DNA of 64,000 bases, taken from a virus. Lineage: Duplodnaviria; Caudoviricetes. Shown in pieces: positions 1 through 64,000 of this stretch (the first letter of the stretch is position 1; every line of letters starts with the position of its first letter). The stretch covers positions 1-64,000 of IMG/VR virus record IMGVR_UViG_3300036783_000204; one strand, 5' to 3'. Made by a program: the position numbers and the translations under genes. Under the pieces are notes generated by a model. That model had not been told where the DNA came from and did not search any database. It saw only the letters and a program-made list of their open reading frames with translations.

Positions 1-699
1 GACGGTGGAGGCGGCGAGGATCGCATCGCCGAGGGTGACTCCGTAGAACTCCATCGCGGCGGTGACACGAGCCAGGAAGGAGGTGTCCACGGCCAGGGCT
101 GCGGCGGAGGCGAGGTTGTTCACCGCGACGGGGGTGTTCATCGCCGTGACGATGGACGGCGCGTCCAGGGCGGAGTCGTAGATGCGGAGGTCGTCGTGCA
201 GGGAGCTGCCGCTCCAGCCGAACAGCGTCGGCGGGTCGGTGTCGGTGCGCAGCGGGCCGGACAGCGCGGCCTGGTCGGCGACAACACCATCCACGTAGAG
301 CTTGACGGTGACCCCGTCGTAGGTGCCCGCTACGTGGTGCCAGGTCGTGGTGTCCCAAGCGACTGAGGGCTGTACGTAGTCGGTGCTGTTGCGCGCCTGG
401 ATGGCAATGTTCGATCCGATGTGGAGGATGCCCCAAGCGCCGGATGTGACGGCTGAGGCATACCACTGGATCGGCCACCCGTCAGGCATGGTGCCCTTGA
501 TCCACATCATGACGGTGCGGTTGTCGGTGACACCGATGCTGGGCATCGGGACCGCCGTGGTCCCGTTCGGGGTCAACCCGCCGTTCGTGTGGCCGAGACC
601 CCGGGTGGCGTCGGCGGTGATGGCGAAGGAGTTGCCGTGGCCGGAGTAGTCGATGACCGTGGTGCCACTCTCGTCGAACGAGTAGGCGGCCAGGAGCAC
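1..699 (-). CDS. LamG/concanavalin A-like jellyroll domain protein (runs off left edge)
   Basis: GTG at 699 overlaps upstream TAG; manual translation LLAAYSFDESGTTVIDYSGHGN...WHHVAGTYDGVTVKLYVDG...DDLRIYDSAL fits LamG. Confidence 0.85.
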   Translation of the reverse strand, partial: MLLAAYSFDESGTTVIDYSGHGNSFAITADATRGLGHTNGGLTPNGTTAVPMPSIGVTDNRTVMMWIKGTMPDGWPIQWYASAVTSGAWGILHIGSNIAIQARNSTDYVQPSVAWDTTTWHHVAGTYDGVTVKLYVDGVVADQAALSGPLRTDTDPPTLFGWSGSSLHDDLRIYDSALDAPSIVTAMNTPVAVNNLASAAALAVDTSFLARVTAAMEFYGVTLGDAILAASTV

Positions 700-944
700 T
701 ACTTGTCCTTACCGGGGTCGGCGACCGTCTGCTTCGGGTTCACCGCGGTCCGCCCCTGCGGCACAGCCTGCTTCGGAGCCTCCGACTCCTCCTTCTCCTT
801 CTCCTGCTCGATCCCCAGGGCAGCGAGCTGGCGATCGACGGCGGCAATGATGTCGGTCTGTCCATAGGCGACGGCGTTGGCGCGGGTGGCGCGCAGCTGC
901 GCCACCTGGGGCTCCAGGGCTTCGGGCACGTCAGGCACGGTCAT
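699..944 (-). CDS. Small hypothetical head-region protein
   Basis: ATGA overlap with upstream gene; MTVPDVPEALE... Confidence 0.7.
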   Translation of the reverse strand: MTVPDVPEALEPQVAQLRATRANAVAYGQTDIIAAVDRQLAALGIEQEKEKEESEAPKQAVPQGRTAVNPKQTVADPGKDK

Positions 945-1471
945 GTCAGTCCTTCGATCGGGTAGTGAAGATGCACGGGGAGTACGTCCCAGGCGACCGG
1001 CACCTCTTCGGCGATGTTTCGGTAGTGCCACATGGAGATTTCGACATCTCCGGCGTGCGCGGAATAGCAGTCGGCGAAGTACCTCCGCATCACCGTGCGC
1101 GGCAGGTAGGTCATTCCGAGCCCGAAGAGATTGCATGTGGGGTCGCCGGAATGCACCGGCTGGGCGCTGCCCGGCGCCGGAGTGTTCCCGCCTGCGCCGG
1201 ACCATTTCCGGTGCGCCCAGACAGGTTCCGCGCCGCCGTAGAGCAGATAGGGAGCCACGCGGACGACCTCTGGTTCAGCCCGGCAAAGGCCGATGAACCT
1301 CACCAGGTCCGCCTGGCCCACGGCCATGTCCCATTCGATGATCAGGACGTCATCCTTGATCGCGGCAAGGGGCCGGTAGTTCGCGGAGTGGATGGTGAGG
1401 CGCTCCAGGGAATCCACGACGTGAGCCCGACCGGGAGGTACCTGATCGGGCCACGAGCGAAGAATCCTCAT
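941..1471 (-). CDS. Hypothetical protein, possible minimal GT-A glycosyltransferase-like
   Basis: LIIEWDM (DxD-like) and GDVEISMW motifs; weak. Confidence 0.45.
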   Translation of the reverse strand: MRILRSWPDQVPPGRAHVVDSLERLTIHSANYRPLAAIKDDVLIIEWDMAVGQADLVRFIGLCRAEPEVVRVAPYLLYGGAEPVWAHRKWSGAGGNTPAPGSAQPVHSGDPTCNLFGLGMTYLPRTVMRRYFADCYSAHAGDVEISMWHYRNIAEEVPVAWDVLPVHLHYPIEGLT

Positions 1472-1475
1472 GGGG

Positions 1476-2045
1476 TCAGGAGTTGATCGCTTCGACTTCG
1501 AACTGGTGGCAGGTGATGCTGTTGCCAGCCAGGGAGAAGGTCCCCTGAAGGTCCAGAATGTTCGTCACCGTGGAGTCGAATCCGGTACCGACAGCCGGGG
1601 CGGACGCGGGGCACAGCATCGGCAGGGCAGAGCCAGCGGCCGCGCCGACGACAGACTCCGACGTCCAGGTTCCGATGCCCATGAAGTTGCTGGAGGTGCC
1701 GGAGCCGAACGCGCGCAACGTCAACGTCACGCTCAGGTCCCACGACACGTTCGTCTTCGCTGTGGTGTTCAGCGAGATCGCGCCACTGGACCATGCGGCG
1801 ATGTTGCTCGTCGGACCGAGCGCCAGGGCGAGGGTCAGGGTGCCGGGCGTGGTGACGATGTTGCTGACGCGTCCAGTAGCCCGCACCCGCAGCATCTGTC
1901 CGGCGCGGGAGAAGAAGTTCGGATTGATGGTCAGGCGCGCGGCGGCAGGGAGCAGGCTCGTCGCGGTGGTGGCGGCGCTGGCGGCGCCATCGACCGCAGC
2001 TGCGACCAGAGTCGAATCCCAGTCGGCCGCACTGATTCCGGGCAT
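1476..2045 (-). CDS. Ala/Thr/Gly-rich putative virion protein
   Basis: Beta-rich composition, position after capsid, high GC3. Confidence 0.6.
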   Translation of the reverse strand: MPGISAADWDSTLVAAAVDGAASAATTATSLLPAAARLTINPNFFSRAGQMLRVRATGRVSNIVTTPGTLTLALALGPTSNIAAWSSGAISLNTTAKTNVSWDLSVTLTLRAFGSGTSSNFMGIGTWTSESVVGAAAGSALPMLCPASAPAVGTGFDSTVTNILDLQGTFSLAGNSITCHQFEVEAINS

Positions 2046-2647
2046 CAGGCAAACTCACTTTCGGTAGAAGGAAATGCCGGGGGAACCCGGTCGAGGTAGT
2101 CGGCGGCCCGAAGGAGAAGTTTCTCGCTTTCCTGGAAATTCCCCAGCCCGCGGTTGCACACGTCACAGAGGATTCCGCGGACTGCGCCCGTCTCGTGACA
2201 ATGGTCGACGTGCCACGGCCGACCATTGTTCACGCATTCGCAGATCGCGCAGCGGTGATCCTGCTCGGCAAGCAGCCACTCGAAATCAGCGGGCGTCATC
2301 CCGTACTTCCTCATCAGCCAGTTTTCACGAGCACAGGGATTGCAGTAGCTGGGGCTCATGCGGTCAGTTACTTCGCGATCCGCCCCGCATCGAGCACAGG
2401 CATGAAGGCGCCGCTCCTCCGCCTTCGCCTGCCAGCACGGGATGCAGTAGCTCGGGTGGCGACCTGTGCGCACGTCGTGGCAGCGCGAGCAGAACTCCTG
2501 CGGCTTCTTGGCGGAGCCAGTCCGGTCTTTGCGACGCCGCCCTGATTCCCGCACGCGGGCTCGGTGGCAACTCTTGCAGGTATACAGCTGAGACCAATCC
2601 TCGCGGGGACCGCCACAGACACTACAGAAGGGTTTTCCCTGAACCAT
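2045..2647 (-). CDS. Endonuclease VII-family free-standing homing endonuclease
   Basis: KYGMT...QDHRCAIC...VDHCHETGAVRGILCDVCNRGLG; N-terminal CxxC repeats. Confidence 0.9.
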   Translation of the reverse strand: MVQGKPFCSVCGGPREDWSQLYTCKSCHRARVRESGRRRKDRTGSAKKPQEFCSRCHDVRTGRHPSYCIPCWQAKAEERRLHACARCGADREVTDRMSPSYCNPCARENWLMRKYGMTPADFEWLLAEQDHRCAICECVNNGRPWHVDHCHETGAVRGILCDVCNRGLGNFQESEKLLLRAADYLDRVPPAFPSTESEFA

Positions 2648-2668
2648 TTGTCGTCCTATTTTATGTTG

Positions 2669-2711
2669 GAGAGATGGGCAGGCTAAGTGTGTGTGCGCCT
2701 GCCCATCTCTC
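2669..2711. terminator. Perfect 15-bp hairpin between capsid and endonuclease genes
   Basis: gagagatgggcaggc / gcctgcccatctctc. Confidence 0.6.
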
Positions 2712-2717
2712 TATTGA

Positions 2718-4136
2718 TTAGCTACCCGTAAAGGTCGGGGTAACGAGTCCGGCACCGGCCAACTTCTGCTGACCGTTCGGGTACCGGCCAAAAGTGTAGG
2801 CAAAGTAACCGTAAAGAACGAGCAAAACCCCCAGGCTGGCGGCAGCTGGCTGCTCAGCCCGGATGAACACCGGGGCGTCGGCGTCTTCCCAGAGGTGGCA
2901 TTCGTCGCTGGCGACGACGAACATTTCGTCCTGGTTGGTGCCGGTTCCGGCGGCGGTGGTGATGTTGTTGTCCACGACGGCGACCATGCCGTTGGGGAGT
3001 ACACCGCGGACACCACGGGAGTAGCTGGTGGCGGTGTTGTCACCGATGTTGTACGAAGACAGGCTCGGCTGGTGGATCGCGGGCCAGGTGTTCGTCATGA
3101 GGTTGCTCAACCAATACCAGCGGCGGCTGTGCATCACGACATAGTTCGGAGTGGCCTGCGCCAGCAGGGCCGCTTCCGACGCGGCCGCAGCGGCAAGGAT
3201 CTGCGGGTACACACCGGTCAGCGACTGGGTGGTGACGGTCGCCGCGGTGCCCGCGGAAGCCGACAGACCGGTGGTCGCCTGGTTGATCAAGGTCGAGTCC
3301 AAGTTCGTGGCGTAGCGCTTGAAGAGGTCGGAAACGGTGACCTCTTCGATGCCGGTGCCACGGTCGATCGCCTGGCGGGACAGGGTCTGCTGACCGGCGG
3401 CGGTCTGGACGTTCAGGGTCAGCAGGGTGTCGGCCATGTTCGTTTCGGACACGGCGGAGTTCTGGCTGGACTGGCCCGCCACGCTGGAGGCGGTGGTGAT
3501 CCGGCTGATGTTGACCGTCATGCCGGACTCGGGAAGGTCGTGTCCGACGCAGATGTCCGCGAAGGGACGGTTCGCCGCGACGGCCGGGGCGTAGAGGTCC
3601 GTGAGGTACTGCGGAACAGTCAAGCCGACGAACGCCGAGGTGCCGACGGCGCGTTCCAGGTACTGGCCGCGTTCGACCTTCTCTTCCTGCATGTGCCGGG
3701 ACAGCCGGTGTTCGGCTTCCAGGTCCCGGTAGAAGTACTGCCGGGCCACGTCTCGCAGGAACATGGACCCCTTGCGGTCCTTTTCCTTGCTGTAGGTGCG
3801 TTCCTCAGACCCGACGCGGGCGACGCGGTCATAGGAGGGGGCGGACGCGACGCCCTTCTGGCGCTGCTCGGCGTACTTCTCGGTTTCCAGCTCTTCAGCG
3901 CGGGCGCGGCGGGCGGCCTCCAGCTTGGACTCGATCCCCTTGACTTCGCCCTTGAGCCGGTCGCGGGTTTCGAAGAGGGCCTGGACGCGGCCCTCTTCCT
4001 CCTGGGTCAGCGCGCCTCGGCCTTCCTTGCGGGCAGCTTCGAGGATGTACTTGACTTCGGCCACGCTCTTGTCGCGGGCCTTGATGGTCTGCTCCAGTTC
4101 GACTTCGATGCTGTTGATCAGCTCGTCGACGATCAC
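2718..4136 (-). CDS. Major capsid protein (HK97 fold, N-terminal coiled-coil delta domain)
   Basis: 472 aa after protease; helical N-terminus; TVPQYLTDLY...NRPFAD; GYFAYTFGRYP. Confidence 0.9.
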   Translation of the reverse strand: MIVDELINSIEVELEQTIKARDKSVAEVKYILEAARKEGRGALTQEEEGRVQALFETRDRLKGEVKGIESKLEAARRARAEELETEKYAEQRQKGVASAPSYDRVARVGSEERTYSKEKDRKGSMFLRDVARQYFYRDLEAEHRLSRHMQEEKVERGQYLERAVGTSAFVGLTVPQYLTDLYAPAVAANRPFADICVGHDLPESGMTVNISRITTASSVAGQSSQNSAVSETNMADTLLTLNVQTAAGQQTLSRQAIDRGTGIEEVTVSDLFKRYATNLDSTLINQATTGLSASAGTAATVTTQSLTGVYPQILAAAAASEAALLAQATPNYVVMHSRRWYWLSNLMTNTWPAIHQPSLSSYNIGDNTATSYSRGVRGVLPNGMVAVVDNNITTAAGTGTNQDEMFVVASDECHLWEDADAPVFIRAEQPAAASLGVLLVLYGYFAYTFGRYPNGQQKLAGAGLVTPTFTGS

Positions 4137-4184
4137 GACAGACCTCCCTTCAAAGGGTAGTTGCGGAATGTGGAGATCCGTCAG

Positions 4185-4258
4185 CTACCGCTCTGAGTGG
4201 CGGCATGAGATGGATGTGTTTCTTCGCTCTGAGTGGCGTCCTCGGTCTGAGTGCCGAG
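4185..4258 (-). repeat. Three CACTCAGA-loop hairpin repeats in capsid leader
   Basis: cgctctgagtggcg at 4189 and 4225; cggtctgagtgccg at 4243. Confidence 0.85.
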
Positions 4259-4296
4259 CTTTTCTCTTTGGAGAGTTCCCGATCTGGTCGGGATGT

Positions 4297-5340
4297 CTAG
4301 ATTTCCAGCAGGGCTTCGATGAGGCGCAGATCCCGCCCTGTCGCGGCCTTCTCGGCGCTGCCGTTGAAGTCGGCCATGTGCGCGTCCAGGTGCGCCTTGA
4401 CACCGGCGGCGTCACCGCTGGGGATGTCCGCCGAGGACAGTCGGGCCAGGGCGTTGCGGACGCCGGGGATGTTCGCCGCGCCGACCTTCCCGTCGGAGGA
4501 GACTTCGTGGTGCGGGAACTTGTAGGAGCCCTTCTGCTTCGGGTCGCCGGACCCGTCGACCCAGGCGTAGCAGGCCTTGAAGGCGGTGGTGTCGCCGTCG
4601 TTGAGGTTCTTCTCGGCTGCGCCACCGTCCCACGGGGTGTCCACTGTGGCGGTGTGGTGGACGGCGATCGGGCCGCGTTCGACGGTCATCACTTCGGCGA
4701 GGCGCTGGGCGGCGGCGCGCTGCGCACCGGCGGGCAGCCGGTCCAGCGCGGCGAGGATTTCCTGGGATCGCGCCGCAATGCTGGTGTAGGGGTTCGCGCC
4801 GTAGTTGACGGCGGAAACGTCTCCTCGGTCGAGGTTGACGCTGTTGATGCGGAATTCGGTGTATTCGTCGTTCCATTCCCCGTCGTCGATCATGAACGCG
4901 AACGACATTTCGGTGATGTCGCCGTCGCGGATGGCGGCGACGAGGTCACGCACGTCCTGGCGTTCGGGGTTCAGGTAGGCGACGGAGCGCAGCCCCATCG
5001 GGTCGGACGACAATTCCAGGGTCCCGTTGGTCGTCCGCGCCATCGTGACACCCTTGTGGTTGCACAGGAACGCCACGTCTGGGTTGGTCGACAGGGTCTG
5101 CTCGAACGCGCTGCGGGAGATGACCTCCCGGTACTCCCCGAACAGGTCCCACATCTCGTAGGCGCGTTCCACCATGGACGCATAGCCTTCGAGCCGAACT
5201 TTCTCCTGGCCGTTGCGCGTCACCGTGGAGGCGCGCAGTTCCGATGCGAAGCCCTGGAGGCGACCCCCTCCATTGGGGACGGTCGGGGCCGCGGCGGCGC
5301 GCGCCTGCGCAACCTTCATATCCATGGTGGTCTCCTTCAT
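4297..5340 (-). CDS. HK97-family prohead protease with extra C-terminal domain
   Basis: LEGYAS...FLCNHKG...EMSFAF...GDVSAVNYGANPYT. Confidence 0.92.
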   Translation of the reverse strand: MKETTMDMKVAQARAAAAPTVPNGGGRLQGFASELRASTVTRNGQEKVRLEGYASMVERAYEMWDLFGEYREVISRSAFEQTLSTNPDVAFLCNHKGVTMARTTNGTLELSSDPMGLRSVAYLNPERQDVRDLVAAIRDGDITEMSFAFMIDDGEWNDEYTEFRINSVNLDRGDVSAVNYGANPYTSIAARSQEILAALDRLPAGAQRAAAQRLAEVMTVERGPIAVHHTATVDTPWDGGAAEKNLNDGDTTAFKACYAWVDGSGDPKQKGSYKFPHHEVSSDGKVGAANIPGVRNALARLSSADIPSGDAAGVKAHLDAHMADFNGSAEKAATGRDLRLIEALLEI

Positions 5341-6533
5341 CAGAGCGCGCCTTCGGTGGTGGGGGCTGGGGGCGGTTGCTGGAGTCCGGCACCGGCCTCA
5401 ACGCTGCGCGGCGGCGGGAAGAACGTCAGCAGTTCCCCGATTTGGTCCTGGGTAAGGGGTTTCCGGTTGTCGAGTTCCCGCGCTTCGTTCATGGTGACGG
5501 TGCGGGATTCGATCTGGAGCTTGACGAGCTGTGCCTTCGTCAAGGGGTCCATGCGCAGCAGGGCGTCGGTGTTGAGCTTCACGTAGAGGGGTTTCGGGAG
5601 GAACTTGGAGAGGCTCTTCTCGCGGCGGATCACGGCCGGGCCGAGGTGCATCACGAGGAATTGCAGGTTTCGCTGGGTCACGTTGGCGTAGGTGATGTGA
5701 CCGCTGGAGAGGGGGCTGTCGATGAGGTCGCCCGGGACGTCGAAGAACCGCGCGATTTCCCCGATGGACAGTTTCTTCGCTTCGATCCACTCGGTACCGG
5801 TTTGCTGCGCCTGGATCATCTTGTATTCCCAGTCGGCGCCGGAGACGAAGATGTCCCCGCTGGAGACGGTGGACTTGAAGCGGTCCTTGATGGTGGTGGC
5901 CTGGTCGTCGGTGAGGGTGGCCAATCGGGTGTTGCGCAGGGCCGCCTTGGGGACTCCACCTGACCCGAACCAGCCCATGGCGAAGTCCTGGATGGACAGG
6001 TACTCCCCGATGACCCAGGCTGCGTAGGCGACCGGGGAGAGCCCCAGCGGGAAGCCTGCGACGGTGAATTGCCGCTCGTGCCAGATGTCCTCAGGGGCGT
6101 AGCGCTTCCCGGCGATCCGGTATTCGAGGATGCGCCCACCCTTGCCCCGGACACTCACTTCGGACAGGGGCACCAGTTCCACACGCGAGGGGAGGTCACC
6201 GACATGCCACCGTTCGGTGATGACCCCGAAGACGTTTCCGGCGCGGTCCAGGTCGAATTGGGTGGAGTACAGCCACTCCTCGATGCTCATGTCATCCCCA
6301 CCTGGGGACACCACTGTGGACTGTTCGACCTGGATACCGAGGACCCGCCGGTACACGTCCACTGGCATGGTGCTGATCAGGTTCGCGCGCAGCCGAAGGC
6401 ACGCCCAGACCGCGGAGTGCCGCAGCGCGGTGTCGTTCGTGACCACGGCCGTGCCCAGCGTTGAGGCTGGCGGGCGGCGGGGGATGTACTCGGAGGTGGG
6501 CAGGTTCGGCACGGAGCGGCGGAAGAGACCCAC
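5340..6533 (-). CDS. Portal protein (HK97 family)
   Basis: SAVWACLRLRANLISTMP; GLSPVAYA; EIARFFDVP; LNTDALLRMD. Confidence 0.93.
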   Translation of the reverse strand: MGLFRRSVPNLPTSEYIPRRPPASTLGTAVVTNDTALRHSAVWACLRLRANLISTMPVDVYRRVLGIQVEQSTVVSPGGDDMSIEEWLYSTQFDLDRAGNVFGVITERWHVGDLPSRVELVPLSEVSVRGKGGRILEYRIAGKRYAPEDIWHERQFTVAGFPLGLSPVAYAAWVIGEYLSIQDFAMGWFGSGGVPKAALRNTRLATLTDDQATTIKDRFKSTVSSGDIFVSGADWEYKMIQAQQTGTEWIEAKKLSIGEIARFFDVPGDLIDSPLSSGHITYANVTQRNLQFLVMHLGPAVIRREKSLSKFLPKPLYVKLNTDALLRMDPLTKAQLVKLQIESRTVTMNEARELDNRKPLTQDQIGELLTFFPPPRSVEAGAGLQQPPPAPTTEGAL

Positions 6534-6534
6534 G

Positions 6535-6720
6535 TCAGTCTCCGTCCGTGTTTGCCTTGTCGGTCAGCCAGGAAGACAGCAGGGACCCCGCAATGAGCAC
6601 CAGGCCGCCGACGGCCAGCGCGGGAAACCATCCGATGACGAGGGCGGCGGCGCCGGTCGCTCCGGCGGCGATCAGGATCAGCCCGAGGACGTCGAGGATG
6701 GTGGTGGCGATGTCCCTCAC
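6535..6720 (-). CDS. Small two-TM membrane protein
   Basis: GTGA overlap; VRDIATTILDVLGLILIAAG... Confidence 0.75.
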   Translation of the reverse strand: MRDIATTILDVLGLILIAAGATGAAALVIGWFPALAVGGLVLIAGSLLSSWLTDKANTDGD

Positions 6721-6923
6721 GGCATCAGTTCCTTGATGCGCATCAGGAGCGCGGTGTCGTCCTGCGTGAACTCCCACGGTTCGGTTCCGTTTCCGAGGAG
6801 CCAGAACGACCCGTCCTCTTCGTCGTAACCCAGTGCGTATCCACGGGGGTGGAACACGGTGCGATTGATGAGCCAGAGAAGTCCGTCGGCGCGGAGGTCG
6901 ACCTGGACATGCTTCAGCGTCAT
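6717..6923 (-). CDS. Hypothetical protein
   Basis: RBS ggagagg, ATG; GLLWLINRTVFHPRGYAL. Confidence 0.75.
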   Translation of the reverse strand: MTLKHVQVDLRADGLLWLINRTVFHPRGYALGYDEEDGSFWLLGNGTEPWEFTQDDTALLMRIKELMP

Positions 6924-7009
6924 ACGTTTCCTCTCCTCTGCTTACCCGCCGGTGGACAGTGGAGAGTTTTCGCAGGTCAACGCGTAATACGCGGGAAGCT
7001 GGGGGTTTC

Positions 7010-7429
7010 TTAAAAGTCGATGCGGCCGGAAGTCTTCGCAGGTGGCGAATCGTCGAAGTCCGGGCATCCTTCGGGCAGCCTTTGCCAGCCATTGAACGAC
7101 TGCCAGCCTCCAGCGAAGCGCCATAGCTCCGGGCGATCGGAGAGCCAGCCCATGGGGTTCGGCAGGTCGCGGATGTGCGCTAGAAGCGCGCCTTCGTACC
7201 GGAACCACTCACCCATCAGCCGATAGCCTGCGAACTGTTCGTGCAGATGACGTTCGTGAGCCACGCCGCCGGTCTCCAGCGCGAGAACAAGGGGAATCTG
7301 CCGACTCGTAGCCTCCGCGGCGAGCGCATTGAGCCGTTGCCGCAGGTTCGCCGTGTATCCGATCTTCAGGCGCTGCCCGAGTCGGGTCGCATCTAGCAGG
7401 TAATAGACCAGGCCCTCGGTGTCCCTCAA
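7010..7429 (-). CDS. GIY-YIG (T5orf172-like) nuclease domain protein
   Basis: VYYL...LKIGYT...RL...ERHLHEQF...GEWF. Confidence 0.8.
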   Translation of the reverse strand: MRDTEGLVYYLLDATRLGQRLKIGYTANLRQRLNALAAEATSRQIPLVLALETGGVAHERHLHEQFAGYRLMGEWFRYEGALLAHIRDLPNPMGWLSDRPELWRFAGGWQSFNGWQRLPEGCPDFDDSPPAKTSGRIDF

Positions 7430-7514
7430 TGCCGAACTCTCTCTTGTGGATCGGTTTTGGCTGGTCAGACCCGGCTACACCCATGCACGTGTAGCCCGGT
7501 ATACGGTTAGGGAT

Positions 7515-7742
7515 ATGACCGATATCCCGCGGACGCTGGACGACCTCCGCGCCATTCGCAATGTCGAGGAACGGGCACTTGCCGCCAGCGTGTACATCGC
7601 GGCTGGCGAGGAGAAGATCCGGCAGGCGAGGCTTCAGCGGGACGACGACATTCGCGCCCTGGTGAAGCTGCACGGCATCGCGGAGACCGCACGTCGAGTG
7701 CACCTGTCGGTGTCCTCGGTGAAGATGGCTCGCGGTCGCTAG
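7515..7742 (+). CDS. Small HTH-like protein
   Basis: HGIAETARRVHLSVSSVK; divergent from GIY-YIG gene. Confidence 0.6.
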   Translation: MTDIPRTLDDLRAIRNVEERALAASVYIAAGEEKIRQARLQRDDDIRALVKLHGIAETARRVHLSVSSVKMARGR

Positions 7743-10267
7743 AAGATGCTTTCCAGGACGTCGTAGTCCTGGACGAGGTGTGCCCGCTCTTCGTGGGCCC
7801 ACTTCGCGAGGGTGATCACGACGAGGGGGCAGATGTCGGCGTCGGCGTTTTTCCGGGACCAGGCGATGGTGTCGGTCAGTTCGCGGATCTTCGCCCCGGC
7901 GACGGCCAGGTCCAAGGGCTGTTGACCGATGTGGCGCAGCTCGGCCTGTCGCACCGCGTCAATGATCTGTCCACATGCGCCGCTCATGTCGAGCCCGCCC
8001 ACGATGGCCAGGTCACCCGACCTCGGGTTGTCTTTGTTCTCCGGCACCGTCATGCCCAGCTTGTTCAGCTCGGTTTCCAGGCTCGCCGCGGTACCGCGCC
8101 CGAGGGCGATGGCGACCGGGTTGAGGGTGGTTTTCAGCTCCTCCAGGCGCTCTGGGAGCCACTCGGTTCCGGGCCGGTAGTCGATGAGCTGGACATGCCC
8201 GATCCCGTCGCTACGGAGGCCGTAGAGCCCGATGGCGGCATAGTCCCGCTTCGGGGAGATGTCGCATGCCAGGCTGATCGCCCCGTCCCGTCGGGATTCG
8301 GGGTCCAGCAGCTTCGCCCACTGCGCGACGTCGATGGCCCCGGCCCCGTGCCGCTGGCGAGGCCACACCCCGAGTCGTTCCCGGGCGAACTCTTCCGGCC
8401 CGAGGGAACGGCGCTCGCGGGCGATGGTTTCCTCGGTGATCCGGATGGACAGCGCCGGGTTGGTCGCCGCCCAGATCTCGCGGTCGTCCAGGTCGATCTT
8501 CTGGAGGTGTTCCAGATCCCCGGCGGCGCCCCAGTCCCGCCAACCCAGGGAGGTGTCACCGCCTTGCAGTGCGCGTGCCCGCAGGGCGTAGAGAACTCCT
8601 CCGCTGTCCCCGTCCAAGGGCGGGGAGGAGGTGTAGATGAGCTGAGGGTTCTTCCGCGCGCTCACGGTGGGCATCAGCGCCGCGTGCTGGCTCTGGGTGT
8701 AGGCAAAGGCTTCGTCGATCACGTTGAGATCGCCGCTGAAGCCACGACCCGACCCCTTGGAGCGGGCCAGAAATTTCAGCCGCTGGCCGGTCGCCCTGAT
8801 GGTGACGCCCTCTTCACCGTGGGTTCCGGCGATCTTCACCTCGGAGGCGTCGACGATCCCCGCCTCGATGAGGTTGTGGATCAAGGTACGGACGCGGATG
8901 AACGCTTCCATCGCGGTGTTGTGCGTCGGGATGAAGCCACTTCCCGCAAGGTAGGTCCCGGATTCGTGCGCCACCGTGATGCAGCGGGTAGGCCGGATCG
9001 GCACGCGCACTACAGAGACGATGGCGTTGTAGGCCGAGCGGCTCGTCTTCCGGCGGACGATGGCGTTCGTCTTGCGGGCCAGCCGGAAGGGGCTTCCGTC
9101 GCGGGGGGCGAATTGGGCACGGTGCATCGGTCCGGCGCCCTGACCGTTCAGCTTCGCTTCGTAGGTCCGCAGCGTGGCGCGGTAACCGAGAGAGCGAATG
9201 AGCGCGGTGACGTCCTCCATGAGGTCCCGCTTGACCATCGTGACCACGAGCTGGTGACCGCCGCAGACTCCGCCGTCGGTGTCCATGATTCCCGCGAGCA
9301 GTGCGGCCCGCTGTTCCCGTGAGGCCAGCAGGTACGCCTGCGGAATCCGCTTGTTGCCCAGCAACCCGAGGGCGCGCAGGCGCACGCGCAACCCGTAGAC
9401 GCCGACGTACCAGACGCGACCTTCAGTGCGCTTATCTGGGGCCACCGAACATTTCTCGCCCAGGGCATCGAGTTCATCGAGAACGTGGGTGAGATCCTCG
9501 GCCCCGACGGTCAGCCTGCCGCCACGAGCGTCGCCGTCGCCGAGCCATATCCCCAGCAAGTAGGGGTCGATCGGCAGGTCCGCTTCTGGATATTCGAGGG
9601 GCCGCGGGAGGGCCACGCGCCACCGGTAGAGGTGGCGGTCCCGGTTCTTGCTGGGGTAGGTGTGCACCAGGCCGGAGCGGAGTTCCTCCGTGGTGACCAC
9701 TCGATCCACGGTGGTGCCGGAGCGGAGGACTTCGGTGACCGGCCACAGGTGTTGTCCTCCAGCGACGAGGGACTGTCCGTCGGCGAAGGTCACGCGATAG
9801 CAGTCGCTGTCCCGAAGAACTGGGTGCGCGGCGAGGACCTTCGTCGGCTGCCCGTCGGGAGCGAAGACTTCGTCGCCGGTCTGGAGTTCGCCCATCGTGG
9901 TCCAGCCCCGGACCGTGAGGATCGGCGTAGTGAGGTCCAGGTCCTTGTACTCGTGAGCGCTCCACATGATCAGCTGCTCACGCAGCAGGAACAGCCCGGC
10001 GAGTACGCGCGCCTCAAGGATGCTGCCCTTGCCGTTCTGGCGGCTGACGATCTCGGCGACTTCCATGCAGGCCCATTGATCATCGGCCCGGCGAGCGAGC
10101 ATCAGCGACAGGGAGTCGCACTGCCACGGGTCAAGATCGAGACCGGCCAGTGCCGCCAGTCGGATAGCAACATCCCCGTCGGTACGTACATACGGGGGAG
10201 CCCACTCAACCCGCGGGCGAAGCCCGCCGTGCAGCGATGAGGGCAGCGAGGTCGACAATTCCCCCAC
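7739..10267 (-). CDS. terL: Terminase large subunit (intein-containing)
   Basis: VSRQNGKG Walker A, VIDEAF Walker B, TSSPP, EEFARERLGVW, ADICPLV; start estimated. Confidence 0.95.
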   Translation of the reverse strand: MGELSTSLPSSLHGGLRPRVEWAPPYVRTDGDVAIRLAALAGLDLDPWQCDSLSLMLARRADDQWACMEVAEIVSRQNGKGSILEARVLAGLFLLREQLIMWSAHEYKDLDLTTPILTVRGWTTMGELQTGDEVFAPDGQPTKVLAAHPVLRDSDCYRVTFADGQSLVAGGQHLWPVTEVLRSGTTVDRVVTTEELRSGLVHTYPSKNRDRHLYRWRVALPRPLEYPEADLPIDPYLLGIWLGDGDARGGRLTVGAEDLTHVLDELDALGEKCSVAPDKRTEGRVWYVGVYGLRVRLRALGLLGNKRIPQAYLLASREQRAALLAGIMDTDGGVCGGHQLVVTMVKRDLMEDVTALIRSLGYRATLRTYEAKLNGQGAGPMHRAQFAPRDGSPFRLARKTNAIVRRKTSRSAYNAIVSVVRVPIRPTRCITVAHESGTYLAGSGFIPTHNTAMEAFIRVRTLIHNLIEAGIVDASEVKIAGTHGEEGVTIRATGQRLKFLARSKGSGRGFSGDLNVIDEAFAYTQSQHAALMPTVSARKNPQLIYTSSPPLDGDSGGVLYALRARALQGGDTSLGWRDWGAAGDLEHLQKIDLDDREIWAATNPALSIRITEETIARERRSLGPEEFARERLGVWPRQRHGAGAIDVAQWAKLLDPESRRDGAISLACDISPKRDYAAIGLYGLRSDGIGHVQLIDYRPGTEWLPERLEELKTTLNPVAIALGRGTAASLETELNKLGMTVPENKDNPRSGDLAIVGGLDMSGACGQIIDAVRQAELRHIGQQPLDLAVAGAKIRELTDTIAWSRKNADADICPLVVITLAKWAHEERAHLVQDYDVLESIF
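8918..9943 (-). mobile_element. Class 3 intein with LAGLIDADG endonuclease, 342 aa
   Basis: Splits SAHEYK|TAMEAF; HLWPV, TRCITV, PTHN/T; PYLLGIWLGDG and LLAGIMDTDG. Confidence 0.93.
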
Positions 10268-10775
10268 CGCCGCTCTTCGCTGTTGAGGTCGGCTTTTCCA
10301 CGATGCCGGTCTTGACGAGTTCCGCCACCAGCCCCTTGAGGGCGGTCGCCTGTTCACGGGCCTCGGTGAGCAGGCGATCGACGACCACCAGGACCTCGGT
10401 TCCGTCGTCGTTTCGCGCGCGGAAGCGCAACCAGTCGCCGCCGTGTAGCTGGATGTCCAGCTGGTCGAGGCGGTCGACGATCCGGCAGGCCTCCAGCAGC
10501 AGCGGCACCTGAAGGGGCGAGAGGCGCTTCGAAGCCTCCGTCACCGCCTCGTACAGCTTCCGACCACTTCGGCCGAGCCCCAGCTCCCCTTCGCGGGCTT
10601 TCCGGCCTTCTGGGGCGGCCCCAGGAGGCTCCGGGGGCGTTTTTTCGGCCTCCAGGGCCTTCTCGACAGCCAAGACGGTGCATTTGTCCGGCAGACAGAG
10701 GCTGTGGTCGCCCTTACGGTGCCTGTAGTACTTTCGCTGGCTCGCCGCATGACTCGAACGGGGGTCACTAACCAT
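10206..10775 (-). CDS. terS: Terminase small subunit
   Basis: Overlaps TerL start; LLEACRIVDRLDQLD...EAREQATALKGL. Confidence 0.75.
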   Translation of the reverse strand: MVSDPRSSHAASQRKYYRHRKGDHSLCLPDKCTVLAVEKALEAEKTPPEPPGAAPEGRKAREGELGLGRSGRKLYEAVTEASKRLSPLQVPLLLEACRIVDRLDQLDIQLHGGDWLRFRARNDDGTEVLVVVDRLLTEAREQATALKGLVAELVKTGIVEKPTSTAKSGGGGIVDLAALIAARRASPAG

Positions 10776-10865
10776 GACGACTCACGCACCGTCCGTGATC
10801 TTCTCGGCGGGAAATGCGGGGACAGGCTGCGCGTGGTCGCATGATTTTTTCACTAAAAAGGGGGT

Positions 10866-10921
10866 GGTGATCAACTAACGGGGTCTCGGTGATCAACTAT
10901 CTGACTCTTGGTGATCAACCA
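10866..10921. repeat. Three 12-bp direct repeats with 22-bp period, putative cos/terminase-binding region
   Basis: ggtgatcaac(t/c)a at 10866, 10888, 10910, between HNH and terS. Confidence 0.75.
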
Positions 10922-11092
10922 ACATGGGGTACCCCTGGGGGGTGTGGGGGTGGTACCCCGGGTGGGTATGGGTCCTCCGGTGATCCACTTCTGTGGCGGG
11001 GGTGGTGTCGGTGGGTGGTGTCTGACAGTGGTGAGGGTGAGGGACTCTCTACCCACCACCCATCCCCCCTTGGGTGGGGTGGTGCCCGGGTG

Positions 11093-11452
11093 TCAGAGGG
11101 TGTCGGGGTCGAGGGCGATCAGCCCTCGACGGTGCCCGGGGTTGACCCACCCACAGGGGCGGCCGTCCGTGCAGGCGCATTGCTGGGCCCTGAGTGCCTG
11201 TATCCGGGCCGAGCGACGGACGTTGCATGTCAGGTGGGCTAGGCGCAGGTTGGCTCTGTCTGTGGGTGCACCACCGTGCCGTAGCTGCACTAGGTGATCC
11301 ACGGTGCGGGAGTGTGGATGGCCCCGGGGGATGGCCTGGTCTACGGGCTCCCCGCATACCCAGCAGTAGGACTCTTCGCGGTACACACGGGCGGACACGG
11401 TGCGCCAAGGGCGGCCGCATCTACCGGCATGGGAGAGTCCGTTACGGGACAC
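11093..11452 (-). CDS. HNH endonuclease (packaging-associated position)
   Basis: CWVCG...TVDH...GGAPTDRANLRLAHLTCN. Confidence 0.9.
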   Translation of the reverse strand: MSRNGLSHAGRCGRPWRTVSARVYREESYCWVCGEPVDQAIPRGHPHSRTVDHLVQLRHGGAPTDRANLRLAHLTCNVRRSARIQALRAQQCACTDGRPCGWVNPGHRRGLIALDPDTL

Positions 11453-11978
11453 TGCACATTCCCCCGACGCTGTGACCTGCGGGTTTACAAGTGATCAGTA
11501 ACGGGTGCGTAACGGACGCGCATGAGAGGCAACGCTTCCGGGCTGCCAGGCGACTACTCCCATGCAAGGCCGTGCACCGGGGTTCCACCCCCCGGGCACG
11601 GAGCGACTGGCCCCCCGGACACGCGGGTGGCGGGAAGGGTGCGCACCACTGGCACCCGGACTGCTGCCCAGGAGTGAACCGACCGGGTACGGCTACGCCA
11701 TAGCGAGAGTGAGCGGCCCACTTGGGCGCCGCAGTGACCTAGCACTGACATCCGTCACGACACCATGACGAGTCGACGTCTAGCCCGATGGTTGCCGACA
11801 ACCGGTATCCGGGGTCGAGGATCTTCCTCCCCCCACCGTGAGCACACGGGCTCCCGACACGAGTAGTGGAGTGCGCTAGGGACAACGGAATGGAGTGCGT
11901 AGCGCTTCACGGTGAGGCACGGGCCTAGGTCCCTGCCTTGTCCGTGTCCGCTACGGACACAGTAGGAAGGGAAAGCGA

Positions 11979-12158
11979 ATGACCAGCAAGACTGAGCCCT
12001 ACACGCTCACGATCACCGTGACGTTCCCGGACGGCATACCGGCCGGTAAGGACCCGATGGCACTGGCCAACGCGCTCGATCGCCGGATCACCCGGCAGAA
12101 AGTCGCCGGTCAGGCCGTGTCGGTCAGGTTCGACAAAGAGAACGGTGACCTCATCTAG
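11979..12158 (+). CDS. Hypothetical protein
   Basis: RBS ggaaggga, ATG; MTSKTEPYTL... Confidence 0.7.
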   Translation: MTSKTEPYTLTITVTFPDGIPAGKDPMALANALDRRITRQKVAGQAVSVRFDKENGDLI

Positions 12159-12219
12159 GTCCCCCATGGTGACCCGTACCGGTCCGGTACGGGTGTGAGT
12201 TCGAGTCTCACGGTGGACA
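12159..12219 (+). ncRNA. tRNA-like element 1 (acceptor stem plus T arm, no D arm)
   Basis: gtccccc/ggtggac, internal 9-bp hairpin, gtgag-TTCGAGT-ctcac, discriminator A. Confidence 0.6.
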
Positions 12220-12251
12220 CGCACACGGCACACGACGATAGGGAGCTTCAC

Positions 12252-12434
12252 ATGCGAGTTTTGTTGCAGTCCCTCGAATCCGAGCACGTTTTTCTGTCGG
12301 GCGGCTACCTGTCCGCCGGGCTCGTCGGGCACGAGAGCCCTTGGGTGATGGGTGTCGCCTATCTGGCAGTGGGCACCATGCACGCACACCACGTCGTGCG
12401 TTCGAGAAAGCGCAAGACCCCGTCTGAGGACTAG
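12252..12434 (+). CDS. Small hypothetical protein
   Basis: RBS gggag, ATG; stop abuts element 2. Confidence 0.55.
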   Translation: MRVLLQSLESEHVFLSGGYLSAGLVGHESPWVMGVAYLAVGTMHAHHVVRSRKRKTPSED

Positions 12435-12477
12435 TCCTGCATGGTGCGGCGCGCCGGTTCGACTCCGGCGCAGGACA
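12434..12477 (+). ncRNA. tRNA-like element 2 (minihelix)
   Basis: gtcctgc/gcaggac 7 bp plus gccgg-TTCGACT-ccggc, discriminator A. Confidence 0.7.
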
Positions 12478-12506
12478 CGCAAGGCACACGACGGAAGGGC
12501 ACACCC

Positions 12507-12872
12507 ATGGCAGTCACCCCGGAGCAGACGGACACGATTTTCCTTGGGTCCGGCGCGGACTCTTACTCCTGGTATTGGGACGCGACCGTGAGGACCGACG
12601 ACACCGGTTGGACGTTCACGTTCCGCGATGGCGCGGAAGACGAGGAACACCCGGAGCAGGGCAAGGCGTACACGCTCACCCACAAGGACGTCATGCGTGC
12701 GGCACGCAAGATCGTTGCGAAGGGCGGGCAGCAGACGGCCAAGGTCAGCGACGAGTGCGTCCGCGAGTGTCGGACGCTCGTTTTCAAGGATCCGGAAGAC
12801 TGCGACTTTGACGCTGACACCGCTGACCAGGTCCTGCAGGTGGCAGCGTTCGGCGCGGTCGTCTACGGCTAG
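12507..12872 (+). CDS. Phage hypothetical protein
   Basis: RBS ggaaggg; C-terminal DADTADQVLQVAAFGAVVYG. Confidence 0.8.
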   Translation: MAVTPEQTDTIFLGSGADSYSWYWDATVRTDDTGWTFTFRDGAEDEEHPEQGKAYTLTHKDVMRAARKIVAKGGQQTAKVSDECVRECRTLVFKDPEDCDFDADTADQVLQVAAFGAVVYG

Positions 12873-12966
12873 CCCCGCCCGTGACATCGGTGCCGTACGG
12901 GCCTCTCAGAGGTCCGTACGGACACCGTGACCGTGCGGTCAACGTGGAGGAAGGGAAGGGCAGAGG

Positions 12967-13056
12967 ATGACCGTCAGACTCAAGCTCATCAGTTGGGCGC
13001 TCGCCGTGTCCGCGCTAGTCGCCGGTGCGGGCGCGATTCAGTACGCACTGTTCTAG
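12967..13056 (+). CDS. 29-aa single-TM peptide
   Basis: MTVRLKLISWALAVSALVAGAGAIQYALF, strong RBS. Confidence 0.6.
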   Translation: MTVRLKLISWALAVSALVAGAGAIQYALF

Positions 13057-13129
13057 CCGCCATGGTGGCGCGCGGGTGAGACGCGCGCACTCCACGGGAG
13101 CTAGAGCCCCGGGAAGGAAGGGAACGAGC

Positions 13130-13363
13130 ATGAGTGAGACGGCAACGGTGTGGACCAACGGGGATGGGTACTACCGATGGTGGGAGTCCGCAGAGGACGG
13201 ACTCTTTCTGATCTTCGACACGTCCGCGCATATCAACGATGGCGTGCCGAACGTGACCCCGGATGAGGTCCGGGAGCACATTGCCGAGTGCCCGGAGTGC
13301 CAGGCGGCTGGTATCGAGGTCACCGACAACGGCGACGGCACGGCCACCGTCGAGAACCTCTGA
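13130..13363 (+). CDS. Hypothetical protein
   Basis: RBS, ATG; CPEC. Confidence 0.7.
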   Translation: MSETATVWTNGDGYYRWWESAEDGLFLIFDTSAHINDGVPNVTPDEVREHIAECPECQAAGIEVTDNGDGTATVENL

Positions 13364-13442
13364 TCTAACCGCTTTGGTGCGGACGCGTTGGGGGCGCGTG
13401 CGTGCCATGGGGGCTAGACCACCCAGGAAGGGAAAACGCATA

Positions 13443-13850
13443 GTGAAGATCACCAGACAGCCGGACGCGCCGGACGTGTTCGATGAACTCGCGTTCGCGG
13501 CTCTCATTCAGCCGGTGCGGGACTCGATTGTCTTCGGGGACGTCACGCTCACCGAAGACGACGTGACCGCGCAGCGGCTCACCCTGCCCGCCGGAATCGT
13601 CGCCGACGTCGGACACGGCGCCATCGTGGTCGAGATGCAACGGGACCGGATACCGGGTATCGGCCGTGAACTGGTCGCCACAGTTCGGACCGAGCGGGTG
13701 GGGGACGTCCTGCAGGGTGTCCCTTGGCCGCCGGACATCACCCCGGGGGCGGAGGTGACCGTGTCGTGTGGCCGTGACGGCGTCCGCCGGGTGACGGTTA
13801 CCGTGCCGCTACCCGAAGACGAACACGCCGACTGCTGCTATGGCCGCTAG
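13443..13850 (+). CDS. Hypothetical protein
   Basis: RBS ggaaggga, GTG. Confidence 0.65.
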   Translation: MKITRQPDAPDVFDELAFAALIQPVRDSIVFGDVTLTEDDVTAQRLTLPAGIVADVGHGAIVVEMQRDRIPGIGRELVATVRTERVGDVLQGVPWPPDITPGAEVTVSCGRDGVRRVTVTVPLPEDEHADCCYGR

Positions 13851-13927
13851 GGCTAACCGTTTCGGTGGACGCGTGTCGGGGCGCGCGTCCGCCGTGAGGG
13901 CTAGGCCAACTACGGAAGGGATCCACA

Positions 13928-14296
13928 ATGGACTTGAACGCGCTTATGGAGATGGACCACGTGATCCAGGTGCACGCGGACGGCGCGGTCACGGAACCGC
14001 GCGACGTGCGCGGCCCCGATGACGTCTACGTCGACACCGACGGGGACGGGCAGATCTCGGCGGCCGATGACAAAGACCTGATCACCCGCATGCGTGAGCA
14101 GGGGTGGGAGCTGATGAACGGCTACTCCGGGCAGCACGGCTACTCCGGGCCGATCATGCACGCGTCTGAGTACGTCGGGGGCAGGCTGGAAAGGGACATC
14201 CTCGCGGAGCCCGGTTACTACGTGGTCGCGTCCGTGGAGACGCTCGACGACTCAGAGGAACCGGCCGGATGGATCATCGCCCGCAAAGACGCCTAG
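13928..14296 (+). CDS. Acidic hypothetical protein
   Basis: RBS, ATG; YSGQHGYSGPIMHASEYVGG. Confidence 0.75.
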   Translation: MDLNALMEMDHVIQVHADGAVTEPRDVRGPDDVYVDTDGDGQISAADDKDLITRMREQGWELMNGYSGQHGYSGPIMHASEYVGGRLERDILAEPGYYVVASVETLDDSEEPAGWIIARKDA

Positions 14297-14366
14297 CCGT
14301 TTCGGTGACGCGCATGAGGGTGCGCGTTCGCCGTGGCTGCTAGGCCAACCACAGGAAGGGAAGACC

Positions 14367-14738
14367 ATGCCGACATACCGACTCACGATTGACGCTCACC
14401 GCAACCCGCCCGCCGGTTACGACGGTCCGGCGGAGGAATCGCGCACGTTCGTCAAGTACGTCAAGGCCGTCACTCCGGCCGTTGCTCGCCAGTCCATCGG
14501 GAACCGCCCGGTGACCGACGTGACGGACGGGGCATGGTTCGACGAATGGCGGATCACAGCGGCGCGCAAGGCGCCCGTGTTCGAAGTGGTCACGACGGAC
14601 ACTGCCGCGTGGCACTCGAACGGCATCACGGGAATCAACGTGCACTACTCGAAGCGTGTCGCGAACGCGCAGCTACGGACGTTTCGCGAGAAGTGCAAGC
14701 CGGGGCAAGGTGCCTTCCTGCGCACCGTGACCGAGTGA
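14367..14738 (+). CDS. Hypothetical protein
   Basis: RBS, ATG. Confidence 0.7.
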   Translation: MPTYRLTIDAHRNPPAGYDGPAEESRTFVKYVKAVTPAVARQSIGNRPVTDVTDGAWFDEWRITAARKAPVFEVVTTDTAAWHSNGITGINVHYSKRVANAQLRTFREKCKPGQGAFLRTVTE

Positions 14739-14818
14739 GCGCGTGCCATCGGTGATCGCCGTCCACTGCGGACGGCGGTTGCCGTGACCACACGGTCAAC
14801 CGAGAGGGAGTGACGACA

Positions 14819-15418
14819 ATGCGCACCACGACCACCGAACGGGCGCGGGAAATTGCAGGCGGCTACGCGACGTCCGCCGACCGTGATCGAGAGATGACCC
14901 GGTTTTCCTCGACGGGGCAAGCGGACGGATATGAGCTGCTCCAGTGCATCGAACGGGACGCGCGAGAGCTGCTCGAACACCCCGAGTACCCGCCGCAGGC
15001 ACGCGAGGAAATCCGTGCCGAGCTGGACTACCTCCGCACGTGGGTGCGTGAGGTTCACGGCCGGTATGCCGTGTGTGTCGACCGCGAAGTGTGGACGGAA
15101 GATGAGGAGTCGGACGGCGAGAGCACCGACACGGCCGATTACCTCATGTTCGAGACGCTGTCTGAGGTCGCTGACTACATGTTCAAGAATGGTGTAGACC
15201 ACGTCCGCGACGACGGACAGTGGACCGCGCGAACCATGGTGCAGTCCGCCCGTACGGAGTTCCACGGCACGACCATGCGCGACTATGTGGCCGTTCCGGT
15301 GCCGATGGCGGAACGCATCACCGTGACCCCGGAGTCCGGATTCAGCGACCGCGCGTGGTGCGCGGTGATCCTGTCCGTGAAGCTGAGGTTCGCCCGGGTG
15401 GGTGGCCGTCTTGGCTAG
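14819..15418 (+). CDS. Hypothetical protein
   Basis: RBS gaggga, ATG. Confidence 0.7.
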   Translation: MRTTTTERAREIAGGYATSADRDREMTRFSSTGQADGYELLQCIERDARELLEHPEYPPQAREEIRAELDYLRTWVREVHGRYAVCVDREVWTEDEESDGESTDTADYLMFETLSEVADYMFKNGVDHVRDDGQWTARTMVQSARTEFHGTTMRDYVAVPVPMAERITVTPESGFSDRAWCAVILSVKLRFARVGGRLG

Positions 15419-15671
15419 CCCGGAAACGGTTCACGTGTGGGCCGATGGGTTCGACCGATGGCACGCGCGGGTGAGCTTCCCAACGGGCTACACGGCGTCC
15501 CGTGTCGCCCGTGAGCGGCCCCGAATCCGGCGCAAGGCGCGACGTGCCATCCGGCGGCAACTGTCCCTTAGGGGCCAACTGGGCCCCGGGTGGGCATGCC
15601 GGGTAGTCCTGCGCGATGACGCGCGGGACCACTCCGGCGACACGCACTCGATCACGTACCGCGAACGGTGA
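15411..15671 (+). CDS. Basic hypothetical protein
   Basis: Overlaps upstream stop; VHVWADGFDRWHARV. Confidence 0.6.
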   Translation: MASPETVHVWADGFDRWHARVSFPTGYTASRVARERPRIRRKARRAIRRQLSLRGQLGPGWACRVVLRDDARDHSGDTHSITYRER

Positions 15672-15683
15672 GGTGAACACACA

Positions 15684-15863
15684 ATGCCCGTGTACAACGT
15701 CGTCGTGAAAGTTGTCGTGTTAGTTGACGCTAACAACGGCGAGGAAGCACAGCGAAAGGCCGATGAACACTGGGAGTCCCAAGGGGAATGCGTGTACCGG
15801 GACAAAGATGTCGCGCCGTTCGAGTCGGAACCCCTAGCCCCGGGCACCCCTGTTATCCGCTGA
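15684..15863 (+). CDS. Small hypothetical protein
   Basis: RBS gaggtg, ATG; MPVYNVVVKV. Confidence 0.6.
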   Translation: MPVYNVVVKVVVLVDANNGEEAQRKADEHWESQGECVYRDKDVAPFESEPLAPGTPVIR

Positions 15864-15946
15864 GCGTGCGCCATCCGTGGGTGAGCGTCCCTAGTGGACG
15901 CTCACGCGCGGTCAACGCATGGTCAAACCAAAGGAAGGAAACGAGA

Positions 15947-16492
15947 ATGACCACGACCACAGTTGCCCCGGCATTGGACACGGACGCGCTTGCCGCGTTG
16001 CGTGAGGCGGATAGCCTCACGTTCCACGTACACCAGGGGCGGGGGTTCATCCGCGCGTACCTCGACGCGCACCGGGACAACATTTACACGGCGCGAGAGC
16101 AAAGACTCTTCGCGACGCCCCAGGAGCACGGCGGGAGACGCCGGGAAATCCCGTGCGAGTACGGGGCAATGGGCTACAGGGTCCACGGTGAGACCGCGTG
16201 GACAGCCGCCGGTGCCCCTCACATGGCCGCGTACGCGTCGGTGACCTCATCCCGGTACGGCGACGGCACGTGGTCCACTACGGCGGCCGCTCTGCGCGTC
16301 GGCGACCGTCTCTATCTCTCGTGGGTGGCGGACAACAACACGGTAACCCTCGACACGTACGGGCTCCACGCGGACTACCTCACGCTCCGTGCGACACGCG
16401 GCGAGGCAGGGAAAGAGCGCGCACTCGCGTTCCATGTGGCGCACTCGGTTGCGCCGGACAACACGGCTCGCATGATCCGGCGGAACGGATGA
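15947..16492 (+). CDS. Hypothetical protein
   Basis: RBS aaggaagg, ATG. Confidence 0.7.
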   Translation: MTTTTVAPALDTDALAALREADSLTFHVHQGRGFIRAYLDAHRDNIYTAREQRLFATPQEHGGRRREIPCEYGAMGYRVHGETAWTAAGAPHMAAYASVTSSRYGDGTWSTTAAALRVGDRLYLSWVADNNTVTLDTYGLHADYLTLRATRGEAGKERALAFHVAHSVAPDNTARMIRRNG

Positions 16493-16740
16493 TCCCCCGG
16501 GAGGAGACGGCACCGGAAACGCGGCCTGTCGGCACGCTGGATCTGGAACCCGGCATGCGGCTACTCGTCGCGCGAGGCATTGTGCGCACGGTGGGAGCCG
16601 TAACGGATAGCGGGTACGTCGCGACGTCCGGACCGATCTTCAATGTGTGGTACGCGGGCCCGGTGCCGGATGACGGGTGGCCGGGCCCAGGCAACTCCGG
16701 CACACGTACATCCAAGTGGCGCGTAATCGTCGGCGACTGA
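16489..16740 (+). CDS. Hypothetical protein
   Basis: ATGA coupling. Confidence 0.6.
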   Translation: MIPREETAPETRPVGTLDLEPGMRLLVARGIVRTVGAVTDSGYVATSGPIFNVWYAGPVPDDGWPGPGNSGTRTSKWRVIVGD

Positions 16741-16822
16741 ACCGTGTGGTGTCGGCCGTGAACGTCCCGTGTGGACGTTCACCGGCCGTCTCCATACGAC
16801 TCAGACCTAGGAAGGTACGCGC

Positions 16823-17302
16823 ATGACAACTCAAAGACAGACCCGCAGACGTCGACCGATGTCGACGCACGTCGTGGTGTGGGGATCGTTCTTGGTGGCA
16901 CTGGCGGGATCGTTCGGGTTTCAGGTGGCCAGCACGGTCATTCGGAACGGGGTGGGCCCGTCCATCGCGGTGGCCTTCTTGTGGCCCCTGCTCAATCTCG
17001 GGGCCATCGAAATGATGATCGGGTCACACTGGCGACCGGGTCACGGGTGGACGGCCGCGCGGTACGGGCTCTCCGGGGCGGTGGCCGTGATCTCGTTCGT
17101 GATCTCGTTCGGGCACATTCAATCGGTCATGCTCGCGATGGGTGAGACGCCCGCTGCCGCGTTCGCGGGGCCGTTCGCCATCGATGTACTGATGTTGCTC
17201 GCGGGTGCGTCCCTGGTGGCGCTGAGGGCCCCTAAACCACGTGCACGGCCCCGGAAGGCCACCCCCCGGCGTAAACCCGCGCTTCGCGTGGCCACGGCGT
17301 AG
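16823..17302 (+). CDS. Four-TM membrane protein (DUF2637-like)
   Basis: Four hydrophobic segments; ISFGHI...PFAIDVLML. Confidence 0.7.
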   Translation: MTTQRQTRRRRPMSTHVVVWGSFLVALAGSFGFQVASTVIRNGVGPSIAVAFLWPLLNLGAIEMMIGSHWRPGHGWTAARYGLSGAVAVISFVISFGHIQSVMLAMGETPAAAFAGPFAIDVLMLLAGASLVALRAPKPRARPRKATPRRKPALRVATA

Positions 17303-17382
17303 CCCCGTGTGCAGTCGGCCGCGCCCGTCCAACTGGGACGGGCGTTGGCCGTCACCGCACGGTGAAACGGAAGGGAGACAAG

Positions 17383-17667
17383 GTGAGCGAGCGCTACGAA
17401 CGCCCGACGTTCGACAAGGACAAGCTTTTCACGTTCGACGGGGTCAAGATCACGGAAGGGCTCCGGGTGTGGGATCACAATCTGGACTCCGGGGCCGTGA
17501 CGTTCGCGGGGGTCCGCACGGACTCGGGCTACTGGGACGGCTGGTTTCACGTCGCTCTGGACAAGGGCGGCCGGTCCTACATGAACGCGGAGCGCGTCCG
17601 TACGCGTCACCACACGGACGGACGCAAGCCGCCAACAACGGAACACGCAACGGAAGGGAAGAAATGA
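17383..17667 (+). CDS. Hypothetical protein
   Basis: RBS ggaaggga, GTG. Confidence 0.65.
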   Translation: MSERYERPTFDKDKLFTFDGVKITEGLRVWDHNLDSGAVTFAGVRTDSGYWDGWFHVALDKGGRSYMNAERVRTRHHTDGRKPPTTEHATEGKK

Positions 17668-17993
17668 ACGAGACGACCACAAAGACGCTCACGGACATGC
17701 GCGAGGGGCTGTTCGCACTCGCGCGCGCCCAACGGGATGTCATCCCGCCGCCATCGGTCACGGCCGCGATGGTCACCGAATGGGCCGTGGCCCTTCGCAA
17801 GATCCTTAACGAGTGGGCCGAGGATGCGGAGCGCGCGACGGGTTCCAGGCCGGACGGATGGGACGTCACGGTCACCCACGAGGACGGTCACGTCGCAAAG
17901 GACGCGTGCTCGGATTTCGACACCATGAACGAGACTCTTTCGCGGCACGCCGGGAGCGAACACGGCGACATCACGCGAATCGTGATGGTTTGA
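17664..17993 (+). CDS. Hypothetical protein
   Basis: RBS, ATGA overlap. Confidence 0.65.
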   Translation: MNETTTKTLTDMREGLFALARAQRDVIPPPSVTAAMVTEWAVALRKILNEWAEDAERATGSRPDGWDVTVTHEDGHVAKDACSDFDTMNETLSRHAGSEHGDITRIVMV

Positions 17994-18132
17994 CCCGTGT
18001 GACCAACGGTAGGGACCGTCCCAACTGGACGGTTCCGGCCGTGGCCACACGGTCAAAGCTGAAAGGGGCTCCAGGGCCCCCAACTGAGCCGTACGGGACC
18101 GAACTCGAACGGCTAAATCGAAAGGTGAGCAC

Positions 18133-18369
18133 ATGACCACACCGGCAGAGGAACTGTCGTGTCTGCACGGACCGGAAGGGTGCACCGGCACCGTGAAGCC
18201 CCGGGAGCCACTGAGTGGAACCGGGAAGTCGTTCGACTGGTGCGACGGACACTGGGCGAAGCGGCTCGACATACAGGAACGGGTACGCCGTGACTACCCG
18301 GACTCGCCGGTCGCTCCGGCGTGGTTCGACCCGGCGAATGCCGGGGAACGGTGGGACGACGACTACTGA
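18133..18369 (+). CDS. Small Cys/His phage protein
   Basis: CLHGPEGC...WCDGHW...APAWFDPANAGERWDDDY. Confidence 0.75.
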   Translation: MTTPAEELSCLHGPEGCTGTVKPREPLSGTGKSFDWCDGHWAKRLDIQERVRRDYPDSPVAPAWFDPANAGERWDDDY

Positions 18370-18487
18370 TCCCCCAACTACCCCGCCCGCGTGATCAACG
18401 GTCGCGTACGGCCCCCCCTGGCGGGCCGTACGGGTGCCGTGACCGCACGGACAACCGTACGGCGACACGAAAGAAGGAAGAGACACC

Positions 18488-18679
18488 GTGAGCGAATTCC
18501 GAGTGCTTATCAAGACCGATAACGCGGCCTTCGAAGACGGCCGGGACGCCGAGCTGGCGCGCATCCTCCGGGAGATCGCCGACGGTCTGGACGAGGGGGT
18601 TTCGGCTGGCAACGTCCGCGACATCAACGGCAACACCGTGGGCGACTTCGGTGCGCGCATCGACGGCACCATGCCCTGA
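18488..18679 (+). CDS. Phage hypothetical protein
   Basis: TDNAAFE...ELARILREIAD...RDINGNTVG. Confidence 0.8.
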   Translation: MSEFRVLIKTDNAAFEDGRDAELARILREIADGLDEGVSAGNVRDINGNTVGDFGARIDGTMP

Positions 18680-18781
18680 TCTGTCCGTGTGACCGCTTTC
18701 GCGCCCGTCACCTGTGGACGGGTGCGGGCGTGGCTACACGGCCAACGAAAAGCAGCAGCCGAAGCAACGGGAGAGCAGACA

Positions 18782-19027
18782 ATGAGCGACACGCAGGAAA
18801 ACACCCGCTGGGTCGAGGTGTGGATCATCAATGACGGCGACTACCACGACCGCGCGCTTGAACTCGCGACGGACGGAGACACGGACGGACTTGGGGAATA
18901 CCTGACGGAGTCCCTGAAAGGCGCCCCTGAGGGGTCCGGCGCGTGGCACACGGCCCAGGAGATGTCTGACGCTGACTACGGCCGTGTGGACTGGAAAGAG
19001 ATCGCCGAGACCCTGACAGCCAAGTAA
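18782..19027 (+). CDS. Hypothetical protein
   Basis: WIINDGDYH...VDWKEIAE. Confidence 0.7.
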   Translation: MSDTQENTRWVEVWIINDGDYHDRALELATDGDTDGLGEYLTESLKGAPEGSGAWHTAQEMSDADYGRVDWKEIAETLTAK

Positions 19028-19036
19028 GGGGATCAC

Positions 19037-19573
19037 ATGTCCGACCACGCCATGCCGGACGTCGTGTGCGTCACGTGCCAGCAGCCGCTGAACCGGTTCC
19101 AACAGGACGGCGTCACAACCTGGCTTCACCCGAAGGCGAAGGAAGCCGACCACGAGGCAATCCCGATCCCCCGCGCGGAAGCTACACACGTGGTTTACGT
19201 GTGCGACTTCTGCGGAGGCGGAGACGTGCACTGGTCTTACCCTGTCGGCGGGGAGATTAAGACGATTACGGCAATGCCGAAGTTCAGCGAGGAGAAGGAA
19301 CGCAAGCAAGTTGCGAAGGACTGGGACGTGGAGCGGCACAAAGCGGCGCCTGCTCAGGAGCTTGGAGAGAACCGCTTCAGTGACCGCTGGGCTGCATGCG
19401 ACCCGTGCTCCGATCTCATCGAGCTGCGGGACATGGAACGGTTGATCACTCGCCTGCGGCGACTGGAACCGGCGAAGTTCGCCGTTCCGCCGGTCACGCG
19501 GACGCTGCTCCGCCAACACTTCGGCGAGTTCTTCCGGCTGGTACGCGACAGGGAGCCTATAGAGCCCGCGTGA
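19037..19573 (+). CDS. Cys-rich (CxxC x3) hypothetical protein
   Basis: CVTC, CDFC, WAACDPC. Confidence 0.7.
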   Translation: MSDHAMPDVVCVTCQQPLNRFQQDGVTTWLHPKAKEADHEAIPIPRAEATHVVYVCDFCGGGDVHWSYPVGGEIKTITAMPKFSEEKERKQVAKDWDVERHKAAPAQELGENRFSDRWAACDPCSDLIELRDMERLITRLRRLEPAKFAVPPVTRTLLRQHFGEFFRLVRDREPIEPA

Positions 19574-19657
19574 CCGCGTTCGCGGCCGACCCTTCGGGGT
19601 CGGCCGGGTTCGGGGCTACACGGCCAACTGAGAGCCCGGAAACTAGGAAGGGAAGAC

Positions 19658-19906
19658 ATGTACACCACCGCAGAGGGAACCATCGCCCGTCTCGACCGGC
19701 GGAAGGCCAGCACCAACGGGAACCCGCGCTACCGGGTGACCCTCGTGGGACAGGCGACCATCGACACGGAGACCGACGCGTCGGTCAACTACGCGATCGA
19801 CAACCCCGAGTACCGCGACGTGCCGGTCATTCTCACGCTGGAGCGGAGCAAGATCGTAGGCATTCGGACGGCCGACGGGGTGCACACCGACGGCCCGCAG
19901 GGCTAA
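19658..19906 (+). CDS. Hypothetical protein
   Basis: RBS ggaaggga; STNGNPRYRV. Confidence 0.75.
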   Translation: MYTTAEGTIARLDRRKASTNGNPRYRVTLVGQATIDTETDASVNYAIDNPEYRDVPVILTLERSKIVGIRTADGVHTDGPQG

Positions 19907-19995
19907 CCCGGTCCGTGCCGCGCTTGGTCCCGGCCGTCCCAACTGGACGGCCGGGTGCCATGGCAACACGGCCGAACAGAAGGAAGGAGGTACGG

Positions 19996-20778
19996 ATGTC
20001 GAGCACACTCGACCCGAAGCACGCGGAAGTGCTGCGGTGGCTGATCGAGGGGGAACCGGACCGCTACGCGGTGGCATCGCAGCTCCCCGACCAGGAGGGG
20101 CTGTACCACTACTCGACCCTCAAGGCGATGGAACGACGCGGCCTCGTCACCCTGCGCGGGATGAGCAACCACATGATCGGCACACCCCGAGGCACCCGGC
20201 AAGTCGCCACCATCACCGAGAAGGGAAGAGCGGTCGCGGCGAAGGAGGGAAGTGGCGACGATGCCAGCCCGGTCAAGGCGAGCGAGCCGCCTGCACCCGT
20301 TGTAACCAACGCAAAGAAGCAGGCGAGGAAGGCGGAGAAGTACCCCCGCGTCGTGTGCCCGTTGTGCGGGAACGACAGATTACTCAGGCATGACGGCACG
20401 TTCCCGAACCATCTGCGGGTCCGTACGGAGCCCGGGACGTGCAAGGGAACGGGCAAGACCCCGGCGGAGGCACTGGAGATGCGCGAGATGTCCAGCAGCG
20501 AGCTTGACTCGAATCGGCCACCGCTGACGGGCTTCGCGCCTGAAATCACGTGGACCAGAGGTAACCACGGGAGCCTTCGCGGCAGCGTGAACCGAATCCT
20601 GTTGTTCACCATCGGGTGGGGCATCACGCGGGACGAGGACGGCCCGTACAGCCTCACGACGACGCTGCCCGGCTTCAAGCCTCCGGTCTGGCGGTGCGCC
20701 AGCGAGGGGACGGCACGCGATAAGGCTGACCAGCTGCTCCGGGGGTTCATCGATCGCCTGACCAGCAAGGAAGCCTAG
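19996..20778 (+). CDS. Winged-helix-like plus Zn-finger-like hypothetical protein
   Basis: RBS aggagg; TLKAMERRGLV; CPLCG...H...C. Confidence 0.6.
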   Translation: MSSTLDPKHAEVLRWLIEGEPDRYAVASQLPDQEGLYHYSTLKAMERRGLVTLRGMSNHMIGTPRGTRQVATITEKGRAVAAKEGSGDDASPVKASEPPAPVVTNAKKQARKAEKYPRVVCPLCGNDRLLRHDGTFPNHLRVRTEPGTCKGTGKTPAEALEMREMSSSELDSNRPPLTGFAPEITWTRGNHGSLRGSVNRILLFTIGWGITRDEDGPYSLTTTLPGFKPPVWRCASEGTARDKADQLLRGFIDRLTSKEA

Positions 20779-20935
20779 GTGTCCTATAGCCCCCAACTGA
20801 GGCCGGTTTAGCCGGAACTGGTCGGGACAAGCAATAGGTGCCGGGCGAGCACGATCATCCGTGCCGACACAGTGGCGGGCGTCCAACTGACGTCCGTTGC
20901 TGCGGCGACACGGCCGACAGAGGAAGGGGAAGTAG

Positions 20936-21322
20936 ATGGCGCAAGACACCCGTAGCACCCACTACACGTGCGAGTGCGGATCGGGGAACTTCACGTGCTC
21001 GGACTGCGGTCGTTCGGACTTCGTGTTCCCGTTGCCCGAGGAACCGGCGACGCCGTTCAATGGACACCCGTTGATCGCGTCAGCTCCCACGAAGAACGGC
21101 GGTTTCGTCATCGTGGTCAAGTACGGCGACGAAAGCGTCGTCGCCGAGGCGCGGACGCTGACGGACCGGGAGTGGAGTAACGGGCACTACTGCCCCGAAC
21201 TCGACACCGCCATGCGGGACTTCGCCTCGCGCATTGCCAGCGGCTACAGGGAGCTGCCGCTGGCGAACCCGGAGGTTCAGGCCGTCACCGACACATGGAA
21301 CGCGAACAGGAAGACCACATGA
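20936..21322 (+). CDS. Hypothetical protein with N-terminal Zn ribbon
   Basis: CECG...CSDC; WSNGHY. Confidence 0.7.
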   Translation: MAQDTRSTHYTCECGSGNFTCSDCGRSDFVFPLPEEPATPFNGHPLIASAPTKNGGFVIVVKYGDESVVAEARTLTDREWSNGHYCPELDTAMRDFASRIASGYRELPLANPEVQAVTDTWNANRKTT

Positions 21323-21960
21323 GCGAGGACACCTACCCGCAGGCCCGGCAGCCCCGGCGCGACACCGGATGCCCGGCGTGCGGCGCAGACATCAAGCCGA
21401 CCACGAGCAAGGAGGTTTGGCCTCAGCACCCGATCGGCGGGGTCAAGGGAGCGGAAAGGTGCGGCCTGTCCGGGCACGGAATCAGCTACCAGACCGACGT
21501 GTACTTTCGGACGTTCTTCGACCGCGAGAACCCTGAGGGTTTCCCTGTGACCGGCCACCAGATCACGACTCAGCTGGAGGACATGGGTGACGCGATCGGC
21601 GTTATCAACCGGCTGGCAATTGCGTCGGGGTACGACGCGGGGCCGGGGCACCCGGTCGCCGAGATCACCTCGCGCATCGTCGAGGACGACTACCCGCGCC
21701 TTCGTGACGAGCTGGACCGGCACGCACGCAAACGCGGCTGGGTGAAGCAGCCGCCCCGGCCGTCGCGTGAGGCGTTCGTCGCGAAGGCGGCGCAGAACAT
21801 CGCCCGCGTCCACCACGACGGCATCAGCACCGGCCCGGACGTCACGGATGACGAGTGGCGGGACATCTGGGAGGTCGTGTTCACCGACTCAGTGCGCGCC
21901 CGGTACCACGACATGGCATCCGTTGCACTGGTCGGACTTCCGGCCCGCTGGTGGGCCTGA
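21319..21960 (+). CDS. Hypothetical protein
   Basis: ATGA coupling; CPACG. Confidence 0.65.
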   Translation: MSEDTYPQARQPRRDTGCPACGADIKPTTSKEVWPQHPIGGVKGAERCGLSGHGISYQTDVYFRTFFDRENPEGFPVTGHQITTQLEDMGDAIGVINRLAIASGYDAGPGHPVAEITSRIVEDDYPRLRDELDRHARKRGWVKQPPRPSREAFVAKAAQNIARVHHDGISTGPDVTDDEWRDIWEVVFTDSVRARYHDMASVALVGLPARWWA

Positions 21961-22060
21961 TCCGTGCCGCACATGGCCGCGTGCGTCCGATGTGGACGCC
22001 CGTAGGCCACGGCTGTTCGGCCGAAACCCTCTATATGTACCCAACTGGAAGGAAAATCCG

Positions 22061-22525
22061 ATGGAAAGATCAGAAGAAATGACAGGTGCCGTTCAGGTGC
22101 TGACACCCCCGGAAACCCGCGCGTGGCTGGTCCGGAAGGACGAGCGGGACGCGGTGATCGTCTCGGGTGAGGCCGGGATCTACCTGTACGAGCCGGGAAC
22201 CGTGCCGGTGAAGCTCGACGCGGTGGAGATGGAGGGGTGCGCCACCGAGGCCGAGGACGCGCAGGTGATCACGACGGCATCCGGCGTGGAAGCCGAGTAC
22301 GCCGGTGATGAACTGGTCACCATGGCGTCGCGGGATGCGGCGGAGGAGCTGGCGGTGGAGCAGCGGGACGCAGCCGAGGAGGCCGCCGAAGGTGCTCGGA
22401 AGAGGCTGGAGTCCCTGTTGGACAAGATCCGAGCCGCCCACGACACCGAGCCGAGCGGGCACGCTGGGCTCTTCCAGTGGTGCACGCATCCCGTGTGCGG
22501 AGCCGTTCGCGCACTGGCGAACTAA
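22061..22525 (+). CDS. Acidic coiled-coil hypothetical protein
   Basis: RBS ggaagga; C-terminal WCTHPVC. Confidence 0.65.
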   Translation: MERSEEMTGAVQVLTPPETRAWLVRKDERDAVIVSGEAGIYLYEPGTVPVKLDAVEMEGCATEAEDAQVITTASGVEAEYAGDELVTMASRDAAEELAVEQRDAAEEAAEGARKRLESLLDKIRAAHDTEPSGHAGLFQWCTHPVCGAVRALAN

Positions 22526-22569
22526 GGGAAACGGAGGGGCACTATGTCCCCGCGCGGGAGGGAGAAGGC

Positions 22570-23175
22570 GTGACGGTGCATGTGGAGCTGAACGGGGTCC
22601 TGGATGCGCAGCTGGAGGCCATCCAGGGCCCCCCGGAACTGGCGGCCGTAATCCGCGGCCGGAAGCGACGGAACCGGGGGCGCGGCGGGCACTCGACGGT
22701 GCTGGCTTTCCCCGTGCTCGAAGAGAGTTTGTCCGCGTTGGACGCGTTCCAAGACGTGCTGGCGAAGTGGTTCGCCGTCGCGACGAAGCAGGCGGCTAGT
22801 GCGCCGATGAAGAGGGGGCGCACTCCCGAACGGGTTGCCGTGCTGGCGGCCTCGCAGGCGCAGGCCGCTTGTCAGGATGCGCGGGATTCGCTGGCGCAGA
22901 CGCTCGCCGTCCTGGGCGACCCAGATGTCGTCGCGTTCCGGAAGATCCTCGGGGAACTGGGGGAGCTTCGGGCCCGGCGGCGCGGTCAACGCCGGGCGGC
23001 GGCCAGGCAAACGGGCCGGGAAATCGCGGCGTTAACTCGATTGAGGGACACCGCGATCCGGCATCTTGGCGGACGGCTAACGACCGCGCAACTCGGAGCG
23101 ATTACCGCGATGTCACTCTCGCAGCTCAGGCGCATCAAACTCACAGACGAGCCAGATCCCGTTCAGAGCGATTAG
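22570..23175 (+). CDS. Hypothetical protein with C-terminal HTH-like segment
   Basis: LTTAQLGAITAMSLSQLRRI. Confidence 0.55.
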   Translation: MTVHVELNGVLDAQLEAIQGPPELAAVIRGRKRRNRGRGGHSTVLAFPVLEESLSALDAFQDVLAKWFAVATKQAASAPMKRGRTPERVAVLAASQAQAACQDARDSLAQTLAVLGDPDVVAFRKILGELGELRARRRGQRRAAARQTGREIAALTRLRDTAIRHLGGRLTTAQLGAITAMSLSQLRRIKLTDEPDPVQSD

Positions 23176-23362
23176 AGCAAGGGGGACTTTGGCCATTGTC
23201 TCCGAATGGGTGGTCCTGGCCTGCAACTATCACTTTCTGTAGCCGTCAGAATCGCCCGAATGGCCTAGCGCGCCTCGGTTGTTTTTCCTGAGCGACCGGG
23301 GATAACGTCTCGCTTCAAGATCGAAACGCGATTAATCAGCAAACGACAGGATTGGAACCCCG

Positions 23363-23977
23363 ATGCACCCGAAGTCCCCCGTGAAGAGCGACCACGTGAT
23401 CCAGCGTGTCCACGAGGTCATCAAGGACCGGATCAACAGCCGTGGCCTGAACCCGCGCATCATCGGCCAGAAGATCGGTGTGTCCCACCAGACCGTCAGG
23501 AACGCCTTGTTCGTGACGACGTCTCCCGAGCCGGAGTCAACGCACGGCATCCGGTTGCAGCGGATATCTGCGCTCGCGGGCTGGAAGCCTGAGACCATCG
23601 CCGGACTGCTCAGCCAGGAGATCCTCATCGAGGACGTGCTGTCCGGGCTGTACGACGCCGACGCGCCGAAGCTTGAGGCGGTTCGTGCGGTGCAGGGACG
23701 CAAGGCGCCCCGGAAGGCCGCAGGCAAGGCCCCAGGGAAGGCGCTGGCACTGGCGTCGAGCGCGGCCCTGACGAGCGCTCAGGAGAAGGCCCCCGCGCCC
23801 AGCACGGTCGACGTCACCGTTCCGCACGGCTCCGGGCCGATCGCGAAGGCCGTCCGGGCAGATCGGGTCCGCGAGGTGGCCCTTCAGCAGGAGGTGCACC
23901 AGCTCCGCACGCTCGTCGATGCCTTGTGCGCCGAACTGGGCGTCAACCCGGCACAGATCATCGCGAAGGCCAACTGA
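23363..23977 (+). CDS. HTH-containing regulator-like protein
   Basis: IIGQKIGVSHQTVRNAL; low-GC upstream region. Confidence 0.6.
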   Translation: MHPKSPVKSDHVIQRVHEVIKDRINSRGLNPRIIGQKIGVSHQTVRNALFVTTSPEPESTHGIRLQRISALAGWKPETIAGLLSQEILIEDVLSGLYDADAPKLEAVRAVQGRKAPRKAAGKAPGKALALASSAALTSAQEKAPAPSTVDVTVPHGSGPIAKAVRADRVREVALQQEVHQLRTLVDALCAELGVNPAQIIAKAN

Positions 23978-24045
23978 CTCCCGCATCCTCGGTCCCCACC
24001 GAAGTTCACTTCCACGTCGTCGAATTCTCTTGCGAGGCAAACACG

Positions 24046-24297
24046 ATGGTTGACGGATTGGGGACACGGGCCAGAATCGAGCACAACGCGAAGGTGCGTG
24101 CCGTGCTCAAAGATTTGGAAGTGCCCGCCACTGTCAAGAGCGGACGTCAGGACACGAGGTTGACGGTCGTCTTTGGGTTCGAGCGGTCGCAGACGAAGAA
24201 GCTCATGGAGGCCCTGACGGTGATGCGCGGGGTCGCCGGAGTCATGCGCAAGGTCGTCGAGGGCCTGGAGACGATCCACATCACCTGGGAAAAATAG
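24046..24297 (+). CDS. Hypothetical protein
   Basis: ORF, high GC3. Confidence 0.5.
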   Translation: MVDGLGTRARIEHNAKVRAVLKDLEVPATVKSGRQDTRLTVVFGFERSQTKKLMEALTVMRGVAGVMRKVVEGLETIHITWEK

Positions 24298-24444
24298 CGC
24301 AGGAAGTACCAGCGCGAACGTTACCACCCTGCACTCCGGCCGCCCAGCGGGCGGCGCGCAGCTCACGCAGTGCCTTAGCAACGCGTGTGCATTCTTTCTC
24401 AATTACTCGCAGCGGGGGGCCCCGAACCGTAGGGAACCGCATTC

Positions 24445-24753
24445 GTGAGTGACCCATTGCTCGACAAGCTGGCCCCGACTGCGGCGCGACTCGCACGCTT
24501 GCGAGCCATCAAGGACGGCCAGGTCAGCGCTGTCCGCCAGGAGTACGTCCACAACGGCACCGTCACGTGGGTCTGGATTCCGGTAACACCCACTCCTGCC
24601 ACCGCCAACTGGCTATTGGAACCGCAGGTGCGTGGCCTGTGGGCTCCTGGGCAGAGACACCTGATCCACCTGACCCTTGAGGGACACAGCGTCCTGAAGA
24701 GATACGAGGAATATCCCGAGCTTCTCGGCACACAGGAAGGGAATGTCACATGA
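24445..24753 (+). CDS. Hypothetical protein
   Basis: Coupled to downstream gene. Confidence 0.5.
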   Translation: MSDPLLDKLAPTAARLARLRAIKDGQVSAVRQEYVHNGTVTWVWIPVTPTPATANWLLEPQVRGLWAPGQRHLIHLTLEGHSVLKRYEEYPELLGTQEGNVT

Positions 24754-25082
24754 CCAGCACGGAGAGACCGACACCGAAGGCCCCGCATTACACCCCGGGA
24801 GCCGTGACCTGGATTTTCGGCGGCCTATTCCTGGCCCTCGCCATGGTCGTGGGCCTCATTCCGGCGGAGGTGGGTCCGTCGTATGACGTGACGAGCTGCG
24901 GGAGCCCGCTGAACCACAGTGAACTGAGCGACGCGTCACTGGGCTCGTGCTCCTGGGCCTTACAGGGGCGAGAGAACTGGATGTGGGTCCTGCTGTTCGC
25001 CGGGGGCCTGGCCTTCGCTGTTGGCCTTCTCGCGGGCGCGATCCGGCACGCATGGGCGTCGATGGAGTGGGGTGAGGTGTGA
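24750..25082 (+). CDS. Two-TM membrane protein
   Basis: Two TM helices flanking a C...C loop. Confidence 0.7.
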   Translation: MTSTERPTPKAPHYTPGAVTWIFGGLFLALAMVVGLIPAEVGPSYDVTSCGSPLNHSELSDASLGSCSWALQGRENWMWVLLFAGGLAFAVGLLAGAIRHAWASMEWGEV

Positions 25083-25307
25083 AGGAGTCCTTGAGCGTCA
25101 CCACCCCGCGCCGCCGCTACCGGGTCGAGTCGGACGGCACGGTGCTCCGGCTGGACCCCGACGAGCCCGACTGGGTTCCCGACGACGGCCGCTACGGCCA
25201 AGAGGAACGCGTAGCCCTACCGAGGGCTTCGTAATTCCGGTGGCGCCCGACCGTCTCAGGGGGATGCCGGGCACCACCCCCTCCAACTGAAAGGCGAGCA
25301 CACGCAC

Positions 25308-26111
25308 GTGAGCACTCTCATCTCAACCCCAGCGCCGACGAAGGTCATCATGGCGGGTTGTTGGCACTGCAATTCCGGGTGGGCCAAGCACGTCATCGGC
25401 ATGGCCCCGGGCCTGCTGTCCGGCGAGGAACGCAAGGTCGTCCTCCATACCGGGGACTTCGGCTTCTGGCGGGGCATGCTGGGGCACAGCTACCTGACCA
25501 CCGTTTCCCACGCCTTGACCAAGGCTGACGCGGAGCTGTACTTCGTGGACGGGAACCATGAGCAGCATGACGACCTGCGGGCGCTGCGGACAGACGTCCA
25601 GCACGGGCCTGTGCCGATCCGTAGCCGCATCTTCTGGCTTCCCCGGGGAAGCCGGTGGCGCTGGCATGACCATGACTGGCTGGCCCTGGGCGGCGCCGTG
25701 TCGGTCGACCGCGGACAGCGCACGAAGGGGCTCAGCTGGTGGCCCGAAGAGGAGATCTCCGAGGCGGAGGCGGAGGCGGCGGCTGCTGCCGGAACGGCCG
25801 CCGTCATGGTGTGCCATGACTGCCCGTCGAGTGTGCCGCTGAAGCTGCCGAGGCCGCCGAAGATCTGGCGGCCCAGCGACCTGAAGCTGGCCGGACTCCA
25901 CCGAGAGCACCTCCAGACTGTCGTGGACGTCGTCCAGCCGAAACTGTTGGTGCACGGCCATTACCACCTGGAGCACGACACCACGGTCGACACCTCGTGG
26001 GGCGGGATGCGGGTGACGGGCCTGGACTGCGACGGGGGCCCCGGAGACAACGTGCGGGTCCTCGACACCCGGACGCTGGCATGGACCTACCCGAAGGGAA
26101 TCGCGGCGTGA
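25308..26111 (+). CDS. Calcineurin-like metallophosphoesterase
   Basis: HTGDFG, VDGNHE, CHDCP, HGHYH; motif I reads GCWHCN. Confidence 0.9.
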   Translation: MSTLISTPAPTKVIMAGCWHCNSGWAKHVIGMAPGLLSGEERKVVLHTGDFGFWRGMLGHSYLTTVSHALTKADAELYFVDGNHEQHDDLRALRTDVQHGPVPIRSRIFWLPRGSRWRWHDHDWLALGGAVSVDRGQRTKGLSWWPEEEISEAEAEAAAAAGTAAVMVCHDCPSSVPLKLPRPPKIWRPSDLKLAGLHREHLQTVVDVVQPKLLVHGHYHLEHDTTVDTSWGGMRVTGLDCDGGPGDNVRVLDTRTLAWTYPKGIAA

Positions 26112-26506
26112 AGGACACTCGGCCCAGGGTTTTGCACTGTTACCCGACGTCGGTCGCACCTTCGGCGTTAAGCGTTGAGCGCGCGTGCCACGACTGTGGG
26201 GCGGGAATCTGGGTATCGACGGGCATGATGCACCTGGTGGATACCCGCGCCGTTCGAGCGATGTGCCCTCCGTGTATCGCACGGCGCAGCAGCCAGATCG
26301 CGGCGTTCGAGGTGCACCCGGCGCAGACGGGCCAGCTCGCCGAAATGGGCCTCCTGGGCGAGGCTGACCAGATCGCGACCGTGTTCAACCAGGCATTGAG
26401 GTGCGGGGCACTGTTCCTGTGCCCTCGATGCGGCGAGGCATCCTTGCAGCTTGAGGGCGCCGAACAGGGTTACTGCGTCGCCTGTCTCGATTGGACGGTC
26501 GAATGA
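26108..26506 (+). CDS. Cys-rich hypothetical protein
   Basis: CHDC, CPPC, CPRC, CVAC. Confidence 0.65.
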   Translation: MKDTRPRVLHCYPTSVAPSALSVERACHDCGAGIWVSTGMMHLVDTRAVRAMCPPCIARRSSQIAAFEVHPAQTGQLAEMGLLGEADQIATVFNQALRCGALFLCPRCGEASLQLEGAEQGYCVACLDWTVE

Positions 26507-26820
26507 GCCAGCACGCGCCGGACACGATCACCCGCCGGGAGTGGTTGCGCCGGTGGGCCCAGATGCTGGGTTTGCCGCCCTGGATCACGGACGCAGCGAT
26601 CGCCACCACCGGGCGGCGGGCCTACTGGACGGAGCCGGTCGACCCGATGACCGGCGAGTCGCGTGCATTCCGGTGGGTTCGGCGGAACGAGGATAAGCCG
26701 CATCGGTGTCCTGAATGCCATCATGTGGTCACATGGAATCGCGCTCGGTATGCACCGCGTACGCGTTTGAAATGCGATTCATGCCGGGTGCAATGGCGTT
26801 CCGGGATGCGGGTTTGGTAG
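26503..26820 (+). CDS. Zn-ribbon hypothetical protein
   Basis: CPEC...CDSC. Confidence 0.6.
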   Translation: MSQHAPDTITRREWLRRWAQMLGLPPWITDAAIATTGRRAYWTEPVDPMTGESRAFRWVRRNEDKPHRCPECHHVVTWNRARYAPRTRLKCDSCRVQWRSGMRVW

Positions 26821-26911
26821 GCCGGTGAGAGGATGGGAATATACGTTCGATCCGTCCGCGAACCTCCCTTCGCTCCGGCGGAACCCAGCTCGATGACCGA
26901 GGAATTTCCCT

Positions 26912-27400
26912 GTGCGCCGACGACTGAAGTACTGGCTACGTCTCGTGAAGTACTGGCTGCGACTTGCTGTCCGGAGTTCCGGCCCCACACTCCTCTTCTG
27001 GGCCGTATGGATATGGCTCGATATCCACGGCGGGCACCCCGCGCCGTGGATGTGGCTCCTCCGGGCCGGGGAAAGCGCCGCACTCCTGGGGTTGGCGACC
27101 TTCCTCGTGCACCGATTGCGGCTGAAGGACGCGGTGCATCTCCTTCAATACCCGCGCCTCACCCCGCCGCAGAATGTCCGCGTCTTCCTGGCCTCCGGCG
27201 ACGTGATTCCGGTGGAGTGTGTCCATGTCGCCTACGTGGGCCCTTTCCCGGTGTGGGAGGTCGCGACGCCGATGCCCGCAGGCGATCCCGTGCTCCAGAT
27301 CCGCGGAGAGCGGGGCCCGGACGGCGCCGTTGTCGTGTGCCCGCGCTCGAAGTCAGCCCCCCCGTCTCCGGCGTCGGGCCTCGGCCACCCAACGTTGTAG
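26912..27400 (+). CDS. Membrane protein
   Basis: Two hydrophobic segments; 21-bp duplication LKYWLRL/VKYWLRL at 26925-26958. Confidence 0.55.
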   Translation: MRRRLKYWLRLVKYWLRLAVRSSGPTLLFWAVWIWLDIHGGHPAPWMWLLRAGESAALLGLATFLVHRLRLKDAVHLLQYPRLTPPQNVRVFLASGDVIPVECVHVAYVGPFPVWEVATPMPAGDPVLQIRGERGPDGAVVVCPRSKSAPPSPASGLGHPTL

Positions 27401-27703
27401 GTCTTGGTAGCGGTAGCGCGGCCCGTCGGGTGTCTCCACCGGCTTCAGGCCACGCTCCCTCCAGGAGTAGATGGTGCGGCGCGACACGTTCATGGCGTCG
27501 GCCGCCAGTTCCGCCGTGAGCAGGTCGGTGGGCTCGTAGGTGTGGACGGCCGGGAGAATCCACCGTTGGGCCGCAGCGGCCATCTGGGCGTCCAGGAGGG
27601 CCACCCCGCCTGGGTCGATTCGCTCCCAGCCCCTGCGGTACATCTGAGCGACCCGCCGAGCGATGTCGAGGGGTGAATCCCCCGGCCACGGCCAGCCGCT
27701 CAC
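27353..27703 (-). CDS. HTH DNA-binding protein
   Basis: LTAELAADAMNVSRRTIYSWRERG. Confidence 0.8.
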   Translation of the reverse strand: MSGWPWPGDSPLDIARRVAQMYRRGWERIDPGGVALLDAQMAAAAQRWILPAVHTYEPTDLLTAELAADAMNVSRRTIYSWRERGLKPVETPDGPRYRYQDLQRWVAEARRRRRGG

Positions 27704-27882
27704 GATTCATCGCGCTCCCGTTGTTCGTTGCGGACCTGGGCGCGGCCCTCCCGCCGCTCCCGGCGGTTGCCCTGCCTTTTGATCCTCTTCACTGCTCCGG
27801 CCTTCTGTGTCCAGCAGTAGAGGCGACGCCAGGGGCCGTGGACGTCCTGCTCCGCGCTGCCGACGCGGCGCCGCTTCATCAT
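27700..27882 (-). CDS. Small basic protein
   Basis: MMKRRRV...KRIKRQGNRRERR; coupled overlaps. Confidence 0.6.
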   Translation of the reverse strand: MMKRRRVGSAEQDVHGPWRRLYCWTQKAGAVKRIKRQGNRRERREGRAQVRNEQRERDES

Positions 27883-28250
27883 GTGTCCTCGTCGGTCCTG
27901 TAGATGGCCGTGGGAATCCCGGCGGCCTTGGCCATCGCTGCGCAAGCGCTGGCTCCGGCGGAGTCCCCCCGGATGAACGCCAGACATTCGTCGGCACCGA
28001 GGCGCACCATTTCGGCGTTGCGGATCATCCCGGCGCGGCGGCGGTGCGTCTTCCAGTCGGCGGGGTGGATCTCGGTGGGGATCTTCCAGAGTCTGGCGAC
28101 GTACTGGGCGATCTGGTCTGCTCCGCGCGGGCAACCTCCGTTGACGATGAGCAGGTCTTCGTGCTTCTGCTTCGCCTCGACGATCGCCGTGGCGATGGTG
28201 GCGCCGTCGGTCCAGCTGCGGGAGCCGGTGATGAGGAGGCGGTAGGTCAT
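27879..28250 (-). CDS. YspA-like SLOG (DUF2493) protein
   Basis: LITGSRSW...NGGCPRGAD...ADW...AGMIRNAEM. Confidence 0.88.
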   Translation of the reverse strand: MTYRLLITGSRSWTDGATIATAIVEAKQKHEDLLIVNGGCPRGADQIAQYVARLWKIPTEIHPADWKTHRRRAGMIRNAEMVRLGADECLAFIRGDSAGASACAAMAKAAGIPTAIYRTDEDT

Positions 28251-28423
28251 TCCCACTCCGCGATCTCGACGGGTGGGCCGAACACGTCGACGATGATCGT
28301 GCGCTCAGCGAAGAGGCGACGGAACTTCCGGACGGCATCTCGGAGGGATTCGCCCGGCATCTCGCAGTAGCGGGGGTTGATCGCCTTCGGGCCGGTGAGG
28401 TACTTGATCAAGTATTTAGTCAT
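28247..28423 (-). CDS. Small hypothetical protein
   Basis: ATGA overlap; MTKYLIKYL. Confidence 0.5.
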   Translation of the reverse strand: MTKYLIKYLTGPKAINPRYCEMPGESLRDAVRKFRRLFAERTIIVDVFGPPVEIAEWE

Positions 28424-28631
28424 GCGGCTGCTCCTCGGAGTTGATTTTCCGGGCGAGGACGAGGGCCGCCCAGTCGTGGCGCCAGAACCGCACCGGAAGG
28501 TCGTCGACCGTGAAGGCCTCGTCTGCGAAGACGGCGGCCAGCAGCTGCGTTTCCTTGGGGTCGAGCCGAACCCCGTCTGGGCACTCGCGCAGGCGGGCAG
28601 CTGCTTCGCGTAGCTCGTCGGCGGGGCTCAT
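28416..28631 (-). CDS. Small hypothetical protein
   Basis: MSPADELREAAARLRE. Confidence 0.6.
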   Translation of the reverse strand: MSPADELREAAARLRECPDGVRLDPKETQLLAAVFADEAFTVDDLPVRFWRHDWAALVLARKINSEEQPHD

Positions 28632-28846
28632 GCATCCTCCAGGGCGCGTTCCTCGCGCCAGGCCGCAACCTGGGCCTGGATGCTGAGGGTCACCTGAAGC
28701 CTCGTGCGCTCCCACGCACGCTGAAGTCCTTCGCACACCTTGGAAAGGTGCTCAGCGTCGGCCCAGGACACCGCAGCGTCTCCGAGTCGTTCGATGCGCC
28801 ACATCGGCGCACCCCCGCAGATCTCGCAACAAAATGCGTAGCTCAT
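28628..28846 (-). CDS. Small hypothetical protein
   Basis: ATGA overlap; CCEICGG. Confidence 0.6.
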   Translation of the reverse strand: MSYAFCCEICGGAPMWRIERLGDAAVSWADAEHLSKVCEGLQRAWERTRLQVTLSIQAQVAAWREERALEDA

Positions 28847-29610
28847 GCGACATTCACCTTCCGTTCTTCGCGGTCGACGAGGACCAGGCACAGATGCTCG
28901 TATTCGTCCCAGGTGTAGGGCCGGTTGCATTCCCGGCATTCGATGAGGTCCGACCCGTCTTCCCGTTCCAGTGCCATCGCTTCGCAGCGCGGGCAGGGAA
29001 CGGGTAGGCGGTGGGTCAGCTTCGTGTAGCCGAGGAAGACGCGGCACCGTTGGTGCAGGCGAAGGAAATTCTGGGCGCCGTCGAGTCCGTCGCGGGCGGC
29101 GATGTAGCGGTGGCCGCACTCCCAGATCACGTGCTTCTCGTCGCGTAGCGCCAGGAATGCGGTGGTGGAGCCGGACAGCAGCTGGCAGGCCCGGTCCAGG
29201 CGCCAGCCGGGGCGGACGCGGCCTGTCGTCCAGGTGACGTTGAGGACGTTCGCGACGCTGCGGGCCCAGGCATCGGCCTCGCGCACCAGATCACGTTGCA
29301 GGGCTTCGATGTGCAACCGGATGGGCACGGGAAGTTCACGGGTCATCCGCACCGGCTCCCCGCCGACGGTGGTGCCTTTACCCAGGATGAGGTTCAGTTT
29401 CGTGTAGTCGCCGGGGAGTTCGCCGAGCGCGCGTTCCACGTGTCGGGTACAGGTGTCGCAGAGGCCGTCGAAGGCGTTGATGGCTCGGCCGAGCCGTGTT
29501 CCGTCGACCATTTCGTAGTCGGGGCAATGTTCCCCGCGTCGGCAGCGATGTTCCATGGCCATCCTCCAGCCGCATTGGTAGGCTTCGGCTACCAACGGCT
29601 TTCGTGACAT
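28843..29610 (-). CDS. Zn-finger protein, possible late regulator
   Basis: CDTC, CPRC...CREC; end of early operon. Confidence 0.65.
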   Translation of the reverse strand: MSRKPLVAEAYQCGWRMAMEHRCRRGEHCPDYEMVDGTRLGRAINAFDGLCDTCTRHVERALGELPGDYTKLNLILGKGTTVGGEPVRMTRELPVPIRLHIEALQRDLVREADAWARSVANVLNVTWTTGRVRPGWRLDRACQLLSGSTTAFLALRDEKHVIWECGHRYIAARDGLDGAQNFLRLHQRCRVFLGYTKLTHRLPVPCPRCEAMALEREDGSDLIECRECNRPYTWDEYEHLCLVLVDREERKVNVA

Positions 29611-29664
29611 GGCTGCTGCGAATCCCGATGCGGAACCCCCGGGCGCCCCTTCCCGGGGGTTTCT

Positions 29665-30129
29665 TTATGTGCTGTCGTCCTCGTCTGAAACGTGGCTGTT
29701 GACGACCCTGGCGAATGCGAGGGCACGGGCGTCCACGTCGAGCACGTCGGCCGCGGCGGAGTCGAGCCACGCCGCGAGGGGTTCAGCAACGGCGGGGCCC
29801 ATGAGGGCGATCCAGGAGGCGTTGCCTGCCATGTGGGCGGATTCGAGGTCGGCGATGGTGCCGTGGGTAGTCCAGCCGGGCTCTTCGGTTTCGTGCGTGA
29901 CCCACCAGCAGTTGTGCTGTTCGAGGTATTCGGCAGCCCATGTCCCGCCGCTGGTGTTGGCGGCGAGTTCGCGCAGGCGTGCCGCTGCGGTACGGAGTTC
30001 ACTCAGGTCGCGCATACACGTGCACGCGCGTAGGTACGTTCGCTTGTAGTTGCACTCGGCTTCGTGCGTCGACGCTTCGCGTCTCCACGTGCATTCACTG
30101 CACATACACGTGTTCACGTTGATATGCAT
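29665..30129 (-). CDS. Ead/Ea22-like hypothetical protein
   Basis: AARLRELAA...NASWIALMGPAVAEPLAAWL; start uncertain. Confidence 0.6.
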   Translation of the reverse strand: MHINVNTCMCSECTWRREASTHEAECNYKRTYLRACTCMRDLSELRTAAARLRELAANTSGGTWAAEYLEQHNCWWVTHETEEPGWTTHGTIADLESAHMAGNASWIALMGPAVAEPLAAWLDSAAADVLDVDARALAFARVVNSHVSDEDDST

Positions 30130-30710
30130 GTGCTCACCTCCCTGGCGCAGTAGGGGTGCCCGGCGCGCACCAGGAGCGCCATCAGGTCGCCCAGCTCGAC
30201 GCGGATCGGCGTCGTGGCCAGCGGCCCGCGGAAGGTGCCTTCGACAGCGAGGAAGACGAGATCGCAGGCGGGTAGCCAGGCCCACCATTTGCCGGGGTCG
30301 GCCTTTCCCGGCCGCCGTTGGATCAGGAAGCCCATGACGGCGCCTGCCGCCTGGGTCTGCTCCTGGGTCTCCGCCATGGCGTCCCGGATTTCCCTGTCCG
30401 TCATGTACTGGCGGTACTTCAGCTGCCACACGAACGGGGTGCCTCGGATGTCCCCGGTATCGGCGCTTGCGCGGTCGGTGGTGCGGAAGCCGGTGACGAC
30501 AGCGCGTTCGGACTCCGGCCACCAGGTCTTGAGGTACTTCGCGAGGGTGCGCTCCGCGACGGCGCCCTTCTGGCGTGAGGCTCGTCCCAGTGCAGCGTGG
30601 TCGGTCAGTTCACGTTCGCCTGCCTGCGGGTAAAGGGTCGGGCGGCCACATATCCGGTGACCGCCCGACAGGCTATTGTGTGACGGATTACGAGTCCGTT
30701 GCCCACTCAA
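30114..30710 (-). CDS. PD-(D/E)XK Holliday junction resolvase-like protein
   Basis: SRQKGAVAER...DTGDI...WQLK; true start probably near 30610. Confidence 0.7.
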   Translation of the reverse strand: MSGQRTRNPSHNSLSGGHRICGRPTLYPQAGERELTDHAALGRASRQKGAVAERTLAKYLKTWWPESERAVVTGFRTTDRASADTGDIRGTPFVWQLKYRQYMTDREIRDAMAETQEQTQAAGAVMGFLIQRRPGKADPGKWWAWLPACDLVFLAVEGTFRGPLATTPIRVELGDLMALLVRAGHPYCAREVSTCIST

Positions 30711-30743
30711 AGGGCGACAATGGAACTACCATTTCGTGGCGTC

Positions 30744-30866
30744 ACCACGTTTAAACGTCCGAATCAGGGTCAGTACTGCTGTGCTCTCCTGTTGAGCTAC
30801 GGAGCCATGGTGGAGGCTCCGGCCGGATTTGCACCGGCATCCCAGCAAGTATCGTCCGGACGTGGT
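30744..30866 (-). ncRNA. Permuted tRNA-mimic (YrlA/Y-RNA-like) RNA B
   Basis: T arm gccgg-TGCAAAT-ccggc, loop-closed acceptor cggagcc/ggctccg, D arm gctc/gagc, long closing stem. Confidence 0.8.
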
Positions 30867-30910
30867 CGATGTGACACACGGTAGCAATGCTGAGTCTGCG
30901 GCAAGAATCT

Positions 30911-31005
30911 GATCCGCGTCCCGCGCCTCTACCGCTTGGGCTACCCGGGCATGAAGAGCCCAGGGCAGGATTCGAACCTGCACGTAACGGGATATTCGGG
31001 TGATC
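30911..31005 (-). ncRNA. Permuted tRNA-mimic (YrlA/Y-RNA-like) RNA A
   Basis: T arm gcagg-TTCGAAT-cctgc, loop-closed acceptor cctgggc/gcccggg, D arm gcc-caagcggtaga-ggc, closing stem tcccg/cggga. Confidence 0.85.
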
Positions 31006-31056
31006 GTCAGTCTGAGTCTGTGCTGAATCTGTGCCATCCCTGCTGCGCAGGGAAAC

Positions 31057-31791
31057 CTAGGGGCGGAGGAGGAACTCGAAGAACGACTTGCCGATCTTCA
31101 GCTCCGCAACCTCCGCCGAGTTCGCTGCCTCACGTGCCGTCTTCACTGCCCGCTGAAGCGCCTCCACGCGTTCCGTCAGCACCTTAATGCGGGCCGCCTG
31201 GAGCGCGCCGGAGAACTTCACCGTCGTCCACGTTCCCACAATAACGTCTTCGTGGAAAGCGTCCACGATGGCCTGGTGGTGCTCGGTCGCCGGGGCGCGC
31301 ACGAAGGCCTTCGGGACCTTCTTCGTGCGTGTCGTCTCGACCGGGTCGGTGGCGAACGCGTCGGTGGTGTCGTCGTAGGTCCAGTGCTCGGCCTGGTCCA
31401 GCATCGGCAGTTTGCGCACGAACGTGGCGAGGTCCACGAGCTGCTTCTCCAAGAACAGCAGGACGGTGACGGGCACCGCTTCGAGGACGGTGACATCGCC
31501 GACGACAACATCGGCGGTGGCGCCACGGTTGGAGTTTTCCAGGCTGGCCACCACATCGAACATGCGGCTCAGCCGGTCGGCCACCTGGTCGATGACCTCG
31601 GTGGCGCGGACCTGCACCCGCGTCGACTCCGGCGGAAGGTGGTCTCCCTCCTCGTCGCGCGGCTGGTAGGTGCGGGCCAGGCCCGAAAGCAGGGCAGGCT
31701 TCGCCAGGGTGTGGTAGGCGTTGGTCAGTTCGCCTGCCGCGCCGGACTTCTCGCCCTTGGCGATCGCAATCAGCTGGTGAAGCTGGGTCAT
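31057..31791 (-). CDS. 244-aa helical protein of unknown function (recalled as DUF7873-like, unverified)
   Basis: LHQLIAIAKGEKS...RTYQPRDEEG...LLFLEKQL...GTWTTVKFSGAL. Confidence 0.8.
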   Translation of the reverse strand: MTQLHQLIAIAKGEKSGAAGELTNAYHTLAKPALLSGLARTYQPRDEEGDHLPPESTRVQVRATEVIDQVADRLSRMFDVVASLENSNRGATADVVVGDVTVLEAVPVTVLLFLEKQLVDLATFVRKLPMLDQAEHWTYDDTTDAFATDPVETTRTKKVPKAFVRAPATEHHQAIVDAFHEDVIVGTWTTVKFSGALQAARIKVLTERVEALQRAVKTAREAANSAEVAELKIGKSFFEFLLRP

Positions 31792-31798
31792 GTGCTCC

Positions 31799-32035
31799 TC
31801 ATTTCACTGAGTCTGTTTCCTCGGGTTCCCTGTGTGCAACCCGAGCCTCTTTCCCCTCCTGGAACCCTTTCCGGAAGCCGTAGAGGGCCAGGAAACCGCC
31901 ACTGGCAACGGACGCAAGGATCATCGGCACCAGGAACAGCGGGTACGCGGACGCGGCCGCGCTGCTGATAAGGGCGACGAAGCTGCCCAGGCCGCCCTGT
32001 AGGAGAAGCATGCAGTCGGGAATCCGTCGAATCAC
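31799..32035 (-). CDS. Small two-TM protein
   Basis: Hydrophobic; coupled. Confidence 0.55.
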   Translation of the reverse strand: MIRRIPDCMLLLQGGLGSFVALISSAAASAYPLFLVPMILASVASGGFLALYGFRKGFQEGKEARVAHREPEETDSVK

Positions 32036-32163
32036 CTGTCCTCCTTCGCATCCCGCAGGATCGCGGCGGTCTCTGCCGCCCAGCGGTCAAGCTTTTCGTT
32101 GACGTGCTTCAGTTCGGTGTAGATGGCGCGCAGGAGAAGCACGACGGCATCGTCCTTCTCCAT
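32032..32163 (-). CDS. Small hypothetical protein
   Basis: MEKDDAVVLLLRAI; TGATG coupling. Confidence 0.5.
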   Translation of the reverse strand: MEKDDAVVLLLRAIYTELKHVNEKLDRWAAETAAILRDAKEDR

Positions 32164-32447
32164 CAGATGAACTCCGTCTTCTCCACCGGCGCCCAGGCCA
32201 CTGAATCCTGGTTGTAGGACAGGCGAAGTTCGGTCAGCTCCTCCTTCAATGCATCCTTCTCGGCCTCCGGGTATTGGATGACGATGCAGGCGTTCTGGAA
32301 CGCGGTGTCGGGCGCAGAGAACCACTCCCCGAGGATGGAGCTTGAATACTGCCGCATGATCCGCCGGAAGTCGCGGATGTATTCCGCGTACTCCCGTTGG
32401 GTCAGCTTGCCGTCGCTGTTGCCGATCGAAACGTAGACGGTGTTCAT
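32163..32447 (-). CDS. Hypothetical protein
   Basis: VYVSIGNSDGKLTQREY...QDSVAW. Confidence 0.75.
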   Translation of the reverse strand: MNTVYVSIGNSDGKLTQREYAEYIRDFRRIMRQYSSSILGEWFSAPDTAFQNACIVIQYPEAEKDALKEELTELRLSYNQDSVAWAPVEKTEFI

Positions 32448-32457
32448 GGAACGCCCT

Positions 32458-32949
32458 TCAGATGCACACGTTGGGGTCGAGGTGGTCCGGCAGGTCCGCG
32501 TCGCGCCAGTCTTCGGTGAGGTAGGACCGCGCGTCGGTGTTGTAGCTGGACACGACGTTGACGCACTGCTGTTGCAGTCCACTGAGGACAGTGCGCAGGT
32601 TGTTGTCCTGTTGGGCCACTGGGTCGTACGGCGTGTCGTTCCCGATCACGGTGTGCGCGCGTTCGTAGTTCGTAATGTCCTGCTTCGCCGTCGCGATCTT
32701 CGCCTTGAACGCGTCGACGTCGTTGGCTTCCCGGTGGAATTCCCGCTGCGCGGAAGTCCAGTTCTGCGAGGAGTTCTTCTCCTGGCGAGCGTCGCCCTTC
32801 CCCTGCCACGGGGCGGTGAGCACCCCGAACATCCAGAACGCGACGACGACCAGGGAGATCAGGACGATGGGCCACAGGGCCCACTTGAGGATCGTCACTA
32901 CGGGCCGGGACTCCAGCTCCTCAGTCCAGTCTCGTGCACTGCGGGACAT
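32458..32949 (-). CDS. Membrane-anchored helical protein
   Basis: N-terminal TM; CVNVVSSYN. Confidence 0.75.
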   Translation of the reverse strand: MSRSARDWTEELESRPVVTILKWALWPIVLISLVVVAFWMFGVLTAPWQGKGDARQEKNSSQNWTSAQREFHREANDVDAFKAKIATAKQDITNYERAHTVIGNDTPYDPVAQQDNNLRTVLSGLQQQCVNVVSSYNTDARSYLTEDWRDADLPDHLDPNVCI

Positions 32950-33551
32950 CAGTGGCCCACCTTCACGCCGCCGTGGTTAGTGGACGGCTTGTCTGCGATG
33001 TTGTAGGTGATGAGCGGCTGCGTCGTGAGGTTGAGTGGGGCGTCTGCTTCCACCCAGGTCGCCGATTTCGGCAACTGGATTTCCACGCCGGAGGCAGTGA
33101 AGAACGCTGCTTCCCCTGCCTCGGGGCCCCAGGTCCCATTGTCGCCGGGCGATTCGGTGACGACGCCGCAGGCGCCTGATCCTCCCGCGCATCCGTTGAT
33201 GGTCTGGGAGTTGGTCATCTGGCTGTTCGGGTCGAAGACCATTCCTTGGATCGGCCACTGGGAGACGACTTGGCCTTGCTGGGTCAGCAGAATCACCCAG
33301 CGCATGGCCTTCTTGTCGTTCTGTCGCTTCAGGTGCTCAGCCAGTTCCGTACGTTCCAGCCAGCCGCCGCTCTTCATGTCGTCGAGTGGGTAGGGCACGG
33401 CCTGCTGTGCAGCCTGCTGGTAGGCGTTGGTGACGGCCTGGGCTTGCGACTGCGCGCTGTCGGTGGCATCGCAGGACCCGGCGAGGGTGAACACCAGTAC
33501 GCCTGCGCCGGTGAGCGCAGCGCATGTTCGTTGTGTCTTCTTGTGCATCAT
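32949..33551 (-). CDS. Putative lipoprotein
   Basis: Signal peptide with LAGSC lipobox; ESPGDNGTWG. Confidence 0.75.
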   Translation of the reverse strand: MMHKKTQRTCAALTGAGVLVFTLAGSCDATDSAQSQAQAVTNAYQQAAQQAVPYPLDDMKSGGWLERTELAEHLKRQNDKKAMRWVILLTQQGQVVSQWPIQGMVFDPNSQMTNSQTINGCAGGSGACGVVTESPGDNGTWGPEAGEAAFFTASGVEIQLPKSATWVEADAPLNLTTQPLITYNIADKPSTNHGGVKVGH

Positions 33552-33728
33552 GTGCCTTTTCGGTGTGGTGTGGCGGCGGGCGGGTCCACCCGTTCCGTTG
33601 CCAGGAAGGGGAAGTTGGCAACGGTCGTGGTTGGTTCCACGCTCTGCTTCCGGACTCGCGCGTGGGGGTGTCGCGCGCCGGTGAAACCCCGTACTCCCGC
33701 TCTTACCTTCGGGTCGGCCACGTGTGGA

Positions 33729-33863
33729 TCAGCGGCCCCTGGAACAGTCCATCTTGTGGTGTGCACGGCTGAAGCGTCGGCACTCTGGGCAGCGTCCATT
33801 CAGCCGGTACCAGAGGCGGACCATGCACCATTGCAGTCGATCGAGGATCGCTCTCAGGTTCAT
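33729..33863 (-). CDS. Small Cys/His protein
   Basis: MNLRAILDRL...CPEC...HHKMDC; ATGA overlap. Confidence 0.55.
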   Translation of the reverse strand: MNLRAILDRLQWCMVRLWYRLNGRCPECRRFSRAHHKMDCSRGR

Positions 33864-34102
33864 CAGACCTCCTCCCCCGAGGATTCCTCGGGCGCAGCAG
33901 GCGGGGCAGGCAGGCCGGTCACGAGCTGGAAATCGAACCGACAGCCGAGCAGCCACGCCCAGTAGTCCAGGGTGGACAGCGGCGTGACGGCCTTACCCCT
34001 GAGTACCTCGTTCAGGTGCTTCGTGGAGACGCCTGCGAGGCGGCAGAACTCGGCCTGGCTGATGCCACGCTCGTCGAGTGCCTCGCCGATCAGGGCGCCC
34101 AT
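33863..34102 (-). CDS. XRE-family HTH protein
   Basis: GISQAEFCRLAGVSTKHLNEVLRG. Confidence 0.85.
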   Translation of the reverse strand: MGALIGEALDERGISQAEFCRLAGVSTKHLNEVLRGKAVTPLSTLDYWAWLLGCRFDFQLVTGLPAPPAAPEESSGEEV

Positions 34103-34122
34103 TCGGTGAACGGTGAGATGGC

Positions 34123-34551
34123 TCAGAACGGCGGCTCCTCGTCGCCGGTCCAGCGGTGCTCCTCCGCGGACGGTCCACTGGTGCGTGTCGCCTTCTGAAT
34201 CTTCGCTGTCGCATACCGGAGCGACGGGCCGATCTCGTCGACCTGCATCTCAACGACGGTGCGCTTCTCGCCCTCTCGCGTCTCGTACGAGCGCTGAACG
34301 AGCCGTCCCTGGACGATTACCCTCGCGCCCCGGGTGAGGCTCTCTGCGAGGTTCTCAGCCGTTGTTCGCCAGACGGAGCATCGGAGGAACAGCGCCTCGC
34401 CGTCCTTCCACTGCCCCGAAGTCTTGTCGAAAGTGCGAGGTGTGGAAGCGACGGTGAAGCTCGCGACGGCCGCGCCAGTCGAGACGAACCTGATTTCCGG
34501 GTCAGCGGTGAGGTTCCCGACAACAGTGATTACGACGTCGCCTGCCACCAA
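34123..34551 (-). CDS. ssb: Single-stranded DNA-binding protein
   Basis: [10 protein letters not shown]...[10 protein letters not shown]...EEPPF. Confidence 0.97.
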
Positions 34552-34573
34552 CTACTCCTCTCGATCTTGATGG

Positions 34574-34936
34574 TCATCGGAGTCCAGCTAGGACGATGAG
34601 CGGGAGCTTCCTCCATGTGCGTATAACCCTCCGACCCTCATCGCCCGTTCCCTCGTATTCATCTCCGTCAAGCACCGTGAAGCGGGCTAGCACGCCGCTT
34701 TCCGGATCTACTCCGACAAGTTCAAGGGTTGCCTCGTAGGCGAGTGCCCCTATGCGCTTGACCAAACCGGTGCTGACTCTCCCGAACGGCCGGAACATGC
34801 ACCAATCGTCATCGAAGACGGTAAACTCGTCGAGCTGGCGATACACAGAGAGCGTTACCTGGCGACTGCCGACCATCAGCACGCGCACCTCCGCCGTCAG
34901 CGTCTCGACGGTGGCCGTCTGTGTGCCAGTGGCCAC
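34574..34936 (-). CDS. Hypothetical protein
   Basis: RQVTLSVYRQLD...LPLIVLAG. Confidence 0.65.
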   Translation of the reverse strand: MATGTQTATVETLTAEVRVLMVGSRQVTLSVYRQLDEFTVFDDDWCMFRPFGRVSTGLVKRIGALAYEATLELVGVDPESGVLARFTVLDGDEYEGTGDEGRRVIRTWRKLPLIVLAGLR

Positions 34937-35145
34937 TACTCCTCCTCCGGGCTCGTGGTGGCCTTCGCCATCTTCGCTTTCGCTTCCTCGCGAAGCCTCG
35001 CGGCGCGCTTCCGAAGGATCTTCGCCAGCTCGTCCTCAGTGGTGCGGTCGATCGCCGCCTTCGTGGCGTCGGCGACGAGGGTTCCGGCGACGTAGCCGAG
35101 GCAGGCGGAGATGCCCAGCCAGCAGAACAGGATCAGGTTCTTCAT
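34936..35145 (-). CDS. Small membrane-anchored protein
   Basis: N-terminal TM. Confidence 0.55.
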   Translation of the reverse strand: MKNLILFCWLGISACLGYVAGTLVADATKAAIDRTTEDELAKILRKRAARLREEAKAKMAKATTSPEEE

Positions 35146-35648
35146 GCGCCCTCCTGGGCAGCGAGTTCGATGCGGGACGGGTGGAATGCCTTGATGGGGA
35201 CCCACTGCCCGCGCCGGTGACCGCGGCCGAGCTGACGGGCGCAGGGACGGCCAGCCACAGCGCGGCAGTGCGGGCACGTCACGGACATGGCGGGGTCGTG
35301 GGTGGTCTGCTGCTGAGTCCAGCCGAGCCTCTTGCCCAGTGCCGCGAGGACGTTGCGGACATGCTCAGGCTGCGCCGCGGGCTTCGGCGGGGCCTCGATC
35401 AGTTTCGCAGGGAGTGGGAGCTGACGCTGGGCCCGGATGTGCTGCGTGACGTGTGCTGGGCGCAGGTATTCCGTCGAGTTCGCGAAGTGCTCGAAGACGG
35501 CCTCGCGAGCTTCCTCGAAGGTCCACCTGCCGCGGACGGAGGACTCCTGCCACGCCATGATGTTGCCGTCGCCGGGTTTGCGGTTGTCGTAAGACACGAT
35601 GATGGCGAGGAGTGCACACGTTTCGGCTTCGTCTAGTCCGTACTCGAT
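35142..35648 (-). CDS. Helicase loader/inhibitor-like protein with C-terminal Zn finger (non-canonical start)
   Basis: ALLAIIVSYDNR...AW...AREAV...YLRPAHV; CPHC. Confidence 0.6.
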   Translation of the reverse strand: MEYGLDEAETCALLAIIVSYDNRKPGDGNIMAWQESSVRGRWTFEEAREAVFEHFANSTEYLRPAHVTQHIRAQRQLPLPAKLIEAPPKPAAQPEHVRNVLAALGKRLGWTQQQTTHDPAMSVTCPHCRAVAGRPCARQLGRGHRRGQWVPIKAFHPSRIELAAQEGA

Positions 35649-35654
35649 CCTGCG

Positions 35655-36488
35655 TCAGCCTCCTGCGGGTAGTTGCTTGATGTTCGCTGATTGACTCAAC
35701 CTCGCTGCGCGCTCCAGCAGGCTGTTCGAGGTGGCGTCAGATCCGTTCGTGCGCTGTCGTCCTTCGCGTTTTGCCTGCAACAGGAGCTTGTCGTACTGGG
35801 CACGAAACTTCGGCATCGACAGGATGTTCGACGCCCAGAAGTCATGGCTCGTAGCCCAGTCGATCAGTCGTTTCGCCTGCTGGAAGTCCCTTCCGTCGCG
35901 GTCGAGCATGAGCCTGGCGTCGGCACGCCACTTCGCCGTCACCGCGGCCTTCGCGCCGTTCGCGACGACGCGATCCCGAAGTCGCTCGCACAGCTCGTCG
36001 ACGTCCGGCCTCGCCGATTCCTGTCGAGGCGGCGAGCGAAGCGAGTCTTCTTGACCCCTGTCCCCTGATCCCTGAATCTCTGACACCTGTATAGCGCCAG
36101 ACTCGTCTAGATCGAATCTAGACTCGTCTAGATCAGTTCTGTACTCGTCTAGACTGCCGTCCGGCCCGGGGTGTTTCGGGTCACCCTTGAAGGCTCCGTA
36201 CTGGTGCTCGCTCCAGTTGGTGATCACCAGATACCGCTTGCCGTCCACCTCGTAGCGCACAATGCGCTGATGTTCGGCCAGCGTCGTGAGGTCGTCCTCA
36301 ATGTCCTTCAGTGACACGTCATCCAGGGGCCACACCGCGGCCTTGATGAGCTTCACGTTGTCGCGAGCGCGGCCGTGGTTGTCACAATGCGTCCACAGGC
36401 CGATCCATGTCAGGCGTGCACGTAATGGCAGCTCAGACACTGCTTCGCTGGTGAAGAACTCAGGCTTGATGTTTCGAATGCGGGCCAT
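35655..36488 (-). CDS. Phage replication initiator (lambda O-like)
   Basis: MARIRNIKPEFF...RLTWIGLW...FWASNILSMPKFRAQYD; internal iterons. Confidence 0.88.
   Translation of the reverse strand: MARIRNIKPEFFTSEAVSELPLRARLTWIGLWTHCDNHGRARDNVKLIKAAVWPLDDVSLKDIEDDLTTLAEHQRIVRYEVDGKRYLVITNWSEHQYGAFKGDPKHPGPDGSLDEYRTDLDESRFDLDESGAIQVSEIQGSGDRGQEDSLRSPPRQESARPDVDELCERLRDRVVANGAKAAVTAKWRADARLMLDRDGRDFQQAKRLIDWATSHDFWASNILSMPKFRAQYDKLLLQAKREGRQRTNGSDATSNSLLERAARLSQSANIKQLPAGG
36101..36153. repeat. Putative replication-origin iterons
   Basis: actcgtctaga at 36101, 36122, 36143 (21-bp period) inside rep. Confidence 0.8.
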
Positions 36489-37324
36489 CAGGAGGTGCCG
36501 CCATACCGCTCCGCAACGGAGCACACCGCAACACGACCAGCGTCACGTGCCCTGTCCTCAGCCTCCGTGCAACCCATACCCTCCTTCGCTGCTGTGTCGT
36601 AGGCCCCGTGGGCACACTGGGCGACCTCCCAGAGGAGCTTCGAGCCGAGCTTCACGTCGTCATCTGTGCCTCCCACGGCCTTCACCATGTTGCCCACCAC
36701 CATGTCGTCCAGGATCTCCAGCAAGGGAAAGGGCCACGGACCGGCGTGCACGTCGCCGTAGTCCTCCACGTTGATGGCGGTCTGTGCTTCCGCCTGGAGC
36801 GACGCTACGCGCTTCAGCGCTGAGCCGCATGCGTAGCGGAACTTGTTCTCAGGCAACACCTTCCCGGAAGTCATGGCAATCCGAACGCAGTCTCCGAGCA
36901 CCTCCATCGGCAGGCCGCCGAGAAGGATTCGATCGATCGAGTCGCGCCAGTCCGACGGCATGGGCGCATGGTCACCTTCGGGCATCCACCGCTGCCACAT
37001 TGCGAGAAAGGTGTTCCGCTGACTCTCGATACGCTCACGATCGGCCAGCATGCGCTGCCCTGCGTACTCGATGGCTTGGCGCCACCGCAGGGCGTCCGCA
37101 GCGACGTCGTCCACCGTCGCATCATCGGGAGCCGAGGCAGACTTTCCCGTATTGCAGTCATAACAGGCGGCTGCAAGGTTCGATGGCTCGTCACTGCCAC
37201 CGAGGGCGACCGGTACCACGTGATCCACCGCGAGCGGAGCGGCAGACGCCGCCGTTCCGCAGTAGCGACACGTGTGGTTGTCCCGCCGCAGAACTTCATA
37301 CCGAAGACGCTTCGTGACCGCCAC
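36488..37324 (-). CDS. HNH endonuclease
   Basis: RYEVLRRDNHTCRYCG...VDHVVP...SNLAAACYDCNTGK. Confidence 0.92.
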   Translation of the reverse strand: MAVTKRLRYEVLRRDNHTCRYCGTAASAAPLAVDHVVPVALGGSDEPSNLAAACYDCNTGKSASAPDDATVDDVAADALRWRQAIEYAGQRMLADRERIESQRNTFLAMWQRWMPEGDHAPMPSDWRDSIDRILLGGLPMEVLGDCVRIAMTSGKVLPENKFRYACGSALKRVASLQAEAQTAINVEDYGDVHAGPWPFPLLEILDDMVVGNMVKAVGGTDDDVKLGSKLLWEVAQCAHGAYDTAAKEGMGCTEAEDRARDAGRVAVCSVAERYGGTS

Positions 37325-37359
37325 AGCGGGACCCTCCCTTCACATGACCTACTGACGGT

Positions 37360-38160
37360 TCAGCCTTCGGCGGAGCGCCACTCCGGGATCTTCTTGGTGC
37401 GGCGGCCCTTGTTCACCAGTGCGACAAGGACTTCCGCCATTGCGTTCGCGACGCTGTCTGCGCGCAACTTCTTCAGCTGCCGCGCATCGCCGATGACGCC
37501 GACCGGGCCGCCGTCGTGGCCTGCCAGCTCGACGGTGAGCTTGCGCAGGTCGAGCTGGTCCCCGTAGCGCAGGGCGGTGAGGCCCACGCCCTTCACGAGT
37601 TCCGCGCGGACCCCGTCCGGGTCGTGGCCGTAGGCGGTGGTCAGGACGTTGAGGGTGACGTCGCAGGCTTCGGGGTTCACCGGCTCCCACTGGACCGCGC
37701 CGTCGTACACCCATTCGAGGGCGGCGACAGCGAGGAAGTAGCCGCGACCGGAGGCGCCGTTCACGGTCCAGCCGTGCCGGTTGAGGATGGTGCTGAGCGC
37801 GATGGCCTTCTTGTCGCCTTCGACCACGCGGATCATGAACTTCGTGACCGGGCGGACCTGCTTGGTGTCGTTGTACAGGCGGAAAAGGGCGGCTTCCTCG
37901 GCCAGGGTCAGGTCCTGGAAGACCTTGCAGTCGATCCCCTCGTTGCCGTTGCCTGCTTCCTTCATGGCGGCGACCCGGGTCTGGCCGTCGATGACGTGGT
38001 AGGTGCCGTCCTCGCGGGTGGACACGATGATGGTGCCGAGTGCTTCCCGGTTCAGGTTCTCCGCCATCGACCGCACTCGCTTGGGGTCGACGCTGCGCTG
38101 GACACGGAAGTCGACGGTGAGATGGTCGACGCGAAGCTGCTTCAGTTGTGGTGACTTCAT
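37360..38160 (-). CDS. ParB/Srx-fold DGQ-motif protein (DUF6551-like)
   Basis: VQRSVD...YHVIDGQTRVAA. Confidence 0.75.
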   Translation of the reverse strand: MKSPQLKQLRVDHLTVDFRVQRSVDPKRVRSMAENLNREALGTIIVSTREDGTYHVIDGQTRVAAMKEAGNGNEGIDCKVFQDLTLAEEAALFRLYNDTKQVRPVTKFMIRVVEGDKKAIALSTILNRHGWTVNGASGRGYFLAVAALEWVYDGAVQWEPVNPEACDVTLNVLTTAYGHDPDGVRAELVKGVGLTALRYGDQLDLRKLTVELAGHDGGPVGVIGDARQLKKLRADSVANAMAEVLVALVNKGRRTKKIPEWRSAEG

Positions 38161-39023
38161 GGCTGCTGCTTTCCTTCGTTGAGTTGGTACTTGATGAGCT
38201 TCCGGATTCGGTAGAGGGCCTTGCCTCCTTTCGCGAGGGCTCGGTACCAGGTGAAGAGGTCGTCCTGAGCGATGTCGGCCTCGATAGCGGTGATGGGCTT
38301 GAGGGCGAGGTCGATTCCGCCCATGTCGAGGGCGATGCGCTGGAGGGAGTCCTTGCCCAGGACGTTCGGTTCCTTGGCGTTGCGGACGCGGCGGGGAACA
38401 ACGGGTGGTGGCAGCGGCGGTCGCGCCTTCGGGTTCTCGGCGTAGCGGGGGTTCACTCCGCTCTCCACGCGGTCGGCGAACGCGTCCTGCTTCTTGGACG
38501 GCTGCGAGGCAACGCGGTCCGCTGTGGACAGTGGCACCCGGCCTTCCTCGACGAGCTTGTTGAGGTGCTCGGTGCCGGTGTGCTGGATGCGGCGGGCACG
38601 CTCCAGGGCGGTGCGGGAGACGTTGAACATCTGTGCGGCTTCCGAACGTGTGGGCGGCCGGTGATAAAAGGCTTCAGCTGAAGCCTTTACCGGCAAACGC
38701 CCTGGCAGGCGGTCCGCGAGCTTGCCCGCGATCACCGCTCGTTGCGCGTCGGTGAGGTGGCGCCGGTGCAGGTTGGTGCTCACGACATACCGCCACGGGT
38801 CACCCTTGTAGGTGGCGTACCGCGGTTCGACTCCAGCCTGTTCGCAGGCGAGCAGCCGGTTCCGGCCGTCGAGGAGTGCGCCGTCCTGGTCGGTGGTGAT
38901 GCTCTCCAGGAGCCCGTTCTCCTTGATGTCCGCGACCAATTCGGCGAGCGCCTCCGCCGTCATCATGGGGAAGATCTCGGCGGCCGGGTGGACCTTCACG
39001 TAGTCCGGCAGTACCGCAGTCAC
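38157..39023 (-). CDS. ParB N-terminal-like protein with HTH
   Basis: HPAAEIFP...DIKENGL...LDGRNRL...NLHRRHLT; AAQMFNVSR. Confidence 0.85.
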   Translation of the reverse strand: MTAVLPDYVKVHPAAEIFPMMTAEALAELVADIKENGLLESITTDQDGALLDGRNRLLACEQAGVEPRYATYKGDPWRYVVSTNLHRRHLTDAQRAVIAGKLADRLPGRLPVKASAEAFYHRPPTRSEAAQMFNVSRTALERARRIQHTGTEHLNKLVEEGRVPLSTADRVASQPSKKQDAFADRVESGVNPRYAENPKARPPLPPPVVPRRVRNAKEPNVLGKDSLQRIALDMGGIDLALKPITAIEADIAQDDLFTWYRALAKGGKALYRIRKLIKYQLNEGKQQP

Positions 39024-39430
39024 GCGAGGCCCCTTTCGTAGATCGTCTCCGCCTGGAGTGAGCCCACAACGTCGGGCATGTCGACGGGATGCAGTGAGCC
39101 GTCGTCGTGCAGCCACACGTAGCAGCGCCCATGGCTCGTCCAGAGCCACGCAGGCATCGCCTTGGGGTCGATGGCCTGCCGGACGCTCCAGCCGTTGGCG
39201 TAGGCCGTCTGAGGCTGGAGGTGAATGACTGTGTGGCAGCCACGACAGACGTCCAGCCCATTGGACGCCGACCAGTCGCCGCCCTGCGAGCGGTTCTTGC
39301 GGTGCTGCCAATCGACAGCTGGTCGAATGCGGCAGATCTCGCAACGTCCACCCGACCGGACGCTCACCAAGTGGCGCGCCAGAACCTGGGCGGCCGACCT
39401 GCGAGGCGCACCCCGCTTCAGCCCCGTCAT
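39020..39430 (-). CDS. HNH endonuclease
   Basis: RSGGRCEIC...HRKNRSQGG...SNGLDVCRGCH. Confidence 0.85.
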   Translation of the reverse strand: MTGLKRGAPRRSAAQVLARHLVSVRSGGRCEICRIRPAVDWQHRKNRSQGGDWSASNGLDVCRGCHTVIHLQPQTAYANGWSVRQAIDPKAMPAWLWTSHGRCYVWLHDDGSLHPVDMPDVVGSLQAETIYERGLA

Positions 39431-39810
39431 TCGCACGCCGCCTCCACGTCGCCGTCGACGAGATCCGCGAGGGTTCGCTGCGCCAGTCGAATGTCGCGCA
39501 GCGCCTGCGATGCGCCGGAGGTCTGGCGCGTGACCTGTTTGGTCAACGTTGCGACCCGTTCGCGAAGCTCGGTGTTCTCCTTCAGCAACTCGCCTGTTGC
39601 AGCCCGCCGGTAGACCTCGCGATGCGTCGGACACGGGCAGCACGCGTCGGGATAGTGGGCACGCAAAGCCTCGTGCTCGTCGACGATCTGGCGGGCGATC
39701 TCCGGTTGCAGCGCAGTGAAGATGGGCTCATCGTCAAACGGGGCAACGTTTTCGGCGTATCCATGGACGCTGTAGTGCGTTCCGACGCGCCAGGCGCGAG
39801 TGTCGTTCAT
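39427..39810 (-). CDS. Coiled-coil hypothetical protein
   Basis: Coupled ORF. Confidence 0.6.
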   Translation of the reverse strand: MNDTRAWRVGTHYSVHGYAENVAPFDDEPIFTALQPEIARQIVDEHEALRAHYPDACCPCPTHREVYRRAATGELLKENTELRERVATLTKQVTRQTSGASQALRDIRLAQRTLADLVDGDVEAACE

Positions 39811-39831
39811 GCCTACCTCCCTTGGTATGCG

Positions 39832-40197
39832 TCAGATTCCTGCGTTTCCTTCGGCATGCATCCGGTCGACGTCGCGAGCGTTGACGACCATCGTTCGGCC
39901 GTTGGCGTTCTGGGTGTTCAGCTGCTTCAGCTGCTCCTTGGCAGCGTCGGCCTTTGCCGCTGCGACAAGGCGTTCCAGGTACAGCCGCGCCACCTCTGGG
40001 TCAGCTTCGGCCTCGGTTTCCGCCGTGGCATGGGAAACCCGCTCACCCTCGGCCTTGGCGCGCAGGATTGCCCGTGCCCTGGCCGACTTGTGCGACGCCT
40101 CCGCTTCCGCCGCCGCGATAGCGATGGCTTCGTAGTCCGTCGCACGGATCTGGTACTGACGAGACACATTTCCGAGGTGGTCGACAGGATCGGTCAT
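39832..40197 (-). CDS. Helical hypothetical protein
   Basis: Ala-rich coiled coil. Confidence 0.65.
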   Translation of the reverse strand: MTDPVDHLGNVSRQYQIRATDYEAIAIAAAEAEASHKSARARAILRAKAEGERVSHATAETEAEADPEVARLYLERLVAAAKADAAKEQLKQLNTQNANGRTMVVNARDVDRMHAEGNAGI

Positions 40198-40412
40198 GTT
40201 CCACCGGTGTTGTCGTTCTCGAAGAGGTCGTCGATCGGGCAGCCGAGCGCATGCGCGAGAGCGTCCAGGGAGTCGGCGCGCGGGACCCAGCGCCCCCTTT
40301 CGTAGCCCACCACGGAATAGACGCTCAGGTCGCTCTCGACCGCGAGCCTTTCCTGCCGCATCCCTGCGGCATAACGCTTTTCTCGAAGAATTCGGGGCGA
40401 AAACCTCTTCAT
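40194..40412 (-). CDS. XRE-family HTH protein
   Basis: LREKRYAAGMRQERLA...YERGRWVP...LAHALGC. Confidence 0.85.
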   Translation of the reverse strand: MKRFSPRILREKRYAAGMRQERLAVESDLSVYSVVGYERGRWVPRADSLDALAHALGCPIDDLFENDNTGGT

Positions 40413-40648
40413 GCTCGGTCGACCTCCGTGTCGTCCTCCGGGGAGAGGATCACCATCCCGCGCGGCACGTTCGAGTCCCGGCGCAGGAAGCCGAGCATCT
40501 CCAGCGTTCTCAAGTGGTGATGTACCGATGACGACGAGCGCAGCTTCACGCCATCGGCGATTTCCCTTACGCTGGGCGGATATCCCACCGATTTCACATA
40601 GGCCCGAATGAAGTGCAGGACGTGCCGCTGCGTCTGCGTCAGGAGCAT
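40409..40648 (-). CDS. LexA-like DNA-binding domain only
   Basis: GYPPSVREIADGVKLRSSSSVHHHLRTLE..GFLRR..NVPRG; no peptidase domain. Confidence 0.88.
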   Translation of the reverse strand: MLLTQTQRHVLHFIRAYVKSVGYPPSVREIADGVKLRSSSSVHHHLRTLEMLGFLRRDSNVPRGMVILSPEDDTEVDRA

Positions 40649-41298
40649 TCCGCCTCCCGGCGTAGGCCGTGGGCCTTCAGGTCGGTCAGATATCCGACCA
40701 GGACATCGGCGGGCGCATCCCGGATGTTCTGCTTGGTGCGTTCCTCGAAGTCACCCATGATGTCCCGCAGAGGGATGTGCTTTGCCGTGGCAACGTTCCG
40801 GATCTGTGTGCGAACAAGCTCCGCTTCGTCGTCGATCTGGGGTTCGCGTTCGGCGAGGTGTTCCTCCTTGCCTCGTTCGTGGTGGTCGTGATCGGGATCG
40901 CGGTCGTCGGTCGGCAGGCACAGCGCCTGAATGAGGGCGATGCGGTAGGCCACACTCATAGCCTTGGCGGTGCCCTTGTCCGAGGTGTCCATCGATTCCC
41001 CGGGGACCTGCACGTCGAGGAAGTCGCCCGCGGGGCCACAGAAGCGATACGTGACCAGCACGGTGCATTCGCGTGACGGCTTGCCTGTTGCGGTCTTCAC
41101 GTCGCGGTAGCGAGCTTCGGCAGCATGTGGCACCACGACGACGCGGTGCTTGCGCAGCGCCGGACCGACGGCGTTGATGACAGAGTCGATGCCGCGGAAG
41201 TCGAAGCCCTGCGCCGAGTTCCGGTCGTTCTTCGCCACGGATCGAACCTCAACCATGACGTCGGCGAGGAGTTCGTGAACCGGCTTGTGTTCCATCAC
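40639..41298 (-). CDS. erf: ERF-family single-strand annealing recombinase
   Basis: QGFDFRGID...GESMDTSDKGTAKAMSVAYR. Confidence 0.9.
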   Translation of the reverse strand: MMEHKPVHELLADVMVEVRSVAKNDRNSAQGFDFRGIDSVINAVGPALRKHRVVVVPHAAEARYRDVKTATGKPSRECTVLVTYRFCGPAGDFLDVQVPGESMDTSDKGTAKAMSVAYRIALIQALCLPTDDRDPDHDHHERGKEEHLAEREPQIDDEAELVRTQIRNVATAKHIPLRDIMGDFEERTKQNIRDAPADVLVGYLTDLKAHGLRREAECS

Positions 41299-41738
41299 TC
41301 GCCGTCCAGCAGGAGCGGGCCCGCGAGTTCCTGCCAGCGTTCAGCGACGACCTTTTCGTAGCCGCGTTCGGACCGGAAGGAGATGTAGGGGTTGCCGAGG
41401 CGAAGTTCGATGCCGGGGACGATCTCGCCGGTGGCGGGGTCGACCGGCTGACCGTAGGAGCGGGTCGCGACGAAGATCTTCTCTTGGAAGGCGGGTGCGA
41501 CGGATTCAACGATCTCGGTGGGGTAGTTCTTCTTCACCCACCGGCGGAACGCCTGCTCGTCGACGACGGCCGGTGTCTGGTTGCCGCGCGACTTGGAGAC
41601 CTTTCCCAGCCGGGTTCCGTCGTCCAGCGTGGCGGCCTTGGAATCGCCCTCGTCCAGCGCGTGAAGGAAGTCCGCTGAAAGGACTCCTTCGACTTCCCTG
41701 ATCCTGTGCTTGAGTGCTCGCAGTACTGCTAGCTTCAC
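41295..41738 (-). CDS. Hypothetical protein (recombination module)
   Basis: VDPATGEIVPGI. Confidence 0.7.
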   Translation of the reverse strand: MKLAVLRALKHRIREVEGVLSADFLHALDEGDSKAATLDDGTRLGKVSKSRGNQTPAVVDEQAFRRWVKKNYPTEIVESVAPAFQEKIFVATRSYGQPVDPATGEIVPGIELRLGNPYISFRSERGYEKVVAERWQELAGPLLLDGE

Positions 41739-41807
41739 TGCCGCGTCGCGCGTATATATCCCTGCCGTGCTGGTCGTGGGCGGAGGACGTGGCCGTCCGT
41801 TGTGGAC

Positions 41808-42086
41808 TTACTTGTCGAAGGGAAGCGGGGTCTTGCCGGTGCGTTCCGCGTGGCGCCACAGGAGAAGCTCGTGCGCGCTCTTCCATCCGGCTGTGTCGCA
41901 GGGAAGTGCCTCGGCTTCGCGGATGCGTGCCGTGACGACGACCCTTCCGTTGGCGTGCGCGGTGACCTTGGACCGGTCCACGAGCAGGACGACCATGTGC
42001 CCCTGCTCAGGATTGTCCAGCAGGGCCTCTTCGATCTCATCGAGCCCGTGGTCAGCTGGGAGCACTCCGGAAAGCTGTAGTGGCAT
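41808..42086 (-). CDS. Hypothetical protein
   Basis: RBS aaggag, ATG. Confidence 0.6.
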   Translation of the reverse strand: MPLQLSGVLPADHGLDEIEEALLDNPEQGHMVVLLVDRSKVTAHANGRVVVTARIREAEALPCDTAGWKSAHELLLWRHAERTGKTPLPFDK

Positions 42087-42142
42087 GGGAACTCCTTCAG
42101 GCGGGGTGGGGCGCAGTGTCGGGATGCGCCCCACCCCGGGTC

Positions 42143-42529
42143 TTAGCCAGCTGCTGCCAGCTTGGACAGTGAGAACGCATGGGCGGCGGAGACGAACAGG
42201 GGTCCCTCTCGCGTGAGCCGCTGGTTCCCGCGTTGCAGGAGATCGAACGCCTCCTGGTGTGTCATCGACGTCCAAGCCTGAACCGACACGTGGTCGATTA
42301 GGATGGTGGTGGCAACCTTCACGGCGGCGGTTCCCTCGGTGAATGCCAGGGGCGTGTCGAACCGAACCGACCACGCGATGACCTCGTCGAGCTTCAGGAA
42401 GTGCATCCGCACCCCCGTCGTCCCGTCTCCGCGGATTTCCGTGCTGTGCGGCCGGGGCAGCTCGGCGAAGTCCGCGAGGACGTCACGGAACGCCTGGGCC
42501 CGCTCAGGAAGGACGTCGAGGATGTTCAC
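42143..42529 (-). CDS. Hypothetical protein
   Basis: GTGA coupling. Confidence 0.6.
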   Translation of the reverse strand: MNILDVLPERAQAFRDVLADFAELPRPHSTEIRGDGTTGVRMHFLKLDEVIAWSVRFDTPLAFTEGTAAVKVATTILIDHVSVQAWTSMTHQEAFDLLQRGNQRLTREGPLFVSAAHAFSLSKLAAAG

Positions 42530-43302
42530 GCTGTGGCCAGATCCTTGACGTCGGCCGCCTTGGCGGAGCCCGCCGTGAGGGCGACCCACTCGTCGATCGC
42601 GCGATGCGCGGCGGTCATCGCCGCTTCAGCCCGCTGGAGCTTCAGGAGGTGGCGCCCACCCACGTCTTCTACGTACTGAACCCCGGCCCCCTCGATGACG
42701 TCCCGGTGACGCTGCTGGGTGTAGCTGTTGAACTCATAGAGCCCTGCAATGTGCGCGGTGAACGGGAAGGTCGTCGTCACCAGGTCATTGCGCTTCGTGG
42801 CATGCGCCACCGTGGCCAGGACGGAGTGCACAAGCAGGGGTCGCGTCCCAGTCAGGGGATATGGGTCGCACACGGCAGGCCGGTTCAGGGCGTGCTCCAG
42901 GGCGACCCGACGTGCAGCCCGCACATTCTCGGCCCTGGCGGAGTACACATCCTCGTCACGGAGAAGGTGCGCGACCCACTGCCATCCCTGCTGGAACGTC
43001 AGCTGCGGCAGGTTGACGGTCCGCAGCGCCAGCCTCAGCACCTTCACCGAGCACGGCGGGCACAGCGCGCTGACGGTGCAGCCCGTGTCCGGGTCTTCCT
43101 CGCGGACGAGGTGAGTGCAGTACTTGTCGTTCACCGACTGGACCATGAGCGCCAGGGGACGCGGTGTGCAGCTGGGCGTGTCGGAGATGACCTTTTCCCC
43201 CTGCACGAAGGACACGATGTTCATCGCGCAGAGGAACGTCTTACTGGTCGAGTGGGTGCCGACGGCGAGGCGGGGCGGGTGGTCGAACTGTCGGGCAGTC
43301 AT
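42526..43302 (-). CDS. Cys-containing hypothetical protein
   Basis: CAMNIVSFVQGE...SDTPSC; CPPC. Confidence 0.65.
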   Translation of the reverse strand: MTARQFDHPPRLAVGTHSTSKTFLCAMNIVSFVQGEKVISDTPSCTPRPLALMVQSVNDKYCTHLVREEDPDTGCTVSALCPPCSVKVLRLALRTVNLPQLTFQQGWQWVAHLLRDEDVYSARAENVRAARRVALEHALNRPAVCDPYPLTGTRPLLVHSVLATVAHATKRNDLVTTTFPFTAHIAGLYEFNSYTQQRHRDVIEGAGVQYVEDVGGRHLLKLQRAEAAMTAAHRAIDEWVALTAGSAKAADVKDLATA

Positions 43303-43535
43303 GAGGTGTGCTCCTTCATGATGTTTCCACTGTCCCCTGTGGACAGAGGGTGTTCCATATACCAGCCGGTGGCGTTGTGTACCGCCACGAAGCGGGCCTC
43401 GGTGTTGCGGTGGTGGTTGCGCTTGATGGCGTCCCGGTAGGACTCGGGGAGCCGGTACCAGCAGGGCTTGCAGGCGAAGCGTCGTCGGGCTACCTGGGTG
43501 CCGCACCCGCCTGGACATTCACTGGTGCGCTGCAC
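43299..43535 (-). CDS. Small Zn-finger protein
   Basis: CPGGC...ACKPCWYRLP. Confidence 0.65.
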   Translation of the reverse strand: MQRTSECPGGCGTQVARRRFACKPCWYRLPESYRDAIKRNHHRNTEARFVAVHNATGWYMEHPLSTGDSGNIMKEHTS

Positions 43536-43569
43536 GAAGCGATCCCTCCGTCGATGTGGGCGCCGGGCA

Positions 43570-43929
43570 TCAGCTTCCGTAGTACGGAGCCGGGTCGGTC
43601 GCGATCTCCTCGGGCTCGACGCGCGCGGGAGCGTCTTCTTCGTCGCCGCGCTCGTCTTCCTCGTCGGCGGGCTGATCCTCCGCGGTGGGCTCGGTGTCGT
43701 CGTCGTCGGACTCCTCGTCGGACTCCTCGTCATCGACGGGGACGTCCTCCAAGGGCGTCAGGACGACCGGCCACGTCTGCGCCCGCAGGCCATCCACGAG
43801 GGCGGCGAGAACGGTCAGGAGGTCGTTGAACTCCTTGGTGTCCCTGTCCGGGACCAGGATGTCGCCGAGGTGCTCCGGCTCAGGGATGTCGGCGACCTCG
43901 ATCGGGGGGAAGGCGATGGCCATGGCCAT
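43570..43929 (-). CDS. Highly acidic protein
   Basis: DDEESDEESDDDD tract. Confidence 0.65.
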   Translation of the reverse strand: MAMAIAFPPIEVADIPEPEHLGDILVPDRDTKEFNDLLTVLAALVDGLRAQTWPVVLTPLEDVPVDDEESDEESDDDDTEPTAEDQPADEEDERGDEEDAPARVEPEEIATDPAPYYGS

Positions 43930-43946
43930 GTTCACGGTCTCTCTTT

Positions 43947-44159
43947 CTAGGTGAACCAGATGACGATGAGGCTGGCCATCAGGGCCAGCAGAAGCACTCC
44001 GGACGCGATGGCCATTCGGAGGGCCACTTGTCCGATGGGAGTGAAGGCCGCGTCGATGCACATCAGGCGGATGCGGTCGAGCTGCCGGAGGCGTTCCCGC
44101 GCGTACTCCCGGATCTGTTCGAGCGGGACGGGTCGGGCATGTTTGCCCCGCTCGGTCAC
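43947..44159 (-). CDS. Small protein with C-terminal TM
   Basis: GTGA coupling. Confidence 0.55.
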   Translation of the reverse strand: MTERGKHARPVPLEQIREYARERLRQLDRIRLMCIDAAFTPIGQVALRMAIASGVLLLALMASLIVIWFT

Positions 44160-44353
44160 AGGTACCGTCGGACGCGCTTGGGGCATGCGGAGTGCCGGGG
44201 GGTGTAGTTGCCCTGGCCCAGGCCCTCGATAGGGTCGGTGGGGACGCCGGGGTGTAGCCGTTGCCAGAGGACGTCCACGGAGTAAATGCCTGGCGTCCCC
44301 AGGCGGCCACGATGCTGGCCGTACTGCCTCGGGGGTTTCGTGCTGGTGGTCAA
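44156..44353 (-). CDS. Small hypothetical protein
   Basis: RBS aggag. Confidence 0.5.
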   Translation of the reverse strand: MTTSTKPPRQYGQHRGRLGTPGIYSVDVLWQRLHPGVPTDPIEGLGQGNYTPRHSACPKRVRRYL

Positions 44354-44410
44354 GCCATCTGATGCTCCTGAGGGTCGTCACGGGTCGGGCGCTGGTCACG
44401 CAGCGCCCGA

Positions 44411-44662
44411 CTACGACTTGCGTGCCCGCTGGTCCTTCGCTGCGTCGGTGAGCAGTTTCTGTTTCCAGGCAAGGAAATCCTGGAGGGGCACGAAGGCCTC
44501 CTTGCCGATTTTCACGGTTCGGAAGTGGCCTTTCTTTCGGTGTCGGTAGAACGTCGCCCGGTGCCAGCCCAGGCCACTGAGCACATCGGCCAGAGACACC
44601 AGGTCCTTATAGACCTCGTCACGGAACCGCTGGGCCCGTGTTTCGTCAGCCGTGGCCAACAC
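44411..44662 (-). CDS. Cro/excisionase-like HTH protein
   Basis: LVSLADVLSGLGWHRATFYR...VKIGK; divergent from repressor. Confidence 0.75.
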   Translation of the reverse strand: MLATADETRAQRFRDEVYKDLVSLADVLSGLGWHRATFYRHRKKGHFRTVKIGKEAFVPLQDFLAWKQKLLTDAAKDQRARKS

Positions 44663-45019
44663 TGCTCACTCCCTTCCGTTTCGGCCCCTCGAAATTCGAA
44701 TAGGCATCGGATACGCGCGTGCGCTCTGCGGGTTGGTTTTCCGACGCTCCGAGTCTCTCGGGGTGCTACGGAGAGACGATGCACGGCGACACGCCCGAGC
44801 GCCAGTGGTAGGCGACAATTTACGGAAATTGCGATATAAGGCGTACCCATCGCGACACGTTTATCCGCTCCGCAATCGCGGCTTACACTCGACCGGGTAG
44901 CGACTCGCCGAACATGCACGGAGCGGTACCGACCCCGGCGCAACACGGCGGCTCGTGCAATGCTGAGGACGCCGACAGCACCGTCCACCCTCGTCCAGCG
45001 CTACCGGGGAGGCACCTGC

Positions 45020-45403
45020 ATGGCCCAGGATGAAGCGACCACGACCGAGCCCTCCGGGCCGCTGAAGAACGTCAGGGCACTGTGCAGGAACAAGGGTGCG
45101 ACCCGCGGAAAGCGCAGGACGATGGCGCGGGACGCGGGGGTCCCCTTGGACACGCTGGAGAAGCTTTTCTCCGACAACAAGGTGCCGAAGGCGGTCCCGA
45201 AGGACCCCGTCCTGAACGACATCGCGGCAGCCCTGGGCTGCTCGTACGACGAGGTGTTCATCGCCTTCAATCTGGACATCCACCCAGAGGCGGAGCGCTG
45301 CATGCGGGAGGCGAGCGACCTGCTCAGGCACTTCTTCGCCTGCGACCGCAGGACCCAGGTGGCTCTGCTGGCGCAGATGCGGAATCTGGCGAGGCGACGC
45401 TGA
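45020..45403 (+). CDS. Putative immunity repressor (XRE-like)
   Basis: MARDAGVPLDTLEKL...DIAAALGCSYDEV; divergent switch geometry. Confidence 0.7.
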   Translation: MAQDEATTTEPSGPLKNVRALCRNKGATRGKRRTMARDAGVPLDTLEKLFSDNKVPKAVPKDPVLNDIAAALGCSYDEVFIAFNLDIHPEAERCMREASDLLRHFFACDRRTQVALLAQMRNLARRR

Positions 45404-45528
45404 CGCGCTGCGCTCGTATGCGTGTTGTGCGATATTCCGTGGTGAATCGAGGTCGCCCTGGGCACTCATGGGTTGCTCACCGACCAGCTACACACTGTTA
45501 CCTGCACCCCGTGAAGGAGTGACGACGT

Positions 45529-45714
45529 GTGGCCAGACGAAGAGTGGAGATCGGAGAGGCTGACCAGGCGAAGGCTGTCGAGGTGACGACTCATCCCGAC
45601 GGCAGTCGCACGGCCCGCCTGAAGCCGATCGACGGAGCACCAGTCCCGATGGTGCTCCTCAGCGGGCAGGACGTGAATGACCTGAACGACGCAATGAACC
45701 CCGACGCGGCCTAA
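45529..45714 (+). CDS. Small hypothetical protein
   Basis: RBS aaggag, GTG. Confidence 0.55.
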   Translation: MARRRVEIGEADQAKAVEVTTHPDGSRTARLKPIDGAPVPMVLLSGQDVNDLNDAMNPDAA

Positions 45715-45726
45715 GCGCGTTTCTCG

Positions 45727-45761
45727 ACGGCCGGTGCCCGCCATCCCCGGGCACCGGCCGT
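45727..45761. terminator. Hairpin between convergent genes
   Basis: 14-bp stem acggccggtgcccg/cgggcaccggccgt. Confidence 0.75.
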
Positions 45762-45768
45762 TCGCGCT

Positions 45769-47100
45769 CTACGCGGCCAGCAGTCCCGCCTCTCCGGCGG
45801 CCTCCAGAAGCCTCTCGATCAGCGCCAACCGCTCCACGGGCACGAAGACCCCCTGAGGCTCCGCGACAGCCTCAGCGACCGGCCCCTGAGCCGCCCGCAC
45901 CATCGCGGCGCGCAGATCCTCGACCTCCACGTCCGGCAGATACCGGTCGGTAATCTTCAGGTCGGCATGGCCGAGCATGCGCTGAATCTGCTTCAGGTCC
46001 GCGCCGGACTTCTTCATCCGGGTCGCCGCGGCATGACGGAGATCGTGGTACCGGGGCTGCTCCCCGCATAGGCCACTCTTCTTGAATGCGACCCTCAAAA
46101 TGCGAGCCGGGTTATTGGGGGCCAGCGGGTTGTTTCGGGAATTCCGAATCACGTAATCCCCGGGCACGTCATTTCCGTGCAATTTCCGCAGGGCCTTCAG
46201 CGCTAGGACAGCATTCGGCGTGAGTGGGACCACGCGCACCGTGCCACCCTTCGTGATAGGGCGCCGGACCATGTCCCGCTCCATCACGTCCTTCACGGTG
46301 ACAACGGGGTGGTCACCGTCGAGGTCGCTGATGCGCAGCCACCGCAGCCCGGCGACTTCCGCGGCTCGCAGGCCGCATTCGTAGCTCAGGACGGCGGCGG
46401 CCTGGAACCAGTCCGGCATGCTCTTGCACAGGACGTCGAAGTCCGCGGGGCTGAGGATCACCGGTTCGACGTTGCGGTACACCTTCACTGACAAGCCGGT
46501 GGTGATGTCGTCCGCGCAGTAGCCCTTGTCCTTGGCGTACCGGATGATCTGCCGGAAGTAGGTGAGCCGGGACTGGCGGGTCGCGGTCGACTTCGGCTCC
46601 ACGCCGTTGTCGCGGTCGCCGCGCTCCTCCTGGGCATCCCAGGTCTCGTAGGTCTGCTTGGTGATGGTCGCCACATCCTCGCCGCCGAATCTGGCCGTGA
46701 GCCCCTTCACGACGGACTTGCGCGTGCTGCGACTCGCGGTGGTGCCGCCCTGGGTGGGCAGCCACTCGTCAACGACCTCGGCGAAGGGGTGCGCCACCGG
46801 CGTCGACACCTTCCGCACCACGTCCACCCCGGCGGCCTCGTAGCCGGAGTCGATGGCGTTCAGGTGAGCCAGCTGGGCCTGTGACGCCTGCCACTCGGTC
46901 TCCCAGGTGCCCCCCGAGCCGGGCTCCGGGTTCTTAACCACGTGGCGGGCCTTCAGGACCGGGTTCCACGCGTAGACCTGCCACCGGCCGCTGGGGAGCT
47001 GACGGGGGGCAGGGATCTCCGATCGGGTGGTCTTCGGCTTCCGACCGGACCGGGTGCGGCGGTTCGACGTCTTGGTGTTGGTGGGGGTCTTTGTCGTCAT
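45769..47100 (-). CDS. int: Tyrosine integrase
   Basis: GLRAAEV, TKGG, YHDLRH, MLGHAD...TDRY; N-terminal arm domain RQLPSGRWQV. Confidence 0.95.
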   Translation of the reverse strand: MTTKTPTNTKTSNRRTRSGRKPKTTRSEIPAPRQLPSGRWQVYAWNPVLKARHVVKNPEPGSGGTWETEWQASQAQLAHLNAIDSGYEAAGVDVVRKVSTPVAHPFAEVVDEWLPTQGGTTASRSTRKSVVKGLTARFGGEDVATITKQTYETWDAQEERGDRDNGVEPKSTATRQSRLTYFRQIIRYAKDKGYCADDITTGLSVKVYRNVEPVILSPADFDVLCKSMPDWFQAAAVLSYECGLRAAEVAGLRWLRISDLDGDHPVVTVKDVMERDMVRRPITKGGTVRVVPLTPNAVLALKALRKLHGNDVPGDYVIRNSRNNPLAPNNPARILRVAFKKSGLCGEQPRYHDLRHAAATRMKKSGADLKQIQRMLGHADLKITDRYLPDVEVEDLRAAMVRAAQGPVAEAVAEPQGVFVPVERLALIERLLEAAGEAGLLAA

Positions 47101-47467
47101 CGCGTGGGCTGCCTTCTCGTGTGCGCACGCGGCGTCCCTTGGGGGGACGCTAGCCGGAAGATCGGCGGGGCTCAACTCGTGCGACTAAGTGCTCGCACGG
47201 TGGGTGTCCGTGCCTGGCCGGAGATCGTCCGTAAGCCTCTGACCTGCACGTACACCCGAGCCGCCGCCGTCTGCCCGACCGTTGCTCCTAAAGTGGCCTT
47301 TATGAGCAACCAGCGTGCTGAGCTGGGGAATCTCGGAGAAGTAGGCTCCCACCTGCGACAACGTGTTGTCAACGTGTCTCGCTGGGTCGCGCTGAGATGA
47401 CACCGAATCGCGCTTTCAGGGGGGTTACTCGCACGCACTCGCACGCCGGAGAGGTCACCTGTCGGCT

Positions 47468-47490
47468 TCGCGTTGGCAACGTGTCGCACG
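47468..47490. promoter_or_regulatory. 23-bp direct repeat copy 1 (operator or arm-site-like)
   Basis: tcgcgttggcaacgtgtcgcacg; 1 mismatch to 48557-48579. Confidence 0.6.
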
Positions 47491-47512
47491 GGCCTCAGGC
47501 GCCCGGTCCCAG

Positions 47513-47710
47513 TCATTCCCATCCGTTGATCAGGCCAATGGCCACCAAGATTCCCCCCGCCGTGATGAACATCGGCACGACCACTCCCCAGGTCGCGTCG
47601 TAGCGGGTGATCTCGGCGCCCTTACGCCACCGCCCGATGGTTACGCCGGTGAACATCAGGCCGGTGGGGATGGCGAAGACGGCGAAGAGGATCTTCACGA
47701 TGTGGATCAC
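47513..47710 (-). CDS. Two-TM small protein
   Basis: Hydrophobic. Confidence 0.55.
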   Translation of the reverse strand: MIHIVKILFAVFAIPTGLMFTGVTIGRWRKGAEITRYDATWGVVVPMFITAGGILVAIGLINGWE

Positions 47711-47786
47711 CGTTTACACCAGCCGCAGAGCATCCGGATACCGGCGGCGGTACTCCACGGGAAGGGCATCGACACGATCCGGGTCA

Positions 47787-48530
47787 TCAGTCGGCGCCGC
47801 CCCGGCACGTGATTTCGGCGCGCTGGAGGGCGAGATCGCGGGGGTTCGGGTAGCGGTGCATCCAGGTGTTGATCTCGATAGCGCCCGCCTCGTCGGAGGA
47901 GTCATGAATGAGCTGCGACTGGATGGCCTTGTAGACGGCCCTGCCGAAGCTGGGCGGCCAGGTGACCTGGCGCATGGCCAGGAGAATCCCCGTCGAGGCA
48001 TCGACGAGGCGCAGGAGTACCGCGAGGTGGCCAGTCTCTCCGGGGTCTGTCACGCCGGGCTCGTAGAACTCGCGCTGACGAACCGCCTGCCAGGTGCCGT
48101 CCGCCCAGTCAATGTCCCTGCCGAACCGGACTCCGAGGACGAGCGCGTGGTCACCTGAGGTCAGCGCGAACTCGGCACGCTCCTTGTGGAAGGCGGCTTC
48201 CTCGGTCTTGCTCGGCTTGTCCACCAGGAACGTGCATTGGATGAGGTCCGGCGTGAGAACCCACTCCACGGTCTCCGGCTTCGGGGTCTCGTAGACCCGG
48301 TCGCCGACCCGCAGAATGTGGCCGCCGTTTGCCTCGGCCTCCGATTCGGGCTTCGCCGTCATACCGGCCGCGACGCCCGCCGCGACCTTCACGTGGTCCG
48401 GGACGTCGTCCTGGCCGCCCACCCAGCACGTTCCACAGGTCTTGCAGACCGCCGACCATGCGCCGGTGTCGTCCCTGACGACGAGGAAGCTTCCTGGGTC
48501 CTGGGGGCACGATTCGTGCAGCGACAGCAT
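47787..48530 (-). CDS. Hypothetical protein with N-terminal Zn ribbon
   Basis: CPQD...CKTCG. Confidence 0.65.
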   Translation of the reverse strand: MLSLHESCPQDPGSFLVVRDDTGAWSAVCKTCGTCWVGGQDDVPDHVKVAAGVAAGMTAKPESEAEANGGHILRVGDRVYETPKPETVEWVLTPDLIQCTFLVDKPSKTEEAAFHKERAEFALTSGDHALVLGVRFGRDIDWADGTWQAVRQREFYEPGVTDPGETGHLAVLLRLVDASTGILLAMRQVTWPPSFGRAVYKAIQSQLIHDSSDEAGAIEINTWMHRYPNPRDLALQRAEITCRGGAD

Positions 48531-48556
48531 CGTCGCATTCTATCGCGTAGTGCACG

Positions 48557-48579
48557 TCGCGTCGGCAACGTGTCGCACG
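48557..48579. promoter_or_regulatory. 23-bp direct repeat copy 2
   Basis: tcgcgtcggcaacgtgtcgcacg. Confidence 0.6.
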
Positions 48580-48628
48580 CGCTCGAAGGGCCCTAGGCTG
48601 AGCCCGAGCACGCAAGCGGGGAGAGGGA

Positions 48629-48934
48629 ATGACGAACGACGACAACCTGGTCAGCGACGCGGAGCTGGACGCTTTCCTGGATGCGGCCGAATCCGAGCTC
48701 GACGCCGCGCTGGGCCTCGCCCTCAACATCAAAGCGGGCCTAGCGGAGATCGTGGCTTCGGCCGCCAAGACTCCAGGCGGCCGAAGTGCCGTGTGCGCCG
48801 GTTGTGGGGCGCCTGGGTACGCAGCGCGACTGAACGTGCCACCGTGCCCCGGGGCCATGGCGGAGTGTCTTGGCGTGCGGGTCCTTGGAGTAGTCGCCGG
48901 ACGCCGGGTCGTTCTGTGTACGCTGATCATGTAA
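48629..48934 (+). CDS. Hypothetical protein
   Basis: RBS gagaggg; CAGC. Confidence 0.5.
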   Translation: MTNDDNLVSDAELDAFLDAAESELDAALGLALNIKAGLAEIVASAAKTPGGRSAVCAGCGAPGYAARLNVPPCPGAMAECLGVRVLGVVAGRRVVLCTLIM

Positions 48935-48937
48935 CGC

Positions 48938-49014
48938 AGCGGGGTGGAGCAGCTCGGTAGCTCACTGGGCTCATAACCCAAAGGTCGCAGGTTCGAATCC
49001 TGTCCCCGCAACAA
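48938..49014 (+). tRNA. tRNA-Met(CAT), initiator type
   Basis: Cloverleaf; CTCATAA loop with 3 G-C pairs; 1:72 mismatch; TTCGAAT; no encoded CCA. Confidence 0.93.
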
Positions 49015-49015
49015 A

Positions 49016-49049
49016 GAACGGCCCGGCGAGTGATCCCGCCGGGCCGTTC
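49016..49049. terminator. Hairpin after tRNA
   Basis: 13-bp stem gaacggcccggcg/cgccgggccgttc. Confidence 0.75.
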
Positions 49050-49052
49050 TTC

Positions 49053-49565
49053 TCATTCAGGATGGCCTGTCGCCTCCACCGTACAAGTCTTCGGCTCGCC
49101 CATCGCCTGCACCGCGTCCATGCCGACGTCGAGAATGGACGCGGTCTCAGCGAGGATCGCGTCGTGGTCGAACGCCATCTTGTTCGTGCCGGGCGCAGCG
49201 GACCTCCATGCGACATCAGCGGCGTCGTCACCGGCGGTCGGCTCCGCGAGGCGACCCAGGATCATGGCGAAGGCGACGCTCACGTACCGGCCACGAGGGT
49301 CGCGCCCTGGTGCATCGAATGCGCCGACCTCCACCAGCTGTTCCTCGGCCACGCAGATGCCGGTCTCCTCGGCCAGTTCACGGGCAGCGGCCTGCCGGGC
49401 AGTCTCGCCGCACTTGACGTGCCCCCCGGGGAGCGCCCAGTGGCCGAGGTAGGGCTCCTTGCCGCGCCTGATCAGAAGGACGCGCACCTCGCCGTCCTCG
49501 TCGGTATGCAGTAGCACGACGTCGGCGACGTAGTGGACCATCTCGCGGTGGTCGTCCTCAGGCAT
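49053..49565 (-). CDS. NUDIX hydrolase (NrtR/ADP-ribose pyrophosphatase-like)
   Basis: WALPGGHV...AAARELAEETG; PGRDPRG; MAFDH. Confidence 0.92.
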   Translation of the reverse strand: MPEDDHREMVHYVADVVLLHTDEDGEVRVLLIRRGKEPYLGHWALPGGHVKCGETARQAAARELAEETGICVAEEQLVEVGAFDAPGRDPRGRYVSVAFAMILGRLAEPTAGDDAADVAWRSAAPGTNKMAFDHDAILAETASILDVGMDAVQAMGEPKTCTVEATGHPE

Positions 49566-49797
49566 CCTCGAATCCCTTCCAGTCCTCGGTCAGCTTCAGC
49601 AGGCGCTCCAGATCGTCGGTGCCGGGATTGATCACGCGGGCCACGACGAACTGGTCCTCCTCGTCGAACTCGACAATGACCTGGCGTTCGCCGCCGTCGC
49701 GCCGCGGAGCACGTAAGTCCAGGCTCCGGCTGGCGGACGGCGCAACCTGCCAGCCGGATTCACGGGCGAGTCGCTCCATCTCCTCGCGCGCGGTCAT
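49558..49797 (-). CDS. Hypothetical protein
   Basis: MTAREEMERL. Confidence 0.55.
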   Translation of the reverse strand: MTAREEMERLARESGWQVAPSASRSLDLRAPRRDGGERQVIVEFDEEDQFVVARVINPGTDDLERLLKLTEDWKGFEDA

Positions 49798-50237
49798 CGG
49801 CTTACCGGCGGCAGGTGCGTGTCCCGGCACGTCTTGCACCACACGTACTGCGGCTGGGGCTCGATGTTCACGATCGTCGCTCTGCATTCTTCAGGGATTC
49901 GGTGAGTGCGTCAGCCATGTCGCGTGCCGTGTCTCGGTCCTGCCCGGCGGGCGTCTCGCGGACACGTCGGCGCCAGTACTCGACGTCGGCACGCAGCCGC
50001 TCAATCCGCTCCTGGTCGCGGTCCACCGGCTTCCAGAGCCAGTCACTCCAGACGTAGAACCCGAGCGTCAGCGGCCACATTAGGCCCAGGAGGAGGGCCA
50101 GGATCGCCGACATCCGCCGATCGAACATGTCGGTCATGTCGAGCATGCCGTCTGGGTTGGCCGCCCACCGGCGAACGAGTGAACGTGCCGCGAACACGGC
50201 AGCGACCACGTGGGCCGTGATGATGATCCAGATCAGC

Positions 50238-50813
50238 TCATGGTCGCCTGCCCGTTTGTCGGTTCTCGTCGGCCTCGGTGGGCTGGTCACATGGGTCGGC
50301 CGGGCGCTCCATCCCCAGCTGGATGGCGTGCCAGATCCGGTATGCCTCGCGGCGGTCGACCTTCGCGAACGCGGAGGCGGCCGAGCTGAAGTGGGTCGTG
50401 GCGTAGGCGTATGCCTCACGGAACGCGGCGAAGCGCGGCTCCTCGGTCCAGTCGGTCGCCACTATCGGGTCGGGGCGGGGCGGCGGCACACGTTTCACTT
50501 CCCGGCAGAAGAAGAGGAACCACTTGGATAGCCCCCTGAGGTCGACGTAGGCGGCGCACATCGCCGGGGGTGCGGCCGGGTCGCCGGTGGTGGTTTCGTG
50601 GCAGATGACGAAGCGGTCGGCCGGTTGGTCAAGGAACTCCTTGACCTCTTCGTCCGTCCACGGCACTGGGCGGCTCTTGCGGAGGAGGCAGGTGCCGCAC
50701 TTCCGCTCCAGGGCGCGGACCGGCCCCATCTCGTCCTCGGATGGGTCGTCGGTCATCTCGCTGGCGGCGTACTCGTTGCCGTAGGCATCGATGCCTACCG
50801 GGATCAACCTCAT
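50238..50813 (-). CDS. Cys/His hypothetical protein
   Basis: CGTC...VICHET...MCA. Confidence 0.6.
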   Translation of the reverse strand: MRLIPVGIDAYGNEYAASEMTDDPSEDEMGPVRALERKCGTCLLRKSRPVPWTDEEVKEFLDQPADRFVICHETTTGDPAAPPAMCAAYVDLRGLSKWFLFFCREVKRVPPPRPDPIVATDWTEEPRFAAFREAYAYATTHFSSAASAFAKVDRREAYRIWHAIQLGMERPADPCDQPTEADENRQTGRRP

Positions 50814-51190
50814 GGCGTGCTCCCGGCAAGGAAGTCTTCCCAGGGCACGTCCAGGTCGTGGACGATGATGACGGGCGGCCCGAGAAGTTCCGCTGTGGCC
50901 ATGGTCTCCCGGCGGTGGCCTGCCAGGGCAGCAGCCTCAGTGGCGTAGCGCCCAGAGATTCGCTCCGTGGCTCCGCCGAACACGATGGTCTCAAACACGA
51001 CCGGCGAGAGGCCGTTCAGACTGTCGCCGTACCACGAGGTCACGACTGCCAGCCTGACGTCACCGGAGCCGATCCCCGACTGCGCGACGCTGACGTAGGA
51101 TCGATCCTTCTTCAGTTCGGCCCACCTATGCACATCGATGGGCTTTCCGTCGCGATCGAAGTAGCCGCTCACGGGCGCATATTCCGTCAT
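50810..51190 (-). CDS. Phage hypothetical protein
   Basis: FETIVFGG...RYATEAAALAGH. Confidence 0.75.
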   Translation of the reverse strand: MTEYAPVSGYFDRDGKPIDVHRWAELKKDRSYVSVAQSGIGSGDVRLAVVTSWYGDSLNGLSPVVFETIVFGGATERISGRYATEAAALAGHRRETMATAELLGPPVIIVHDLDVPWEDFLAGSTP

Positions 51191-51192
51191 CG

Positions 51193-51621
51193 TTAAGCAC
51201 CACGCTTCCGTCGCCGACGCCGCGCAGCCCGGTTCTCCACCGCGCGCTGCATGGCGCCTACGTCGCCTCGGTTCGCCGCCGGAAGGCTGAACGGTTTCAC
51301 GTTGCAGCCTGGTTCCCATCGTTGGCCCATGAGCCGCCAGCGGCAGCCCGACGTGTCGTCCAGCGTGACGGTTCGTCCACACTGGCACCTGACACCCGCG
51401 AGAAGACGTTCTGCCAGGGCAAGTGCGGCAGTACTTGGGGAGCGGTGGTCCTGGACCATGATCCGAGCACCGCGGAATATGGCCTGGGCGTACCAGCCTG
51501 CGTCCTCGACGGGAACATCCTTGTGGGCGAAGCCGATCTTGAACTCGTTGGCGCCGGTTCGCTCCGCCAGGTCGGCGCAGGCCACCACCGCATCGCCGTG
51601 CATATACGGTGCCTCAGTCAT
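51193..51621 (-). CDS. Hypothetical protein
   Basis: GWYAQA; CQCG...CRW. Confidence 0.65.
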   Translation of the reverse strand: MTEAPYMHGDAVVACADLAERTGANEFKIGFAHKDVPVEDAGWYAQAIFRGARIMVQDHRSPSTAALALAERLLAGVRCQCGRTVTLDDTSGCRWRLMGQRWEPGCNVKPFSLPAANRGDVGAMQRAVENRAARRRRRKRGA

Positions 51622-51812
51622 CGTCGCGCCTTCTCCCGAATCTCCTTGACCACCCTGACTACACCGACGACGAGCATTGCAGGGACGAACAGAAGGCACA
51701 GGATGGCGATAGAGCCGACCCACCACCAGTCCGGACCTGTCCCGATGCCGACGCCTGCAACGCCGACAATCAGGAGAGCCGTCGCACGGGCCAGGTAGCC
51801 CTTGGGGCTCAT
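51618..51812 (-). CDS. Two-TM small protein
   Basis: Hydrophobic; ATGA overlap. Confidence 0.6.
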   Translation of the reverse strand: MSPKGYLARATALLIVGVAGVGIGTGPDWWWVGSIAILCLLFVPAMLVVGVVRVVKEIREKARR

Positions 51813-51819
51813 CGGGCGG

Positions 51820-52116
51820 TCACTGCTTCGCCCTCCGCGGCAGGTAGGAGGGGTCGAAGGTCGGCCACGTCTTCTGAAGGTTGTCCTCGCCCATTGCCGT
51901 CAGGGCGAATTCGCCGGTCTTCTGGTCTCGCTCTGCCCATCCGTCGACAACGAGGCGAGCCAGAATTCTCAGCTCGTCATCGTCTGCCTTCCGGCTGTCG
52001 ATCGTGATGTAGGAGGTGGGTTTCGCGGCGAACTCGTCCACGACCAGGCCCGCCTTGACGTAGCCCAGGATGATCGTGGTCGTGACTGGTGGCTGCATGG
52101 CAGGGATGGTAACCAA
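51820..52116 (-). CDS. Hypothetical protein (winged-helix-like)
   Basis: LARLVVDGWAE...FALTAMG. Confidence 0.45.
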   Translation of the reverse strand: MVTIPAMQPPVTTTIILGYVKAGLVVDEFAAKPTSYITIDSRKADDDELRILARLVVDGWAERDQKTGEFALTAMGEDNLQKTWPTFDPSYLPRRAKQ

Positions 52117-52176
52117 CGGCTCCTGACGTGAGAACAGTCACTCGATCGTGACCTGCCGGTACTCTCTTACAACAAG

Positions 52177-52215
52177 GGCAGGCCCCTGGCGTGTAATCGA
52201 CGCCAGGGGCCTGCC
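52177..52215. terminator. 15-bp hairpin
   Basis: ggcaggcccctggcg/cgccaggggcctgcc downstream of DUF397 gene. Confidence 0.75.
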
Positions 52216-52239
52216 TTCCAGAATCAACCAAACGTTCGA

Positions 52240-52449
52240 TTACTGTGCGCCAGGCAACCCACTCTCACGGATCACGCCGACGAAGGCCCGGTAAGCGCCT
52301 GGCGAGACTTCCAGGTGACCCCCATGGGGGTCCTTGTCATCTCGCAGGCCCTTCTGGGAACCCAACAGGTTCACCGACACGCAGGCGTTTTCCGTTCCGC
52401 TGTAACTGCTCTTGAACCAACCACTTGCGACTGCTACGTTGTTTGTCAT
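52240..52449 (-). CDS. DUF397 protein
   Basis: WFKSSYS...NACVSV...RDDKDP. Confidence 0.93.
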   Translation of the reverse strand: MTNNVAVASGWFKSSYSGTENACVSVNLLGSQKGLRDDKDPHGGHLEVSPGAYRAFVGVIRESGLPGAQ

Positions 52450-53321
52450 TTTTCCTTCAGGGCGTCCAGTGCTGCTCCGATCAGCTTCGCTGACTCGTCC
52501 GCGGACAATGCCTTGGCGCGGCTTACGTCCTCGAACGTGTCGTCGAATGCCTGTCCGTCCACCTCATTCTCCACCGTCTCACCTCCGCCCGCGTACTCGC
52601 AGTACGCAACCCCAGGTTCTTCCGGGTCCTTGAAGCGGAGTTTGATCACCGGCCCGGACATCGAAGCCCACGCACCGGCCGCGAACGGCACGATCTGGAT
52701 CGTCACGTTGTCGCGTTTACCCATGTCAAGGAGGTGTCGCAGCTGCTCTCTCATCACCTCCGGTCCGCCAACAACCCTCCGAATGACACCCTCGTCCATG
52801 ATTGAGTGGAGACGGAGAGGGGACGATCCTTCCAGGAGCCGCTGCCTGCTGCGACGTTCGTCGGCGGCACTCTGCTCCCAGCCCTTGCCCCGAATGTGAC
52901 GGCGGCCGGACTCTTGCAACTCGCGGGCATACCGTCCGGTCTGAAGCAGTCCAGATACGGCACACGGGTCCAAACAAAACTCTTCATCGGCGTCAGACTC
53001 ATCGCGCCTGAAGGCCCTGTACTTGACGGGCATGTCGGCAGCGTTCTCCACCGTGGTTGCGCCCTGCTTGGCGAAGTCCCAGAGCAACTCGGCCTCTTTG
53101 CGCTGCGCATCGGTCGCACCGTAGATGCCCAACAGGGCCACGATCGCGCGGTAGTCGGGCAGCGAGTCGCCCCTCTCCAGGCGCGTGATCGTCGTAGGCG
53201 AAGCCTTCAGCTTCCGCGCAACGTCGGCAGGTTGCAGCTCCTTGTCCCCAGGAACCGACAAGCGTAGGGCGGCCATGTAGCGACCCAGCTTCTTCTTGCG
53301 TCGCGTTCTCTCCACCGGCAT
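52446..53321 (-). CDS. XRE-HTH plus DUF5753 regulator (WhiJ/Scr1-like)
   Basis: ITRLERG...VSGLLQTGRYAR...GGPEVMREQLRHL...IQIVPF...ALSADES. Confidence 0.93.
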   Translation of the reverse strand: MPVERTRRKKKLGRYMAALRLSVPGDKELQPADVARKLKASPTTITRLERGDSLPDYRAIVALLGIYGATDAQRKEAELLWDFAKQGATTVENAADMPVKYRAFRRDESDADEEFCLDPCAVSGLLQTGRYARELQESGRRHIRGKGWEQSAADERRSRQRLLEGSSPLRLHSIMDEGVIRRVVGGPEVMREQLRHLLDMGKRDNVTIQIVPFAAGAWASMSGPVIKLRFKDPEEPGVAYCEYAGGGETVENEVDGQAFDDTFEDVSRAKALSADESAKLIGAALDALKEK

Positions 53322-53512
53322 ACGCGCCACTCTAGCGACTCCCTGCAACGCCGTAGTTCACTCGAACGGACTCATCACCGTGCATTCTGCACCTAGTACA
53401 GTGCGTGGTGCCAGTGGGGTCGGTGTACGGAACTCCGATTTCCAGTACACCCGGCCCCGCTGGCCCCCAGAAGTTGGTGAATTACGAGCTTCGAGACAGC
53501 GCGGGGGCGCAG

Positions 53513-53851
53513 ATGAGGACGTTGGCGGACGTACCGGTTGCACTCGGCATCAGCTGCACACTCCTGGGCCTGGCCCTGGGGTACGCGGCGTTCCGTGTCT
53601 GGGACTGGTGGGTGGAGCATCCCGGAGAGCACGCCCCGCCCCGGCGGGGTCGCAGTGTCCGCGACACCAGGGCTCGCCTCAGGGTCAGATGCTCCGTCAC
53701 GCAGTGGCCGGGCCACGCCGAAAACATCATCGCGGCCGCCCGCGCCTTTCCTGGGTCGAACGACGTCGCGCCGAAGGACTGGCCGACGCCTGACCGCATC
53801 CCTGAGCAGTTGCCCCGGCGACACGCGTCAGCGGCGGGAAAGGGCCGGTAG
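53513..53851 (+). CDS. Membrane-anchored hypothetical protein
   Basis: N-terminal TM; divergent from regulator. Confidence 0.5.
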   Translation: MRTLADVPVALGISCTLLGLALGYAAFRVWDWWVEHPGEHAPPRRGRSVRDTRARLRVRCSVTQWPGHAENIIAAARAFPGSNDVAPKDWPTPDRIPEQLPRRHASAAGKGR

Positions 53852-54207
53852 TGGGCGACGCCGAGATGAACCTACGGCGGTTGGACAACTTCCACGACGT
53901 GGTCCACTGCCTCCGCGAAGGCCGGTTCGTGCTGTTTCCGTGGGAGTGCGCGGACGAGATCCGGCTTGACCGCGACGATTGGGCCGACCTGTTCCAGCAC
54001 GGGTGCGCCGAATATGGCCTCATTGTCGAGGTCAAGCCGCTCCCCCGGAAGAGTGTCACGCTCGTCTATACCGTCTTCGCTCTGCCGCATTTCTCTGAGA
54101 TCGAGGCGGCCATCGCCGTCCTCGAAAAGCGGCGGCAGGAAGGACACGAGCCGCCCACCCCGGGGCGTAACGAGCAGGATTCGGCGCGTCGGCGCCACGA
54201 CGGATAG
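53851..54207 (+). CDS. Hypothetical protein
   Basis: TAGTG coupling. Confidence 0.55.
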   Translation: MGDAEMNLRRLDNFHDVVHCLREGRFVLFPWECADEIRLDRDDWADLFQHGCAEYGLIVEVKPLPRKSVTLVYTVFALPHFSEIEAAIAVLEKRRQEGHEPPTPGRNEQDSARRRHDG

Positions 54208-54448
54208 TCCGGCGGGTTGCCTGTCGTCTCTTAGGGGTGACGACAGGCGCTCCGCCTCGATGAGGGCGGGACATGATTTCGAACTTCACGGTCGGGGCGG
54301 ATGCCCGGCCCACTGGCGACCTCTTCGGTCGCCTGTTCACTCCGCTCGTCTGCGATGGCCCCCGACTTGCAGGCGAGCGGGCGGCACGCCCCAAGAGATC
54401 CCCGAGCCTCGCGGGGCGTGCCGCGTCCAGTGCACGTGGGGGTGCGAA

Positions 54449-54730
54449 GTGAGCGCGGAGTCAGTCAAGGTGCCCATCTGGTTGAGCACCAAGGGAACCC
54501 AGCTGGTTCGCCGACTCGAATATCTCGGCTTCGTCTTTAGGGTGGGCGATCCCCGGGCGGCGACGGACTTCAGCGGCGTCCTCGCCGTGAACGGCGAGAA
54601 GCTGATTGAGGTCTGGGTCTTCAGGGACATCGACCCATCCACTCTGAATCGGCCAGGACACGCCTTAGAGGTCGGCACGGTCGAGGGGATCTTGCAGAAG
54701 GCCGTCGAGTACGCGGAGGGCAGGCTGTGA
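54449..54730 (+). CDS. Hypothetical protein
   Basis: GTG; coupled to next gene. Confidence 0.5.
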   Translation: MSAESVKVPIWLSTKGTQLVRRLEYLGFVFRVGDPRAATDFSGVLAVNGEKLIEVWVFRDIDPSTLNRPGHALEVGTVEGILQKAVEYAEGRL

Positions 54731-55182
54731 ACGTTCTCGACGCACCGGCCGAGTGGGGCACGTGGAGGTACGCACCTGCCTACCCGCGCGGCCCCTGGGT
54801 GCTGCACTTCATCCGCACAGGCGCCTTGAATCACACTCTCGTGGAGGACGCCATCGTCGTCGAGGACCGCGACCGTGCTGCCTGCGGGAAGATGTGCCGG
54901 AAGGAGCCCGATGGATTCCGCCGCCTCGAAGACCGTTCTCCGGTGGCATGTCGTCGATGCGAGTTCTTCGTTCTGTGGAACCTCTGCCTCCGGCGCGCCA
55001 TTGCCGAGCTTCGAGGAGGTGGCGGCCCGCGTACGGTCATCAGTGCGCGACTCGGAGACGGCGGAGGCCGCGTTGCAGGCGCTGTACAAGGCGCTCCTGA
55101 ACCGGGTGCCCCAGATGGTCGGGATCACGCCGAGCGCGGCGATATTCATATTCGGCGAGCTGTGACGAGCACGCCCCCCTGA
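54727..55182 (+). CDS. Hypothetical protein
   Basis: GTGA overlap; ACG...CRRC; 3' extent uncertain. Confidence 0.45.
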   Translation: MNVLDAPAEWGTWRYAPAYPRGPWVLHFIRTGALNHTLVEDAIVVEDRDRAACGKMCRKEPDGFRRLEDRSPVACRRCEFFVLWNLCLRRAIAELRGGGGPRTVISARLGDGGGRVAGAVQGAPEPGAPDGRDHAERGDIHIRRAVTSTPP

Positions 55183-55425
55183 TTCGTGCACACAAGCGGG
55201 CACACTGGTGTGCACGAAACCGGCCCCTGTCACTGTCGCCTCACAACGCCCCCCTCGGCGGAGTGACAGGGGCCGGACCTTAGAACAGCGCCGTCGATCG
55301 AGTCATGGACAACTCTCGACGGCGCTTATGCCCGGCCGCGCCGTCGGCGCCTCAGATCCAGGGCGGCGCGGCCGGGGTTCTTTTCGATGCGAACCCAAGG
55401 AAAGTACCGAAGGGGAGAAGTTTCG

Positions 55426-56487
55426 ATGACGACAAGGACGAAGCACGGGCACCGCGCGGTAGCGATGCTTGTGGCAGCCTGCCTACTGCTGGCCGGTGGT
55501 TGCGGATTGATGAGAGGTCAGCAAAATAGCGCTGACGCGGAAGGCAAGACGCAGATAACGGTCGGCGCGATGCCGCTGGTCAACCTGGTTCCGCTGCAAT
55601 TAGCCATCGACCCGAAGTACCATTTCTTCGGCGACGAGGGGCTTTTCGTCACGCCGAAGACAATCAACAACGGCGGGGCTGGACTCGTCGAGCTACTCAA
55701 TGGCGAGGCCGATGTCACCTACGTGTCCGTCGTTACCGTGGCCAAGGCGCAAGCTAAAGCCCCCGAGAAGGACCCCGCGAAGCGGTACACGATCATTGCG
55801 CCCGCGTCCGCCAACGCGCGGTTGGCCATGGCGTTGGTCGCCAAGGAAAACGGCCCCATCAAGACGGTGCGGGATCTCAAAGGCAAACGCGTCGCGATCA
55901 ACCAGACTGGCGGGCTGGCTGACGCGATGACCCGGTCGGCGCTGAAGGACAACGGCGTCGCTGCGGGCGACGTGCACATGCCGCCGGTTGATTTCCCGAA
56001 CATGCCGGTGTATCTGGAGAACGACCAGGTTGACGCGGCACTTGTCGCCGAACCGTACGTCACTCTCGCCGCCCAGCAGGCCGGGGCAATCCCACTTGTC
56101 AACTTCCAGGACACCGAAGCGAAGGACTTGCCGCTGGACTGCTATGTCACGACAGAAAAGTACGCCGCCGAGCACCCCGCGGAGATCGGAGAGTTTCAAA
56201 GGGCGCTCCGCAATGCCGCCAATCTCGCGCACGACGATCACCAGGCAGCGGTCGATGAAGTACCGCACTTCATTAAAGACATCCCTGTGGGCCTGCCTCA
56301 GCTTCTGAACTTCCCCGCCTTCCCGCTGGCGGTCGACGAACGCAACTACCAGCGCGTCCCAGATTTGATGAAGAACTACGGACTTGCGGACGACTTCAAG
56401 ATAGGGCCGATGATCTACACGCCGCCGTCGCCTTCGCCGAGCCCTTCGCCGAGCGGATCGTCGGCGACACCTACGCCCACCAAGTAG
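55426..56487 (+). CDS. ABC substrate-binding lipoprotein (SsuA/NMT1/THI5-like), orphan
   Basis: LLAGGC lipobox; IKTVRDLKGKRVAIN; VDAALVAEPY; Pro/Ser tail. Confidence 0.9.
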   Translation: MTTRTKHGHRAVAMLVAACLLLAGGCGLMRGQQNSADAEGKTQITVGAMPLVNLVPLQLAIDPKYHFFGDEGLFVTPKTINNGGAGLVELLNGEADVTYVSVVTVAKAQAKAPEKDPAKRYTIIAPASANARLAMALVAKENGPIKTVRDLKGKRVAINQTGGLADAMTRSALKDNGVAAGDVHMPPVDFPNMPVYLENDQVDAALVAEPYVTLAAQQAGAIPLVNFQDTEAKDLPLDCYVTTEKYAAEHPAEIGEFQRALRNAANLAHDDHQAAVDEVPHFIKDIPVGLPQLLNFPAFPLAVDERNYQRVPDLMKNYGLADDFKIGPMIYTPPSPSPSPSPSGSSATPTPTK

Positions 56488-56527
56488 ACGCACACTCTGT
56501 TATTCAATTCTGAAGGGAATACGGCAA

Positions 56528-57013
56528 TTGGCAACCGAAGCATATTCTAAGATGCGGATCGTCGATCAGGACGACCTGCTGACTGCCCCCGGCCATTTCG
56601 ATGGGATGTCGATGGTCGCCCTGCGTCTGGATAAGGAGCATCCTCGCTGGGCGCACCTGCACGGGGTGCCCGTGTTCATTGTCGTCATTGAGGGCGTGTG
56701 CGGCACGTTAGCCGGACCGGAGATGCAGTGTTGGACGCATGCCGAGGGGTCCGTGATGCGGATCGCGGCAGGGGTCCCCCATGTCGGCGTAAGCCTGGAC
56801 CCGCGCGTTCCGGTGCTGGCGCTCAAATTCAGCACGAGTGACGACATCAAGCGTGACACAACTCGGCTCCCGGACTACGACGAGTTGGTCGAATCCCGGA
56901 CAGCTGACCTGCGTGCGCTCTACCGGGCTGGGAAGTTGGACGTAACGCGCCGGACGAGCGGCTTCGTGACCCTCACGCAGACGGTGGAGAGGGCAGTCCA
57001 TGGAAACCGCTGA
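56528..57013 (+). CDS. Cupin-like protein
   Basis: HLH...FIVVIEG...IAAGVPH. Confidence 0.6.
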   Translation: MATEAYSKMRIVDQDDLLTAPGHFDGMSMVALRLDKEHPRWAHLHGVPVFIVVIEGVCGTLAGPEMQCWTHAEGSVMRIAAGVPHVGVSLDPRVPVLALKFSTSDDIKRDTTRLPDYDELVESRTADLRALYRAGKLDVTRRTSGFVTLTQTVERAVHGNR

Positions 57014-57449
57014 CCGAAGATCCGGCAAGGACTCGTTGTCGGAAACCGCGTACCGCCAGCTGCTTTCTTCGATGGTGACGAGCTACGGCCTGTCGCCGCA
57101 GGCGGCGGACACCTTCGCGGACCAGGCGCTCGCGGCGGTGGCGACGATCGCCGTGACCGGCGGCCAGCTGCGGCTGAGCGAGCCGGTGGACCAGGGGGTG
57201 CGGCTCCTGATGGCTGATCCGATACGCCTGGCCCATGTGACGCAGAAGCATCGGGCGCGGGTGCGGCGAGAGGTGACGACGGAGCCCGGGAAGCCGGGGG
57301 ACATCGAGGCGACGGCAGCCGCTCTTGCCGATGTCGGCTTCACGGTGCGCGACGAGGCATGGAAGGACCAGCCTCCGGCCGCGGCGGTTCTGACGTGCGG
57401 ACGGGTGCTCCCTCAGCCCGTCCCCGCGCAGCCTCTCGGGGCGGCGTAG
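57000..57449 (+). CDS. Hypothetical protein
   Basis: Overlaps cupin stop; DQALAAVAT...SEPVDQG. Confidence 0.55.
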   Translation: METADRRSGKDSLSETAYRQLLSSMVTSYGLSPQAADTFADQALAAVATIAVTGGQLRLSEPVDQGVRLLMADPIRLAHVTQKHRARVRREVTTEPGKPGDIEATAAALADVGFTVRDEAWKDQPPAAAVLTCGRVLPQPVPAQPLGAA

Positions 57450-58053
57450 TGCTGAGGCGCCGCCGAGGTGGCGACCGTCGGCGTGTCCTGCGTCGGGTCG
57501 CCGCCGGGGTGGTCATCACTGCGGCGATCTTGCTTGTCCCCGTAGCGTGCAAGATCACCCGCTGGGAAGTAGTGGGAGTAACGAAGGCGCACTGAGAACA
57601 AGGCCCAGGAGCCCTGCCCGGCGCGGGGTCAGGGCTCCTGGGTGCCCGCGAGCGGGTTCTGCGGGTACAGCCGCGTGTGGGTCTCGTACTTCGGGTGGTG
57701 TCCGGCTGGGTAGAGCCACGCTTCGCCGCCTCGCCCTTCGTCCTCGCAGTCGCGGCAGATCCACGCGTAGTGCCCGATGTTGCCCGTACTGGCCGGGCAG
57801 GAGCAGTGGACGAACTCGACCTGCATTCGACCACCGATGAGTACATGGTGGTACGCGCACATGCCGGGGTCGCGGGTGTCGGTGCGGACCTCCGGCGCGA
57901 AGTGGAACGTCACGTGATGAGTAGAACACACGTTCGGGAGGGTGTGTAGATGAAGAAGCCACATCGCCGCACATGGTGGCCGATAGGGCACGCCGGAGCC
58001 ATGCTGGCGGGCATCCTCGTGATGCTCGTGGTGGCCGCCGTCAGGGGGGCCCG

Positions 58054-58389
58054 GTGACCGTGCCAGCACCCCGGGGCGACCGAGTCAGCTACCGGGACTA
58101 CGTACGTCCGTACCGCGCCGGACGGTCCCTGTCCGACATCGCACGGGCCCGTGGGGTCGACGTCGCCAATGTGCTCATGGTCCTCGCCGTCGAGCGGCAG
58201 CGACTCAGGCGGGGAGCGTTGGAGGAGCTGCCCCAAGACGAGCTGGTTGCTCTCGCGCGCCTGGTAGCCGCCGAGTTCACCTGCGTCCCGCAGGCCGACC
58301 TGGTGACCGGGAGGTACGGCATCACGAAGGGGCAGCTCCAGTCCTTCATCAAGACCGCGAAGGACACGGCGCGGAAGGGGAAGATGTGA
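58054..58389 (+). CDS. HTH protein
   Basis: YRAGRSLSDIARARGVDVANV. Confidence 0.7.
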   Translation: MTVPAPRGDRVSYRDYVRPYRAGRSLSDIARARGVDVANVLMVLAVERQRLRRGALEELPQDELVALARLVAAEFTCVPQADLVTGRYGITKGQLQSFIKTAKDTARKGKM

Positions 58390-59183
58390 GTTCGGCTCAC
58401 AGCTCACAGCGCCTGCCACCTGAGGTTCTGGCGCAGTGGATCACTGATCGCAAGAAGGGCCTGACCTACGCGGAAATCGGGAAGAAGCACGGGCGGTCCG
58501 CTTCGACGGTGTACAGACACCTCCGCATACACGGGGGGAAGAAGCGCACCAGGAGGTACTCGCCGCCTCCGTCTGGCGGGTTGATCACGGCGATGGTGAA
58601 GGCATACAACGGCGGGCTGACCTACCGTGAGACCGCGGAGAAGTCCAACGTGTCGTACGGCAAAGCACACCGGTACATCTCCGCCGACCCCCGGGCGAAG
58701 GTCCGAACGTGGGGCGGCGGCGCCGGTGCCGACAGGGCCGTCAGCACGCTTAGTGAGCGACGCCAACGACAGCCCAGAAAGGTCCGGCGACCCGAGGGCG
58801 GCAGGCCACTGTCATCTGACGAGGTGGCGCAAATGATTAAGGACCGCAACGAGAAGGGTATGACGTACGCGGCGCTCGGGGAGAAGTACGGCGTAAGCGG
58901 GCAAACGGCCCACAATCACGTGGGGCCGCACAGCGCGACGCCCGCGAGGAAGCGAGCACCATCCCCGTCCCCTGGAAAGGTTGCGGCGATGGTGGATGCA
59001 TACAACGGGGGCCTGACTTTCCGCGAGACCGGGAAGAAGTTCCGCGTGTCGACGGAAACGGCCCGCAGGCACATCTCAGCGGACCCGCGGGCGAAAGTGC
59101 GGGCATGGGGCGGCCCTCCAGCGGCCGCCTCCGATGACGAGCGCTCGGGGGCGGCAGCCACTACCCTCCCAGTCAAGGTTTAG
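58386..59183 (+). CDS. Four-HTH protein built from an internal duplication
   Basis: Two copies of [GxTY..IG.K.G.S]+[YNGGLT.RET...V...A.R.ISADPRAKVRxWGG]. Confidence 0.85.
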   Translation: MSSAHSSQRLPPEVLAQWITDRKKGLTYAEIGKKHGRSASTVYRHLRIHGGKKRTRRYSPPPSGGLITAMVKAYNGGLTYRETAEKSNVSYGKAHRYISADPRAKVRTWGGGAGADRAVSTLSERRQRQPRKVRRPEGGRPLSSDEVAQMIKDRNEKGMTYAALGEKYGVSGQTAHNHVGPHSATPARKRAPSPSPGKVAAMVDAYNGGLTFRETGKKFRVSTETARRHISADPRAKVRAWGGPPAAASDDERSGAAATTLPVKV

Positions 59184-59208
59184 GACGTACGGAGGACGGG
59201 AGGACGGC

Positions 59209-59556
59209 ATGCCGCCGTTCGGTGGTGAAGTTGGTGGCGCAGTGACCACTGTCGACGATGAGGTGCTGAAGTCTCTGTACGCGCAGAAGATCGGGTCGTC
59301 CACGATCGCGAAGAAGACCGGGCTCAAGCCCTACCAGGTAGTGGCACGTTTGCGGGCGATGGACGTGCAGATCCGCCCCAGGGCGTCGCCTCGCCCTCAC
59401 TTGAGGCTCCAGACACCGCCTGGCCTGGTCGACGACTACGTGGACAAAGGGTTAAGTGTCCGACTTGCAGGCGAGAAGCACGGCATCTCGACCGGAGCGG
59501 CGTACCGGATGCTCGATGAGGCGGGGGTTCTCCGTCGTCGTCGTCGGCGGCGCTGA
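59209..59556 (+). CDS. Two-HTH protein
   Basis: SSTIAKKTG; GLSVRLAGEKHGISTGAAYRML. Confidence 0.75.
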   Translation: MPPFGGEVGGAVTTVDDEVLKSLYAQKIGSSTIAKKTGLKPYQVVARLRAMDVQIRPRASPRPHLRLQTPPGLVDDYVDKGLSVRLAGEKHGISTGAAYRMLDEAGVLRRRRRRR

Positions 59557-59563
59557 CGCAAAG

Positions 59564-59620
59564 AAAGCCCCCCACCGCTCTACCCGAGGACGACATTCCC
59601 GGGGAGCGATGGGGGGCTTT
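59564..59620. terminator. Long hairpin
   Basis: aaagcccccca/tggggggcttt. Confidence 0.65.
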
Positions 59621-59671
59621 GTGGTGGATCAGCTGGCACACTCAGCCGACCCAGTTCTGGAGGATTGCTAG

Positions 59672-60076
59672 GTGAATCCCTTGCCGCGCACGGTCACCTC
59701 CGAAGCAGTTGACGGGTCGCGAAATCTGCGAGAACTAACGGGAGCACTCATTGATGGACGCTTCGGAGCGCACCGACCGCAATTGTCGGATGGCGCGGGC
59801 GTGGGGTTACGGCGAAACCAAGCGGAGATCGCCGAGACGTTCGGCCTGTCGCTGAGCTGGACTGGTGAAGTGCTCCGTAGCTACGTCGATGACATGCCTG
59901 TCACGGGACGCGGCTACACGTGCGACATCGACAAAGCCGTGGTACAGCGCCAGTACGAGCAGGGCGGCACCATTCGGGAAATCGCGGATGCGCACGATGT
60001 GTCCTACGGCACGATCCGACGCCTACTGAAGCGGGCGGGAGTTCCTATGCGGCCGAGAGGCGTACGTCCTCGCTAG
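59672..60076 (+). CDS. Two-HTH protein
   Basis: QAEIAETFGLS; YEQGGTIREIADAHDVSYGTIRRLLKRAGVPMRPRG. Confidence 0.8.
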   Translation: MNPLPRTVTSEAVDGSRNLRELTGALIDGRFGAHRPQLSDGAGVGLRRNQAEIAETFGLSLSWTGEVLRSYVDDMPVTGRGYTCDIDKAVVQRQYEQGGTIREIADAHDVSYGTIRRLLKRAGVPMRPRGVRPR

Positions 60077-60420
60077 GCGTCGAGGCCGAAGGCGGCGTCG
60101 CGGGCGCGGCGAAGCTGGCGGATCATGCGGTTGATGCCGTCGCGGTCGAGCATGACGGCGAAGCCGGTGCACTGTGCAGGCGGGTATCCAGTGTCGCCTC
60201 CCGGCGGCTTGGTGCTGTCATCGCACCGGTCGTCGGCCTCGCTTGCCGGGGAACCGGGGAACATGGCGATACTGTTGGGGTCCTCGCTCATGACCTGGAC
60301 GTAGCCCATCTCGGCTTCGTCGGCGTGGGGGTCGTGGTTCGCCGAGCGCCAGATGACCTGGACGCGACCGAATCCGAAGGCGCTGTCGATGTTTTCGTGG
60401 GGCATGCTTTTCTCCATCAC
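60073..60420 (-). CDS. Hypothetical protein
   Basis: LDRDGINRMIRQLRRARDAAFGLDA. Confidence 0.7.
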   Translation of the reverse strand: MMEKSMPHENIDSAFGFGRVQVIWRSANHDPHADEAEMGYVQVMSEDPNSIAMFPGSPASEADDRCDDSTKPPGGDTGYPPAQCTGFAVMLDRDGINRMIRQLRRARDAAFGLDA

Positions 60421-60471
60421 GGAGGCCCATCGCGGGCAAGCGTGGCCGATTGAACCCTCGGCCCGGGGTGG

Positions 60472-60789
60472 CTACAGGGAGGCGGGCTCGGGGGTCGGCC
60501 AGGTGAAGTGACGTTCTCCTTCGCCGACGTTGACCGACGTGACCCAGAGGGTGTCCAGGAGAACCTGTCCGTTGACGGCGCCTCCGGGGGTGTCCATCCA
60601 GACGCGCACGATCACCATCGGGTACACGTCACCGGCGGCGGCGGTGTTCCCGGCGTGAAGCTGGGCGCCGACGGGGTTCTGCTCGCTGGCGAGGGACGCG
60701 GCGGCGTCACGGCGGCGACGGTTGATCTGCTCTGCGTCCTGTTCGGACAGTGTGTAGAGCACGATGCTGCCGGGGGTGGGGATGGTCAA
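60472..60789 (-). CDS. Phage hypothetical protein (paralog of 62133-62402)
   Basis: PTPGSIVLYTLSEQDAEQINRRR...YPMVIVRVW...VNGQVLLD. Confidence 0.75.
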   Translation of the reverse strand: MTIPTPGSIVLYTLSEQDAEQINRRRRDAAASLASEQNPVGAQLHAGNTAAAGDVYPMVIVRVWMDTPGGAVNGQVLLDTLWVTSVNVGEGERHFTWPTPEPASL

Positions 60790-61118
60790 GGGATGGCTCC
60801 TAGTGGCGGGGAGTTCGGAATTCGGTAAATGCCAGCGGCACCGACGGCCGCGGCGAGTACCTGGAACCACAGCACCGGATTGTGCGGGTCGGCGATCAGG
60901 ACGACGGCGGCCTGGAGGACGGCCATGATCACGGCGAGGACGGCCTTCGTCGCACGCGCGATGAGGGTGTTCGGCGCCGCGTAGACCTGTGCGGCGGTCG
61001 CGGCGCTGATGGCCACGTTGATCAGCTCGGCGCCGGTGATGTGGCCATCGGCGAGGACGGGGATCAGGGCGGTGGCGATCGCGGCGAGGATGGCGGCGAG
61101 CGCCTTGACGTAGCGCAT
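60786..61118 (-). CDS. Holin-like membrane protein
   Basis: Several TM segments, basic N-terminus, near endolysin. Confidence 0.75.
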   Translation of the reverse strand: MRYVKALAAILAAIATALIPVLADGHITGAELINVAISAATAAQVYAAPNTLIARATKAVLAVIMAVLQAAVVLIADPHNPVLWFQVLAAAVGAAGIYRIPNSPPLGAIP

Positions 61119-61151
61119 GGTTGACTCCTCGAACGCGGGAAAGGGGAATCC

Positions 61152-61700
61152 ATGGAGCAGCCACGAACGATCGTGCGCGACCTGGTGGCCGGAGTTGTGG
61201 CATGCGACCTACGGGAGGACATCGACCAGGTGGCGATGCTCAGGTGGATCGACTCCGGGGCACCGCTGTGGCGCACCGCGAAACCGGCGATGCCGAAGCT
61301 CCATCTGTGCGTCTACTTCGTGGTCTTCGATCCCCGCCGCCGCACCGTGCTCCTCATCGACCACGTGCTGTCGGGCCTGCGGCTGCCCCCTGGCGGGCAT
61401 GTCGACTACGCCGAGGACCCTCGGAAGACGGTGGTCAGGGAGGCGGAGGAGGAGCTGGGCATCGACGCCCGGTTCCTGTTCGAGGAGCCCCTGTTCGTCA
61501 CCGTCACGCAGGCGGTGGACCACAGTCACGAGGACGCGACGTTGTGGTTCGTCCTCACTGGCGACCAAGACATGCGGGTTGTCGCCGACCCTGGGGAGAT
61601 CTCTGCGGTCCACTGGGTACCGCTTGACGACGACTGTGGCCCCGGGTGCGATCCGCGCCTGGACCAGTTCCGACGCAAGCTGATCGCCCGGTTGAGCTAG
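61152..61700 (+). CDS. NUDIX hydrolase
   Basis: HLCVYFVV...LPPGGHVDYAEDP...VREAEEELG. Confidence 0.92.
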   Translation: MEQPRTIVRDLVAGVVACDLREDIDQVAMLRWIDSGAPLWRTAKPAMPKLHLCVYFVVFDPRRRTVLLIDHVLSGLRLPPGGHVDYAEDPRKTVVREAEEELGIDARFLFEEPLFVTVTQAVDHSHEDATLWFVLTGDQDMRVVADPGEISAVHWVPLDDDCGPGCDPRLDQFRRKLIARLS

Positions 61701-61906
61701 TCCAGGAAGACGGCCTTCGTCTTGCCGTCGTGGCCGTGGATGGCGATGGCGTCATCGAGGGTCTGCCACACGGCGATGCTGGAGCGGGGGCCGCGCCAGC
61801 ACACGCATACCTGCCCTGTGGGCCACAGGACGCCGTCAGCGACGGTCCCGGTACCAGAGACGCCGGAGACGTCTTCCGTGCGCTCCAGAACGAACAGGCG
61901 GGTCAT
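61697..61906 (-). CDS. Phage hypothetical protein
   Basis: LERTEDVSGVSGTGTVADG...IHGHDGKT. Confidence 0.8.
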   Translation of the reverse strand: MTRLFVLERTEDVSGVSGTGTVADGVLWPTGQVCVCWRGPRSSIAVWQTLDDAIAIHGHDGKTKAVFLD

Positions 61907-62127
61907 TCGGAGGCCTCGGGGATGAAGCGCAGCTCGTAGGCCTGGCCGACCTGGAAGTCGTCGGCCACGTCGCCCTTGAGACACATCGAGAGGGAGAGGG
62001 CCGGGGTAGCCGCCGCCCAGCTGGAGTTGCGGCCTTCGGCGTAGTCCGGCGCGAAGCGAACCTGGGCCTGGCCGTCGCCAAGTTCTTCCTTGTTGGTGCA
62101 TGTGATCTTCGCTGTGATCTCGGTCAT
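61903..62127 (-). CDS. Phage hypothetical protein
   Basis: FAPDY...NSSWAAATP. Confidence 0.75.
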   Translation of the reverse strand: MTEITAKITCTNKEELGDGQAQVRFAPDYAEGRNSSWAAATPALSLSMCLKGDVADDFQVGQAYELRFIPEASE

Positions 62128-62132
62128 CGTGC

Positions 62133-62402
62133 TTACCAGCTCCAGGTGTTCGGGCCGATGCCCCGCTTCACGAGCGAGACGAGGTGGGTGTCATGACCGA
62201 GTACGACCTTGCCGTCGACGAGATGCGGGGCATCCGGCGTGGAGCCCCAGATGCGGGTGATCTCCATCGGATATGTCTCGCCGCGGTACACCTCGGGACT
62301 CTTCTTGTCGACACTGCGTCGCTGACGGTTGATGATCTGTGCGTCCTGAATGGACAACGTGTAGGCGACGGTGCTGCCGATGCGGGGTTCCAATGCCGTC
62401 AC
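62133..62402 (-). CDS. Phage hypothetical protein (paralog of 60472-60789)
   Basis: PRIGSTVAYTLSIQDAQIINRQR...YPMEITRIW. Confidence 0.7.
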   Translation of the reverse strand: MTALEPRIGSTVAYTLSIQDAQIINRQRRSVDKKSPEVYRGETYPMEITRIWGSTPDAPHLVDGKVVLGHDTHLVSLVKRGIGPNTWSW

Positions 62403-63325
62403 CGGAAGCTCAGCGAGCCGGAGCGTTCGGGGTGTCCGGCGGCGTAGGACCAGATGATGGACCCCTGGGTGGCGCCTGCTACGACGTCGATCCGCCAGGG
62501 CCGGAGCCGGTCGACACGGAAGTCGGCCTCATGGCTCCACTTGTAGTCGAAGTTCGTCCCCGCAGGAAGTGCGTCACCGGCCTGCCAGATGCCGTGCACG
62601 ATGAGGGACTCGATGGGGCAGTTGATACGGATCTTCGTGGCACCGCTGGGGATGTCGAAGGAGGCGCTCCGGTGGTCGCCCGCGGGTAGTTGCATGGTCG
62701 TCTCCTCGTCGTGGCGCAGTGGCGTAGTTGTGGCCGCCAGGCGCAGGGCCGGAAGGTTGTCGGTGTGGTCTAGGTCGACATGACCCGTGACGCCGGGGAT
62801 CTGGCCGAAGCTCGTGTACTGGTGAAGATCGACCTGGCCGGTGTAGTGCCGGATGTCCTGGCGCGTACCGGTGTTGGTGCCGTATTCGGCGGCCCAGATG
62901 CGCAGCCAGCGGTAGCCCCAGTTCTCTGGCTTCAGCGTGGCGAGCCAGCTGGTGGAGGCGTAGAGCACCACGACCGGGAAGTTCCGGTGCACCCGTTGCA
63001 GGAAGGTGTTGGCGAACCAGGGGCGAGCAGCGTCGGGAATGCCGCCGGATTCGAGGTCCAGGGCGGGCGCAAGTTCTCCCCCGAGACGCTGGCAGGCGCC
63101 GACGAACACTTCGGCTTGCAGTGCCGGGTCGCCGGGTTCGGCGAAGTGGTATCCGCCCCAGAGAATTCCGTGGGCGCGACAGTTGGCGACGTAGGCGTCC
63201 GCGGGCGTGCGAGCCCCGCCGCCGCCGTCGGAGTACTTCAGGTAGGCACCATCCACGGCCTTCGCCAGGGCCGCCCAGTCTGTGACTGTGTTGTATTGAC
63301 CGTACAAATCAACGAGCAGCGCCAT
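62399..63325 (-). CDS. Endolysin, GH25 muramidase
   Basis: VDLYGQY; WGGYHFA; PALDLE; WAAEY; LHQYTS.G.IPGV.G.VDLD. Confidence 0.92.
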   Translation of the reverse strand: MALLVDLYGQYNTVTDWAALAKAVDGAYLKYSDGGGGARTPADAYVANCRAHGILWGGYHFAEPGDPALQAEVFVGACQRLGGELAPALDLESGGIPDAARPWFANTFLQRVHRNFPVVVLYASTSWLATLKPENWGYRWLRIWAAEYGTNTGTRQDIRHYTGQVDLHQYTSFGQIPGVTGHVDLDHTDNLPALRLAATTTPLRHDEETTMQLPAGDHRSASFDIPSGATKIRINCPIESLIVHGIWQAGDALPAGTNFDYKWSHEADFRVDRLRPWRIDVVAGATQGSIIWSYAAGHPERSGSLSFR

Positions 63326-63326
63326 G

Positions 63327-63740
63327 TCACTTCCCCAGCTGGGTGCAGTCGCGCTGGGCGTACGCGTCGGTCATGTACGCCCGGAAGTCGCTGATCTGCT
63401 TCTGCTTCTCCGGGGTGAGGTTGGGCTGCTTCAAGGACAAGTCGAGGACGTAGTTCCACAGGTTGGTGGTGACCAGGCGGGATTGGTTGCTCGCCTCGCA
63501 GGTCGTCTTCTGCGCAGTGCGGTTCTGCGCAGCCAGCGAGCTGGCTTCGTTTGCCTGCACGGCGACGAAGGCGACCACGATGGACAGTGCGAGGTCCAGG
63601 ATGAGGCTGATGGTGAGGCCCCAGATGTAGCGCCGGTTCCGATGTCCGTAGTCCCGGAGGGCTCGCATTTCCGTGGAGAGGTCGGCCATGGATTCGTTGA
63701 GCCGGAGGGCGGCCGCAAGTGTCGCCTGCTTGTCGTCCAT
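63327..63740 (-). CDS. Single-TM coiled-coil lysis-region protein
   Basis: TM segment then helical domain with two Cys. Confidence 0.7.
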   Translation of the reverse strand: MDDKQATLAAALRLNESMADLSTEMRALRDYGHRNRRYIWGLTISLILDLALSIVVAFVAVQANEASSLAAQNRTAQKTTCEASNQSRLVTTNLWNYVLDLSLKQPNLTPEKQKQISDFRAYMTDAYAQRDCTQLGK

Positions 63741-63907
63741 TATTTCCCTGCCTCGTAGGCGCTTTTGAGAATGTCGCTCATTTCCTTCACCACGACGTCG
63801 AGCTGCTCGACGATGAGGTCGGCCCGCGCGGTCAGCCGGGCGATCTCCACGTCCTCGGCGGGCGACGACGCTGCGGGGTCGATGCGGTGCTTCCTCAACC
63901 ACCTCAT
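63740..63907 (-). CDS. Small hypothetical protein
   Basis: MRWLRKHR; TAATG coupling. Confidence 0.55.
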   Translation of the reverse strand: MRWLRKHRIDPAASSPAEDVEIARLTARADLIVEQLDVVVKEMSDILKSAYEAGK

Positions 63908-64000
63908 GGCTTCTCGTCTCCCAGGAGGATGCGCAGACGTTCGGTCATTTCCCCCATGACTTCATGGAGTTCGTCGAGCAGGGTGTTCGCGCGCGCGGTG
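63904..64000 (-). CDS. Partial CDS (3' end)
   Basis: ...TARANTLLDELHEVMGEMTERLRILLGDEKP stop; ATGA overlap. Confidence 0.5.
   Translation of the reverse strand, partial: TARANTLLDELHEVMGEMTERLRILLGDEKP

Follow-up and report, generated by a model that had tools for sequence, protein, structure and literature searches.

A previously uncatalogued family of sense-strand RNA hairpins joins the accessory genes of a temperate Amycolatopsis-type phage

Hairpin array of the accessory region

The window analysed here comprises 64,000 nucleotides of a 78.5-kb phage genome. The phage is a temperate one of actinomycetes (Amycolatopsis-type), and about 25 of its small accessory genes are joined by a standard 70-base RNA hairpin connector. 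These elements represent a previously uncatalogued family of sense-strand RNA hairpins (Table 1). Covariance-model search located 16 strong members and one weak member, all on the plus strand, between 11.9 and 22.0 kb; across the remainder of the genome nothing scored better than E 0.3. The model (R1) was made from 16 hairpins listed in a sequence-only reading of this DNA. It re-found all of them on the plus strand at 41-69 bits and added the weak 17th at 11893-11963. Each of the 16 forms one long hairpin of two tiers, with folding energies between -31 and -47 kcal/mol and, relative to dinucleotide shuffles, z-scores between -2.2 and -7.1; mean column identity in their alignment is 55%.

The roughly 16 related long hairpins of the sequence-only reading are thus, by folding, alignment and covariance model, genuine members of one family at every listed position (16/16). 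Its two subfamilies both carry one skeleton, CCG..CGGT..inner stem..GCCG..ACGG/CTAG, and therefore constitute one family. The statement that structure is more conserved than sequence also needs correction, as conservation was found in sequence as well as in structure.

Table 1. Features of the array and two genes outside it. R1, covariance-model score; z, fold z-score; L091, L093 and L203 are compared loci, followed by the position of the matching copy.
Feature	Position	Strand	R1 (bits)	z	Remarks
Possible branched relative of CTAGC/GCTAG subfamily	11781..11886	+			Upstream of first gene; ends resemble subfamily 1 (CTAGCCCGATGG ... GCGCTAGGGACAAC)
Weak 17th family member	11893..11963	+	23.5	-4.5	Leader of first gene (11979); E 0.013; MFE -39.6 kcal/mol
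tRNA-like element 1	12159..12219	+			Right after TAG stop; acceptor-like stem 6/7 pairs, 10-bp hairpin, canonical T arm (TTCGAGT loop)
tRNA-like minihelix 2	12434..12478	+			First base is G of TAG stop; perfect 7-bp acceptor stem, T arm (TTCGACT loop)
Family hairpin	12875..12945	+	51.6	-5.2	
Family hairpin	13053..13112	+	40.8	-2.4	CTAGC/GCTAG subfamily; TAG stop paired in base
Family hairpin	13365..13425	+	42.5	-2.2	CTA../..TAG subfamily
Family hairpin	13853..13912	+	48.4	-4.2	Subfamily 1
Family hairpin	14293..14351	+	55.1	-4.2	Subfamily 1; base holds TAG stop
Family hairpin	14735..14802	+	63.3	-3.8	TGA stop paired with TCA of GGTCAA
Family hairpin	15860..15929	+	60.7	-7.1	81% identity to L203:5701
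Family hairpin	16738..16806	+	62.7	-6.5	
Family hairpin	17301..17369	+	64.7	-5.0	
Family hairpin	17991..18059	+	68	-6.4	Followed by second small hairpin and 73-nt leader
Family hairpin	18383..18457	+	63.5	-3.2	About 14 nt past stop
Family hairpin	18681..18748	+	63	-4.9	83-89% identity to L093:5535; flanks unrelated
Family hairpin	19562..19630	+	54.6		5' arm contains last three codons and stop of upstream gene (stop 9 nt into arm); 90-91% identity to L091:3339 over hairpin, leader and RBS; flanks unrelated
Family hairpin	19909..19978	+	69.2	-5.5	84-89% identity to L091:2439
Family hairpin	20855..20920	+	52.9	-3.1	Stop codon 77 nt upstream
Final family hairpin	21958..22027	+	61		Sequence read
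ERF-family single-strand annealing protein	40864..41271	-			Context outside array; PF04404, 72.6 bits, cut-off 25
Tyrosine integrase	45769..47175	-			Sole one in genome; PF00589

The connectors have a regular layout. The stop codon of the upstream unit lies in the hairpin base and is followed, beyond the hairpin, by a leader of about 8-10 nt, a GGAAGG ribosome-binding site and the next start codon. Among all 61 copies of the family identified (see below), the stop of an ORF of at least 40 codons falls within -6 to +11 nt of the model start, i.e. the hairpin base, in 59, and the median distance from hairpin to next start codon is 17 nt. The earlier claim that the hairpins begin at or within the upstream stop codon stands for 13 of the 16 in this phage (stop inside the base or at most 5 nt away) and fails at 18383, 19562 and 20855. 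Hairpin-to-start distances in this phage are 13-33 nt, with the exception of 73 nt at 17991. The junctions without hairpins are those of overlapping or almost abutting genes (15418/15402, 15671/15684, 16492/16489, 17667/17664, 19027/19037, and 21322/21319).

Two slots of the array are occupied differently. The first two gaps contain tRNA-like acceptor plus T-arm minihelices and no family hairpins, which amends the sequence-only reading. The element in the first gap was called neither by ARAGORN nor by Rfam; in that of the second, the D and anticodon arms are replaced by 12 nt. A perfect TTCGANT T arm occurs genome-wide only in these two minihelices, the real tRNA-Met and one other site. The leader after both is of the same kind as that after family hairpins. 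The minihelices fill 2 of about 19 array slots and are confined, among the compared genomes, to the present phage.

Upstream of the first gene, the element at 11781 sits within a 163-nt non-coding block (11729-11889), which is 91% identical to positions 716-876 of L093, the A. kentuckyensis prophage, in otherwise unalignable DNA. Judged from its ends, this element is a possible relative of the CTAGC/GCTAG subfamily.

Structure and folding strand

The hairpin is built of about 25-26 base pairs in three tiers, with a 5-nt loop and a short ...ACGG-YCAAC tail. In the 52 best copies, pairing is found in 83.4% of cells versus 69.5% in shuffles, and 0 of 500 shuffles reached the observed value, with the reservation that model-fitted alignments favour the structure of the model and related sequences inflate shuffle statistics. 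Changes on both sides were found at 23 of 26 pairs (slid controls, 27-39%), and inner stems with covariation were also recovered by an independent RNAalifold run on a MAFFT alignment. The pairing is maintained by compensatory changes.

The core stems contain 104 G-U versus 29 A-C combinations (64:29 without the conserved U-G column) at symmetric base composition, which identifies the sense strand as the folding strand. The sense fold is more stable than the antisense fold by 2.4 kcal/mol (41 of 61 copies, p 7e-4), and antisense models score about 20-45 bits below the sense scores. Several stem positions are invariant in sequence, beyond pairing alone, namely C6-G84, C29-G63, G31-C61, and U-G at 21/71; these could reflect a sequence-specific protein partner.

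Distribution and gene exchange among sister genomes

Use of the covariance model on relatives, the check proposed in the sequence-only reading, yielded 61 sense-strand copies in eight genomes: the present phage, two metagenome contigs, and prophages in 5 of 147 Amycolatopsis species. Four of these five carry clusters and the fifth has a single match at the search cut-off. All seven matches in one 10.5-Mb host genome fall within its prophage. The model gave zero matches in 540 kb of other actinobacterial loci and found nothing in other host DNA, phiC31, Rfam or GenBank phages.

When genomes are compared, the hairpins stand out as islands with 75-91% identity, and their flanks match at random level. 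For the 34 inter-genome hairpin pairs with at least 75% identity, the 90-nt flanks have identities of 0.52 and 0.54, versus 0.52 +/- 0.04 in random pairs; sister-genome alignments show homology that begins and ends sharply at the hairpin edges. The cassette-like behaviour behind the earlier attC proposal is therefore real, in that homology breakpoints coincide with these edges. The genes are not co-inherited with 'their' hairpin, flanks being random on both sides, and a homologue in any of the other seven genomes exists for only about 7 of the 24 array genes. The nearest relative of a hairpin resides in another genome for 52 of 61 copies (best match 0.64 within versus 0.76 between genomes). 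Hairpin types are largely collinear between genomes, with 79 concordant versus 21 discordant orders.

The hairpins are confined to the variable part of the operon. Plus-strand genes continue beyond the final hairpin to 26.5 kb, and none of the conserved genes at 22-26.5 kb is accompanied by a hairpin. There is, therefore, no general requirement for these elements in operon expression.

Interpretation of the hairpins

We give about even chances to the reading that the hairpins are mRNA connectors, which mark processing or stability boundaries, and at the same time homology patches for gene exchange. In sister prophages the connectors persist in roughly the same order although the intervening genes have been exchanged; the elements are therefore probably both mRNA punctuation and swap sites. 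The operon that the connectors would divide is a long one of accessory genes, and no promoter-like signal was detected in it. Their most likely role in the mRNA would be that of a cistron boundary, formed by a fold of high stability at which host enzymes make a cut or stop trimming. For the hairpins, the leading candidate is cleavage of the two-tier stem by an RNase III-type enzyme; for the two tRNA-like minihelices, which occupy an equivalent position, it is RNase P or Z. Genes or gene pairs would in this way each acquire protected ends of their own, and adjacent translation units would be shielded from one another. A search for an RNase III gene of the phage's own found none in the phage; the host of a sister prophage encodes this enzyme.

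Since connectors are 75-91% identical between related prophages and the genes between them are unrelated, they would also serve as homology patches, at which general recombination may replace genes slot by slot. The phage-encoded ERF protein, whose domain makes it a candidate for recombining short homologies, could perform this exchange, and the mode would be modular shuffling of the PeSL type, not site-specific recombination of the integron type. The analysis demonstrates the family, its structure and strand bias, the connector geometry, the confinement to the variable part of the operon, the island pattern and the collinear order; RNA cleavage or end protection, the acting nuclease and the recombination pathway are what we infer. 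The RNA processing or stability code for one polycistron, one of two options in the sequence-only reading, is its better-supported half and may apply: sense-only orientation, G-U bias, compensatory changes, tRNA-like elements in equivalent slots, gaps free of promoter-like or U-tract terminator signals, and the host RNase III all point to it. Several observations count against the combined reading, among them the invariant stem positions. The lack of hairpins at 22-26.5 kb is explained by a link to gene turnover no less well than by a role in mRNA, and one sister copy (L093 4129-4201) lies exactly between two convergent stop codons, lacks a downstream RBS and looks like a 3'-end or terminator element.

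This copy, along with the position of the hairpins directly after stop codons, would suit attenuators or terminators without U-tracts, each of which stops a fraction of the polymerases and thereby grades expression along the operon, or keeps it silent in the lysogen unless a phage antiterminator acts. Terminators without U-tracts reportedly occur in the early region of actinophage phiC31. We regard this alternative as unlikely. Neither U-tract terminators nor sigma-70-like promoters were detected in the array gaps (the promoter consensus is of E. coli type and weak in actinomycetes), and terminator-like sites in the region occur at chance-level number and away from the hairpins. Canonical terminators were rejected because the U-tract is missing at every hairpin. 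Moreover, purified mycobacterial RNA polymerase needs a U-tract and does not terminate at hairpins without one, even with NusA and NusG (PMC3993855). Seventeen serial hairpins with no promoter-like signal between them would silence the distal genes, the three-tier stems of 25 bp far exceed the length of terminator stems, and the model is blank in phiC31, whose gaps carry different elements. Still less probable is a role in translation only, where the uncut RNA folds so as to bring the stop beside the next RBS (coupling over an 86-nt gap) or to insulate starts. The rigid geometry, in which the helix base contains the stop and the median distance from helix end to start is 17 nt, and the occurrence of hairpins exactly at non-overlapping junctions agree with it, but it explains neither the tRNA-like minihelices in the same slot nor the copy without a downstream gene, nor why these junctions do without the simple gene overlap found in other parts of the operon. 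We are slightly more sceptical again of sites for a sequence-specific protein, bound either on DNA (a repressor 'stoperator', CIR-like palindromes) or on RNA (translational operator, antiterminator loading). Several nearly invariant stem positions and a frequent apical palindrome CGTCC-N5-GGACG speak for this option, and intergenic repressor sites are known from phiC31, in whose gaps palindromes were seen, and from cluster A mycobacteriophages. However, CG, GC, AU and UA occur at the same stem positions within one genome, a variation that no single sequence-reading protein would accept; the excess of G-U over A-C speaks against a double-stranded DNA site, the GTCC/GGAC stem is missing in subfamily 1, and no candidate protein is common to all arrays.

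Very improbable are folded-DNA recombination sites, attC-like or used by an unknown hairpin-specific recombinase, for the excision and insertion of gene cassettes. The cassette-like layout, a hairpin architecture of two conserved tiers and a variable tip, gene turnover at the hairpins and the presence of integrase-less attC clusters in phages (PMC9892861) are in line with such sites. The defining R''/R' boxes are absent, however: RYYYAAC and GTTRRRY are both missing from all 61 elements, whichever strand is read, and the genome as a whole contains no such pair. The only tyrosine recombinase reached 34 bits with the integron-integrase model TIGR02249, whose cut-off is 265 and which also matched 14 of 14 control genomes, always below the cut-off; it is an ordinary phage integrase and was ruled out as IntI, in agreement with the earlier remark that no IntI was seen. 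A Y1/HUH transposase is likewise absent from the phage genome, the best-folding strand is the coding one, the downstream hairpin is not inherited with the gene, and hairpin types keep their order, whereas integron cassettes reshuffle. The attC-like single-stranded DNA shuffling array offered as a mechanism in the sequence-only reading accordingly gained no support. The least credible alternative is that of selfish miniature repeats (MITE- or REP-like) spread into intergenic gaps. Repeated imperfect palindromes forming similarity islands in unrelated flanks resemble such repeats, but copies are less alike within than between genomes, are collinear, all point the same way, keep a constant register to stop and start codons, and number zero in the host chromosome outside the prophage; a transposase is absent.

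Comparison with known systems

In animal mitochondria, and in plant mitochondria by t-elements, polycistronic transcripts are punctuated by tRNAs, and acceptor plus T-arm minihelices are the kind of structure recognised by RNase P and RNase Z. The two array slots with such minihelices beginning on the stop codon are similar, but they are 2 of about 19 and limited to the present phage, while members of the main family are simple long hairpins that lack a T loop. The early and late polycistronic mRNAs of T7 and T3 contain RNase III processing hairpins of about 60 nt, with upper and lower stems and internal irregularities. Like the connectors, these are related intergenic two-stem hairpins of one long transcript, located shortly before the next RBS; the helices seen here, at about 25 bp, are long enough for RNase III, an enzyme that the host encodes. 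Differently from T7, cleavage is only predicted here, the sequences are unrelated, and at least 17 sites are restricted to a variable accessory region, versus about 10 between essential, conserved genes in T7.

Integron attC sites and integrase-less attC clusters (CALINs), which also occur in phages (Qi et al., 2023, PMC9892861), share with the connectors imperfect hairpins that start at or near the stop of small promoter-less ORFs in one orientation, conserved basal boxes, and a variable tip. Here, however, the defining boxes and the integrase are missing, the opposite strand folds, and genes are unlinked to hairpins. The start-associated and extended start-associated sequences (SAS/ESAS) of Cluster K mycobacteriophages (Pope et al., 2011, PMC3203893) likewise come from actinobacteriophages; at many gene starts, and always in one orientation, an imperfect inverted repeat directly precedes a conserved motif that contains the RBS. 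ESAS accompany particular gene families, and the departures seen in their two repeats lend little support to an mRNA hairpin (PMC3203893), whereas compensatory changes are abundant in the present family and hairpins are not linked to flanking genes.

The promoter-early stem-loops (PeSLs) of T4-type phages (Arbiol et al., 2010, PMC2839356; Comeau et al., 2014, PMC4122927) are also short conserved intergenic motifs concentrated in a hypervariable, ORFan-rich part of the genome. Indel and replacement breakpoints between related phages lie at the motif in both systems, with inter-motif recombination as the proposed mechanism. A PeSL combines a strong sigma-70-like promoter with a terminator stem-loop; the connectors have no promoter-like part and no U-tract, and consist of a 70-nt three-tier hairpin fused to stop codon and RBS in a phage of a high-GC actinomycete. 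Unlike in PeSLs, each slot has its own hairpin variant, and these variants keep their order between genomes.

Genomic setting of the array

The IMG/VR record, of which the window covers the first 64 kb, comprises 78,521 bp with a GC content of 65%; the features discussed here are listed in the table. In the packaging/head block, the 872-aa ORF is taken here as the large terminase, and its LAGLIDADG insert looks like an intein. The proteins of the array are ORFans nearly throughout, with Pfam and PHROGs searches giving next to no matches. Weaker copies (GTGATCCAC) follow downstream of the direct repeats in the non-coding stretch, all of which could be operators or iterons. The 163-nt block is 91% identical to a block in the equivalent position of the Amycolatopsis kentuckyensis prophage (L093), while the DNA on either side does not align. 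This prophage is the only sister genome with the block, which may represent the promoter and leader of the operon, or a structured leader RNA. A common antiterminator-like RNA was rejected, since only one sister genome has the block and the Rfam match is insignificant. The motif CCCAACTG occurs five times in a 4-kb part of the array, twice in hairpin loops and three times in leaders; both strands of the whole window hold six copies, versus 1.9 expected. The related sequence CTCCAACTGAAAGG stands before the gene at 25308.

Features of the array and its surroundings in the window and of matching loci in other genomes
Sequence	Position	Strand	Feature
Window	1-10.7 kb	-	Packaging/head genes (portal, prohead protease, 872-aa ORF)
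Window	7739-10357	-	872-aa ORF with LAGLIDADG homing-endonuclease insert
Window	between packaging genes and array		Non-coding stretch, 1.2 kb
Window	10860-10925		GGTGATCAAC(T/C)A, three direct repeats spaced by ~22-25 nt, in the non-coding stretch
Window	11729-11889		163-nt non-coding block, just 5' of the array
Window	11893-11963	+	Weak 17th hairpin
Window	11979 to 26.5 kb	+	About 32 small genes
Window	12159-12219		First tRNA-like minihelix (acceptor stem and T arm), first gap, replacing a hairpin
Window	12434-12478		Second tRNA-like minihelix (acceptor stem and T arm), second gap, replacing a hairpin
Window	15402-15671		Array gene with a homologue joined to its neighbours by start/stop overlap
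Window	18020-22047	+	Five copies of CCCAACTG
Window	19996-20778		Mosaic 260-aa protein
Window	22.0 kb		Last hairpin
Window	downstream of the + strand genes	-	Block with ERF recombinase (annealing protein)
Window	downstream of the + strand genes		Tyrosine integrase adjoining tRNA-Met, in the same - strand block
Window	~30965-30981	-	Perfect T arm GCAGG TTCGAAT CCTGC
L091 (Logan contig)	4872-5414		Match to residues 5-101 of the 260-aa protein
L092 (Logan contig)	1621-2316		Match to residues 99-178 of the 260-aa protein
L093 (A. kentuckyensis prophage)	716-876		Equivalent of window 11729-11889
L093	4129-4201		Family hairpin between convergent genes
L093	~6.2-6.7 kb		Last hairpins
L205 (phiC31)	31407-31550		gp13/gp14 gap, tRNA-like stretch GCTCAGCGG ... 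CCGGTTCGAATCCGG

A single hairpin family folded on the sense strand

The sequence-only reading had located 16 intergenic hairpins, all of which fold as long, irregular single hairpins with free energies between -31 and -47 kcal/mol (z-scores of -2.2 to -7.1 against dinucleotide shuffles). The same reading had divided them into two subfamilies, which was not borne out: the 16 elements align on one common skeleton with 55% mean column identity, and the two groups are therefore variants of one family. RNAalifold applied to the MAFFT alignment of the 16 elements returned the stems of the middle and inner tiers, 11 of whose 13 pairs showed compensatory changes. Under a hand-written three-tier structure, 79.5% of the cells were paired, versus 68% in shuffles and 27-41% with the partner slid. 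The covariance model of the family (R1) recovers all 16 elements on the + strand with 41-69 bits, as well as the weak 17th; nothing beyond these 17 scored better than E 0.3 in the whole genome. On the reverse strand of the hairpin loci, R1 scores were ~20-45 bits lower.

The hairpins have three tiers that total ~26 pairs and are interrupted by small internal loops. Among the 52 best of the 61 copies collected from all genomes, 83.4% of the cells were paired, versus 69.5% in shuffles (none of 500 as high) and 27-39% in slid controls, and 23 of the 26 pairs had changes on both sides. Pairs C6-G84, C29-G63, and G31-C61 are near-invariant and a U-G occupies columns 21/71 in 34 of these 52 copies; CG, GC, AU, and UA are all accepted freely in the middle of the inner stem.

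Across the core stems of the 61 copies together, G-U and A-C occur in a ratio of 104:29 (64:29 without the conserved U-G column), with symmetric base composition. The sense fold is also more stable than the antisense fold, by 2.4 kcal/mol (p 7e-4). A double-stranded DNA site should lack such a G-U bias; thus, the folded species is the sense strand, most simply mRNA. The sole Rfam match at gathering score in the 64-kb window was the tRNA-Met at 48938, and nothing relevant was detected between 10.7 and 13.0 kb at E values up to 10. Inspection of the internal loops by eye revealed no fitting K-turn or other named RNA motif.

Distribution of the family

Megablast and blastn searches of the region against 50,697 GenBank phage records gave no match, nor did a strict type-specific pattern scan of JGI metagenomes, for which looser patterns would drown in chance matches, and no relatives were found via the 189-aa gene adjoining the array. 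The only sequencing run listed as containing the stretch is a DNA soil metagenome, possibly its source; no RNA run is listed. A pattern scan of IMG/VR for the outer stem matched once in each of 86 stretches; when 80 of these were re-scored with R1, only three marginal matches (25.5 bits) were left, and the single matches look like chance.

Sister genomes were reached by two other routes: the contigs L091 and L092 via homologues of the 260-aa array protein, and L093 via the conserved metallophosphatase downstream of the array. These contain 7, 4, and at least 7 copies of the hairpin, respectively, all on the coding strand and at gene ends. In the 10.5-Mb genome of A. kentuckyensis, all seven R1 matches are located inside the prophage, which occupies 311-332 kb of G001:C2. 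Five of 147 Amycolatopsis species genomes had R1 matches, namely 7, 6, 4, and 7 (one cluster each) and, in the fifth, a single match at the cut-off used. R1 found none in 30 other actinobacterial loci (540 kb) with the same phosphatase gene. The covariance-model search of related genomes proposed in the sequence-only reading thus places the family in eight genomes, with 61 sense-strand copies in total. Phage phiC31 was rejected as a relative: it gave no R1 match and its gaps carry other elements, namely palindromes, a promoter-like box that is conserved, and some hairpins with U-tracts. The tRNA-like stretch in its gp13/gp14 gap has no tRNA annotation in the record.

Connector geometry and tRNA-like minihelices

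An ORF of at least 40 codons ends close to the first base of the model in 59 of the 61 copies, its stop codon beginning -6 to +11 nt from that base. The most frequent offset is 0 to +1, which puts the stop codon among the paired bases of the basal stem (TGA/TCA, CTAG/CTAG). The next start codon lies a median of 17 nt past the model end and is preceded by a GGAAGG-type RBS. By this geometry, the connector is a fixed unit of stop codon, hairpin, leader, and RBS. Gene pairs without an intervening hairpin overlap or abut. The hairpins are not universal adaptors with stops in all three frames, which only 4 of 61 possess. One family hairpin of L093 lies exactly between convergent stops (+ gene end 4131, - gene end 4195), with no RBS downstream.

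The loops of the two minihelices, TTCGAGT and TTCGACT, are each closed by G-C. Both elements start on a stop codon and share the downstream leader ACACGCA..GGCACACGACGG. They are not full tRNAs, as the D and anticodon arms are absent, and neither was called by ARAGORN or the Rfam tRNA model. A search for tRNA-like minihelices in the sister arrays found none. In the second minihelix, an RNase P cut at the acceptor base would land within the TAG stop codon. The perfect T arm on the - strand is near-identical to that of tRNA-Met, at 48987.

Gene turnover at the hairpins

No DNA in the array is better conserved between genomes than that of the hairpins. Blastn comparisons returned blocks of 60-95 nt with 80-94% identity that coincide with hairpins, while most flanking genes remained unmatched. 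Pairwise identity rises sharply at the 5' base of the hairpin, near the upstream stop codon, and drops at the tail or the RBS. For 34 inter-genome hairpin pairs at least 75% identical, the 90-nt flanks had identities of 0.52 upstream and 0.54 downstream, versus 0.52 ± 0.04 for random 90-mers, and only one of these pairs had a homologous downstream gene. The DNA of the conserved phosphatase gene shows only 66-70% identity between these genomes; uniform divergence is therefore no explanation, and the genes were replaced. Homologues of any kind in the other seven genomes exist for only ~7 of the array's 24 genes, and some are partial or mosaic. The sequence-only reading had proposed testing whether breakpoints of gene gain or loss map to one nucleotide in the hairpin; sister-genome homology starts and stops at hairpin edges. 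Cassette-like turnover in the array is real.

The closest relative of a hairpin belongs to another genome in 52 of 61 cases, with a best identity of 0.76 between and 0.64 within genomes. The order of reciprocal best matches was concordant in 79 and discordant in 21 pairs. This kinship and order across genomes show that the connectors, each distinct, form an ordered scaffold that is conserved, with contents that can be exchanged. Genes common to the genomes start at the last hairpins. Changes away from hairpins also occur: in both genomes, the homologue of the gene at 15402-15671 is linked to the adjacent genes by start/stop overlap, and additional genes are present between the stop codon of some genes and the hairpin. 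The L091 and L092 matches of the 260-aa protein resemble each other in their C-terminal parts only; the protein shows domain-level shuffling within an array gene.

Identity of the hairpins

The sequence-only reading had offered two interpretations, an attC-like shuffling array or an RNA processing/stability code for one polycistron. The cassette-like turnover of the former was confirmed, but its attC identity failed with respect to boxes, integrase, strand, and gene linkage. Neither RYYYAAC (R'') nor GTTRRRY (R') is present on either strand of any of the 61 elements, and the 78.5-kb genome contains no pair of these boxes at 35-130 nt spacing, versus 6.7 expected in shuffles. The ends GCCTAGC/GCTAGGC of the subfamily-1 (CTAGC/GCTAG-ended) hairpins are without AAC/GTT triplets. 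The only tyrosine recombinase scored 34 bits against the integron integrase (IntI) model TIGR02249, whose cut-off is 265; all 14 control genomes also gave matches, each below the cut-off. In attC sites the bottom strand should fold, whereas here it is the sense strand. An attC cassette consists of an ORF with its own downstream site, but near-identical hairpins have unrelated genes on both sides. Identity between the hairpins that accompany homologous gene pairs is 0.61-0.71 downstream of the genes and 0.38-0.81 upstream.

Canonical intrinsic terminators were also rejected: no hairpin has a U-tract, the tails being purine-rich (..CAAC..GGAAGG), and the six terminator-like sites of the region, a chance-level number, do not include a hairpin. 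Purified mycobacterial RNA polymerase does not terminate at U-less hairpins (PMC3993855). A consensus scan untuned to actinomycete promoters detected no sigma-70-like promoters between 10.7 and 22.3 kb. The hairpins are not efficient terminators of any kind, because 17 in series without promoter-like signals would silence the distal genes. A REP/MITE repeat is contradicted by the lack of a match to Y1 (PF01797), the restriction of host copies to the prophage, and the lower identity within than between genomes.

The processing/stability code is favoured over these identities, though unproven. An RNA-level reading is supported by the sense-only orientation, the wobble bias towards the sense strand, the pairing kept with the base pair free to vary, and the minihelices that replace hairpins in slots, a T loop being meaningful in RNA alone. 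The hairpins form intergenic sense-strand double helices of about two turns or more, as RNase III-type sites do. No RNase III encoded by the phage was found; the host of one sister prophage has the gene. Each message would gain protected ends if the hairpin were cut internally or the RNA trimmed back to it, and RNase P or Z might read the minihelices. That the hairpins are mRNA-level connectors which also serve as recombination linkers has, in our estimate, about an even chance of being correct. The copy between convergent genes and the conserved genes without hairpins leave some probability to roles as attenuators or in gene turnover only.

For the linker function of the mRNA-level connectors, the ERF annealing protein of the phage could be available for exchange at the hairpins. 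Crossovers between different types would join non-complementary arms, so the inner stem may limit exchange to equivalent slots; the covarying inner stem may also guard the array from internal deletions. Slot-restricted exchange would fit both the divergence of hairpins within a genome and their collinear order. A system dedicated to gene exchange, specific for structure and not related to integrons, with the inner stem as slot address, is considered very improbable. Here a putative enzyme of phage or host origin would read the conserved basal and middle tiers of the folded coding strand and would relocate or exchange entire genes bounded by stop, hairpin, and RBS. The address would confine exchange to equivalent positions of different phages and prevent deletion of the array by recombination within a genome.

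Significance and comparison with known systems

Most of biology's unknown genes reside in the accessory regions of phages, whose fast turnover is only partly understood. The array is an unusually clean case, in which replacement affects the genes in the slots and leaves the structured connectors conserved and in order. The connector scaffold is present in eight independent genomes, one of them from the named, sequenced strain A. kentuckyensis KC20-1. It brings together the ideas of mRNA punctuation and of recombination linkers, which tend to be handled separately. The covariance model is ready for detecting such arrays, and the natural stop-hairpin-RBS part is a candidate insulator for building actinomycete operons.

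In anatomy, the family hairpins are similar to the RNase III sites of T7, tiered helices of ~25 bp that contain small internal loops and lie between cistrons just before the RBS. Integrase-less attC clusters exist in phages (PMC9892861), from which the present array differs in failing the attC tests. In Cluster K mycobacteriophages, the ESAS inverted repeats lie just 5' of an RBS-containing motif and travel with gene families, and the authors who described them saw little support for an mRNA hairpin (PMC3203893). The position directly upstream of an RBS-containing motif is common to ESAS and the family hairpins. The closest precedent for the exchange half is PeSL of T4-type phages, where recombination between short conserved intergenic motifs generates most indels in hyperplastic regions (PMC2839356, PMC4122927). 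As with PeSL, a conserved intergenic motif is concentrated in a hypervariable region and replacement breakpoints lie at the motif. PeSL contains a strong sigma-70-like early promoter, whereas the hairpin family has no promoter-like site in a scan untuned to actinomycetes. PeSL-like modular shuffling is thereby extended from T4-type coliphages to temperate actinophages, with a promoterless element.
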